A stretch of DNA of 32,000 bases from the NCBI RefSeq assembly GCF_000007985.2, contig NC_002939.5, positions 1,500,001-1,532,000 on the forward strand. Direction: 5' to 3'. This document shows positions 1-32,000 of this stretch, piece by piece. Under the pieces are notes generated by a model. That model was not told the DNA's origin. It searched no databases and saw nothing but the letters and a program-made list of their open reading frames with translations. A program made the position numbers and the translations under genes. The number at the start of each line of letters is the position of its first letter. Position 1 is the stretch's first letter. The DNA comes from Geobacter sulfurreducens PCA (lineage in GTDB: Bacteria > Desulfobacterota > Desulfuromonadia > Geobacterales > Geobacteraceae).

Positions 1-536
1 GCCGCGTGGATCTCGGCGATCTGGAACCCGGCCAGCAGGGAGCGGCGGGCCGCGTCCACGAAGGCCGCCGTGATGGCGTCGATCTCCCCGGTGCTCAGTT
101 CCTGCGGTACGATGCACCCCTCGTCAAAGGGGATGGGGCTGGGGGCCACGATGGGCCAGCCTCCTTCGGCCCCGGACAGGGTGGCGGTCCGCTGTTCCCA
201 CGGGGCCGGGGTGCTCGCCTTGCGGCCGGCATGGGCCAGCTGAATGCCGGCGGTGCTGCCGCGCTGGGTGATGAAGTGGACGATGCGGGCCAGAAATTCG
301 ATGTGCTCGTCGCGCCAGATGCCGAGGTCCCGGGGACTGATCCGCCCCTGGGGGGTGACGGCGGTGGCCTCGGTCAGCACCAGGCCGGCGCCGCCGGCCG
401 CGCGGCTGCCCAGGTGGACCAGGTGCCAGTCGTTGGCAAAGCCGTCTTCGCTGGAATACATGCACATGGGGGATACGGCGATGCGGTTGGGCAGGGTCAG
501 GCTGCGTATGGTCAAGGGTTCGAAGAGATGTGACAT
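1..536 (-). CDS. Old Yellow Enzyme family NADH:flavin oxidoreductase / NADPH dehydrogenase (N-terminal part; C-terminus lies beyond the window start)
   Basis: Not in the supplied ORF track because it runs off the window. My own minus-strand translation from ATG (complement of 534-536) gives MSHLFEPLTIRSLTLPNRIAVSPMCMYSSEDGFANDWHLVHLGSRAAGGAGLVLTEATAVTPQGRISPRDLGIWRDEHIEFL...GIQLAHAGRKAS. These are classic YqjM/NamA OYE motifs (SPMCMY, EATAV, QLAHAGRKA). AGGAGG RBS lies at 541-548 (complement). Confidence 0.8.
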   Translation of the reverse strand, partial: MSHLFEPLTIRSLTLPNRIAVSPMCMYSSEDGFANDWHLVHLGSRAAGGAGLVLTEATAVTPQGRISPRDLGIWRDEHIEFLARIVHFITQRGSTAGIQLAHAGRKASTPAPWEQRTATLSGAEGGWPIVAPSPIPFDEGCIVPQELSTGEIDAITAAFVDAARRSLLAGFQIAEIHA

Positions 537-638
537 GGCGTGCCTCCTTGGCTGGTGGTTCATGGGTCCGGTGCCCTGGTTACAGCATAGCACCGAATTC
601 ACCGTTGCGAACCGGGAGCTGCCCCGGCAGGAATGGCG

Positions 639-1499
639 CTACTCCAGCACCCGGAATACCGCCGCGAAATCCTCGTCGGCATGGCCAGCGGCGCGGGCGC
701 GCTTGAAACTCTCGTTGGCCGTGGCCGCGCCGTGGAGCGGCTGGCCGAGCCGGTCGCCCAGCTCGACGGCCAGGCGCAGGTCCTTCTGCATGTGCTTGAG
801 GGGGAAGCTGGTCGGGAATTCACCGCTCAGGAGCATCTGCCCCTTGCCCTTGAACATGGGGTTGGCCATTGCCCCGGCATCGAGCACCTCCAGCAGCTGG
901 CCGCCGTCGAGGCCGCAGTTCCGGCCCAGGGCCATCCCTTCGCCCAGGGCCGTCATCATCTGGCCCATGATCATGTTGACCACCAGCTTCATCCGCGCCC
1001 CCTGGCCCACCTCGCCCAGGTGGAGGCATTTCTTGCCCAGTGCGGCAAAGGCCGGCCCGGCGTCGGTAAAGAGGCTCTGGTCGCCCGCGGCCAGGATGAT
1101 CAGGGTGCCGTCCTCGGCCGGCTTTTTGGTGCCCGAGACCGGGGCTTCCAGGAACCGTCCCCCCCGCGCGGTCACAGCCGCGCCGATGGCGGTGCTGGTT
1201 TCGTCGTCCACCGTGGACATGTCGATGTAGCCGCGGCCGCCGCCGATCCCCTCCAGCACCCCGTTGGCCCCGAAGCAGACCTCCCTCGCCGCGGCCGGGT
1301 CGGCCAGCATGGCAATGGTGATGTCGCAGGCGGCGCAGACCTCAGCGGGGCTCGATGCCTGCCGGGCGCCCAGGGCGACCAGGGGGGCGCACTTGGCGGG
1401 ATTGCGGTTCCAGACGGTAACGTCGAATCCAGCCCGCACCAGGTTGGCCGCCATGGGGCCTCCCATGATGCCGAGCCCGAGAAAGCCGTATGTTGTCAT
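639..1499 (-). CDS. NAD(P)-dependent beta-hydroxyacid dehydrogenase (3-hydroxyisobutyrate / glyoxylate-succinic semialdehyde reductase family)
   Basis: 286-aa ORF with N-terminal Rossmann motif GFLGLGIMGGPMAANL and family-typical GxxLEAPVSG and KD(L)xLA motifs. AAGGAG RBS lies upstream of the ATG. Confidence 0.85.
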   Translation of the reverse strand: MTTYGFLGLGIMGGPMAANLVRAGFDVTVWNRNPAKCAPLVALGARQASSPAEVCAACDITIAMLADPAAAREVCFGANGVLEGIGGGRGYIDMSTVDDETSTAIGAAVTARGGRFLEAPVSGTKKPAEDGTLIILAAGDQSLFTDAGPAFAALGKKCLHLGEVGQGARMKLVVNMIMGQMMTALGEGMALGRNCGLDGGQLLEVLDAGAMANPMFKGKGQMLLSGEFPTSFPLKHMQKDLRLAVELGDRLGQPLHGAATANESFKRARAAGHADEDFAAVFRVLE

Positions 1500-1862
1500 C
1501 TGCTGCTCCTTTCCAATCTGGTGTGTTCGTGGTGGTTGCTGGTATGAGGATAGTCCCGACCGGCGTCGAGTTCAAGAGCGGTTCCTGCCGAAATAGTGCC
1601 TGATCCTGTCGACGGCCGGAAAATATCCCCGGTTTCAGGCTGAAGTCTGCTACGTTATTTCGGCAGGGCGGAATTCTTTGCGATGACGGCGAGAGGTGGC
1701 GACTATAGACAGCAGGATGGTGAAGATGATGCAGCGGGAGCGGTTGGCCGGGTTGATCGGGGCGCTGGCGGCGACGGAAAGGGGCGTCCACTCGCTGCCG
1801 GAGGAGTAAGCGTGGCGGGGCAGGGGGGCGGTTGTCCGCCCGGGACGGCTGCGGGAGGCAGG

Positions 1863-1901
1863 CCGGCGGATGCGGAGCGGGAGTGCCGCCGCATCCGCCG
1901 G
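1863..1901 (-). terminator. Hairpin immediately downstream of the chemoreceptor gene (13-bp perfect stem)
   Basis: CCGGCGGATGCGG (1863-1875) pairs perfectly with CCGCATCCGCCGG (1889-1901), with a 13-nt loop. It begins 11 nt after the MCP stop codon. No clear U-tract follows, so intrinsic termination is uncertain. Confidence 0.45.
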
Positions 1902-1911
1902 GCCGTTGCGA

Positions 1912-3537
1912 TCATGCGATCCTGAAGTTCCCCACCACGTTCTGGAGCTGATGGGCCTGCTGGGCCAGCTGGGCCGCGGCGGCGGAGACCTCCTCGGCGC
2001 CCCGGGCGGTCTGCTGGACCACGTCGGAGATCTGCTGGATGTTGGAGGTGATCTCGCCGGTGGTGGCGGTCTGCTCTTCGGCGGCGGTGGCGATCTGGTT
2101 TATCTGCATGGTCACGTCGTTGATCCGGTCCAGGATCTCGGCCAGGGCCTGGCCCGACTTGTGGGAGGTGACGGAACCCTTTTCAACCTCGCCGACCCCT
2201 TCTTCCATGGCCTGGACGGCGGCCTTGGTCTCGTTCTGAATGGCCTTGATCATGCCGCTGATCTCTTTGGTGGCCTTGGTGGTGCGTTCGGCCAGGGCCC
2301 GTACCTCGTCGGCCACCACGGCGAAGCCGCGTCCCTGCTCGCCGGCGCGGGCCGCCTCGATGGCGGCGTTGAGGGCCAGCAGGTTGGTCTGGTCGGCGAT
2401 GTCCTCGATGGTGCCGATGATCTCCCCGATCTGCTCGGAGCGGCGGCCCAGGGCATCCACGGTGCCGGCGGTCTGCTTGACCCGCTCGGCAATGACCACC
2501 ATCCCGCTGTTGGTTTCCTGAACGACGGCGGAACCGTTGGACGCGGTGACGCTGGTTTCGCGGGAGCTTTCCGCGGCCAGGGTACAGTTCTGGGCGATGT
2601 CCCGGCTGGTGGACGACATCTCCTCGCTGGCCGTGGCCACGGCACCCACCTGGCTGGCAACCTCCTCCGAACCGGTGGCGATCTGCTCGGAGGTGGCGTG
2701 GAGCTGGTTGGAGGCGGAGGCAATGCCGTGGGAGATGCTGATTGCCTCGGCGATCAGGTGGCGCAGGCTGGTCACCATGTTCCCCATGGCGGCCATGAGC
2801 TGGCCGGTCTCGTCCCTGCCGCCAGCCCGGACCTCCACGGTCAGGTCGCCGGCGGCAAGCCGGTTGGCCACCTCGACCCCTTCGGCCAGGGGGCCGGTAA
2901 TGGAGCGGGTAATGAGCAGGCCGGCGGTGCCGGCGATCAGTACTCCCACGATGATCGCCACCAAGGAGATGGTCCGGCTTGCCCGGTACAATCCGGAGCT
3001 GTGGTCGTATTCTTGCTTGGCGATCTTCAACTGGTCGTCCACCAGGCTGCTGAACTTAGCCGACACCGGATCGATGGCCGGGTAGAGCTCGGAAACCGTG
3101 AAAGCGGTGAGGGCTTCGGCATCTTCGGCGCTCAGAATCGATGCCAGCCGCTCCAGCGTGGCATCGGCGACCTTGATCAGCGGCTTGGCCTCTTCGAGGT
3201 GTTTTTTCTCCTCTTCCGCCAGATTGGTGGCCAGATACGCCTGCAACTTCTCCGCAATGGTCTTTTTCGCCTCTTCGACGCTCTTGCGTCCCTCGGTCCA
3301 GGTGATATTGCCGTTGCGCACCTTGTGGGACACGTCCACGATGTTCACCGCGTACATATCTGCAATGATTTTCAGATCCTTCAGGGGGAGCACGCGGTCC
3401 CTGTACACCGTGTCCAGACCGTTGTTGGCTGTTCTCGCGGTGTTGAGCCCCAGTGCGCCGATAACGATCAACAGGATCGACATGAAGCCGATCAATCCGT
3501 ACAGTCTGGTGCCGATTTTCAGGTTCTGCAGCATCAT
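1912..3537 (-). CDS. Methyl-accepting chemotaxis protein (two TM segments, periplasmic sensor, HAMP, MA signalling domain)
   Basis: 541-aa ORF with an N-terminal TM segment ([20 protein letters not shown]) and a second TM segment followed by HAMP. The highly conserved signalling hairpin reads [48 protein letters not shown] is present upstream. Confidence 0.95.
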
Positions 3538-3679
3538 CCGTTACCTCCTTCAGAGTTGAGTCCTTTTGTTCTTCGGCGTCAAACAGCGTTTACTTGAGGA
3601 CTTTGCAACAAATTTCCGTAAACGGGATGTATTCATATTCTATGTTAATTTTTCTTTGCTAATATTTGTTTCTGCTGGT

Positions 3680-3835
3680 GTAAAGGGGCCGGGGACCCTC
3701 CCTCCGAAAAAACCCCAAGCGTCGCCAGTATCCCTCGCTTCGCCGCCGCAGCCGTGGAGCCGGCTTCCTGCCGCGCCGGTACCCTGCTTTTTTGCGGTGC
3801 TTTTTTCTCCGGAAGAGTCTCCGGCCCCTGTGGGG
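3680..3835. repeat. Copy 1 of a ~156-bp imperfect-palindromic intergenic element (MITE/ERIC-like)
   Basis: Roughly 90% identical by eye to 3858-4013. Its ends form an inverted repeat: AGGGGCCGGGGACCCTCCCTCCGAAAAAA against TTTTTTCTCCGGAAGAGTCTCCGGCCCCT. Confidence 0.8.
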
Positions 3836-3857
3836 AGTGTGGGTGGAAAAATGAAAT

Positions 3858-4013
3858 GTAAAGGGGTCCGGGGACCCTCCCTCCGAAAAAACCCCAAGCG
3901 TCGCCAGTATCCCCCGCTTTGCCGCCGCAGCCGTGGAGCCGGCTTCCTGCCGCACTGGCACCCTGTTTTTTTGCGGTGTTTTTTCTCCGGGAGAATCCCC
4001 GGACCCCGTGGGG
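3858..4013. repeat. Copy 2 of the ~156-bp imperfect-palindromic intergenic element
   Basis: Direct tandem copy, separated from copy 1 by 22 nt. It has the same terminal inverted repeats and the same internal GC-rich core (CCCCAAGCGTCGCCAGTATCCC...GCCGCAGCCGTGGAGCCGGCTTCCTGCCGC). Confidence 0.8.
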
Positions 4014-4124
4014 CACTGGGATTAATTGTGCTCCCAATTCTCAATGTTCCGTGCGATAACTGCACGGGTCGCGAACCCGGCGGACAGGGGACGAACGAGG
4101 ACGGGAAGGGGAAGGGCTGACACT

Positions 4125-4799
4125 ATGGATCGATCATCACGCAACCGGCTGACGGAGCGGCAGATCCCCCGCTTTGCCGGGGAGACCCTGTTCGACGGCA
4201 TTGCCCGGGCGGTCTGTCGTGCGGGCTGTCTGCCGCGCAAGGAACTGTACGAGGCGTGGGAGGTGGCGCGGCGGGTGCGCCGGCGTTTCCGAGGCGGGCG
4301 GGTTGTGGACCTGGCCTGTGGCCACGGGCTGCTGGCCTGGATCATGCTGCTGCTGGACGACAGCTCCCCCGGCGCACTGGCCGTGGACCGGCGCCTCCCG
4401 CCGAGCGCCGCAGGCCTGGCTGCTGTCCTGGAAACGGAGTGGCCGCGCCTGCGGGGGCGCGTCCGGTTGCTGGAGGCGGATCTGGCGGAGGTGGAACTGG
4501 GCCGTGACGATCTGGTCGTCTCGGCTCATGCCTGCGGGGGGCTGACGGACCTGGTGCTGGCGCGGGCGGTGGCTGCCGGGGCGCGGGTGGCGGTGCTCCC
4601 CTGCTGCCACGATCTGGCCGGGGCCGACCTGGCCGGGCTGCAGGGGTGGCTGGACGGGCCCCTGGCCATGGACGTGCTGCGCGCGACCGGCCTGCGGGAG
4701 CGGGGCTACCGCGTCTTTACCCAACAGATACCTGGGGATATCTCGCCCAAAAACCGGCTGCTGCTGGCCGAGCCGGCCTCTTTCAGTCCCTGCCGATGA
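4125..4799 (+). CDS. Class I SAM-dependent methyltransferase family protein
   Basis: ORF frame 4026-4799. I prefer the ATG at 4125 (MDRSSRNRL...) because the upstream part overlaps the repeat element. Motif I-like VVDLACGHGLL is present, followed by an acidic loop (LLEADL). Confidence 0.6.
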   Translation: MDRSSRNRLTERQIPRFAGETLFDGIARAVCRAGCLPRKELYEAWEVARRVRRRFRGGRVVDLACGHGLLAWIMLLLDDSSPGALAVDRRLPPSAAGLAAVLETEWPRLRGRVRLLEADLAEVELGRDDLVVSAHACGGLTDLVLARAVAAGARVAVLPCCHDLAGADLAGLQGWLDGPLAMDVLRATGLRERGYRVFTQQIPGDISPKNRLLLAEPASFSPCR

Positions 4800-5604
4800 C
4801 CGAGCCCCAGGTTTCCCCCTCCAGGAAGCTCCCGGCAACGTTGGCTTCCATCTCCTTGAACCGGGCGAAGGGGATGGTGAAGGTTAGTTTGTCGCTCGCT
4901 CCCTGGCTCTTCAGGTAGTTGCGGGCAGAAATGTCGGTCAGGCCGATCAGGCAGCGGGGTGCGGAGGATTGGGCCTCCCGGTACGACATGATTCCCACCA
5001 CCTGGCAGGCGGCCAGGTACGGGACAGCCACGTTCTCGAAGCCGGGGCGGTCGTAGTTGGCCAGGACCACCAGGGCGGAGAGCTGGTCCGGGGTGACCAG
5101 GAAGGTGACCGAGACCGGGGATTCCCGCTCCGGGTCCACCAGGGACAGGGGCTTCATCACCACGTAGGGGGCGGGGACTTCGGTGATGGGCGCTGCGGCC
5201 ACGAACTTTTCCACCAGTTCCGGGGATTTCTTGTAGCGTTCGCCGTGCAGGAAGTGCTCGACGAATTCGCTGCGGGCTCCGGCGTTCTTCATGGCCTCAG
5301 CCATGGCACTGCCGGCCGGGTCCGAGGCGTTGCCGGTGGAGAGGAAACGGCAGAAGCCGGGGATGCCGCCGGGAAACGACTCGTAGGCATTGCCGAAACC
5401 CAGGCCGACCCCGCCACCGACGCAGCCATAGGTCTCCCGGTCGAAGGCGCCGGTCTTGCCCCGGCTGGCCGCGGCCAGGAGGAACATGACGCACCCCCAG
5501 CTTCCCTTGGCGAACTGCCCGGCGCCTTCCGGCTTCTCATCGGCAAAGAGCACTGCCACCGGTTCCGTTTCCAGTCGAATGGCCTTCCCAATCGCGCTTT
5601 CCAT
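4783..5604 (-). CDS. DUF169 family protein
   Basis: The ORF frame extends to 5655. The ATG at 5604 (MESAIGKAIRLETEPVAVLF...) has a GGGAGGA RBS 5 nt upstream. Sequence features (PVAVLF, C..GGG.GLGFGN, Gly-rich centre) resemble DUF169 proteins as I remember them. It converges on the methyltransferase gene and overlaps it by 17 nt. Confidence 0.6.
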   Translation of the reverse strand: MESAIGKAIRLETEPVAVLFADEKPEGAGQFAKGSWGCVMFLLAAASRGKTGAFDRETYGCVGGGVGLGFGNAYESFPGGIPGFCRFLSTGNASDPAGSAMAEAMKNAGARSEFVEHFLHGERYKKSPELVEKFVAAAPITEVPAPYVVMKPLSLVDPERESPVSVTFLVTPDQLSALVVLANYDRPGFENVAVPYLAACQVVGIMSYREAQSSAPRCLIGLTDISARNYLKSQGASDKLTFTIPFARFKEMEANVAGSFLEGETWGSVIGRD

Positions 5605-5697
5605 TGATCCTCCCGGCCCCGGGCAGCCCGGGGCGATTCGTCGTTCAATCAACATTCAACAGCACTCACTTGACCGGCTTCAGGTTCCATCAGCCGT

Positions 5698-6480
5698 TCA
5701 GCAGTCGCGAAACACGGCGGGGCGCTTCTCCAGAAAGGCGCTCATACCTTCCTTCTGGTCCGCCGTGGAGAAGCTGTGGGCAAAGAGCTCGGCCTCGTAG
5801 GCGCATGCCTTGGTCAGTTCCATGTTCAGGCCGTTGTTTACCGCTTCCTTGCAGAGTCCCACGGCAACCATGCCCTTGGCGGCAATGGCGCGGGCCAGCC
5901 GCCGGGCCTCCTCCGGCAGTTCTTCCTGGGTCACCACCCGGTTCACCAGTCCGATGCGGTGGGCCTCCCGGGCGTCAATCATCTCGCCGGTAAGGATCAT
6001 CTCCAGGGCCCGCCCTTTGCCCACCAGCCGGGGAAGCCGCTGGGTGCCCCCGAAGCCGGGGATGATGCCGATGTTGATCTCCGGTTGGCCGAATTTCGCG
6101 TTCTCCGAGGCGAGCCGGATGTCGCAGGCCATGGCCAGTTCGCACCCGCCGCCCAGGGCGTAGCCGTTGACCGCCGCGATGAAGGTCTTGGGAGACCGTT
6201 CGATGTCGGCATAGATCTGGTGGGCCTGCCGGGCCAGATCCCGCGCCTGGGCCGGTGTCATGTCCCGCATGGCGGCGATGTCGGCGCCCGCCATGAAGGC
6301 CTTGGTCCCGGCGCCGGTCAGGATCGCGGCCCGGACCTCGGGGGCGCCGTTCACCCGCCGGACCGCCTCGGCCAGCTCGTCCAGGGTTGCGGGAGTCATG
6401 GCGTTCATGGCGCTCGGTCTGTTGATCGTGATGGCGGCGATTCCTTCGCTGATCTCCAGCAGCAGATGGTATCCGTTCAT
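5698..6480 (-). CDS. Enoyl-CoA hydratase (crotonase superfamily)
   Basis: 260-aa ORF with ITINRP..MNA, FMAGADI and ALGGGCELAMACDIR, plus GQPEINIGIIPGFGGTQRLPRLVG. These are canonical crotonase oxyanion-hole and catalytic Glu motifs. Confidence 0.92.
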   Translation of the reverse strand: MNGYHLLLEISEGIAAITINRPSAMNAMTPATLDELAEAVRRVNGAPEVRAAILTGAGTKAFMAGADIAAMRDMTPAQARDLARQAHQIYADIERSPKTFIAAVNGYALGGGCELAMACDIRLASENAKFGQPEINIGIIPGFGGTQRLPRLVGKGRALEMILTGEMIDAREAHRIGLVNRVVTQEELPEEARRLARAIAAKGMVAVGLCKEAVNNGLNMELTKACAYEAELFAHSFSTADQKEGMSAFLEKRPAVFRDC

Positions 6481-6723
6481 GGTCTCCTCCCGGTTGATGT
6501 GGTCGCCCGGCTATGGTAGGTTCAGCAGTGTCCGCCCGATGCCGCGCCGGACGGGACGAATTTCCGCGGTGCCGGCTGTCCGGCGCCGGATGGTGTTTCT
6601 ATTAGACCTCGCGTCCGGAAATAATCAAGTGATTTATCCCGTTGCGGCCAGGGGCGAGGAGACACCCACCGTCCGGCACCGCGGGCGCCGACGGTTTCCC
6701 GGACGCCATGGAGGCATGTAAGC

Positions 6724-7755
6724 GTGCTTACTCCCGAACAGATGGGCACCCTGCTCGCCGGCCTCCCCGACGGGTGCGGCGCGGCCGCGCTGGCCCTCAG
6801 GCGCGGTGACGTTATCCTGCAGGCCGGCGTTAATCTTTCCTCGGACCATTCAACCGGCCCCGGCTCACCGGCGCCCCTGTTTCTGGCCTACAGCTGCACC
6901 AAGACCTTCATTGCCGCCCTGGTGCTCCGGTTGGGCGAGGAAGGACGCCTTGCCCTGACGGATCCCGTTTCCCGCTGGTTTCCCGATCTCCCGCACTCCT
7001 CCGCCATCACCGTGCGCCACCTGCTCAACCATACCTCGGGCCTGCCCGACTACGGGCCGCTTGCGGCGTACCACCAGGCCGTTCGCCGGACGCCGTCCCG
7101 GCCGTGGAATTCCGACGAGTTCCTGGCGCGGACCCTGGCGCAGGGGGTGCTGTTCGAGCCGGGGAAGGGGTGGAGCTACTCGAATATCGGCTATCTGCTG
7201 CTCAGGATGATCGTCGAGACGCTGACCGGCGAGCGGCTGGCCGGGTTGCTGGCGGCGCGTTTTTTCCACCCCCTCGGCCTGGGGGACACGTTCGTGCCCG
7301 AGACCGTGGCTGATCTTGGGCGGCTGCAGCCGTCCCGATCCGGACTGGTGGCCGAGGAGGGGGCCGTCGATGTCCGCCGCGTCTACCACCCGGGCTGGGT
7401 TTCCCACGGTGTTGTCGCCTCGACCCCGGCCGACATGGCCGAGTTCTGCCGCCGCCTGTTCACCGGCGCGGTCCTGTCCCGCGACTCCCTGGCAGCCATG
7501 ACCACCCTGACCCCGGTGCCGGGTGCGCCGCCACGCTATGGCCGGCCCTGCTACGGTCTCGGTATCATGGCTGACTGCGCATCCCGGTTCGGGATGCTCC
7601 TGGGGCACAACGGCGGCGGCCCCGGCTACGGGGCCAGCGTATTCCACGCCCCGGACCACCACGGCGGCCCCCTGACGGTCTGCGCCATGGTCGCGTGCGA
7701 GGCGCCGGATCTGGCCGAACGGCTGGTCATGGCCGTTCTGGAGGAAACAGCGTGA
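6724..7755 (+). CDS. Beta-lactamase-fold serine hydrolase (class C / DD-peptidase-related)
   Basis: 343-aa ORF with an SxxK motif (YSCTKTF), a YxN motif (WSYSNIGY) and an HxG-type third motif region (LGHNGGGPGY). The start is uncertain (GTG 6724 or ATG 6742). Confidence 0.75.
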   Translation: MLTPEQMGTLLAGLPDGCGAAALALRRGDVILQAGVNLSSDHSTGPGSPAPLFLAYSCTKTFIAALVLRLGEEGRLALTDPVSRWFPDLPHSSAITVRHLLNHTSGLPDYGPLAAYHQAVRRTPSRPWNSDEFLARTLAQGVLFEPGKGWSYSNIGYLLLRMIVETLTGERLAGLLAARFFHPLGLGDTFVPETVADLGRLQPSRSGLVAEEGAVDVRRVYHPGWVSHGVVASTPADMAEFCRRLFTGAVLSRDSLAAMTTLTPVPGAPPRYGRPCYGLGIMADCASRFGMLLGHNGGGPGYGASVFHAPDHHGGPLTVCAMVACEAPDLAERLVMAVLEETA

Positions 7756-7859
7756 GAACCGGCCTTCAGACCTGGGGACGCGAAGTGAATGTGCGACCGT
7801 TCGTCGCCCCGGGTCGGGTGAGGCTTCGTTAATCGCTCTCATCTAAGTGATATTTAGTC

Positions 7860-7888
7860 TTGACGGATCCGGCCGGGCCTTCTATGAT
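7860..7888 (+). promoter_or_regulatory. Sigma70-type promoter candidate for fur
   Basis: TTGACG (7860-7865), exactly 17 nt, then TATGAT (7883-7888). It lies 29 nt upstream of the fur ATG with a GAGGGTGG RBS between. Confidence 0.5.
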
Positions 7889-7916
7889 GATATTCACTTT
7901 CAGTTGAGGGTGGTCC

Positions 7917-8348
7917 ATGAAGCGGGCAAAAAAGCAGATCTTCCATGATTACATCGCCAAGCACGGGCTCAAGTCGACCCGCCAGCGGGATATCATTCTT
8001 GATGCCTTCCTCTCCACCGACCGCCACCTGAGCATCGAGGAGCTGTACCTCAAGCTCAGGGCAAAGCACCCGAACATTGGTTACGCCACGGTCTACCGCA
8101 CCCTCAAGCTGTTCGCGGAATCGGGCATCGCCCGGGAGATGCAGTTCGGCGACGGTCAGACCCGCTACGAGCACGTGACCGAAGGTGAGCACCACGACCA
8201 CCTGGTCTGTACCGGGTGCGGCGCCATCATCGAGTTCGAGAACGAGGCCATCGAGAAGTTGCAGGACGATGTGGCCGCGGCCCACGACTTCGTCATCACC
8301 ACCCATAAGCTTGAGTTGTACGGTCTCTGCGCCGCCTGTCGCAAATAG
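7917..8348 (+). CDS. fur: Ferric uptake regulator Fur
   Basis: 143-aa ORF with a winged-helix region (KSTRQRDIILDAFL...HLSIEELY...ATVYRTLKLF). Metal-site residues match the Fur family (HHDHLVCTGCG ... CAAC). Confidence 0.93.
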   Translation: MKRAKKQIFHDYIAKHGLKSTRQRDIILDAFLSTDRHLSIEELYLKLRAKHPNIGYATVYRTLKLFAESGIAREMQFGDGQTRYEHVTEGEHHDHLVCTGCGAIIEFENEAIEKLQDDVAAAHDFVITTHKLELYGLCAACRK

Positions 8349-8356
8349 GGCTGATC

Positions 8357-8387
8357 GTGCCGCGCCGTCCGACGGCCCGGCACTTTT
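8357..8387 (+). terminator. Rho-independent terminator candidate after fur
   Basis: GTGCCG (8357-8362) pairs with CGGCAC (8378-8383), with an inner CCGTC/GACGG pairing, followed by TTTT (8384-8387). Confidence 0.55.
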
Positions 8388-8401
8388 CCCGCGGCGATGT
8401 C

Positions 8402-8416
8402 TGAAAGTGATTTTCA
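8402..8416 (+). promoter_or_regulatory. Fur-box-like 7-1-7 inverted repeat upstream of feoB
   Basis: TGAAAGT-G-ATTTTCA matches the TGATAAT-N-ATTATCA consensus at 11 of 14 specified positions. It lies in the 243-nt fur-feoB spacer. Confidence 0.4.
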
Positions 8417-8591
8417 CTAGCATAAGAGGCTCATGCAAAACGGTATGAGTTGGCCGGGATTGCAGGCGCAAGCGAGCGAGGACGTGAGGCGTACTCGTTG
8501 GTACGTTGAGCTTTTGAGCGAGCGGCAACAGCGCAGCCCGGGCCCGCAGCAGTTGTGCAAGGGCCTCAACTATTCATGAGGAGTTTGATAC

Positions 8592-10583
8592 ATGGGAATG
8601 TTCGAGCGGAAGCGCTCTCTCCCCGCCGATGGCACTCCGGCCGGCGCCGTCACCAGGAAAGTGGCCCTGGTGGGAAACCCCAACGTGGGGAAAAGCGTCC
8701 TGTTCAATGCCCTGACCGGGGCCTATGTGGCGGTTTCCAACTATCCGGGAACTTCGGTGGAGGTTTCCCGGGGGTCCGCCTCCTTCGAAGGTGGCTCCTG
8801 GGAGATCATCGACACCCCCGGCATGTACTCGATCTTGCCGATTACCGAAGAGGAGCGGGTTGCCCGTGAGATTCTCCTGACCGAGCGCCCCGACGTGGTA
8901 CTCCACGTGCTCGACGCCCGAAACCTGGAGCGGATGCTGGTCATGACCCTCCAACTGGTGGAGGCGGGACTGCCGGTGATCCTGGTGGTGAACATCATGG
9001 ACGAGGCGGAGCGGATGGGACTTGAGATCGACATCCCGCTCCTGCAGGAGAAGCTGGGCATCCCGGTCATCGGCGCCGCCACGGCCAAGAAGCGGGGGCT
9101 GCCCGAGATCAGGAAGGCCATCGCCTCCTGCGATGCCGCGCACCACGCCAGTTTCGGCTACAGCCGCCGCCTGGAAGGGGACATCGCCGAGATCGCCGGG
9201 CTGCTCAGCGGGGAGTACACCCTTTCCGGCAAATCTCTGGCGCTGCTGCTGCTCCAGCGGGACGAGGAGATCGCTGCTCTGGTGGCCGGCAAGGAGGGGG
9301 ACCGGGCCGGGGCAATTGCTGAGAAGGTGAGGGAGAAGACCTTCGAGCGCCGGGAATCCTTTCACCTGGACCTGTCCCTGGAGCGCAAGGGGATCGTCAA
9401 GGGACTCCTGGCCGGCGTGCTCAGGACCCCGGAAAAGCGCCGGGTCACCGCGGGCGAGCGGCTTTCGTCCTGGGCGGTGCATCCCCTGACCGGCGTGCCG
9501 CTGCTGCTGGCGGTGCTCTACTACGGCCTCTACCAGTTCGTGGGGGTCTTCGGGGCCGGCACCCTGGTGGATTTCCTGGAAGGGACCCTGTTCGAGGAGT
9601 ATTTCAACCCCTGGATCATAGGCGTCGTCAACGGCATCGTGCCCTGGGAGATCATCCGGGAGCTGATCGTGGGTGAGTACGGAATCATCACCCTGGGGCT
9701 GCGCTACGCCGTGGGGATCATCCTCCCCATCGTGGCCACCTTTTTCCTGTTCTTCTCGGTGCTGGAGGACAGCGGCTACTTCCCGCGCCTGGCCCTCCTG
9801 GTGGACCGGATCTTCAAGAAGTTCGGCCTCACCGGCCGGGCGGTGATCCCCATGGTGCTCGGCTTCGGCTGTGACACCATGGCCACCATGGTCACCCGCA
9901 CCCTGGAAACCACCCGCGAGCGGATCATCGCCACGGTGCTCCTGACCCTGGCCATCCCCTGTTCGGCCCAGCTGGGGGTCATCATGGCGCTTCTTTCCCA
10001 GGCTCCGGGGGCGCTGCTGGTCTGGAGCGTCTGTCTCCTGCTGATCTTCCTGGTGGTGGGGTTCCTGTCGGCCAAAGTGATGCCCGGCGAAACCCCCATG
10101 TTCTACATGGAACTGCCTCCCATGCGGCTGCCCCAGCTCTCCAACGTCATGACCAAGACCTACACCCGCATGCAATGGTACTTCATGGAGATCCTGCCGC
10201 TCTTTATCCTGGCGTCGGTGCTGCTCTGGCTGGGCAAGATCACCAACTTCTTCGACAAGCTCGTCAACTGGATGGAGCCGGTCATGGCCTTCATCGGCCT
10301 TCCCCGCGACGCTGCCGTGGCCTTCATCTTCGGGTTCTTCCGCCGCGATTACGGCGCCGCCGGCCTCTATGACCTCCAGACCAAGGGGCTCATGGACCCG
10401 CGCCAGCTGGTGGTGGCGGCCGTGACCCTCACCCTGTTCGTCCCCTGTGTCGCCCAGTTCCTCATGATGAAGAAGGAGCGGGGACTCAAATCGGCCACTC
10501 TGATTGCCCTGTTCGTCTCCGTGGTGGCCGTCGGCTCGGGCTGGGCGCTCAACCGCTTCATCCTTTTCACGGGGATCCTGTGA
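8592..10583 (+). CDS. feoB: Ferrous iron transporter FeoB (N-terminal G domain plus polytopic membrane domain)
   Basis: 663-aa ORF with a G1 motif GNPNVGKS, a G3 motif DTPG and NIMD (G4-like). Multiple TM helices and the gate-motif region follow. GAGGAG RBS lies at 8579-8584. Confidence 0.95.
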   Translation: MGMFERKRSLPADGTPAGAVTRKVALVGNPNVGKSVLFNALTGAYVAVSNYPGTSVEVSRGSASFEGGSWEIIDTPGMYSILPITEEERVAREILLTERPDVVLHVLDARNLERMLVMTLQLVEAGLPVILVVNIMDEAERMGLEIDIPLLQEKLGIPVIGAATAKKRGLPEIRKAIASCDAAHHASFGYSRRLEGDIAEIAGLLSGEYTLSGKSLALLLLQRDEEIAALVAGKEGDRAGAIAEKVREKTFERRESFHLDLSLERKGIVKGLLAGVLRTPEKRRVTAGERLSSWAVHPLTGVPLLLAVLYYGLYQFVGVFGAGTLVDFLEGTLFEEYFNPWIIGVVNGIVPWEIIRELIVGEYGIITLGLRYAVGIILPIVATFFLFFSVLEDSGYFPRLALLVDRIFKKFGLTGRAVIPMVLGFGCDTMATMVTRTLETTRERIIATVLLTLAIPCSAQLGVIMALLSQAPGALLVWSVCLLLIFLVVGFLSAKVMPGETPMFYMELPPMRLPQLSNVMTKTYTRMQWYFMEILPLFILASVLLWLGKITNFFDKLVNWMEPVMAFIGLPRDAAVAFIFGFFRRDYGAAGLYDLQTKGLMDPRQLVVAAVTLTLFVPCVAQFLMMKKERGLKSATLIALFVSVVAVGSGWALNRFILFTGIL

Positions 10584-10762
10584 TCCGTTGCGGCTATTGC
10601 GGTCACGAATTCGCCGAGGAGGAGGGAATCCGCTCCTGCGGCAAATGCGGCAAGCCGGGTGGGTGCCGGATGGTGCGCTGCCCCAAATGCTTTTACGAGA
10701 ATCCGCCTGAAGCCAAGGCGCCGAAGACGCTCAGGAAAGTGATAGACTTGCTGAAGAAATAA
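10580..10762 (+). CDS. Small Cys-rich zinc-ribbon-like protein, translationally coupled to feoB
   Basis: 60-aa ORF MIRCGYCGHEF...CGKCGKPGGCRMVRCPKCFYENPP with seven Cys, including three CxxC pairs. Its GTG start (10580) overlaps the feoB TGA stop (10581-10583) as GTGA. Confidence 0.55.
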   Translation: MIRCGYCGHEFAEEEGIRSCGKCGKPGGCRMVRCPKCFYENPPEAKAPKTLRKVIDLLKK

Positions 10763-10795
10763 CCGGCCCAACCATACATGCAAAGGAGCACCCAT

Positions 10796-11440
10796 ATGAA
10801 GTTGTCCGACAAGGCAGAAGAAATCCTCGAAGCCCTCTGGATCGCCTGCGAGGAGGAGCGGAAGAGCCATCTGGAGATGGAGGAAATCAAAGTTCCCGCC
10901 GCTGATCCGGCTTACGGCGAACTGACCTCGCTGGCTTTCATCGAGGTCAGGGAGGCACGGGTCTACCTCCGCCCCGAGGGGAAGGACGAGGGGAAGCGGA
11001 CCGTCCGGCGGCACCGCCTTGCCGAGCGGCTCATGATGGACGTACTCAACATCCGGGGCGACCATGCCGAGGACAAGGCCTGCGAGTTCGAGCACCTGCT
11101 CCATGAAGGGGTCGACGCCAAGGTCTGCACCATGCTCAACCATCCCGCCACCTGTCCCCACGGCAAGCCGATCCCTCCGGGCGAGTGCTGCGACGAGGCC
11201 CGCAGGAGCGGCGACCTGGGGGTGGTCCCCCTCACCGAGCTCAAGGCCGGCGAAGAGGGCGAAATCGCCTACCTGGCCACCGGCGACGACATCAAGATGC
11301 GCAAGCTCATGGCCATGGGGGTCCTGCCGGGCAACAACATCGTGCTCATGCAGGTCTTTCCGTCGTACATCTTCCGGGTGGGGTACTCCGAATTCGCCAT
11401 CGACTCCAACCTGGCGCGGGAGATCTTCGTGAGGAAATAG
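10796..11440 (+). CDS. ideR: DtxR/IdeR-family metal-dependent regulator with C-terminal FeoA/SH3-like domain
   Basis: I prefer the ATG at 10796 (MKLSDKAEEILEAL...), which has an AAGGAG RBS 7 nt upstream. The dimerisation/metal region reads RRHRLAERLMMDVL...EDKACEFEHLL. The C-terminal part reads LTELKAGEEGEIAYL...RKLMAMGVLPGNNIVLMQ...FAIDSNLAREIFV, typical of FeoA domains. The symbol is given by family and context only. Confidence 0.8.
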   Translation: MKLSDKAEEILEALWIACEEERKSHLEMEEIKVPAADPAYGELTSLAFIEVREARVYLRPEGKDEGKRTVRRHRLAERLMMDVLNIRGDHAEDKACEFEHLLHEGVDAKVCTMLNHPATCPHGKPIPPGECCDEARRSGDLGVVPLTELKAGEEGEIAYLATGDDIKMRKLMAMGVLPGNNIVLMQVFPSYIFRVGYSEFAIDSNLAREIFVRK

Positions 11441-11487
11441 GAGCAGACCCGCAACACGCTGAAGAAACATCCCTTGAGCAGTACCAG

Positions 11488-11527
11488 ACCGCCCGTGTCG
11501 GAGCCATCCGACCGGGCGGTTTTTTTG
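11488..11527 (+). terminator. Rho-independent terminator after ideR
   Basis: ACCGCCCG (11488-11495) pairs with CGGGCGGT (11513-11520), followed by TTTTTT. This separates the iron cluster from the exonuclease-cas genes. Confidence 0.8.
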
Positions 11528-11591
11528 TGCGTGCGCGGCCAGGCGGCGCACACTAAGGAAAAATACGTGAGAGATCAAGGAATTTCCTGAA

Positions 11592-11620
11592 TTGACGGTA
11601 TCGGGAAGTAACGATATGAA
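11592..11620 (+). promoter_or_regulatory. Sigma70-type promoter candidate for the exonuclease-cas3 transcription unit
   Basis: TTGACG (11592-11597), 17 nt, then TATGAA (11615-11620), about 75 nt upstream of the exonuclease ATG. The -10 element is weak. Confidence 0.3.
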
Positions 11621-11694
11621 GGATAGTTCATGGTGAAAGACGCACAAAGATGCATCTTCCGGGAGGCACGCATGCACACAGGCGGTGACATGAC

Positions 11695-12240
11695 ATGAAA
11701 AATCACCATCTCCAGGCAGCGATCGATGTGGAAACCACCGGCCTTTTCCCGGGATATGGCGACAGGGTCGTCGAAGTGGCTGCCGTCCTTGTGGACGAGG
11801 GACAAATCGTCTCGGAATTCAGCAGCCTGATCAGGGTAACAAAGGCGATCCCCCGCCACGTATCCATGATTCACGGCATCACCAACGACATGCTCGCCGA
11901 CCAGCCGCTGCCGGAAGAGGTCTACCCGGCTCTCGGAGATTTCATCGGCACGGCCCTGCTCGTGGCCCACAACGCCCGGTTCGATCTGGCATTCCTGCGG
12001 CACGAGTTCGGCCGGTTGGGATTGTCGCTGAACAGCCGGTCCGCCTGCACCCTGGAACTGGCCCGGCGCAGACTGCCGGAACTGACCGACCACCGCCTGG
12101 AAACCGTCTACCAGCACCTGTTCGGAGCCGTCCCCGAAGGGACCAGGTGCCACCGGGCGCTCGACGATGCGCGGCTCACGGCGCGGGTGTGGGGGGAGTT
12201 GGGGGGTGGGAAGGCTATGAAAAGTGGTGCTCTGCGGTAG
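11695..12240 (+). CDS. DEDDh 3'-5' exonuclease (DnaQ / DNA polymerase III epsilon-like), standalone, directly upstream of cas3
   Basis: 181-aa ORF. Exo I is AIDVETTG, Exo II is LVAHNARFDLAFL and Exo III is CHRALDDARLTA (H-x4-D). It is on the same strand as cas3, 80 nt upstream, with no terminator between. Confidence 0.9.
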   Translation: MKNHHLQAAIDVETTGLFPGYGDRVVEVAAVLVDEGQIVSEFSSLIRVTKAIPRHVSMIHGITNDMLADQPLPEEVYPALGDFIGTALLVAHNARFDLAFLRHEFGRLGLSLNSRSACTLELARRRLPELTDHRLETVYQHLFGAVPEGTRCHRALDDARLTARVWGELGGGKAMKSGALR

Positions 12241-12320
12241 TTGTGACTTGATTTGTCATAATGACATGATACTAACTGAACGCGATGATGGTGGCTTGCT
12301 TGGTTGCGTTGGAGGGGGAA

Positions 12321-14972
12321 ATGGAAAGTCTTACTGTCCCGGAGTATGTTTGGTATTGGGGGAAGGCTGAGAAGGATGCAGGCGGTTACCATCTCTTGCC
12401 GTACCATTGCCTCGACGTCGCGGCTGTGGCCGCAGTCTGGTGGGATGCGAGTCCGACTATCCGGCGCAGCTTCTCCAGTCATGCGAGTTGCTCCGAGGTT
12501 CAGAGCCGCGCCTGGCTGCTCTTCTTTGTCGCATTGCACGATTATGGCAAATTCGATCTGCGCTTCCAACTGAAGGTCAGGGAGGTGTGGGAGAAGCTGC
12601 ATCCGTTGGCAGGTCAGGGGGCAAGCCTGCCTTCGCAATTTGACATCAACCAATACCAGCACGGCGAGAGCGGCCTCTTCTGGTTCAAGAAAGATTTTTT
12701 CGCCTTAAACGGATGCGAGCCCACTGCTGATTCACTTTTTATCGACGATGAACCGCTCCAGTGGTCGAACTGGAAACCGTGGGTCGAAGCGGTGACGGGT
12801 CATCATGGCCATGTGAAACAGGCGGAATATGCAAGTGATGCGTCTCTTTCTGTTTCGGTCGACGGCAGATTCGCCGAGATCGATCAAACAGCCCGGAAAG
12901 AGTGGCTAAAAGCATTGGAGCAACTTTTCCTGCGACCGGCCGGCCTTTCCCTCGATAACGCTCCGCCTCCTCCATCGCCGCTACTGGCCGGATTCTGTTC
13001 CGTGTCAGACTGGCTGGCTTCCCGTTGCGACGACACCAATTTCTCCTTCCATCAGTCACCGCTGTCAATCTCGGACTATTTCACACAAAAATTCTCACAG
13101 GACGCTCCTGCCATCCTTGCTTTCTCCGGGCTTAACGGCACAGCCAAGAGCTACGGTGGCATATCCGACCTTCTCCCTGCCATCGCAACGCCTCGTCCAC
13201 TGCAAACCAAGGTCGATCAGTTACCGCTTCAGGACGGTTTGACCATCATTGAAGCACCGACCGGATCAGGCAAGACCGAAGCTGCCCTTGCCCATGCCTG
13301 GCGGTTGCTGGCTACCGGGCAAGCCGATTCGATCATCTTCGCGCTCCCCACGCAGGCCACTGCCAACGCCATGCTGGGCCGACTTGAATCGCTGGCTGAA
13401 CGTATTTTTACCAACAGCCCGAACCTCTTACTGGCCCATGGCAATGCCCGGTTCAACCGGACCTTCACGGACCTCAAGCGCAGAGGGTATAGCGACGTCG
13501 CCGACCCGGACGGCTGGACACAATGTGGGGAATGGCTGGCGGAGAGTCGCAAGCGGGTTTTTCTCGGACAGATCGGAGTCTGCACCATCGATCAGGTCCT
13601 GATTTCCGTATTGCCGGTCAAACATCGCTTCGTGCGTGGCCTTGGGGTGGGACGAAGCGTGCTGATCGTGGATGAGGTGCATGCCTACGACGCCTACATG
13701 TACGGCCTGCTTGAAGAAGTCTTGCGTCAGCAGCGCCAGTGCGGCGGCTCGGCCATCCTGTTATCGGCCACCCTGCCCGCAACGCTGAAGCAACAACTCG
13801 CAGCGGCCTGGGGAGACCAACGCACCGAATGCAACCCATCGGCAGCCTATCCGTTGTTGACTTGGCTCGGAAATGTGGATTTCCCGCCTATTTCGTTGGC
13901 TCGCCATGAAACGCCAAAACCGGTCACGGTTGAAATTGAAGCCCTGCGGCTTGAGGGAATGGAACCAGACCAGACCTTGCTCGCTCGCCTTGTCAGGGCT
14001 GCAGAGAGTGGCGCGCAGGTTGCGGTGATCTGCAATATGGTCAACGATGCCCAGAGAATCGCCGCTGCCCTGAGAGAGATGACATCCGCTCCGGTCGGCC
14101 TCTTTCATGCGCGTTACCGCTTCAAGGATCGGCAAATCAGAGAAAGCGAGGTCATCGACTGTTTCGGTCCCAGCGGCAAACGCGAACAGGGACGCATTCT
14201 GGTTGCCACTCAAGTTGTCGAGCAATCTCTCGATCTGGATTTCGATTGGCTGGTCACCCAGTTGTGCCCGGTCGACCTCCTCTTTCAGCGCATGGGGAGA
14301 CTGCATCGTCATCCACGCGCATCGCGACCTGCTGGGTATGACAAGCCAGTCTGCACTATCCTTCTCCCGTGCGAATGCAATTACGGCTACACCGGGAAAA
14401 TCTATGCGGATACCCGAGTGCTTTGGCGCACCGAACAGTTGTTGGCTTCCGCATCCGCCGGTCAGGTTACGTTCCCGGCTGCCTATCGGGAATGGATCGA
14501 GAGTGCCTATCAAGAGAAGTCTTGGGGTACAGAGCCAGATTTGGTGATTGCAGGGTTCGAGAAGTTCAAGGACAAAACCTGGAGTAAGACTTATAGCGCC
14601 AAGGAGATGATTCGGAAGGCATTTGAAATCACCCCCTTTTCGGATTCAGATGAAAATGTCACCGCCGTTACCCGTGACGATGAAATGGGGCTGACGGTGA
14701 TCCCGGTCATCGATTCGCCAAAGGGGCGGCGCTTCCTCGATGGTGGATTGCTTGGTGATCTGGATGAATTCCGCAGGGCAGAGGAGTTGGCTCTCAACAG
14801 TATCAATGTCCCTGCGCGCTGGAGTGGTTGGCTGAAAGCGTTGTGCGAAATTGACGACGAAAGACGATACTGGCTCACCATGACGGAACAAGGAGAGGGG
14901 TGCTATGTGCGTGAAGGGGAAAAGGTTGCTTTCAGGTATCACTGCGATACCGGACTGGAGAGGGTGAAATGA
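12321..14972 (+). CDS. cas3: Cas3 (HD nuclease plus SF2 helicase), type I-E
   Basis: The ORF frame starts at 12285. The ATG at 12321 follows a GGAGGGGG RBS. HD-domain motifs are LPYHCLDVAAV, ALHDYGKFD and GHHG. Helicase motif I is APTGSGKTEAA and motif II is DEVHAYD. The stop overlaps the cse1 start (ATGA). Confidence 0.95.
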   Translation: MESLTVPEYVWYWGKAEKDAGGYHLLPYHCLDVAAVAAVWWDASPTIRRSFSSHASCSEVQSRAWLLFFVALHDYGKFDLRFQLKVREVWEKLHPLAGQGASLPSQFDINQYQHGESGLFWFKKDFFALNGCEPTADSLFIDDEPLQWSNWKPWVEAVTGHHGHVKQAEYASDASLSVSVDGRFAEIDQTARKEWLKALEQLFLRPAGLSLDNAPPPPSPLLAGFCSVSDWLASRCDDTNFSFHQSPLSISDYFTQKFSQDAPAILAFSGLNGTAKSYGGISDLLPAIATPRPLQTKVDQLPLQDGLTIIEAPTGSGKTEAALAHAWRLLATGQADSIIFALPTQATANAMLGRLESLAERIFTNSPNLLLAHGNARFNRTFTDLKRRGYSDVADPDGWTQCGEWLAESRKRVFLGQIGVCTIDQVLISVLPVKHRFVRGLGVGRSVLIVDEVHAYDAYMYGLLEEVLRQQRQCGGSAILLSATLPATLKQQLAAAWGDQRTECNPSAAYPLLTWLGNVDFPPISLARHETPKPVTVEIEALRLEGMEPDQTLLARLVRAAESGAQVAVICNMVNDAQRIAAALREMTSAPVGLFHARYRFKDRQIRESEVIDCFGPSGKREQGRILVATQVVEQSLDLDFDWLVTQLCPVDLLFQRMGRLHRHPRASRPAGYDKPVCTILLPCECNYGYTGKIYADTRVLWRTEQLLASASAGQVTFPAAYREWIESAYQEKSWGTEPDLVIAGFEKFKDKTWSKTYSAKEMIRKAFEITPFSDSDENVTAVTRDDEMGLTVIPVIDSPKGRRFLDGGLLGDLDEFRRAEELALNSINVPARWSGWLKALCEIDDERRYWLTMTEQGEGCYVREGEKVAFRYHCDTGLERVK

Positions 14973-16489
14973 ATCTGCTGACCGAAGCATGGATACCTGT
15001 GCGGCCATTACCGGCCGGTGCGGCGTGCAAACTCACGTTGCGGCAACTGTTGTGCGAGGACGGCCGATGGGAGCTGTGCCTACCGCGCGACGACATGGAA
15101 CTGGCAGCCCTGCAATTGCTGATCTGCATGACGCAGGTTTTCTTTCCGCCGCAGAGCACTGCCGCGTTGAAACAGCGGATAGTTGCTCCGTTGTCGTTGG
15201 ATGAGTTTGAGAGCGGTTGTGCGCCCTATCGCGAGTGGTTCCGGCTCGACCATCCCGACTTTCCGTTCATGCAGGTGCGCAACGTCAGCGCCAAGGACCC
15301 GACTCCCATGGATAAGTTGCTGGCGGGACTGACGGGGGCGACAAACAGTTGCTTTGTGAACGAACCGGGGTTGGGCGCCTGCTTGTGCGGTGGCTGCGCG
15401 GCCATCGCCCTGTTCAACCAGTCATCCAATGCGCCGAGTTTTGGCGGCGGGTTCAAGGGGAGTCTGCGCGGTGGAGCGCCGGTGACAACTCTGGTGCAAG
15501 GTGAACATTTGAGGCAAACCGTCTGGCTCAATGTCTTGAGTGAAGAGCGTCTGACACAAATTATCCCGTGGCATCACGCAACACGCAGTCAGCAACCGAC
15601 CTGGGTTGCACCAATCAAGGCGGGCGAGACAATTCCATCACAAGCAATCGGCGTACTGCGCGGGCTCTTCTGGCAGCCGGGACATCTTGAACTGATGCCG
15701 CCGCAGGGAGAACAAGCTTGTATCTGTTGCGGTTTTGTCGAGAAACAGGTTTATGCGGGATTCAACAAGGCAAAGTTTAACTACACCATCGACGGACTCT
15801 GGCCCCACCCCCACGGCCCCCGTATCAGTTCGGTGAAGAAGGGAGAGCGGGAAGAAAAATTTGTTTCCTTCACCACCGCAGCCCCGGCTTGGACCCATTT
15901 GAGCCGGTTTGTCGTGCAGCGGCAAACGACCAACAGTAAAGAGGAAGGTCAGGAGCCGGCCGCGGTGGTGCGGCAGGCGCAGGGACTACTCAATAAGTTA
16001 CGCCTGGCAGTCGGTGGCTACCGCAACAATCAGGCATCGATTCTTGAGCGGCGCCACGAACTGATTTTTCTCAATGACGGCTGGAGCGGGCATACAGAGG
16101 TGGTGCATGCGCTGGTCGGACAGGCGGTCGGGTATCGCGATGCACTGAATAAGGCGCTTTTTGTATTTTCCACGGGCTTCAAAGAGATCAAGGGAGCCGG
16201 CGTTAAGGTTCATGAATTGGCTAAGGAGCAATTCTACCGCCGTAGTGAAGATACGGTTCTCGATACCTTGGCACGCATCGACTTTGAACAAGCAGCCCTG
16301 GCATTGCTGGCAATGGGGGATGGGCTCCACGGTATTGTCGTTGGGCTTTTTAATGAGTCGGTCGCACCCTACCGCAACGATCCGGAATTAATCCGTACCA
16401 CAGCCGTGGCGCGTAAGACACTGTACAAGCATTTAAATGCACTCAAACCACAACGGGATGGAAGGAGGGACGATGGAACGAACGCATGA
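14969..16489 (+). CDS. cas8e: Cas8e / Cse1 (CasA), Cascade large subunit
   Basis: 506-aa ORF. The N-terminus MNLLTEAWIPVR is typical of Cse1. Its position between cas3 and cse2 fits, and there is a 4-nt overlap with cas3. Confidence 0.9.
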   Translation: MNLLTEAWIPVRPLPAGAACKLTLRQLLCEDGRWELCLPRDDMELAALQLLICMTQVFFPPQSTAALKQRIVAPLSLDEFESGCAPYREWFRLDHPDFPFMQVRNVSAKDPTPMDKLLAGLTGATNSCFVNEPGLGACLCGGCAAIALFNQSSNAPSFGGGFKGSLRGGAPVTTLVQGEHLRQTVWLNVLSEERLTQIIPWHHATRSQQPTWVAPIKAGETIPSQAIGVLRGLFWQPGHLELMPPQGEQACICCGFVEKQVYAGFNKAKFNYTIDGLWPHPHGPRISSVKKGEREEKFVSFTTAAPAWTHLSRFVVQRQTTNSKEEGQEPAAVVRQAQGLLNKLRLAVGGYRNNQASILERRHELIFLNDGWSGHTEVVHALVGQAVGYRDALNKALFVFSTGFKEIKGAGVKVHELAKEQFYRRSEDTVLDTLARIDFEQAALALLAMGDGLHGIVVGLFNESVAPYRNDPELIRTTAVARKTLYKHLNALKPQRDGRRDDGTNA

Positions 16490-16916
16490 TTTCATGGGCC
16501 TCTATCAGGCATGGGAGCGGCTGGCTCCGGGCCCGAGAGCCGAGTTGCGCCGAGTCGAACGCCCGGACGATCTACTGGAAGTGCCGGCTTTTTATCGGCT
16601 CTTCAGCGGTCGGGGAACCACGGAGTGGGAAAAGGGAGCCTACCAGAGACTGATCTTCTGCCTGCCGTGCATCAAACACAGCGGCGAGAATATCAGCCTG
16701 GGCAGAGCGTTGGCCAAGGGGAGGGGCGTTGGCGAAAAACGTCTTTTTCAGGTTGTGCGCAGCAGCGAGCCCAACGACATGATCCAGTTACGCCGGATTC
16801 TGCGTATGGCCGAACCGACCGTGAACTGGGATCTGGCGGCGCGACAACTCTGGTACTGGAATGACCGGAGCAAGCGCGACCTGCTCGAAGATTACTTCCT
16901 CAATCACTCGAACTGA
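16473..16916 (+). CDS. cse2: Cas11 / Cse2 (CasB), Cascade small subunit
   Basis: The ATG at 16473 follows a GGAAGGAGGG RBS (the ORF track gives an earlier ATG at 16437). The product is ~147 aa, Arg-rich and helical. It sits in the canonical position between cse1 and cas7e. Confidence 0.85.
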   Translation: MERTHDFMGLYQAWERLAPGPRAELRRVERPDDLLEVPAFYRLFSGRGTTEWEKGAYQRLIFCLPCIKHSGENISLGRALAKGRGVGEKRLFQVVRSSEPNDMIQLRRILRMAEPTVNWDLAARQLWYWNDRSKRDLLEDYFLNHSN

Positions 16917-16943
16917 TTTCAAACATCTATAGGAGATAGTTAC

Positions 16944-18038
16944 ATGAAGAACTTCATCAACTTTCACATCCTGATTTCCCACAGTCCCTCCTGCCTTAAC
17001 CGCGACGATATGAACATGCAGAAATCTGCTGTTTTCGGTGGTGAGCGGCGGGTGCGCGTTTCCAGTCAAAGCCTCAAACGGGCCATCCGAAAGAGTGATT
17101 ACTATCGTCAGCACCTTGGCGAAGCGAGTGTGCGCACCAAGAAGTTGGACGAACTGATCGCGATCATAAATGATCGTCTGGCCGGACGCTACGATACCGA
17201 CCTCCTGAAGAAGACTGTTGGGCTGCTGGCCGGCAAGGAGTTAAGTGTCGAGGTTGCGACAGAAGGTGATGCCGTGGCGCCGTGGGCAATCGAAGAGGTG
17301 GCATGGTTCTGTGAGCAGGTCAAGAGGATGGTGGCGCAAGGACAGGACGAAAAAGCTCTGGGCAAATTGTTGAAGAATGAAACGGCTGCCATGCGGCAGG
17401 CTCTGGCATCCGGTGTTGATATTGCACTTTCCGGCCGCATGGCGACGTCAGGTCTCATGAGTGAACTCGGCAAGGTCGATGGTGCCTTGGCCGTTGCCCA
17501 TGTCTTGACCACCCACAGCGTTGATGCGGATATCGACTGGTTCACTGCCGTGGATGACTTGCAGGAACTGGGCTCCGGTCATCTCGATACGCAGGAATTT
17601 TCCAGCGGGGTCTTTTATCGTTATGCCAGCCTCAACGTGAAGCAGTTGCAGGAAAACCTGGGCAATGCCCCGCGCGAGAAGGCACTGGAGATCGGCGCTC
17701 ATCTGCTTCACATGCTGGCAACGATTGTCCCTTCAGCCAAACAGCAGAGCTTCGCAGCTCACAACCTGGCCGACCTTGCCCTGGTTTCCTTTTCCGATAT
17801 CCCGGTATCGCTCGCAAATGCATTCGAAAAACCTGTCCGTAGCGTCAATGGCAGCGGCTTCAAAGAGCCTTCCATTGCTGAACTGCATAACTACTGGCAG
17901 CAGATCCATACAGGTTACGGCCTTTCCGAGCGGTGCGGCGAGTTCATCCTCGGTCAGAGTAGCGTCCCTGAAGGGATCACCCGGAAGAGTACTATTGAAG
18001 AACTCAAAACCTGGGTGATGAACAACGGAGAGGGGTAA
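16944..18038 (+). CDS. cas7: Cas7e (Cse4 / CasC), Cascade backbone subunit
   Basis: The N-terminus MKNFINFHILISHSPSCLNRDDMNMQKSAVFGGERRVRVSSQSLKRAIR is nearly identical to what I recall for E. coli CasC. Confidence 0.97.
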   Translation: MKNFINFHILISHSPSCLNRDDMNMQKSAVFGGERRVRVSSQSLKRAIRKSDYYRQHLGEASVRTKKLDELIAIINDRLAGRYDTDLLKKTVGLLAGKELSVEVATEGDAVAPWAIEEVAWFCEQVKRMVAQGQDEKALGKLLKNETAAMRQALASGVDIALSGRMATSGLMSELGKVDGALAVAHVLTTHSVDADIDWFTAVDDLQELGSGHLDTQEFSSGVFYRYASLNVKQLQENLGNAPREKALEIGAHLLHMLATIVPSAKQQSFAAHNLADLALVSFSDIPVSLANAFEKPVRSVNGSGFKEPSIAELHNYWQQIHTGYGLSERCGEFILGQSSVPEGITRKSTIEELKTWVMNNGEG

Positions 18039-18040
18039 CC

Positions 18041-18721
18041 ATGCGTGATTATCTGATCCTCAAGCTGCAAGGACCCATGCAGTCATGGGGGGAGCATACT
18101 TTCGAGGGAAAGCGACCGTCCGGCAATTTCCCCACACGTAGCGCCCTCCTCGGCCTGCTCGGGGCCTGCCTGGGCATCAGGCGAAACGAGGCCGGTCGCC
18201 TGCAACAACTGGCAGACAGCGTTGCCTTTGCCGTTCGTAAGGAAGAACGCTTCCGAATTAGGCACGACGGCCGGAAAACTTCCCTGCCGATCATCAAGGC
18301 AACCGATTACCACACGGTGAGGGATGCGCGGGAGGATTATTTCGGCCTGAAAAGCCATGAGACCATTCAGACTTGGCGTGAATACCTGTTCGATGCTACC
18401 TACACCGTGGCCGTCTGGAATACCGACGTTGCGACGATATCGCTGGTTGAACTGGAACAGGCCGTAAAGTCGCCCCACTTCACCCCCTATCTTGGTCGGC
18501 GCAGTTGTCCATTGTCCCGTCCGCTGTTCGAGATGAGCTTTTCTGCAGCGAATGCCTGTGACGCTTTGCGCATGATTCCTTCGGATGGTGGGGTGATCTA
18601 CAGTGAGGAGCCGGGCGAAACACGAACCATACGGCTTCGTGACGTGCCATTGGTGCGCCAGCCACGCCAGTTTGCCAGCCGCAACGTCCATGTCTATGGA
18701 GGGGTCGATGTATCTGAGTAA
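18041..18721 (+). CDS. cas5: Cas5e (CasD)
   Basis: MRDYLILKLQGPMQSWGEHTFEGKRPSGNFPTRSALLGLLGACLGI closely parallels E. coli CasD. Confidence 0.95.
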   Translation: MRDYLILKLQGPMQSWGEHTFEGKRPSGNFPTRSALLGLLGACLGIRRNEAGRLQQLADSVAFAVRKEERFRIRHDGRKTSLPIIKATDYHTVRDAREDYFGLKSHETIQTWREYLFDATYTVAVWNTDVATISLVELEQAVKSPHFTPYLGRRSCPLSRPLFEMSFSAANACDALRMIPSDGGVIYSEEPGETRTIRLRDVPLVRQPRQFASRNVHVYGGVDVSE

Positions 18722-19316
18722 AGTCTTGATCAACGGGACAGCCTGTCGCAATCCCTACGAGATTCATCGAGTGTTGTGGAAGCTCTTTCCCGAAGATGCC
18801 GATGCCGAGCGTGATTTTCTCTTTCGTGTTGAGCGATCCGGTCAACAGAGCGTGGAGGTGTTGTTGCAGTCCCGACGTGAACCTACTATGGCTGCATCTC
18901 GTGAAGTACTCTTGATGGGAAGCAAACCCTACCTTCTCAGCCTCCAGCAGGATCAGCAGCTGCGCTTTATGCTAGTCGCCAACCCGATAAAGACGATCAA
19001 CGACGAAAGCGCGAGACTAAATAGTGCCAATGAAATAAAGAAGTGCCGCGTTCCGCTGATTCGTGAGGAGGATCTGCGTGCATGGCTGAAACGGAAACTT
19101 GAGGGCGTGGCCGTCATTGAGGCGGTCGAGGTAGAAAAGCGGCCGGCTATGAACTTTCGTAAGGCCAGGGAAAAGCGGGTCGGTAAGGTACAGGCGGTTA
19201 GTTTTCATGGTGTGTTGTCAGTGACGGACCCCGTCGGGTTGATATCCCTGATCAATACCGGCATCGGCCCTGCCAAGGCCTTTGGCTGCGGTTTGCTATC
19301 GCTGGCTAGGACATAA
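18708..19316 (+). CDS. cas6e: Cas6e (Cse3 / CasE) crRNA endoribonuclease
   Basis: The ATG at 18708 gives MYLSKVLINGTACRNPYEIHRVLWKLFPEDADAERDFLFRVE, matching the E. coli CasE N-terminus (MYLSKV...FP...RDFLF.VE). The C-terminal GIGPAKAFGCGLLSL motif is present. It overlaps cas5e by 14 nt. Confidence 0.95.
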   Translation: MYLSKVLINGTACRNPYEIHRVLWKLFPEDADAERDFLFRVERSGQQSVEVLLQSRREPTMAASREVLLMGSKPYLLSLQQDQQLRFMLVANPIKTINDESARLNSANEIKKCRVPLIREEDLRAWLKRKLEGVAVIEAVEVEKRPAMNFRKAREKRVGKVQAVSFHGVLSVTDPVGLISLINTGIGPAKAFGCGLLSLART

Positions 19317-19328
19317 ATTCTCCCCCCG

Positions 19329-19349
19329 CCCCCCTTTCATAAAGGGGGG
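19329..19349 (+). terminator. Hairpin 13 nt after the cas6e stop (9-bp stem, 3-nt loop)
   Basis: CCCCCCTTT-CAT-AAAGGGGGG. Only a weak T-rich tract follows (GAGCCTTTTC), so this may be an attenuator or processing site rather than a full terminator. Confidence 0.4.
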
Positions 19350-19379
19350 AAAGGAGCCTTTTCGGCAGGTGTGATAATA

Positions 19380-19486
19380 GGCAACAGGACTATCGGTACA
19401 AATTAACCTTAATATTAATAATACTGTTGAATAAATTAACAAATATATTAATATTTGTAGTAATAAAATTAATTTAGAGGTTAATT
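19380..19486 (+). promoter_or_regulatory. AT-rich island (about 20% GC by eye, in a high-GC window) with nested inverted repeats; candidate promoter/operator of the HTH-Fic cassette
   Basis: AATTAACCT (19401-19409) is the exact inverse complement of AGGTTAATT (19478-19486, which abuts the ATG). An extra AATTAAC lies at 19434-19440. Palindromes are TTAATATTAA (19409-19418) and TATTAATA (19446-19453). A possible -35 TTGAAT (19427-19432) and -10 TAATAT (19449-19454) are 16 nt apart. Confidence 0.5.
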
Positions 19487-19957
19487 ATGCTGCCAAGCCG
19501 AAAACGTCTCGTTCTTGAACAACTGGGGAAAACTCTCTCACGTTTCGCCGGACTACAAGCAGTATCTCCCCCGGCAAGGGGGTGGATACGAGCCATCCGG
19601 GAAGCGTTGGGGATGTCTGGCGTACAGTTTGCCGCCCGTTTGGGGGTGACGCCGCCACGGGTGACGGCGCTGGAACGGGATGAACTGTCCGGGGCCGTTA
19701 CCATGAAGACCATGCGCCAGGCTGCGGAGGCTCTGGATTGCGTGTTTCTCTATGCTCTGGTGCCGCGCACGAGCCTTGAGGAAACCATTAGGAGGCAGGC
19801 GGAGGCCGTGGCGCGTGAGCGCCTGTTGCGGGTGTCCCACACCATGATGCTGGAAAGCCAGCAGCTCTCGGAAGAGGAGATGAAACAGGCGCTGGATGCT
19901 GCGGTGGAGGAACTGGTGCGGACTATGCCGAAAGATTTGTGGAGCAAAGCCCCATGA
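19487..19957 (+). CDS. XRE-type helix-turn-helix protein (antitoxin/regulator-like partner of the Fic protein)
   Basis: 156-aa ORF. The HTH region is GWIRAIREALGMSGVQFAARLGVTPPRVTALERDE, followed by a helical acidic C-terminal half. The stop overlaps the start of the next gene (ATGA at 19954-19957). The architecture matches what I recall as the TIGRFAMs 'mobile mystery protein A' family; this is unverified here. Confidence 0.8.
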   Translation: MLPSRKRLVLEQLGKTLSRFAGLQAVSPPARGWIRAIREALGMSGVQFAARLGVTPPRVTALERDELSGAVTMKTMRQAAEALDCVFLYALVPRTSLEETIRRQAEAVARERLLRVSHTMMLESQQLSEEEMKQALDAAVEELVRTMPKDLWSKAP

Positions 19958-20538
19958 ACTTCGAGTACCCCGACGGGGCAACTCCTCTTGATTCAGATGA
20001 GGCTGAAGGGCTTCTCCTGACGCATATTACCTCACGCGGCGAGCTGGATCGCTGGGAGCAGGAAAATATCGCGGAAGGGGAGGCCTGGGCTTTCGGACGC
20101 AGGCAGAAGAATATCCTGAGCGAAGCCTTTATTCGTCGTCTGCATAAGCGGATGTTCGGCCATGTATGGCGTTGGGCCGGAGAGTTCCGCAGAAGCGACA
20201 AGAATATCGGCGTCACGTGGTGGCAGGTGCCGATTGAACTACGCAAACTGTGCGACGATGTTGTCGCCTGGATAGCGTTCGGCACCTACCCGCCCGACGA
20301 GATTGCCGTGCGGTTCCATCACCGGCTGGTGGCCATACATCCGTTTGCCAACGGCAACGGCCGGCATGCCCGGACCATGACCGACCTGTTGCTCGTCCAG
20401 GCTCTGCAGCGTCCTCGATTTACCTGGGGAAGCGGCAATCTCGTCAGTGTCGGCGACTGCCGGCGCTACTATATCGAAGCGCTTCGCGCCGCCGACCGGC
20501 ATGATTATCAACTTCTGCTGGAATTTGTGCGGATGTGA
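19954..20538 (+). CDS. Fic-domain protein (AMPylase/toxin-like)
   Basis: I prefer the ATG at 19954 (ATGA overlap); the ORF track gives GTG at 19939. A canonical Fic motif HPFANGNGRHAR (HxFx(D/E)GNGRxxR) lies at nt 20338-20373. An (S/T)xxxE(G/N)-like SDEAEG lies at nt 19993-20010. It resembles what I recall as 'mobile mystery protein B'; this is unverified. Confidence 0.88.
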   Translation: MNFEYPDGATPLDSDEAEGLLLTHITSRGELDRWEQENIAEGEAWAFGRRQKNILSEAFIRRLHKRMFGHVWRWAGEFRRSDKNIGVTWWQVPIELRKLCDDVVAWIAFGTYPPDEIAVRFHHRLVAIHPFANGNGRHARTMTDLLLVQALQRPRFTWGSGNLVSVGDCRRYYIEALRAADRHDYQLLLEFVRM

Positions 20539-20565
20539 TCCTGATTTGCCAAGGAGGTGTCAGCA

Positions 20566-21772
<1,207 letters not shown>

Positions 21773-21846
21773 CGAAACCTGTGAGAAAAGTTGGTAGGTT
21801 TGAGTTGTTTGGAAATTGCATGTGAATTCAATGATGTAGAGGAAGT
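21773..21846 (+). promoter_or_regulatory. CRISPR leader (74 bp between the cas2 stop and the first repeat)
   Basis: The segment is relatively AT-rich (…GTTGTTTGGAAATTGCATGTGAATTCAATGATGTAGAGGAAGT) and directly abuts repeat 1. Repeat orientation matches the E. coli I-E repeat (…CCCCGC…GCGGGGAT.AACCG), so transcription runs on the + strand. Confidence 0.7.
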
Positions 21847-24800
21847 GTGTTCCCCGCATGCGCGGGGATGAACCGATCGCCCTGGAGACCACCGCCCGTG
21901 ACGGCGAGTGTTCCCCGCATGCGCGGGGATGAACCGAGCCGGCGTTCAAACGCGACACTGGCGGCCGAGTGTTCCCCGCATGCGCGGGGATGAACCGGCC
22001 TGTTCCCCCTCGTCGGCCAGGTTGTTGTGGTGTTCCCCGCATGCGCGGGGATGAACCGTCGTCGAAGACATGGACCAGGCCGACGCCGTAGTGTTCCCCG
22101 CATGCGCGGGGATGAACCGTGCTCTCCGGGCTCTCCGGTCTGGTGAATTTCGTGTTCCCCGCATGCGCGGGGATGAACCGGTTTCCGGTCGCAGCATGGA
22201 GCCGATGATCGTGTGTTCCCCGCATGCGCGGGGATGAACCGCTCACCCAATGACCTGGTACTGCCCGGTATATGTGTTCCCCGCATGCGCGGGGATGAAC
22301 CGCTTCTGTCGCTCACGCTCAATGCGGTCCGTACGTGTTCCCCGCATGCGCGGGGATGAACCGCAACGGATCGACTACTGGGACTGCACTGTTTAGTGTT
22401 CCCCGCATGCGCGGGGATGAACCGATTACGCGCATGCCAGCTCCAACCATGCTCGAGTGTTCCCCGCATGCGCGGGGATGAACCGGGGGTAAAGGGGGGC
22501 ATGATGCCCCCCTCTGCTGTGTTCCCCGCATGCGCGGGGATGAACCGGCCGTTACCGGTAACCCCGGTCGTTATGATGGGTGTTCCCCGCATGCGCGGGG
22601 ATGAACCGACAGTAGCAACGATAGCGAGAGAAAGGAAAATGTGTTCCCCGCATGCGCGGGGATGAACCGGTGCTCTCGGTTCCGGTAAGACATACTATGC
22701 TGTGTTCCCCGCATGCGCGGGGATGAACCGATATTTTTGGTAATCAGCAGGGTTTTTAGTCGGTGTTCCCCGCATGCGCGGGGATGAACCGACGATACAG
22801 CAGACGATACAGGAGCAAGGACAGTGTTCCCCGCATGCGCGGGGATGAACCGTACCAGGAATGTGTTTAGAACGCTCGAGAGCCGTGTTCCCCGCATGCG
22901 CGGGGATGAACCGTTCAATGGGTTGATTTGATGGATTCCAAGCTTGTGTTCCCCGCATGCGCGGGGATGAACCGTGCCGGGGGGGTGGCGCCGGCGGTGG
23001 TGTCTTGTGTTCCCCGCATGCGCGGGGATGAACCGGTACCGGGCCGCTCCTCCATGACCAACGCCAAGTGTTCCCCGCATGCGCGGGGATGAACCGGTCG
23101 GCAGCCGGCCCTGGGTGCTCTCCTCGGGGTGTTCCCCGCATGCGCGGGGATGAACCGTAGACCTCTGCAGCGCCTTTGCCACTGCAGCAGTGTTCCCCGC
23201 ATGCGCGGGGATGAACCGTCGGCAGCGGTAAATCCGTCATGCGCCGCAAAGTGTTCCCCGCATGCGCGGGGATGAACCGCCCCTTGTCGCTGCCGGACTT
23301 TTTCTTCAGGTGTGTTCCCCGCATGCGCGGGGATGAACCGTCAGCCGGGCCGCCGACCCCAGCGCCCGGGAGGTGTTCCCCGCATGCGCGGGGATGAACC
23401 GGCCCGGTCTGGCGGGCCGACCAGATCATCACCGTGTTCCCCGCATGCGCGGGGATGAACCGAACCAGTCGGTGGCGTCGGTCTGGAAGGGGTTGTGTTC
23501 CCCGCATGCGCGGGGATGAACCGTTCAACCCATATATGGGACTATGCGGCTAGGCGTGTTCCCCGCATGCGCGGGGATGAACCGGAGGCGTAAGCATGGC
23601 AACAGAGACTCAGAACGTGTTCCCCGCATGCGCGGGGATGAACCGAGCTAGGCGACATCTCGTCTTTTGTCCGTGCCGTGTTCCCCGCATGCGCGGGGAT
23701 GAACCGCACGACTCACCGCCTGGCTGGCGGCCGACGAGGTGTTCCCCGCATGCGCGGGGATGAACCGTATTCCCAGGTTAGCGGTTGCAGCCACAGCATG
23801 TGTTCCCCGCATGCGCGGGGATGAACCGCCATCAGCAACGCCGCAGACCGCGCCGGCATCGTGTTCCCCGCATGCGCGGGGATGAACCGGCTGGTTCATG
23901 GGGCGTTCACCTCCGCAGGCCGTGTTCCCCGCATGCGCGGGGATGAACCGAGGGCCGGGCCATGATCCAGGCCGACCTCGACGTGTTCCCCGCATGCGCG
24001 GGGATGAACCGGTTTTTCTGGAGGAGGTGCCCCCCTGGCATGCGTGTTCCCCGCATGCGCGGGGATGAACCGGCTGTGTCTGCTGTGATAATCTTGAGAG
24101 TGATGTGTTCCCCGCATGCGCGGGGATGAACCGGGCGAGGTTAGGCGGAGGCTGGAGAGCATCGCGTGTTCCCCGCATGCGCGGGGATGAACCGACGAGC
24201 CACTGAAACTCAGCCCCTGGCCCAGAGTGTTCCCCGCATGCGCGGGGATGAACCGGACCACGGCTACCTCAAGAGCGTGTTGAAATCGTGTTCCCCGCAT
24301 GCGCGGGGATGAACCGCTGCCCGCCTGGGGCTTGATCTCCAGCAGGCCGTGTTCCCCGCATGCGCGGGGATGAACCGCTGCGGGAACAGCAGGCCGAACG
24401 CCTGGGCCAGTGTTCCCCGCATGCGCGGGGATGAACCGACCCCGGCAACCTGACGTGCGGCGTTTGGGTCGTGTTCCCCGCATGCGCGGGGATGAACCGC
24501 TCGCCAGGGGGCAATCTTTGCTCCTGCCACGGTGTTCCCCGCATGCGCGGGGATGAACCGATGCAGATCCTCGTCGCCTACGATACCGCCGTGTGTTCCC
24601 CGCATGCGCGGGGATGAACCGCTCGCGGTCGGAGCTGCCGGTGAGGCGGCGCCGTGTTCCCCGCATGCGCGGGGATGAACCGTGCTCTGGCCCGACACGC
24701 CTCCTGAGCAGCGCGTGTTCCCCGCATGCGCGGGGATGAACCGCCCTCCCCATCCCTGGTCGTAACCCGAAGATTGTGTTCCCCGCATGCGCGGGGATGA

Positions 24801-27800
24801 ACCGCCCAGCGGATCGTCAACGACGAGCGGCACCTCGTGTTCCCCGCATGCGCGGGGATGAACCGGTGCGCGAGGGTATTTGCGGTCAAGGGCATCGGTG
24901 TTCCCCGCATGCGCGGGGATGAACCGACCACCGCCCCCATCACCTGGACCGGCGTCAAGTGTTCCCCGCATGCGCGGGGATGAACCGAAATTAACCACAC
25001 CGGACCGCTGTTTCTCAACGTGTTCCCCGCATGCGCGGGGATGAACCGATCCTGTCGAGGCCCTGCAACTCCTGGGAGAGGTGTTCCCCGCATGCGCGGG
25101 GATGAACCGGCGAATGCCGTTCGCCCGACCTACGGTCGGACGTGTTCCCCGCATGCGCGGGGATGAACCGGGGTCTGGTCCGGTGGATGTCTATCTGTGC
25201 AGGTGTTCCCCGCATGCGCGGGGATGAACCGATGCATTCGGGGAAAGCCCTTATCGTGACATTGTGTTCCCCGCATGCGCGGGGATGAACCGCAGATGAA
25301 AGGAACCTGAAAATGGCACTCAGAGTGTTCCCCGCATGCGCGGGGATGAACCGCGACACAGGATCGCGTCGCCAGTCTTGATCTCGTGTTCCCCGCATGC
25401 GCGGGGATGAACCGGGGTATAACCCGCCTATAGACGCCGACTACGCGTGTTCCCCGCATGCGCGGGGATGAACCGATACACAAGAATGGCCGGATCGAGA
25501 TGCCGAAGTGTTCCCCGCATGCGCGGGGATGAACCGTCAATATTTTAGTTTTGCTGGTCAGGCGTTTCGTGTTCCCCGCATGCGCGGGGATGAACCGCTC
25601 GTCAGCGCCATGCTCAAAGAGGCGGCCGGGTGTTCCCCGCATGCGCGGGGATGAACCGCTGGATATCACCGAGGGGGGCGCCGTTGTCCTGTGTTCCCCG
25701 CATGCGCGGGGATGAACCGTGTCCACCCCGTAATTTCCGAGACTTTTTTAGGTGTTCCCCGCATGCGCGGGGATGAACCGAATGCACCGTCCGCAATTAC
25801 CGCTTTAGCTATGTGTTCCCCGCATGCGCGGGGATGAACCGCCTTTGTAATAGTCGAAGCCGAACTCGACGCCGTGTTCCCCGCATGCGCGGGGATGAAC
25901 CGGGTGATGTACGCCCCACCATCAATTGAGACCTGTGTTCCCCGCATGCGCGGGGATGAACCAGCCGAGCACGACGAAGAGAAACTCCGCAAGTGGTGTT
26001 CCCCGCATGCGCGGGGATGAACCGATATGGGGAACTAAGTGGAACGCCTGTGAGTCGTGTTCCCCGCATGCGCGGGGATGAACCGCGGTATCAAATGAGG
26101 CCTTCCCCTCGTCAGGGGTGTTCCCCGCATGCGCGGGGATGAACCGTATAATGAAGAAGGGAGAATTGAACAATGGGTGTGTTCCCCGCATGCGCGGGGA
26201 TGAACCGAATCGCTTTGAGGTTCGTTGCTGGAACGAGGAGTGTTCCCCGCATGCGCGGGGATGAACCGATGAGGGCTGAAAACCCGGCAATCGAACCCTG
26301 GTGTTCCCCGCATGCGCGGGGATGAACCGGTCATTTCTGTTCTCCAGCCGCTATCGCCAGCGTGTTCCCCGCATGCGCGGGGATGAACCGGCGGCCTGGA
26401 GGCGGTCGACTCCTTCACGGCCGTGTTCCCCGCATGCGCGGGGATGAACCGATGTGCGGCCCCTTCTCCTTCGGTGACTACTCGTGTTCCCCGCATGCGC
26501 GGGGATGAACCGTTTATCGTTGCGAACCGACAGAGGGTGAAATAGTGTTCCCCGCATGCGCGGGGATGAACCGGTGAGTATGCAGCAATGAACATTTCTC
26601 TCCTTGTGTTCCCCGCATGCGCGGGGATGAACCCAGATGTGTGCTGAATTCAAGAACCCGCAAGGCGTGTTCCCCGCATGCGCGGGGATGAACCGGACAA
26701 AATCAGCGACATTACCACCGTTGGCGAGTGTTCCCCGCATGCGCGGGGATGAACCGGTATTCCCTATGGCCGGAAACACCATCATCGTGTGTTCCCCGCA
26801 TGCGCGGGGATGAACCGATCGAGGATCTGCTCGTCGGTGATGGTGCCATGTGTTCCCCGCATGCGCGGGGATGAACCGTAACCATGCCCGGATCACTATC
26901 GAGTACACCGGTGTTCCCCGCATGCGCGGGGATGAACCGCGCACGAATGTCCTCGGCCCTCCATGCCGTACGTGTTCCCCGCATGCGCGGGGATGAACCG
27001 CCGTTACGCCGACCGCCGAGTTTCGGCAAAATGTGTTCCCCGCATGCGCGGGGATGAACCGCACGGAAAAGAGCCCGACTCCGTGAACCAGGCGTGTTCC
27101 CCGCATGCGCGGGGATGAACCGCAGGATGGCGTCGAAAAATACTATCGCCGGTCGTGTTCCCCGCATGCGCGGGGATGAACCGGAGTACGACTGGGTACT
27201 CATCGACGAGGCGCAGTGTTCCCCGCATGCGCGGGGATGAACCGAGCGGGTAGATGTCCTCCCGGTACTGGGATGCGTGTTCCCCGCATGCGCGGGGATG
27301 AACCGGTGCCAAACAAGCCGTCAGTGCTTTTGGCGGGCGTGTTCCCCGCATGCGCGGGGATGAACCGCTTGAGCGACCGCTTCAGAATCGGGATGAGCCG
27401 TGTTCCCCGCATGCGCGGGGATGAACCGGCGTTGCCATCTGGGTCCTGATGCTCGACCGCGTGTTCCCCGCATGCGCGGGGATGAACCGGTTTGCCGATA
27501 CGTGCCGTCCCTGCGCCGACAGTGTTCCCCGCATGCGCGGGGATGAACCGTACCCTCACTAAAGGGCAACAGCACGATTCAAGTGTTCCCCGCATGCGCG
27601 GGGATGAACCGCGCTGGCTCACCCTGGCGCAGGGTCTCCGACAGTGTTCCCCGCATGCGCGGGGATGAACCGATGAGGGATGCTTCCGAAGGTAAGATTG
27701 AGGCGTGTTCCCCGCATGCGCGGGGATGAACCGAGGTTGGGTGTGGCTTCCTACGATTTTGAGCAGTGTTCCCCGCATGCGCGGGGATGAACCGACTGTA

Positions 27801-30540
27801 ACGTCTGCCATTGGCTCAGGAGGTTTGTGTTCCCCGCATGCGCGGGGATGAACCGATACCAAAACAAAAGACATTATGTCCGACATCGTGTTCCCCGCAT
27901 GCGCGGGGATGAACCGATCAACTACACCTACACCGTGGCCGCCAGCGGGTGTTCCCCGCATGCGCGGGGATGAACCGCTATCCGGTTCATTTTTTCATTG
28001 GTGAGATAGGTGTTCCCCGCATGCGCGGGGATGAACCGGCTGCGAGGCTGCACAGACGAATCCTGGAAGGGTGTTCCCCGCATGCGCGGGGATGAACCGG
28101 GGATCACCTGATGGACGCAACCCGCTACCTAGTGTTCCCCGCATGCGCGGGGATGAACCGAGTGGCCCCACCGGCAGTATAGCCGGTTCCGCGTGTTCCC
28201 CGCATGCGCGGGGATGAACCGGTGCTGGGACTCTTCGCGCAGGGCGCCCATATGTGTTCCCCGCATGCGCGGGGATGAACCGGAGCTTCGGCGGGTTTTG
28301 CGGATGCTGGTTTAGTGTTCCCCGCATGCGCGGGGATGAACCGAAATTGCGACTATCCTCACCAAGTTGGCAAAGGTGTTCCCCGCATGCGCGGGGATGA
28401 ACCGACGCTACTTTTTATCGCTGGGATCATTGCAATGTGTTCCCCGCATGCGCGGGGATGAACCGGTTGTCCAGAGGGTCAGCCATTTGGAGCTTGGGTG
28501 TTCCCCGCATGCGCGGGGATGAACCGGAGTTGCAGCCCCTCACCGGACGGAGTCGCTAGTGTTCCCCGCATGCGCGGGGATGAACCGGCTTCTTTGAAGC
28601 TGGGGACAATATCCCTGCTGTGTTCCCCGCATGCGCGGGGATGAACCGACCTCAAACAGAGCATCAACGCGGCCCACTCCGTGTTCCCCGCATGCGCGGG
28701 GATGAACCGCCGGAGCCTGGGAGATCGGCAAGAACTACCTGGTGTTCCCCGCATGCGCGGGGATGAACCGGGTAAACCCGTCCCCACAGTCACGATGGTG
28801 GTGTGTTCCCCGCATGCGCGGGGATGAACCGGCGACAACTATGCTGGGGTCGTGTACTTGCCAGTGTTCCCCGCATGCGCGGGGATGAACCGGTGTACTT
28901 ACTTCCGTGTTGGTTCTCTCTGCGGTGTTCCCCGCATGCGCGGGGATGAACCGCCGGTCTTGAGGGTCCAGCTTTCCTGCTCGAAGTGTTCCCCGCATGC
29001 GCGGGGATGAACCGCAGTCGATACTCACCGATATCTCGTCAATAACGTGTTCCCCGCATGCGCGGGGATGAACCGGGAAACAGCACGATTCAACTGGTGT
29101 GTAACACGTGTTCCCCGCATGCGCGGGGATGAACCGAAGAAGGCCGGCTGCCATACATTCCGCCATAGGTGTTCCCCGCATGCGCGGGGATGAACCGCTA
29201 CGCAATGGCTCACTAATGTGGTCCATACGGTGTTCCCCGCATGCGCGGGGATGAACCGATGTTCAAAGCGTTGCGCCAGTGGTTAACGTCGTGTTCCCCG
29301 CATGCGCGGGGATGAACCGCGGATGCCGAAGGGGGCAATTTGCTTACGGGTGTGTTCCCCGCATGCGCGGGGATGAACCGCCAAAACCGCCAAGGACAAC
29401 TACGAGGCGCAGGTGTTCCCCGCATGCGCGGGGATGAACCGGTGGATATCAAGCGCCTGACCCTGGAAACTGCGTGTTCCCCGCATGCGCGGGGATGAAC
29501 CGCTGCGCAAACAGTTTGAGGGTCAGGTGGTGGAGTGTTCCCCGCATGCGCGGGGATGAACCGTTGACGGAAGCGTTTCGGTATCGGAAGGCATTGTGTT
29601 CCCCGCATGCGCGGGGATGAACCGGTGATTCCAGTGGCCCCAGCGGCAGTGCTGCCGTGTTCCCCGCACATGCGGGGATGAACCGGGTTTCTACGGCCAG
29701 TACCGGGGCGAAAAGAAGTGTTCCCCGCACATGCGGGGATGAACCGTTGTCACGCTTCGCGGCGCAGAACCGGAAACAGTGTTCCCCGCACATGCGGGGA
29801 TGAACCGGAGCCAGAACCATGAATATATTAGACGGGGCAGTGTTCCCCGCACATGCGGGGATGAACCGGTGGGCTCCATGCTGCGACCGCGCACTAGAAC
29901 GTGTTCCCCGCACATGCGGGGATGAACCGCCTTTACATCGGTTTTCATGGCCTTGATAAAGGTGTTCCCCGCACATGCGGGGATGAACCGCACGTGCACT
30001 CGGTTGAGGATGTCGCCATAAGGTGTTCCCCGCACATGCGGGGATGAACCGACGCCTATGACCACGCGGCGAAGATCATCGGTGTGTTCCCCGCACATGC
30101 GGGGATGAACCGCGGTAGACCTACTGGTGGACTCCGGGCTCTCCCGTGTTCCCCGCACATGCGGGGATGAACCGCCGCTCCAGTTCGGCAACGTGGACCA
30201 GATCCGGTGTTCCCCGCACATGCGGGGATGAACCGGTAGAATGGCTTTTCGGCGACGCGCTCCGAGAGTGTTCCCCGCACATGCGGGGATGAACCGTGGA
30301 CGAGCGCAGTCAGGAGAAGTTGCTCGTCGTGTTCCCCGCACATGCGGGGATGAACCGCTCCAACGAATTGCCGCCATCGAGCGCCATCAGTGTTCCCCGC
30401 ACATGCGGGGATGAACCGACAATTCCGCCGGTGCGGTAGATGTGTTGGTAGTGTTCCCCGCACATGCGGGGATGAACCGTCCAGCATTGCCTTGCCGTGT
30501 CCGGATTTGCGGTGTTCCCCGCCTGCGCGGGGATGAACCG
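21847..30540 (+). CRISPR. Type I-E CRISPR array: 143 repeats of 29 bp and 142 spacers
   Basis: I located every repeat start by hand. The period is 61 bp throughout, except for three 62-bp units with 33-nt spacers at 22486-22518, 27306-27338 and 30113-30145. The consensus is GTGTTCCCCGCATGCGCGGGGATGAACCG (128 copies, 21847-29624). Single-base 3'-end variants occur at 25935-25963 (…AACCA) and 26606-26634 (…AACCC). Fourteen copies of GTGTTCCCCGCACATGCGGGGATGAACCG lie at 29657-30479. The terminal repeat is GTGTTCCCCGCCTGCGCGGGGATGAACCG (30512-30540). Confidence 0.99.
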
Positions 30541-30661
30541 CCCTTTCGGAGTGCAAGGGCTTGTGTTCACGGGACGGGATGGCCTGGAGCCGGACGATGC
30601 GTGTCTGCTCCTAATGGCTTCATCCATTTCTGCAACGTGTAGTTACGGTGGTGCTCTTTGG

Positions 30662-30700
30662 AAAAAAGAAGACGGCCCCCATCATCGGGAGCCGTCTTCT
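30662..30700 (-). terminator. Rho-independent terminator of the multicopper oxidase gene; possibly also stops array read-through
   Basis: AGAAGACGGC (30667-30676) pairs with GCCGTCTTCT (30691-30700). An A-run at 30662-30667 gives a U-tract on the minus strand. It lies 42 nt downstream of the minus-strand stop at 30742. A second small hairpin GTCCGC/GCGGAC lies at 30711-30728. Confidence 0.7.
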
Positions 30701-30741
30701 TGTCGTTCAAGTCCGCACGCATGCGGACGGGCCGCAACTTC

Positions 30742-32000
30742 TTACTGGATCGTCAGGTTGTTGACCACGAGCGCGCCGTTGGTGATGGTGAAGACCCCCT
30801 GCAGGGTCGTCATGCCGGTGCTGGTGCCGAAGAGCGCGTCGTAACCGCCGCGGAACGTGACGGTGCCGGTGGTGTTCAGGTTGACTGCAGGTTCGACGAA
30901 CAGAACCCCAAAGGCCTGGATGGTGTTGCCTGAAGCCGCTGCAGTGAATGCGGCCGCCAGGCTCGGATAGTAGGTAGTGTTGATCCGGACCGGGTTGGTG
31001 GTGGGCGAGATGCCTGTACCACTCAGGCTGATGTTCGGCACGGGAGAGGCGGCGTCATTGGAAGTGATCTGCAGGTTAGCCGTCACAATCCCTGCTGTCG
31101 TGGGAGCGAACGTGACGGAGAAGGTGCAGTTGGCGGCCGGGGCGATCGTCACCGGCAGGGTGCCGCAGGAACCGTTCTGGATCGTGAACATGGCCGCATT
31201 GCCGCCCGATGGGGTGAACGCGGTTACATCAAGGGGCAGTTGTCCGGTGTTGGTTACGGTGATGTTAGTCGGGCTCGAGGTGAAGCCGACGGTTACGTTA
31301 CCGAAGTTTGCCGTCAGCGGGGAAACCGTGATTATCGGTCTGGAGATGACGGCCGTGTCGGCGGAAAGGACGTTGGACACCGGCGAATCGCCGAGGGCGT
31401 TGTAGGCGACTACCCGATACCGGTAGGTGGTCGTCGAGTTGACCGCCAGGTCGGTATAGCTGGTGGCGTTCGCCAGAGCCGTCCCGATGGGGGCGAAGTC
31501 GGTGCAGCTGCTGCCGGCGCAGCGCTCGACCCGGAAGCCGATTTCGTTTTTCGGGTTGCCCAGAGTCGTGGGCGCGCTCGGCGGCGTAGAATCGGTCCAG
31601 TTGAGCACCACGCTGTTGACGGTGACGATGGCCGTGTTCAGGGTCGGCGCGTCCGGCAGGTTGGTGACGGGAATGAACTGCATGGGCCGCATCATGTCGT
31701 TTTCTTCATGGCTCAGGATGTGGCAGTGCCAGACGTATTCCCAGTCGAAGTTCATGAATCGGTTGATGTTGGGCGTTGCCCATGCCTGACCGGTTGTCGG
31801 GTCGACCATGGAGAGCTCGGTGGTGTCGCCGAGGGGGGTTGCCGGGTTCAGGGGACGGAAGCTGTTGGGCACGCCGAACGGCATCTTGGGCTTAACCGGC
31901 TTCATGGCGACGATGGTGTCCTCGAGCGGACTGATCCGGACGGTATCCTTCCAGCCCAGTTCGGTGGGGTCGGGCAGGCGGATGAAGCCGTCCCAGCCGA
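30742..32000 (-). CDS. ompB: Multicopper oxidase, C-terminal part (cupredoxin domain, FN3-like domain, Ig-like beta-rich domain); the N-terminus lies beyond the window
   Basis: The reading frame stays open upstream of the track's ATG (31905). My translation of 31906-32000 gives …GWDGFIRLPDPTELGWKDTVRISPLEDTIVA, which contains the classic MCO GWKDTV motif. The copper-site motif WHCHILSHEENDMM is present. An FN3-like segment (VVLNWTDS…YRYRVVAYNALGDS) and a Thr/Asn-rich beta domain follow. The symbol rests only on my recollection that a G. sulfurreducens multicopper protein OmpB lies next to this CRISPR locus. Confidence 0.75.
   Translation of the reverse strand, partial: GWDGFIRLPDPTELGWKDTVRISPLEDTIVAMKPVKPKMPFGVPNSFRPLNPATPLGDTTELSMVDPTTGQAWATPNINRFMNFDWEYVWHCHILSHEENDMMRPMQFIPVTNLPDAPTLNTAIVTVNSVVLNWTDSTPPSAPTTLGNPKNEIGFRVERCAGSSCTDFAPIGTALANATSYTDLAVNSTTTYRYRVVAYNALGDSPVSNVLSADTAVISRPIITVSPLTANFGNVTVGFTSSPTNITVTNTGQLPLDVTAFTPSGGNAAMFTIQNGSCGTLPVTIAPAANCTFSVTFAPTTAGIVTANLQITSNDAASPVPNISLSGTGISPTTNPVRINTTYYPSLAAAFTAAASGNTIQAFGVLFVEPAVNLNTTGTVTFRGGYDALFGTSTGMTTLQGVFTITNGALVVNNLTIQ

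Follow-up and report, generated by a model that had tools for sequence, protein, structure and literature searches.

A standalone DEDDh exonuclease gene linked to cas operons in Geobacter sulfurreducens, and its candidacy as a prespacer trimmer

What is a gene for a DnaQ-like exonuclease doing immediately before cas3 in a type I-E CRISPR-Cas locus of Geobacter sulfurreducens? The question is raised by a 32,000-nt stretch of DNA (the window, by which the whole of the analysed stretch is meant). For systems that lack Cas4, the setting of spacer length and orientation is understood through work on two kinds of enzyme: housekeeping nucleases of the host, in E. coli, and DEDDh domains fused to Cas2. 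The E. coli Cas1-Cas2 complex acts as the ruler, DnaQ-family exonucleases trim the 3' overhangs, and the PAM end is protected for longer (10.1101/608976; PMC10284694); the Cas2-fused domains trim prespacer 3' overhangs in cis (PMC10284694, PMC10470216). A separate DEDDh gene within the cas locus makes a third arrangement, listed in classifications, to which the window adds an example from the G. sulfurreducens CRISPR2 locus.

Genes of this kind are thus already catalogued (as the ‘DEDDh’ ancillary gene, with a PADLOC model), and the trimmer hypothesis is the field's default expectation. Standalone DEDDh exonucleases are given as widespread CRISPR ancillary components in a statement of Wang et al. 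2023 that cites Makarova et al. 2020 (PMC10284694); Wang et al. propose their own fused enzyme as a model for the unfused ones (PMC10284694). The clade considered here (about 170-190 aa) is found mainly in Thermodesulfobacteriota and Nitrospirota. In the searchable literature we found no description of this clade, of its fixed place 5' of cas3 or cas1, of the WYL regulator gene that often accompanies it, of its occurrence with types I-E, I-C and I-F, of its origin independent of the fused domains or of its presence in G. sulfurreducens CRISPR2; nor did that literature yield a text match to GSU1383, or a functional test of any standalone cas-encoded DEDDh enzyme.

The exonuclease gene and its type I-E locus

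Residues 9-165 of the 181-aa protein match the Pfam family RNase_T (PF00929, E=5e-32), and many NCBIfam models of the DnaQ/PolC-exonuclease type match as well. An earlier note on this DNA, made from the sequence alone, had credited the protein with all three Exo motifs; the profile match and the five catalytic residues confirm this, with Exo I at D11-x-E13 (DVETTG), Exo II at H92-N93-x2-F96-D97 (HNARFD) and Exo III at H153-x4-D158. In an alignment of 36 family sequences D11, E13, D97, H153 and D158 are invariant. The AlphaFold2 model (mean pLDDT 91, pTM 0.87), compared by Foldseek, has the RNase H-like alpha/beta fold of a DnaQ-type exonuclease, with TM values of 0.8-0.88 to the Cas2-DnaQ domain, PolC exonuclease, DinG exonuclease, ExoX and epsilon. 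Foldseek places the Cas2-fused DnaQ domain of Streptococcus thermophilus (8h2f/8h18) at the top (E=4e-15, TM 0.83-0.88), with a marginal lead over PolC, DinG, ExoX and epsilon, in a ranking that does not separate functions. By alignment and model, the exonuclease domain ends near residue 168 and is followed by about 12 low-confidence residues. The PADLOC model PDLC01247 (‘DEDDh; CAS-I..VI associated’), a generic one that matches any DnaQ-like protein, is matched over profile positions 2-138 of 139 (3e-37). The protein is predicted, then, to be a catalytically complete single-domain DEDDh 3'-5' exonuclease.

Table 1. Features of the window around the DEDDh gene (coordinates are window positions).
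Feature	Coordinates	Strand	Basis or remark
feoB	8592-10583		upstream of ideR-like gene
ideR-like regulator gene (DtxR/FeoA)	10778-11440		Fe_dep_repr_C and FeoA matches
Intrinsic terminator 3' of ideR-like gene	11486..11528	+	upstream boundary of CRISPR locus
Standalone DEDDh (DnaQ-like) 3'-5' exonuclease gene	11695..12240	+	ATG-initiated ORF, 181 aa; PF00929, PADLOC model
80-nt spacer, DEDDh gene to cas3	12241..12320	+	promoter-like site 12261-12289
cas3, type I-E (HD nuclease and helicase)	12321..14972	+	NF007248 1367 bits; Cas3_HD, Cas3-like_C_2
Cascade genes	14969..19316	+	Pfam CRISPR_Cse1, CRISPR_Cse2, Cas_CT1975, Cas_Cas5d, CRISPR_assoc
cse1/cas8e	14969-16489	+	
cse2/cas11	16437-16916	+	
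cas7e	16944-18038	+	
cas5e	18041-18721	+	
cas6e	18603-19316	+	
Two-gene cargo inserted between cas6e and cas1	19487..20538	+	HTH protein and Fic protein
Adaptation module, cas1e and cas2e	20557..21772	+	Cas_Cas1; Cas_Cas2CT1978/TIGR01873
cas1e	20557-21486	+	Cas_Cas1
cas2e, 101 aa, unfused	21467-21772	+	Cas_Cas2CT1978/TIGR01873
Leader and CRISPR array	21773..30540	+	leader 21773-21846

The boundaries of the gene (Table 1) are clear on the upstream side. The hairpin there (11486-11522, with U7 after it) has a folding energy of -36.7 kcal/mol (z = -4.75), which none of 200 shuffled sequences equals; the strong terminator (11488-11527) said earlier to insulate the DEDDh gene from ideR is recovered by this folding. 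A simple pattern scan for terminators misses it because of a bulge.

On the downstream side, the cas3 ORF opens at 12285, and the public gene call starts at 12321 (883 aa). The gap is taken as 80 nt because the public start is at 12321, because a GGAGG ribosome-binding site lies just 5' of that ATG, and because the longer ORF aligns with the Cas3 model from its residue 17 on. No terminator was found in 12241..12320: the pattern scan is empty, and the fold is weak and lacks a U-run. By start call, scan and folding alike, the exonuclease gene therefore lies 80 nt upstream of cas3 on the same strand with no terminator between, as had been claimed. The gap also holds a near-palindrome, TGTCA-TAA-TGACA, at 12254-12266.

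What lies 3' of the DEDDh gene is a complete type I-E locus: cas3, cse1, cse2, cas7e, cas5e, cas6e, cas1e, cas2e and an array of 29-nt repeats. There are 142 spacers in the array, 139 of them 32 nt long and three 33 nt, between 143 repeats of 29 nt; a variant repeat occupies 14 repeats, from 29657 to 30479, directly before the terminal repeat. Cas2 consists of the Cas2e domain only (101 aa), in keeping with the earlier description of it as short and free of a nuclease fusion. Cas1 aligns with Cas1 of E. coli K-12 at 68% identity over 299 residues, ungapped and with the C-terminal tail included. The cargo between cas6e and cas1 encodes ‘mobile mystery protein A’, the HTH protein (TIGR02612 7e-68, HTH_3), and ‘mobile mystery protein B’, the Fic protein (TIGR02613 1e-98, Fic); a match to PADLOC PDC-S04 (5e-21) falls in the same interval. 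ORF and Pfam searches found no WYL gene in the window.

This locus matches the published descriptions of G. sulfurreducens CRISPR2, a type I-E locus spanning GSU1384-1393, with “143 spacers”, which is drawn starting at cas3 (PMC7726332, PMC2923632). By inference, the DEDDh gene would be the gene just before GSU1384 and hence left out of the published locus. An identical protein occurs in AP028967.1, in the same feoB-ideR-DEDDh-cas3 order.

A link to cas operons of three subtypes

Whether the gene belongs with the locus at all was judged from its relatives. A homologue search gave 933, of which the closest 120 are nearly all about 165-200 aa long. GTDB, represented by one genome per species, was then scanned with the family profile, and 10 kb either side of each match was taken; ORFs of the flanks (six-frame) were searched with the type I-E proteins of the window and a type I-C set, and gaps were filled by Pfam. 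The orthologue set comprises 45 species-level loci in which the DEDDh protein is at least about 45% identical to that of the window; 12 of these are undecidable, with a contig end within about 2 kb.

A cas gene is the next gene downstream, on the same strand, in 27 of the 33 decidable orthologue loci, and each of six database homologues looked up individually has cas genes downstream as well. The control, 36 loci whose DEDDh genes are more distant (at most 44% identity; many encode longer, multi-domain proteins), gave no cas match. Cas-linked loci come from groups labelled Syntrophales, Desulfobacterales, Geobacterales/Desulfuromonadales, Nitrospirota and Acidobacteriota. The genes upstream are unrelated except between close relatives: ideR as a query had no match in any of 84 loci, and feoB gave weak matches only, none in conserved synteny. 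An accident of synteny, in which orthologues keep their place next to ideR in relatives independently of CRISPR-Cas, had been offered as grounds for giving up the idea; it is rejected, as ideR is upstream in no orthologue locus and cas genes lie 3' in 27 of 33. The gene travels with cas operons, and the earlier assignment of it to the CRISPR-Cas locus holds.

For the remaining six decidable orthologues, the 4-10 kb downstream contain no cas gene. One (L010) lies among restriction-modification genes; the others (L038, L040, L041, L045 and L046) lie among ordinary genes.

Spacing to cas3 varies. The stop of the DEDDh gene overlaps the start of cas3 by 4 nt in seven loci, and in a further three there is an overlap of up to 25 nt that varies with the choice of start; about eight loci, the window among them, have a gap of 28-130 nt, and about ten, mainly Geobacterales, a gap of 260-1020 nt, with 2.5 kb in L031. 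In at least eight loci a gene for an HTH-WYL-WCX regulator stands directly upstream on the same strand, giving the order WYL - DEDDh - cas3. WYL regulator genes are known companions of CRISPR loci; that order therefore puts the exonuclease gene inside the locus in those genomes.

The cas operons concerned are not all of one subtype. Geotalea uraniireducens has a homologue, 62% identical to the window protein, ahead of the cas3 of a type I-C locus (cas5c, cas8c, cas7c, cas4, cas1, cas2); three further loci (L026, L030 and L095) are also type I-C; and in Desulfobacterium sp. N47 a type I-F locus has the DEDDh gene ahead of cas1 and cas2-3. Neighbour joining intersperses the members from type I-C and type I-F loci, and those without cas genes, with the type I-E members; they group by host lineage more than by subtype. 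Even within type I-E, two gene orders of the interference module both occur beside the gene. Of the expected co-occurrence of orthologues with I-E loci, then, the cas linkage stands and the restriction to I-E does not: the family is specific neither to type I-E nor to Cas4-less systems. The protein is a CRISPR-associated accessory protein, linked to the cas operons of three subtypes. Such a spread fits an enzyme that acts on a DNA substrate common to the subtypes and needs no protein contact peculiar to any one of them, and prespacers held by Cas1-Cas2 are such a substrate.

Relation to known DEDDh enzymes

Among solved structures the best match by sequence is the PolC-type exonuclease of Thermotoga maritima, 2p1j (E=6.6e-25, 42% identity); ExoX, PolC, 8h18 (3e-12), E. 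coli epsilon (about 5e-12) and 8fyc (6e-12) are much further away. The T. maritima protein, at 186 aa similar in length to that of the window, is likewise a single domain, and its structure was deposited under a name that indicates no CRISPR role. The window protein matches the PADLOC model of the ‘DEDDh’ ancillary class end to end and fits its description as widespread ancillary components (PMC10284694).

The two Cas2-DEDDh fusions of known structure, from Megasphaera NM10 (8fy9/8fyc) and S. thermophilus DGCC7710 (8h18/8h2f), have the DEDDh fold and the catalytic residues in common with the window protein, and likewise belong to type I-E loci without Cas4. They differ in arrangement and in company: the window DEDDh gene is separate and stands at the other end of the locus, 9.2 kb before cas2, and its family is also found beside type I-C and I-F loci. 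They differ in descent too. The earlier note had called the protein the ‘unfused equivalent’ of Cas2-DEDDh, and in the evolutionary sense this is not borne out. The window protein is only 28-30% identical to the two solved fused domains, which are close to one another (6e-45) and whose next relative is 2p1j. Over 40 bootstraps, the fused domains formed a pair every time and the window family was monophyletic in 31; an exclusive clade of the window family with 8h18 and 8fyc appeared in one of the 40, in a tree that holds only these two fused representatives. The cas-linked standalone family and the Cas2-fused domains thus appear, by these sequence comparisons, to be separate recruitments from a branch resembling the PolC exonucleases.

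DnaQ (the epsilon of Pol III) and ExoT of E. coli offer a different likeness. These are standalone DnaQ-family enzymes that act in trans on prespacers bound by Cas1-Cas2; the window protein is standalone too, and the E. coli adaptation module is very close to that of the window. Unlike the window gene, which lies in the cas locus, theirs are housekeeping genes elsewhere in the genome. The window protein is not itself a replicative epsilon: it scores 96.6 bits with TIGR01406 against a cut-off of 222.7, and 85.6 with NF004316 against 196, and it lacks the C-terminal segment that tethers epsilon to alpha, the epsilon models of 231-234 positions being matched only to about position 174.

Possible prespacer trimming and its rivals

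The likeliest perspective, to which we would give about an even chance, makes the enzyme a prespacer trimmer that works with Cas1-Cas2; both the substrate (prespacers) and the partner (Cas1-Cas2) are inferred. The exonuclease would be expressed along with the cas genes, from the end of the locus where cas3 lies. Cas1-Cas2 would bind a DNA fragment and protect a core of about 23 bp with short overhangs; the exonuclease would trim the exposed 3' single-stranded overhangs up to the Cas1-Cas2 footprint; and ends fit for integration, and uniform 32-nt spacers, would result. In types I-E and I-F the exonuclease would trim both ends, the Cas1 tail slowing it at the PAM end; its target in type I-C would be the non-PAM end, which Cas4 leaves uncut.

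In type I-C, Cas4 cuts the PAM end only; DnaQ-like exonucleases of the cell presumably trim the non-PAM end, a task that commercial ExoT can perform in vitro (10.1101/2022.05.30.494039). The DnaQ-family enzymes DnaQ and ExoT, unrelated to the family considered here, trim prespacers in vitro in both type I-E and type I-C (PMC10284694; 10.1101/608976; 10.1101/2022.05.30.494039). Together with the E. coli and fused-domain cases, these precedents would let a locus-encoded DEDDh enzyme fit as trimmer in all three subtypes. The 68% identity of Cas1 to its E. coli counterpart makes the role plausible, since an adaptation module so like that of E. coli allows the model of ruler and DnaQ-family trimmer to be reasonably transferred. 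And as length is set by the Cas1-Cas2 footprint, the exonuclease would need no contact peculiar to a subtype, which agrees with a family that moves between subtypes.

Counted for trimming, then, are the intact exonuclease, the conserved cas linkage, the spread over subtypes, the E. coli-like module, the Cas2 without a nuclease and the tight spacer length (139 of 142 at 32 nt). Against this, every type I-E system typically has spacers of tight length; and as E. coli gets by with no trimmer gene in its locus, a need for one here is assumed. Also counted against trimming are the position of the gene, beside cas3 at the opposite end from cas1-cas2 and often translationally coupled to cas3, and a lineage that appears, by sequence, to differ from that of the proven Cas2-fused trimmers. 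The six orthologues without nearby cas genes imply, moreover, that the protein can be retained where no cas locus is close by.

Cas1 looks unusually conserved among exonuclease-bearing type I-E loci, which might suggest a special Cas1 lineage tied to the exonuclease. This is rejected: the 68% identity to Cas1 of E. coli K-12 marks it as a slowly evolving protein.

A second perspective ties the enzyme to interference instead. As a partner of Cas3, the exonuclease would start at the 3' ends of single strands unwound and nicked by Cas3 and degrade them, with faster destruction of the target as the effect, or the shaping of Cas3 products into precursors for primed adaptation. The gene is immediately 5' of cas3 in types I-E and I-C, with the 4-nt overlap in seven loci and an overlap of at most 25 nt in three more; in type I-F it comes first, before cas1 and cas2-3, the products of which belong to a single complex; and it is kept beside a type I-C locus that has its own processing nuclease, Cas4. 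Position and translational coupling to cas3 fit a helper of Cas3 as well as they fit a trimmer. Position says little, however, because the upstream edge is the only free edge of the locus, leader and array following cas2, and several Geobacterales loci put 260-1020 nt between the gene and cas3. Nor do DEDDh distances follow Cas3 distances, although the latter are saturated. A profile search of 1.84 billion representative proteins, with Pfam, found no fusion to Cas3, Cas1 or Cas2 among the multi-domain top matches, which are tandem DEDDh/UVR/BRCT proteins, PolC and DinG-type helicases. On balance we regard a partnership with Cas3 as rather unlikely. Somewhat less likely again is a reading that joins the two perspectives, in which single strands released by Cas3 would become prespacer precursors and pass to Cas1-Cas2, a link from interference to primed adaptation portable across types I-E, I-C and I-F. 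If this were true, the coupling to cas3 and the retention of the gene through swaps of the cas-cassette subtype would reflect such a bridging role.

Two further accounts leave adaptation and interference aside. The protein could be a general exonuclease of DNA repair or nucleic-acid turnover, sitting in a defence island or beside a hot spot for insertion of cas cassettes, with no CRISPR role. The six orthologues without cas neighbours (one in restriction-modification genes, the rest in housekeeping genes) are as this account would have them; so is a tree that follows host taxonomy, with type I-C and I-E loci alternating beside closely related copies, and so is ubiD, which is upstream in two Geobacterales loci of different subtype. 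But a bystander would hardly be cas-linked in 27 of 33 decidable loci over the groups named above with unrelated genes upstream, while a more distant group of DEDDh genes has no cas linkage; and the 4-nt overlaps with cas3, like the placement between WYL and cas3 genes, argue for operon membership. We consider it improbable. More improbable still is a regulatory or RNA-directed role, in which the exonuclease would clear a single-stranded nucleic-acid signal (a WYL ligand, for example) and so reset cas expression, or would trim CRISPR RNAs. RNase T-type DEDDh enzymes do act on RNA as well as DNA, and a WYL-WCX regulator gene is directly upstream in at least eight related loci; against this, the window itself has no WYL gene, the closest relatives in sequence and structure are DNA exonucleases of the proofreading type, and crRNAs of types I-E, I-C and I-F are not known to require trimming at their 3' ends.

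G. sulfurreducens is genetically tractable, and a knockout would be straightforward. As the family also occurs beside type I-C loci with Cas4 and beside a type I-F locus, such a knockout could separate general adaptation factors, helpers of Cas3 and dispensable passengers. For the trimmer perspective, co-variation of the proteins gives one more indication. In a Mantel test on 14 loci, which is underpowered, has saturated Cas3 distances and is uncorrected for host phylogeny, DEDDh distances correlated with Cas1 distances (r=0.25, p=0.017) but not with those of Cas3 (r=0.04); so read, co-variation would lean, weakly, toward Cas1.

Neighbours and relatives of the exonuclease gene

In at least eight of the related loci, each from another genome and bearing a DEDDh homologue, a gene for an HTH-WYL-WCX regulator stands directly 5' of the exonuclease gene and on the same strand, and the genes thus run WYL, DEDDh, cas3. 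No WYL regulator gene is present in the window; in one further locus, L019, the WYL gene lies downstream of the exonuclease gene, not upstream. Between the exonuclease gene and cas3 in the window, a near-palindrome and a sigma-70-like site may constitute a cas3 promoter and operator.

Genes of the DUF1016/YhcG type (PDDEXK nucleases) are also recurrent neighbours of the exonuclease family, in three loci. One of these, L010, carries a second, truncated copy of the exonuclease gene (12019-12327) and a truncated DUF1016 gene; exonuclease/DUF1016 copies flank an inserted segment there, and restriction-modification genes then follow.

The top PADLOC match of the window exonuclease (11695-12240) is PDC-S48 (1.9e-38), not the CAS 'DEDDh' model. 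Proteins of PDC-S48, a candidate for a role in defence, are 411-512 aa long and have their DEDDh domain at the N-terminus; many of the more distant loci (L054-L083) encode proteins of ~460-500 aa that begin with a DEDDh domain. One cas-linked homologue, P0117 (L087/L088), belongs to metagenome bin GCA_040776005.1, labelled Methanoregulaceae archaeon; the type I-E locus of this bin is similar to bacterial loci of the exonuclease set, and its presence there may reflect real transfer to an archaeon or else a binning error.

Cargo at the cas6e-cas1 junction

The window carries additional genes between cas6e and cas1, and five related loci have cargo of other kinds at the same junction; the Fic 'mobile mystery protein B' of the window matches the PADLOC candidate system PDC-S04. 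Toxin-antitoxin-like genes thus seem to have inserted repeatedly at the junction of the interference and adaptation modules, in the window and in related exonuclease-bearing loci.

Features of the window and of related loci (L-numbers; coordinates internal to each locus)
Feature	Locus	Coordinates	Remark
HTH-WYL-WCX gene	L005	8941-9921	exonuclease's strand
HTH-WYL-WCX gene	L007	8594-9703	exonuclease's strand
HTH-WYL-WCX gene	L022	8949-9941	exonuclease's strand
HTH-WYL-WCX gene	L043	8907-9935	exonuclease's strand
HTH-WYL-WCX gene	L031	1599-2642	exonuclease's strand
HTH-WYL-WCX gene	L087	7807-8775	exonuclease's strand
HTH-WYL-WCX gene	L089	8048-9103	exonuclease's strand
DUF1016/YhcG genes and truncated exonuclease copy	L010	8714-9838, 12019-13077	
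DUF1016/YhcG gene	L031	4095-5186	
DUF1016/YhcG gene	L089	18349-19209	
TGTCA-TAA-TGACA	window	12254-12266	near-palindrome, exonuclease-cas3 spacer
ATGACA-17-GATGAT	window	12261-12289	sigma-70-like, exonuclease-cas3 spacer
HTH 'mobile mystery protein A' and Fic 'mobile mystery protein B' genes	window	19487-20538 (+)	two-gene cargo, cas6e-cas1
Bro-N + Fic	L087		cargo, cas6e-cas1
ParE/RHH	L085		cargo, cas6e-cas1
RhuM/DUF1016 + PIN/VapB	L089		cargo, cas6e-cas1
PemK/RHH	L094		cargo, cas6e-cas1
Bro-N	L095		cargo, same junction; type I-C
Leader	window	21773-21846	short, adjoins cas2
CRISPR array	window	21847-30540	143 repeats, 142 spacers
60-aa ORF	window	10580-10762	between feoB and ideR-like gene, overlaps feoB stop codon

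The array and a small reading frame

The very large array of the window has spacers of 32 nt (139 of the 142) or 33 nt (the other 3). The variant GCACATGCGGGG occurs in fourteen of its repeats (starts 29657-30451); the terminal repeat has a single change. This pattern is consistent with a short leader lying beside cas2.

The small ORF near feoB is also annotated publicly as a gene and has no match in a Pfam search. Its product has many CxxC pairs (MIRCGYCGHEF...CGKCGK...CPKCF); it is possibly a small zinc-ribbon protein that partners FeoB.

Follow-up and report, generated by a model that had tools for sequence, protein, structure and literature searches.

A putative Fic toxin-antitoxin cassette between cas6e and cas1 of the type I-E CRISPR-Cas operon of Geobacter sulfurreducens

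In the type I-E locus of Geobacter sulfurreducens, the cas6e stop codon ends at position 19316 and the cas1 ATG begins at 20566, leaving an insert of 1249 bp (19317-20565) that contains a two-gene cassette, mysA plus mysB, joined by an ATGA overlap. We consider it probable that the insert is a self-contained, autoregulated Fic toxin-antitoxin cassette (~19397-20560), namely an addiction or abortive-infection-type module that hitch-hikes, is not easily lost and is most likely not a component of the CRISPR system. All positions refer to the window, a stretch of 32,000 nucleotides from strain PCA (contig NC_002939.5, positions 1,500,001 to 1,532,000).

The presence of this cassette at the cas6e/cas1 junction has been known since 2013, when Zhang, Doak and Ye described a Fic plus TIGR02612 antitoxin pair in the cas locus of G. 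sulfurreducens (NAR 2013, PMC3936711). They presented it as the first reported case of a toxin together with an antitoxin in a cas locus, and suggested that immunity might be coupled to dormancy or suicide. The pair is GSU1390/GSU1391, as placed through the gene numbering in PMC2923632. Since annotation models and the literature already cover both genes and the place where they lie, the finding as first written adds nothing new. What is added here beyond the 2013 report is the swapping of modules at the population level, the recurrently filled position in front of cas1 and an analysis of the protein motifs. In the literature on MysAB pairs we found annotation-level mentions only, and no experiments on toxicity, neutralisation or DNA binding.

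Architecture of the insert

The open reading frames of the window confirm the boundaries of the insert that were given in the first-pass annotation, which had also read it as an HTH plus Fic pair of the 'mobile mystery protein A/B' type with an ATGA overlap. The profile matches bear out this identification. MysA matches TIGR02612 with 227.1 bits (cutoff 122.6) and HTH_3 (PF01381, E = 3e-9), with the HTH at residues 34-85, and MysB matches TIGR02613 with 328.7 bits (cutoff 124.4) and Fic (PF02661, E = 3.7e-14). Both TIGR profiles are covered over their whole length. The flanking genes are identified by matches to Cas6e (TIGR01907, E = 5.8e-50), Cas1e (TIGR03638, 388 bits) and Cas2e (TIGR01873), and the Cas1 protein of the window is 100% identical to that of G. 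sulfurreducens P0241. The Cas3_HD, DEAD and Cas3-like_C_2 domains of cas3 were called in a near-identical locus (L001). The coordinates of all features are collected in Table 1.

The cassette begins with its own AT-rich putative promoter/operator, and its right edge is placed at ~20560, where homology to three cassettes in a type I-C context (L015, L016 and L018) stops. An in-frame GTG at 20557 lies 5' of the cas1 ATG. Because only 27 nt without a terminator separate mysB from cas1, the cassette probably contributes to the transcription of cas1-cas2. Antisense and alternative-frame open reading frames of the cassette match no Pfam family, and the cassette region matches no Rfam family. In the array downstream, spacer 100 has a 16-nt exact match to cas5 of the window itself, and no better protospacer for it was found in other Cascade variants.

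Table 1. Features of the type I-E locus and its insert (positions in the window)
Feature	Position	Strand	Remarks
cas3	12285..14972	+	ORF; opens the interference module; alternative start 12321
Cascade genes as a group	14969..19316	+	ORFs; Pfam gene calls in locus L001
cse1	14969-16489	+	ORF
cse2	16473-16916	+	ORF
cas7	16944-18038	+	ORF
cas5	18041-18721	+	ORF
cas6e	18708-19316	+	ORF; TIGR01907
Hairpin CCCCCCTTT-CAT-AAAGGGGGG	19329..19349	+	9-bp stem; after cas6e; followed by CCTTTTC
Cassette control region	19397..19486	+	AT-rich, about 20% GC; putative promoter/operator
Repeated half-site AATTAACC	19401-19408	+	Control region
Putative -35 TTGAAT	19427-19432	+	Control region
Repeated half-site ATTAAC	19435-19440	+	Control region
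Putative -10 TAATAT	19449-19454	+	Control region
Repeated half-site GGTTAATT	19479-19486	+	Control region; overlaps the mysA Shine-Dalgarno site
mysA	19487..19957	+	XRE-type HTH, 156 aa; putative antitoxin/autorepressor
mysB	19954..20538	+	Fic fold, 194 aa; putative toxin; start inside the ATGA overlap
mysB-cas1 spacer	20539..20565	+	27 nt; Shine-Dalgarno AAGGAGG at 20550-20556
cas1	20566-21486	+	Adaptation gene
cas2	21467-21772	+	Adaptation gene
Leader	21773-21846	+	
CRISPR array	21847-30540	+	143 repeats, 142 spacers

Putative promoter and operator of the cassette

Repeated or inverted half-sites upstream of mysA coincide in part with the putative -35 and -10 elements and with the Shine-Dalgarno site. 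A strict consensus scan of the control region found no sigma-70 promoter, and the promoter call is based on an 8-of-12 consensus match together with conservation. The region is kept in divergent Geobacter cassettes of just 86% overall identity. Family-wide, the regions upstream of mysA are AT-rich and carry three to five lineage-specific repeats, the last of which lies over the Shine-Dalgarno site (45 of the 77 extracted regions were inspected). MysA would repress the AT-rich promoter of the cassette via the repeated half-sites, with the last one placed over the ribosome-binding site. With its HTH domain and with repeats at its own putative promoter, to which it presumably binds, MysA has the layout of a type II antitoxin.

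The hairpin that follows cas6e is unique in the window, where 0 are expected by chance. In G. benzoatilyticus, hairpins like it occur three times around an inserted DUF559 gene. This element is possibly a weak terminator or a repeat element. A terminator scan gave no call for it, and its fold is no better than that of shuffled sequence.

Inheritance with the adaptation genes

The cassette is fixed in G. sulfurreducens and is inherited as a block with cas1, cas2, the leader and the array, while cas3 and the Cascade genes are exchanged by recombination. Across strains with four Cascade types, the segment from the mysA control region to the leader (19393-21846) shows 98-100% identity per 100-nt window, except for three short patches of 88-96%. 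On the 5' side of the cassette, at least four Cascade modules have been swapped, the versions in other G. sulfurreducens strains being only 25-35% identical, and homology to strains with other Cascade types stops at 12206, just 5' of cas3. An identical Cas2e is encoded on 23 contigs, and mysAB is present in all six of the distinct contexts listed for it. CRISPR adaptation still works at the cassette-bearing loci, as is evident from arrays of 90-143 spacers of which almost none are common between strains.

At one locus (L015), the cassette was kept after cas1e, cas2e and the leader had been deleted and a type I-C system had arrived. Thus, mysAB outlived a turnover from type I-E to type I-C. A toxin-antitoxin element within a type I cas locus has a precedent in CreTA of haloarchaeal type I-B systems, which is also a precedent for addiction to cas genes. 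However, CreTA is RNA-based and depends on Cascade via a crRNA-like guide, whereas both parts of mysAB are proteins, and mysAB has survived the loss of neighbouring cas genes. No repeat-like sequence was found outside the array with up to 9 mismatches allowed, and the best match of any spacer to the cassette is 15 nt with 1 mismatch. We therefore reject a CreTA-like guard layout; the first-pass annotation had cited CreTA as the precedent for a toxin-antitoxin module that safeguards cas genes.

Occupants of the position upstream of cas1

There are 65 dereplicated loci in the Cas1e lineage of the window (Cas1e 81-90% identical), and a gene is present just 5' of cas1 in 49 of them (about 75%). 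The known occupants are Bro-N, class II Fic, RhuM, DUF1016, HicAB and mysAB, and a Fic-family gene is found in 10 of the 65 clusters, in three architectures. A toxin-antitoxin pair has also been reported at the same position in P. carbinolicus (PMC2923632). Most occupants match the PADLOC families PDC-S13, S04, S05 or S02, or SoFic; specifically, Bro-N corresponds to PDC-S13, RhuM and ORF6N to PDC-S05, and DUF1016 to PDC-S02. Because about three quarters of these positions are filled by Fic and other "embedded" genes, the location of mysAB is not a one-off random landing.

The other occupants, which are Bro-N, class II Fic, RhuM, DUF1016 and HicAB, belong to a guild of genes that is also known from within other defence operons. 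Such "guilt-by-embedding" genes include the families PDC-S04, S05, S02 and S13, whose definition goes back to genes found inside BREX, DISARM and type I restriction-modification systems (Payne et al. 2024 bioRxiv). The systems in which this study looked for embedded genes were Hma, BREX, DISARM and type I restriction-modification, and CRISPR-Cas is absent from its main text. Like the embedded PDC genes, and like PrrC of type I restriction-modification, mysAB is nested between the modules of a multi-gene defence system, but its host is a type I-E CRISPR-Cas operon and not one of the four systems just named. MysB matches the PDC-S04 model PDLC04839 over residues 23-193 (E = 4.9e-21, for a model that has no curated cutoff), and mysAB thus combines a match to this model with nesting between cas6e and cas1. 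A PDC-S04 gene that was tested in its native host in a published study gave no phage defence.

The wider family was surveyed at species level, in 80 loci whose flanks total 894 kb. In this set there are 0 CRISPR arrays and 0 matches to the Cas queries of types I-E and I-C that were run, the immediate neighbours of mysAB are heterogeneous, and no conserved neighbour genes were found. Linkage to cas is confined to the G. sulfurreducens/benzoatilyticus group plus one further locus (L188), and the non-random linkage across unrelated lineages that would mark mysAB as a CRISPR-associated accessory was not found. MysB is encoded on 254 plasmids (Agrobacterium, Rhizobium, Coxiella and others), in 0 phage records and on only 17 of 2.9 million viral contigs; these last two counts rule out a phage origin. 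Plasmid carriage, near-absence from viruses and heterogeneous neighbours together suggest that mysAB behaves as a mobile, addiction-type element. The first-pass annotation had held that a lack of enrichment near cas or other defence loci would reveal a random landing. For mysAB itself, enrichment near cas is indeed lacking in the species-level loci, whereas the position in front of cas1 is filled too regularly in the Cas1e lineage for a one-off random landing.

The first-pass annotation had offered three possible roles, namely addiction, a backup by abortive infection and control of adaptation. One possibility is that the Fic pair and the other genes 5' of cas1 are CRISPR-specific accessories that work with the adaptation module, perhaps by causing growth arrest or a DNA topology that favours spacer capture, or by serving as a backup when Cascade is blocked, with cas1-cas2 placed under control of a toxin-antitoxin style. 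The high occupancy argues for this role, and so does the observation that occupants keep with cas1, and not with Cascade, when modules recombine. In addition, Bro-N, RhuM, DUF1016 and Fic363 each end in a stop codon that overlaps the start of cas1, a Bro-N gene (74-79% identical) is also found directly 5' of a type I-C cas1, and a second, diverged mysAB (75% identical) adjoins cas1e at L188. Three Fic architectures at the exact same position, and many occupants that are translationally coupled to cas1, hint at more than passive hitch-hiking. However, mysAB has no link to cas in any of the 80 other species and is often carried by plasmids, the occupants are mutually unrelated in function, and genes of this guild are likewise found inside restriction-modification, BREX and DISARM systems. 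Moreover, mysAB persisted past the deletion of the adjoining cas1e-cas2e, 16 of the 65 related loci have no insert, and no crRNA-like element or spacer links Cascade to the cassette. Overall, we regard a CRISPR-specific role as unlikely.

A further-reaching proposal is that the site directly before cas1, both in the I-E adaptation module and in one or more type I-C modules, is a dedicated accessory position. Its interchangeable and often Cas1-coupled occupants, among them a DUF1016 nuclease, would act with Cas1-Cas2, for instance by arresting growth or altering DNA topology so as to aid spacer capture, or as a backup on failed interference, and MysAB would be the version regulated as a toxin-antitoxin system, with cas1-cas2 under antitoxin-controlled transcription. 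We consider this proposal to be quite unlikely. The cassette occupies a recurrently filled site 5' of cas1 in a widely transferred lineage of I-E adaptation modules, and under the reading that we favour it would hitch-hike there as an addiction-type or abortive-infection-type module.

Candidate antitoxin and toxin

In each of the 80 species-level loci, and in all Geobacter loci, MysA lies directly 5' of MysB, and the distances between the two genes range from -20 to +13 nt, mostly with an overlap or a gap of a few nucleotides. No solved structure was found for the MysA family, with no match better than E = 0.49. In the predicted structure, the HTH resembles those of the HigA and HipB antitoxins and of controller proteins from restriction-modification systems. 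Near the C terminus there is a near-invariant motif, [S/T]MxLExQ, at residues 119-125 (19841-19861), which among 81 family members is conserved at S/T119 (74/81), M120 (81/81), L122 (81/81), E123 (80/81) and Q125 (81/81). The sequence TMMLES (19841-19858), which had been singled out in the first-pass annotation as a near-inhibitory motif, falls within this stretch, the best conserved motif in the C-terminal part of the protein. Residue 124 is Ala in 28 of the 81 members, Asn in 17, Asp in 16 and Lys in 8; in this window it is Ser. The alignment supports a resemblance to the inhibitory (S/T)xxxE(G/N) motif of Fic antitoxins, and a monomer model puts the motif at a helix end with moderate confidence. 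MysA would neutralise MysB through this motif, and a likely mode, by analogy with class I Fic antitoxins, is that Glu123 is put into the nucleotide-binding site of MysB.

The model of MysB has a Fic fold, with FICD as the top match and further matches to VbhT, CdFic and NmFic. When matched for size, its best structural neighbours are VbhT (TM 0.64/0.63, rmsd 3.9 A) and the Fic-1/AntF toxin-antitoxin complex. No solved structure was found for the MysB family, the nearest being FICD (E = 3e-9), and Doc-specific models do not match the protein. MysB would therefore seem, from its predicted fold, to be a small Fic-fold enzyme in the size class of the VbhT/FicT toxins. Its Fic motif, HPFANGNGRHAR (20338-20373), carries Asn133 where HxFx(D/E)GNGRxxR has Asp or Glu, and Asn is found there in every one of the 81 family members. 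The rest of the motif is retained, and the sequence departs from the canonical AMPylating motif HxFx(D/E)GN(G/K)RxxR. The class II Fic proteins that occupy the same position in other loci have a canonical HPFxDGNGR. The first-pass description of the catalytic motif as intact is thus not supported, and the replacement of a metal-binding Asp/Glu by Asn may indicate a chemistry other than AMPylation.

A possible inhibitory role had also been suggested for SDEAEG in MysB (19993-20010). This sequence is not conserved in the family (Ser14 in 3/81, Glu18 in 37/81) and does not align with SxxIEG of class II Fic proteins, to which the profile alignment of MysB begins only at residue 39. We therefore reject SDEAEG as a class II-type inhibitory helix family-wide; it might be a relic in this particular MysB.

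Two types of Fic module are among the known systems closest to MysAB. The class I Fic toxin-antitoxin modules VbhT-VbhA and FicT-FicA (PDB 3shg, 3zc7) were reportedly described by Engel et al. in 2012 and by Harms et al. in 2015. As in MysAB, a small Fic-fold protein is encoded 3' of a separate partner gene and overlaps it, the (S/T)xxxE motif of the VbhA/FicA-type partner is also present in MysA, and VbhT is the best size-matched neighbour of the MysB model. In contrast, VbhA and FicA are ~60 aa long and have no DNA-binding domain, whereas MysA has 156 aa, an XRE HTH and probable operator sites. The last residue of the motif is G or N in class I antitoxins, but A, N, D or K in MysA (Ser in the window), and the Fic motif of MysB has Asn in place of the Asp/Glu of the VbhT/FicT type. 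Doc-Phd also pairs a Fic-fold toxin that has a non-canonical motif with an antitoxin that autoregulates its operon, as MysA presumably does. The Doc motif allows Asn at the Asp position. However, Doc is an EF-Tu kinase with the motif HxFx(D/N)(A/G)NKR, whereas MysB keeps GNGR, and Phd, unlike MysA, is not an HTH-XRE protein.

Perhaps MysB is not a toxin but a regulatory enzyme that reversibly modifies or de-modifies a host target, with MysA as its partner and as a transcription factor. The model for this arrangement is Fic-1/AntF, a gyrase deAMPylase, and the target would be tuned without the cell being killed or arrested. The invariant Asn is consistent with such a role, as are the appearance of the Fic-1/AntF deAMPylase complex among the structural matches, the fact that the top fold matches to FICD are also deAMPylases (7b7z, a deAMPylation complex), and the long vertical retention of the pair in the G. 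sulfurreducens group. On the other side, a patchy distribution, carriage on plasmids and a strict, overlapping two-gene architecture are typical of toxin-antitoxin modules, and the sequence reveals no target. A purely regulatory enzyme is rather improbable in our judgement.

It is highly improbable that the cassette is an inert, decaying insertion kept by its position between selected genes, for although the cas6e-cas1 intergenic region tolerates other insertions (an IS element at locus L104, a DUF559 gene in G. benzoatilyticus) and remnants of other occupants are found in related loci, both frames are intact in every strain examined, dN/dS values of 0.08-0.10 for mysB and 0.14-0.23 for mysA (0.08-0.23 for the cassette, over dS of up to 0.5) indicate purifying selection, and the catalytic and antitoxin motifs and the control region are conserved.

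Implications

The MysAB family is large, with at least 591 species-level genomes and the 254 plasmids, including those of Agrobacterium and Coxiella, and it stands out for the unusual invariant Asn in its Fic motif. In G. sulfurreducens, the adaptation module and its upstream occupant form one inherited unit, which bears on how CRISPR loci evolve under pressure from anti-CRISPRs. The locus is a natural system, in a genetically tractable Geobacter, for learning why toxin-antitoxin and "embedded" genes gather at the module junctions of defence operons. The same system lets one ask whether embedded genes stabilise, regulate or back up the defence system that hosts them.

Identity of the mysAB pair

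The insert between cas6e and cas1 of the type I-E locus encodes an XRE-type HTH protein (MysA) and a Fic protein (MysB), and the two genes overlap at an ATGA sequence. The first-pass annotation had reported this pair inside the cas operon, and all of its coordinates are correct. Profile searches confirm both identities, since MysA scores 227 bits against the curated model TIGR02612 and MysB 329 bits against TIGR02613, both far over cutoff, with further matches to HTH_3 and Fic. The TIGR02613 description reportedly refers to the G. sulfurreducens PCA CRISPR region by name. The other reading frames of the cassette match no Pfam family, and the region matches no Rfam family. Genes for FeoB, a DtxR-family regulator and an RNase T-like exonuclease precede cas3, and this chromosome segment is of the G. 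sulfurreducens kind (MysB is 99% and Cas1 100% identical to proteins of that species).

Features of the type I-E locus in the window and of related loci (L-numbers are comparison loci)
Feature	Position	Remarks
cas3, cse1, cse2, cas7, cas5, cas6e	12285-19316	
Insert between cas6e and cas1	19317-20565	1249 bp
mysA	19487-19957	TIGR02612, HTH_3
mysB	19954-20538	TIGR02613, Fic
cas1	ATG 20566	then cas2
Leader		74 nt, after cas2
CRISPR array	21847-30540	143 repeats
Unstab_antitox gene	L003:1463-1720, L004:1414-1671, L005:1575-1832, L009:30-290 (minus strand)	just upstream of cas3
DUF559 (Vsr-like endonuclease) gene insertion	L011:8843-9390	G. benzoatilyticus
DDE transposase insertion	L104:2640-3986	G. 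sulfurreducens subsp. ethanolicus
Bro-N gene examples	L108:2063-2896, L166:4132-4962, L182, L185, L187, L193 and others; L015:983-1819	

The presence of the pair in this cas locus is already known and was published in 2013. Zhang, Doak and Ye (NAR 2013, PMC3936711) counted ten Fic genes located in type I cas loci, a RhuM domain being part of some, and noted that the G. sulfurreducens gene adjoins an antitoxin similar to TIGR02612, a pair they offered as an example of immunity coupled to dormancy or suicide. Aklujkar and Lovley (2010, PMC2923632) numbered the flanking genes GSU1384-1389 and GSU1392-1393, and therefore mysA and mysB are GSU1390 and GSU1391. They also described Pcar_0962/0963 of Pelobacter carbinolicus, located at the corresponding position, as a putative toxin and antitoxin.

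Among 81 aligned family members, the Fic motif of MysB is H-P-F-x-N-G-N-G-R-H-A-R, wherein Asn133 is invariant, whereas AMPylating Fic enzymes have Asp or Glu there. Structure prediction gives MysB a Fic fold (mean pLDDT 78), and among proteins of comparable size it is best matched by the class I toxin VbhT and by the toxin-antitoxin complex Fic-1/AntF. A search for solved structures of the MysB family found none. The sequence SDEAEG near the N terminus had been proposed as an inhibitory motif of MysB, but it is not a family feature, given that Ser14 is present in only 3 and Glu18 in 37 of the 81 members. Gly19 is present in 67. Nor does SDEAEG align with the class II motif SxxIEG, as the profile alignment to class II Fic proteins begins only at residue 39.

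The HTH domain of MysA (residues 34-85) resembles HigA, HipB and restriction-modification controller proteins in the structure model. Its most conserved C-terminal motif is [S/T]119-M-x-L-E123-x-Q125, in which M, L, E and Q are each found in 80-81 of 81 sequences. The segment TMMLES, previously read as a near match to the inhibitory motif (S/T)xxxE(G/N) of Fic antitoxins, lies inside it. The first five positions fit, but the sixth is A, N, D or K. On this sequence evidence, the inhibitory glutamate is most likely supplied in trans by MysA, and MysB would be inhibited through Glu123.

Control region

In the 90 bp that precede mysA, GC content is about 20%, compared with about 58% for the surrounding genome region. 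These 90 bp carry repeated half-sites AATTAACC ... GGTTAATT, the last of which overlaps the ribosome-binding site. This architecture recurs upstream of mysA, with lineage-specific half-site sequences, in the 45 listed of 77 family upstream regions extracted, and the control region is kept even where the overall identity of Geobacter cassettes is no more than 86%. A plausible mysA promoter is TTGAAT-N16-TAATAT, which falls below the threshold of the consensus scan. We infer that the pair functions as an autoregulated toxin-antitoxin module. Because the gap between mysB and cas1 is only 27 nucleotides, contains a ribosome-binding site and yielded no terminator in a terminator scan, the mysA promoter may contribute to transcription of cas1-cas2.

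Inheritance with the adaptation module

The mysAB genes lie in front of cas1 in all six distinct contexts listed for 23 contigs with identical Cas2e. There are at least four different cas3-Cascade modules among G. sulfurreducens strains and metagenomes (loci L001-L010 and L100-L105), with proteins 25-35% identical and one module having the order cas6e-cas7-cas5. All four precede the same mysAB-cas1-cas2-leader block, which is 98-100% identical per 100-nt window save for three short patches of 88-96% and is followed by the array. In the other Cascade variants, homology to the window stops at 12206, where the common flank is the end of the RNase T-like gene, and restarts at 19257, 19323 or 19393, varying with the Cascade variant. 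The cassette therefore lies at the recombination boundary and moves together with the adaptation module, and these limits indicate that the interference module (window 12206-19393) has been replaced repeatedly by recombination. Both mysA and mysB are under purifying selection (dN/dS 0.08-0.23, dS up to 0.5).

The spacer between cas6e and mysA takes extra insertions: G. benzoatilyticus has a DUF559 gene there, and subsp. ethanolicus has an IS element. Three CCCCC-TTT-NNN-AAA-GGGGG hairpins flank that DUF559 gene and are similar to a hairpin at window 19329-19349. An addiction-module antitoxin gene (Unstab_antitox, TIGR02574; 85-86 amino acids) is located just upstream of cas3 in loci with other Cascades and is lacking there in the window-type locus. 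Near the 3' end of cas1, a 100-nt patch (21282-21381) shows just 92% identity to each of the eight loci compared, against 98-100% in the rest of the block, and looks like a local allele or recombination patch.

A related lineage carries mysAB in a type I-C context (L015, L016 and L018), with MysB 92% identical to that of the window. Homology to the window is confined to 19397-20560, and this stretch is thus the cassette unit. In the L015-type lineage, the cassette comes after a type I-C cas4, Bro-N, cas1 and cas2 set and type I-C repeats. In L015 (3330-3430 and 4573-4700), it sits just 3' of these repeats, and on its other side come a single I-E repeat (4596-4624) and a degenerate type I-C repeat in turn. 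This junction is consistent with the loss of cas1e-cas2e-leader by deletion between the 9-nt near-repeats AGGAGGTGT (window 20551-20559) and AGGAAGTGT (window 21838-21846), and thus the cassette outlived its I-E neighbours.

Arrays of the window, L001-L004, L011, L101 and L104 hold 90-143 spacers, and strains whose flanking DNA is 97-98% identical have at most one or two in common. Since the arrays differ almost wholly, adaptation is active despite the insert. Some between-strain spacer matches are offset by 2-4 nucleotides, suggesting that the strains captured them independently from one invader. Fourteen window repeats carry the variant GTGTTCCCCGCACATGCGGGGATGAACCG. Spacer 100 (27917-27948) matches 16 nt of the window's own cas5 exactly (18398-18413; 21 of 32 identities overall), and a foreign cas5 homologue may have been its source. 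The other Cascade variants compared contained no better protospacer.

Distribution of mysAB and of genes upstream of cas1

In a species-level genome collection there are at least 591 relatives. Among the best 80, MysA is always encoded upstream of MysB, and their 894 kb of flanks contain no CRISPR array and no match to I-E or type I-C Cas queries. Immediate neighbours are heterogeneous, including some defence genes (BrxC, restriction-modification, PD-Lambda-2, SoFic), integrases, conjugation genes and housekeeping genes. MysB is carried by 254 plasmids and only 17 viral contigs, and none was found in phage records. The lack of cas linkage, mixed neighbours and plasmid carriage together give the profile of a mobile toxin-antitoxin module rather than of a cas accessory gene. 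A CreTA-like guard design is excluded.

Linkage to cas genes is not general for mysAB, but in the window's Cas1e clade the position in front of cas1 is recurrently occupied. This clade is highly conserved: MAGs assigned to Syntrophales, Smithella, Dissulfurispiraceae and the archaeal Methanoregulaceae carry the Cas1e at 86-93% identity (relatives P0241-P0360), which suggests recent wide horizontal spread of the adaptation module. Among 80 metagenomic loci of the clade, an insert separates the last Cascade gene from cas1 in 52 of the 72 that are informative, and in 49 of 65 clusters after dereplication at 97% cas1 DNA identity. The cas1 start codon is overlapped by most of the Bro-N, RhuM, DUF1016 and Fic363 genes. 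Cascade modules differ between these loci, but each occupant remains with cas1-cas2, just as it does in Geobacter.

Genes between the last Cascade gene and cas1 in the Cas1e clade (a cluster that has two occupants appears in both rows)
Occupant	Size	Clusters	PADLOC match
Bro-N protein	about 275 aa	21	PDC-S13
Class II Fic proteins (canonical HPFxDGNGR, own SxxIEG motif)	269-363 aa	9	SoFic / PDC-S04
Diverged mysAB (L188)	pair	1	PDC-S04 (match of the window's MysB)
RhuM	about 370 aa	6	PDC-S05
DUF1016/YhcG nuclease	421 aa	5	PDC-S02
Four-helix-bundle protein	166-168 aa	3	none
ORF6N	190-230 aa	2	PDC-S05
HicAB	pair	1 (plus L106)	
Unassigned ORFs	various	7	none in two ORFs scanned

The commonest gene directly upstream of cas1 encodes a Bro-N domain protein (PDC-S13, E = 1e-123; 21 of 65 clusters), and the stop codon of this gene usually falls within an overlap with the start of cas1. 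The L015 copy, 74-79% identical, lies between cas4 and type I-C cas1. Remnants of the Bro-N 3' end persist beside cas1 where other genes fill the position (L117, L167 and L170). We found no paper describing a link of Bro-N to cas1.

These PDC families were defined by Payne et al. (2024) from genes nested inside BREX, DISARM and type I restriction-modification systems, and CRISPR-Cas is not mentioned in the main text of that paper. One PDC-S04 gene gave no defence in a native-host test.

The interpretation in the first-pass annotation is supported in part. It had suggested that the cassette may stabilize or back up the CRISPR-Cas locus or regulate adaptation. Fic genes do recur at exactly this place, coupled to cas1, but unrelated defence systems harbour embedded genes of the same guild, and mysAB is retained where its cas neighbours are gone, leaving a CRISPR-specific role unlikely. 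We consider it rather more probable that mysAB is a hitch-hiking, hard-to-lose Fic toxin-antitoxin module without such a role. What is added here is the comparative picture around mysAB, which is of moderate interest and can be tested directly in G. sulfurreducens.

Follow-up and report, generated by a model that had tools for sequence, protein, structure and literature searches.

Type I-E CRISPR-Cas systems are exemplified by Escherichia coli K-12, in which casABCDE-cas1-cas2 are transcribed from Pcas under the control of H-NS and LeuO. The Geobacter sulfurreducens locus analysed here shares this subtype and gene order, with cas1-cas2 ancestrally at the distal end of the Cascade operon, where they also lie in related loci with a tight cas6e/cas1 junction, but differs in that a 1.25-kb insert with a candidate promoter of its own parts cas6e from cas1. 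The window is a stretch of 32,000 nt of G. sulfurreducens PCA (NC_002939.5, positions 1,500,001 to 1,532,000), and all coordinates refer to it.

Layout of the locus

The gene order is cas3-cse1-cse2-cas7-cas5-cas6e, followed by an HTH gene and a Fic gene (mobA and mobB), cas1-cas2 and an array of 143 repeats (Table 1). The assignment to type I-E is based on the presence of cas3, cse1, cse2, cas7, cas5, cas6e, cas1e and cas2e, in addition to the 29-nt CRISPR repeats with a period of 61 nt. The called start of cas6e agrees with that in two related loci (L001 and L002). All of the sequence features listed in the original prediction are present where it had placed them, including the tight packing of the downstream genes: mobA and mobB overlap by 4 nt (19954-19957), the mobB stop codon (20536-20538) and the cas1 ATG (20566) leave a 27-nt gap, and the last 20 nt of cas1 (which ends at 21486) also belong to cas2 (which begins at 21467).

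Table 1. Features of the cas6e-to-array region (window coordinates)
Feature	Position	Strand	Remarks
cas6e (casE/cse3)	18708..19316	+	TIGR01907 (E=5.5e-50), PF08798; final gene of the interference module
GC-rich hairpin	19329..19349	+	CCCCCCTTT-CAT-AAAGGGGGG; 9-bp stem, 3-nt loop
Operator-like site O1	19400..19419	+	AAATTAAC-CTTA-ATATTAAT; 33-bp periodic unit; left arm is the outer half-site
Putative -35	19427..19432	+	TTGAAT
Operator-like site O2	19433..19452	+	AAATTAAC-AAAT-ATATTAAT; overlaps the -10 hexamer
Putative -10	19449..19454	+	TAATAT; 16 nt past the -35
Operator-like site O3	19466..19485	+	AAATTAAT-TTAG-AGGTTAAT; inverted orientation; right arm is the outer half-site
mobA	19487..19957	+	Xre-type HTH, putative antitoxin/repressor; TIGR02612, PF01381
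mobB	19954..20538	+	Fic domain, putative toxin; TIGR02613, PF02661
Fic-cas1 junction	20539..20565	+	first 22 nt are the cassette 3' tail
cas1e	20566..21486	+	TIGR03638 (E=1.3e-116)
cas2e	21467..21772	+	PF09707 (E=3.3e-37)
Type I-E CRISPR array	21847..30540	+	143 repeats

A candidate promoter and three operator-like sites upstream of mobA

The AT-rich island that had been noted before mobA, of about 107 bp and 20% GC, spans 19380-19486 (107 bp, 20.6% GC), and its core (19396-19486) has a GC content of 14%. The exact 9-bp inverted repeat (AATTAACCT, 19401-19409; AGGTTAATT, 19478-19486), whose right arm abuts the mobA ATG, is present as described; however, 269 of 2000 dinucleotide shuffles (13%) contain one of 9 bp or more, and its occurrence in DNA this rich in AT is unremarkable. 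Because it is insignificant alone, it was rejected as the key operator, and its arms were reread as the outer half-site of O1 and that of O3. The third AATTAAC copy (19434-19440) and the two AT palindromes between the arms (TTAATATTAA, 19409-19418; ACAAATAT/ATATTTGT, 19439-19458) were also found. The second palindrome, of 20 bp, was dropped because it is conserved neither in L003 nor in L001, which is another G. sulfurreducens strain.

What is significant in the island is that three 20-bp units recur with a period of 33 bp; they begin at 19400, 19433 and 19466 and correspond to O1, O2 and O3. The lag-33 match is 0.62, a value equalled by one of 2000 shuffles. The position and half-sites of O1 are kept in homologous cassettes, and O3 overlaps the mobA Shine-Dalgarno sequence (AGAGG, 19476-19480).

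The predicted pair of promoter hexamers is likewise in place. It matches the consensus at 8 of 12 positions, which is under the threshold of the consensus promoter scan, and was not called; support for a promoter is therefore drawn from conservation. The -35 TTGAAT is identical in L003, L007 and L010, and the -10 hexamer lies at identical spacing as TAATAT in L007, with TAATAA in L003. Most cassettes with a mobA of 57-92% identity also have a TTG at the corresponding position with respect to O2 despite their different operators, as judged by eye and uncounted. Additionally, the island is 87% identical between G. sulfurreducens and Geobacter benzoatilyticus, compared with a dS of 0.22-0.50 for the flanking genes, and the ten substitutions mostly spare the TTAA cores of the half-sites. 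These observations support a reading of the AT-rich island as the cassette's own promoter and operator, which would be controlled by the HTH protein in the manner of a toxin-antitoxin (TA) module.

A comparison of mobA homologues reveals that the three-site, 33-bp-phased layout recurs upstream of the gene in about 80 loci. Among 81 distinct upstream regions, half-site pairs are found at approximately -86/-76, -53/-43 and -20/-10 relative to the ATG, or displaced from there by approximately 15 nt. The motifs fall into the classes TTAAC/TTAAT, ATAAT/GTTAT, TACAACATATATGTTGTA, TGTCAATATATATTGACA, GTCTATA..TATAGAC, TTGCAC..GTGCAA and ATGCTAT..ATAGCAT, and each class pairs with its own recognition-helix sequence (TPPRVT, SQPRIP, AQQAVAR, TKQRxS, NKQRVSR, TTSTVTR and IDQSRISR). 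The operator sequence thus co-varies with the HTH recognition helix across the roughly 80 loci. The original prediction of an HTH-autoregulated, TA-style promoter gains comparative support from this layout and covariation, which are consistent with autoregulation through binding of the antitoxin to operators in its own promoter. The covariation also provides a ready specificity code for a very widespread, uncharacterised HTH-Fic family.

In the proposed mechanism, a sigma-70-type promoter (TTGAAT-16-TAATAT) would be interleaved with three 20-bp imperfect palindromes of the form ATTAAY-N6-RTTAAT, 33 bp apart. This arrangement would place O1 before the -35, O2 across the -10, and O3 across the 5' UTR and the Shine-Dalgarno sequence. 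Binding of the HTH protein to O1-O3, probably as a complex with Fic, would repress transcription of its own gene.

The mobA-mobB pair as a putative toxin-antitoxin module

The two cassette proteins belong to the "mobile mystery proteins A/B" (TIGR02612/TIGR02613), with scores of 227.1 bits for mobA (curated cutoff 122.6) and 328.7 bits for mobB (curated cutoff 124.4). By numbering in strain PCA, mobA is GSU1390 and mobB is GSU1391; a literature search returned no mention of either, nor any experimental report on the mobile mystery A/B family. The A gene lies directly 5' of the B gene on the same strand here, in 80 genome loci and in the cas-linked relatives searched. The dN/dS values relative to G. 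benzoatilyticus (0.15 for mobA and 0.08 for mobB) indicate that both genes have been maintained under purifying selection since insertion.

The active-site motif of mobB, HPFANGNGRHAR, fits HxFx(D/E)GNGRxxR save for an Asn at the D/E position, and H129..R140 is invariant in the homologue alignment. The nearest solved structures are AMP transferases of the FICD/NmFic/VbhT type, and the similarity to characterised Fic toxins is confined to the catalytic core (E values of 1e-4 to 1e-9). PF01381 covers residues 34-85 of mobA, which resembles no solved structure by sequence. Its SHTMxLE motif is approximately 90% conserved among 78 homologues, and the TxxxE within it resembles the inhibitory helix of class I Fic antitoxins. 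However, the position that follows the Glu varies and does not hold G/N, in contrast to the (S/T)xxxE(G/N) of those antitoxins, and mobA is a 156-aa Xre-HTH protein, whereas class I Fic antitoxins are short VbhA/FicA peptides. In other respects, the cassette is laid out like autoregulated type II TA operons, among them class I Fic modules (VbhT/VbhA, FicT/FicA) and Phd/Doc: a small putative antitoxin of DNA-binding type is encoded upstream, its gene overlaps that of the Fic-fold putative toxin by 4 nt, and palindromic operator-like sites span the promoter. The presence of three such sites, one every 33 bp, sets it apart. The mobB product is a putative AMP-transferase toxin, and that of mobA is its putative antitoxin and repressor.

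A probable link from the cassette to cas1-cas2 across the Fic-cas1 junction

The reported lack of a terminator among mobA, mobB, cas1 and cas2 was borne out, as the scan of the + strand finds no terminator-like site after 15907 and hence none in 19300-21800. A weak candidate is present in only 11 of 88 family loci, so the family is generally without terminators, and the absence does not represent a derived "rewiring" trait of cas-embedded cassettes, an interpretation that was rejected. The 22-nt tail after mobB is homologous to the tail in L007 and L010, where the context lacks cas1. The cas1 Shine-Dalgarno sequence AAGGAGG (20551-20557) lies inside this cassette-derived tail, and its equivalent in L007 is AAGTAAG. 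All 27 nt of the junction are identical in G. benzoatilyticus, compared with a dS of 0.39-0.50 for the flanking genes. A stem able to sequester the cas1 Shine-Dalgarno sequence (approximately 20552-20583) appears in the predicted fold but was discarded, as the fold is no better than those of shuffles.

Because no terminator follows mobB and cas1 begins 27 nt later with its ribosome-binding site in the cassette tail, transcripts from the cassette would run into cas1-cas2, and the cassette promoter very probably also feeds these two genes. The adaptation genes would consequently have two inputs, namely read-through from the Cascade operon and the autoregulated cassette promoter. We therefore regard it as fairly probable that this locus is an autoregulated HTH-Fic cassette within a I-E operon, whose own promoter gives cas1-cas2 a second input besides Cascade read-through. 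The gene identities, the operators and their covariation, the limits of the cassette, the lack of terminator-like sequence and the natural turnover of spacers are direct observations, whereas the transcription start, HTH repression, Fic toxicity, co-transcription of cas1-cas2 and any physiological coupling are inferred. Tight steady-state repression could render the share of the cassette promoter in cas1-cas2 expression negligible relative to read-through, and it is purely speculative that the state of the Fic module influences spacer acquisition.

Origin of the insert and the hitchhiker alternative

The cassette extends from 19400 to 20560 (1.16 kb). Ten related I-E loci have cas6e and cas1 either overlapping or separated by 32 nt at most, which identifies the whole 19317-20565 segment as an insert; the cassette probably entered a formerly tight cas6e/cas1 junction before G. 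sulfurreducens split from G. benzoatilyticus. In unrelated contexts, including a type I-C array and type I-G loci, the island is carried along with the cassette, and the homology there starts at O1. The closest cassettes occupy different places in other CRISPR loci, either after cas2 inside an array or past the type I-G effector genes and away from cas1, and in none of the other CRISPR-embedded relatives is cas1 preceded by the cassette. The HTH-Fic subclade recurs at CRISPR loci of types I-E (twice), I-C and I-G, and 80 more distant cassettes (55-73% identity) adjoin no cas genes or arrays in searches with I-E, I-C-like and I-G proteins as cas queries.

These distributions bear on the main alternative, in which the cassette is a passive hitchhiker, a selfish addiction or defence-island module at a permissive hotspot, and cas1-cas2 are expressed essentially by Cascade read-through. 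The co-orientation, absent terminator and tight junction would then be what selection for cas1-cas2 expression permits, and the cassette promoter would have no regulatory meaning for adaptation. The cas6e/cas1 junction is indeed a general insertion hotspot, as the gap exceeds 240 nt in 34 of the 46 related I-E loci whose junction could be measured. In three of these 34, the gene order differs and the gap holds cas7-cas5; the other identifiable occupants, many of them unrelated, are co-oriented and often abut cas1 (Fic of three kinds, RhuM, Bro-N, ORF6N, 23S_rRNA_IVP and YhcG/DUF1016). Type I restriction-modification operons carry accessory genes of the same set (PrrC, Fic, RhuM, ORF6N and DUF1016), although the host here is CRISPR-Cas rather than hsdRMS. 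Homologues of mobB are also present on 283 plasmids. The hotspot junction, together with the other positions of the cassette in I-C and I-G loci, counts against adaptive rewiring, and the general lack of terminators in the family and the non-canonical hairpin after cas6e are equally compatible with hitchhiking. However, a conserved upstream promoter that is followed by no terminator adds cas1-cas2 transcription whenever it fires, the cas1 Shine-Dalgarno sequence arose in the cassette tail, and the junction is fully conserved. We consider the hitchhiker explanation possible but rather unlikely, and it differs from the two-input reading in degree and not in kind.

A stronger version of the two-input reading is that the HTH-Fic subclade is a CRISPR accessory module, in which loss of the antitoxin during infection or stress would derepress the three-operator promoter and so bring about, at the same time, an arrest of growth by Fic and a surge in Cas1-Cas2 synthesis. 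If true, spacer acquisition would be coupled to dormancy, and the subclade would recur in I-E (twice), I-C and I-G loci because of its function and not through biased insertion; at present, this version appears distinctly improbable.

The hairpin after cas6e probably does not insulate cas1-cas2

The remaining question is whether the Cascade promoter still contributes. Full insulation would require that the hairpin after cas6e, or a repressor roadblock at the three operators, halts Cascade transcription and leaves cas1-cas2 on the TA promoter alone. The hairpin is present as predicted, a similar match is found in one of 100 shuffles, its 9-bp stem has six G-C pairs, as in the G+C-rich stem-loop of an intrinsic terminator, and it is kept in G. 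benzoatilyticus; additionally, three phased operators lie across the path of transcription. However, no U-tract was found 3' of the stem, where the sequence is AAAGGAGCC (stem then AAAGGAGCCTTTTCGG), the terminator scan did not call the hairpin, and the fold z-score is 0.01. In G. benzoatilyticus, three similar copies surround an extra co-oriented DUF559 gene, which suggests a repeated element and not an operon boundary. The hairpin also lies outside the cassette and was rejected as its boundary or terminator. Full insulation is thus very unlikely, and of the two options originally offered for the cassette promoter, that it drives cas1-cas2 in addition to the Cascade promoter is the likelier, whereas that it does so instead of the Cascade promoter is disfavoured.

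It is hardly credible that the island is horizontally acquired low-complexity DNA or a nucleoid-silencer region with repeats arising by compositional chance, which would suit the insignificant 9-bp repeat and the strain-specific palindrome but neither the rarity of the periodicity among shuffles nor the three site positions kept family-wide and co-varying with the recognition helix.

Relation to known systems and activity of the adaptation genes

A Fic/TIGR02612 toxin/antitoxin pair in the G. sulfurreducens cas locus was reported by Zhang, Doak & Ye (2014, NAR, PMC3936711), and these are the same two genes at the same locus. The regulatory layout had been noted as not known to be described for type I-E, which overstates its novelty, as the gene pair was already published; the passage concerned gives gene presence only and discusses neither the island with its promoter and operators, the location of the pair at the cas6e/cas1 junction, a co-transcription with cas1-cas2 nor the I-C and I-G relatives. 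Beyond that paper, a literature search for Fic in CRISPR neighbourhoods returned nothing. The proposed wiring of cas1-cas2 is a plausible variant of a known arrangement.

The cassette can also be compared with CreTA/CrePA, in which a toxin module likewise lies inside a type I cas operon, where it could render the locus addictive or serve as a second line of defence (PMC12737573). In CreTA/CrePA, a crRNA-like antitoxin RNA, flanked by degenerate repeats in CreTA, guides Cascade to the toxin promoter. Here, both partners are proteins, and repression would be exerted by the cassette's own putative HTH repressor. No repeat-like sequence with at most 3 mismatches occurs in the window outside the array, including beside the island.

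A coupling of immunity to dormancy or suicide in cas loci has repeatedly been proposed from gene content (PMC3936711). The present locus offers a concrete case, with a protein TA promoter and a well-defined operator array directly upstream of cas1-cas2, and with fast natural turnover of the array. If the promoter measurably feeds cas1-cas2, adaptation would be controlled differently from interference and could respond to the stability of the antitoxin.

An engineered spacer construct has been used to test interference by the G. sulfurreducens system (PMC2923632). For adaptation, two other G. sulfurreducens strains have cas proteins 94-100% identical to those of the window, and their 66 leader-proximal spacers include none in common with the array analysed here. 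Comparison of the arrays (143 repeats in the window, at least 67 and at least 77 in the others) between strains or species reveals no shared spacer, which indicates that cas1-cas2 work in the cassette-bearing layout.

Gene content of the locus

Pfam and NCBIfam scans reveal a complete type I-E locus in the window. The HTH protein (MobA), encoded identically in G. sulfurreducens genomes, CP002031 among them, belongs to the family "mobile mystery protein A" (TIGR02612; 227 bits, cutoff 122.6), and the Fic protein (MobB) to "mobile mystery protein B" (TIGR02613; 329 bits, cutoff 124.4). The strain PCA locus tags are GSU1389 for cas6e and GSU1392 for cas1 (PMC2923632), so that by numbering the pair would be GSU1390 and GSU1391.

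Features of the locus (window positions)
Feature	Start	End	Remark
cas3	12285	14972	
cse1	14969	16489	
cse2		16916	
cas7	16944	18038	
cas5	18041	18721	
cas6e	18708	19316	
Hairpin	19329	19349	3' of cas6e
AT-rich island	19380	19486	107 bp, 20.6% GC
O1	19400		AAATTAAC-CTTA-ATATTAAT
O2	19433		AAATTAAC-AAAT-ATATTAAT
O3	19466		AAATTAAT-TTAG-AGGTTAAT
mobA (HTH)	19487	19957	
mobB (Fic)	19954	20538	
cas1e	20566	21486	
cas2e	21467	21772	
CRISPR array	21847	30540	143 repeats

MobB contains the canonical Fic motif HPFANGNGRHAR, although it resembles the AMP-transferases FICD, NmFic and VbhT only across the catalytic core. It matches the PADLOC candidate phage-defence family PDC-S04 (E=5e-21), and mobB homologues are present on 283 plasmids. 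In MobA, residues 34-85 form an Xre-type HTH, and a highly conserved SHTMxLE segment recalls the Fic inhibitory (S/T)xxxE(G/N) helix, except at the last position. As judged from sequence, the system is a putative type II toxin-antitoxin (TA) module embedded in the cas operon. A passage of Zhang, Doak and Ye (2014; PMC3936711) presents the same Fic gene, together with the adjacent TIGR02612 gene, as a toxin/antitoxin pair in the cas locus of G. sulfurreducens. TA-CRISPR coupling is the subject of a 2025 review, which treats the RNA-guided CreTA, CreR and CrePA; a term search of it returns no mention of Fic (PMC12737573). Within the literature searched, no description was found of the operator architecture of this family, of its CRISPR-associated subclade or of a transcriptional link to cas1-cas2.

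The island as a probable operator array

Every feature named in the original prediction lies where it had been placed, including the hairpin, the AT-rich island with its third AATTAAC copy, two AT palindromes and TTGAAT-16 nt-TAATAT pair, and the packing of HTH-Fic-cas1-cas2 (4-nt overlap, 27-nt gap and 20-nt overlap). The 9-bp inverted repeat is exact and its right arm abuts the ATG, but for DNA of such high AT content it is not significant, as 269 of 2000 shuffles contain an equal or longer one. The significant signal is instead a periodicity of 33 bp (identity of 0.62 at lag 33, which 1 of 2000 shuffles reaches), which is due to three 20-bp units, O1-O3, each an imperfect palindrome ATTAAY-N6-RTTAAT; the third is inverted, which explains the long-range repeat. 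In the predicted layout, O1 would lie upstream of the -35 element, O2 over the -10 element and O3 over the 5'UTR and Shine-Dalgarno sequence. By eye, most cassettes with mobA 57-92% identical and differing operators have a TTG where the -35 element would lie, immediately 5' of the middle site, and L007, a type I-C array context, repeats TAATAT with the same spacing. The islands of G. sulfurreducens and G. benzoatilyticus share 87% identity (dS of neighbouring genes, 0.22-0.50), and most of the ten substitutions fall outside the TTAA cores.

The 130 nt upstream of mobA were compared in 81 distinct loci, the cassette set comprising 80 species genomes, contigs encoding the closest proteins and one metagenomic I-E locus (L168). 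Almost all share the same design, with pairs of half-sites near -86/-76, -53/-43 and -20/-10 relative to the start codon, or displaced by ~15 nt; the period is always ~33 bp, and the motif itself depends on the clade. Grouping the loci by HTH recognition helix gives the same groups as operator class.

Recognition helices of MobA and the corresponding operators
Helix	Operator
TPPRVT	TTAAC/TTAAT
SQPRIP	ATAAT..GTTAT
AQQAVAR	TACAACATATATGTTGTA
TKQRxS	TGTCAATATATATTGACA
NKQRVSR	GTCTATA..TATAGAC
TTSTVTR	TTGCAC..GTGCAA
IDQSRISR	ATGCTAT..ATAGCAT

Such covariation between protein and DNA gives strong comparative support to binding of the predicted sites by MobA, and thus to the island as an autoregulatory operator array. 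An autoregulated cassette promoter, as originally proposed, is thus well supported by comparison of sequences.

Boundaries and age of the cassette

The cas6e and cas1 genes overlap or lie <=32 nt apart in ten related I-E loci, which indicates that the whole 19317-20565 segment is an insert. Homology to cassettes in unrelated contexts starts at O1 and stops ~22 nt past the Fic stop (TCCTGATTTGCCAAGGAGGTGT in the window versus TCCTTAATTGCCAAGTAAGTGT in L007/L010); this places the mobile unit at about 19400-20560, with the Shine-Dalgarno sequence of cas1 (AAGGAGG) inside its tail. The hairpin and the next 50 nt are outside the cassette. In G. benzoatilyticus (L003 4840-5400), the interval from cas6e to the cassette holds an additional DUF559 (Vsr-like endonuclease) gene with three similar hairpin copies on its flanks, and the hairpin thus acts like a repeated element of the junction. 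These copies are of the type CCCCCC-TTT-NNN-AAA-GGGGGG, present once in the window.

The insertion is older than the split of the two species. The dN/dS values of mobA (0.15) and mobB (0.08) indicate purifying selection, as for the cas genes. Between the species (window 14969-21772 versus L003), dS tends upward along the locus (cse1 0.22, cas7 0.21, cas5 0.15, cas6e 0.24, mobA 0.29, mobB 0.39, cas1 0.50 and cas2 1.24), which suggests recombination or quicker turnover near the array end.

Transcription of cas1-cas2

The cassette promoter had been proposed to act rather than, or in addition to, the Cascade promoter. The first option is not supported: the hairpin is followed by AAAGGAGCC and not by a U-tract, is not called by the terminator scan and folds no better than shuffles, and control by the cassette promoter alone is unlikely. 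Co-transcription of cas1-cas2 from the cassette promoter is likely, because the scan gives no +-strand terminator-like site within 19300-21800, as had been predicted, because the 27-nt Fic-cas1 junction is conserved (27/27 identical in G. benzoatilyticus) and because the ribosome-binding site of cas1 is part of the cassette. Dual input from both promoters is the most economical reading; stress-coupled adaptation is speculative.

Additionally, a stem predicted at 20552-20583 in the MFE and centroid folds pairs the cas1 Shine-Dalgarno AGGAGGU with cas1 codons 4-6 (GCUUCCU). The fold is no better than shuffles, and translational control of cas1 by this stem is possible.

The layout may be merely what the site tolerates, since terminators are lacking family-wide (a weak candidate in only 11 of 88 loci), relatives are placed variously and the cas6e-cas1 junction is a general insertion hotspot. 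A neighbour-joining tree (no support values) groups the closest relatives of the window's Fic in one clade, most of which lies in CRISPR loci at varying positions: in L007/L010 the place is downstream of cas2, within a small I-C-type array; in L011, a type I-G locus, it follows GSU0054-cas3; in L092 it is between I-G effector genes and distant cas4/cas1-cas2; and in L168 it is directly upstream of cas1e, the second such case. With I-E, I-C-like and I-G proteins as queries, cas genes or arrays adjoin none of 80 more distant cassettes.

The junction could be measured in 46 related I-E loci, and in 34 of these the cas6e-cas1 gap exceeds 240 nt. In three of the 34, an altered gene order puts cas7-cas5 in the gap; the other identifiable ones carry co-oriented Fic (three kinds), RhuM, Bro-N, ORF6N, 23S_rRNA_IVP or YhcG/DUF1016 genes, often abutting cas1. 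These families are typical inside type I restriction-modification operons. In the effector-module variants (L100, L123 and L147), cas7 and cas5 homologues lie between a cas6e homologue and cas1. Among the metagenomic loci L097-L176 (Cas1e 81-90% identity), ten junctions are tight (<=32 nt) and about 30 hold co-oriented accessory genes, which often end 0-36 nt from the cas1 start. In P. carbinolicus, two unnumbered genes lie between casE (Pcar_0961) and cas1 (Pcar_0964) (PMC2923632).

The closest non-I-E relative of the cassette (L007 3334-4690, L010 2084-3410; Fic 92% identical) sits inside a tiny I-C-type array downstream of cas4-BroN-cas1-cas2, flanked by I-C repeats like a giant spacer. Its 22-nt tail is followed directly by a type I-E repeat that is complete and of the G. 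benzoatilyticus variant, GTGTTCCCTGCAGACGCGGGGATGAACCG, and by 27 nt more; this I-E repeat in an I-C array suggests that the cassette may have travelled between CRISPR loci along with array sequence. In the Nitrospirota type I-G locus (L092 8661-11186), the cassette is followed by an M78-peptidase gene, a HigB/HTH pair and then cas4/cas1-cas2, so that several TA-like modules are stacked between effector and adaptation genes.

Spacer turnover

The 142 spacers of the window have no exact match among the 66 leader-proximal spacers from two further strains of G. sulfurreducens, although the Cas proteins of the two strains are 94-100% identical to those of the window. This implies that the array either turns over very fast or has been replaced. 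No spacer is shared with G. benzoatilyticus. The adaptation genes are clearly functional in the cassette-bearing layout. Directly before the terminal repeat, 14 repeats (29657-30479) carry the loop variant GCACATGC in place of GCATGCGC.
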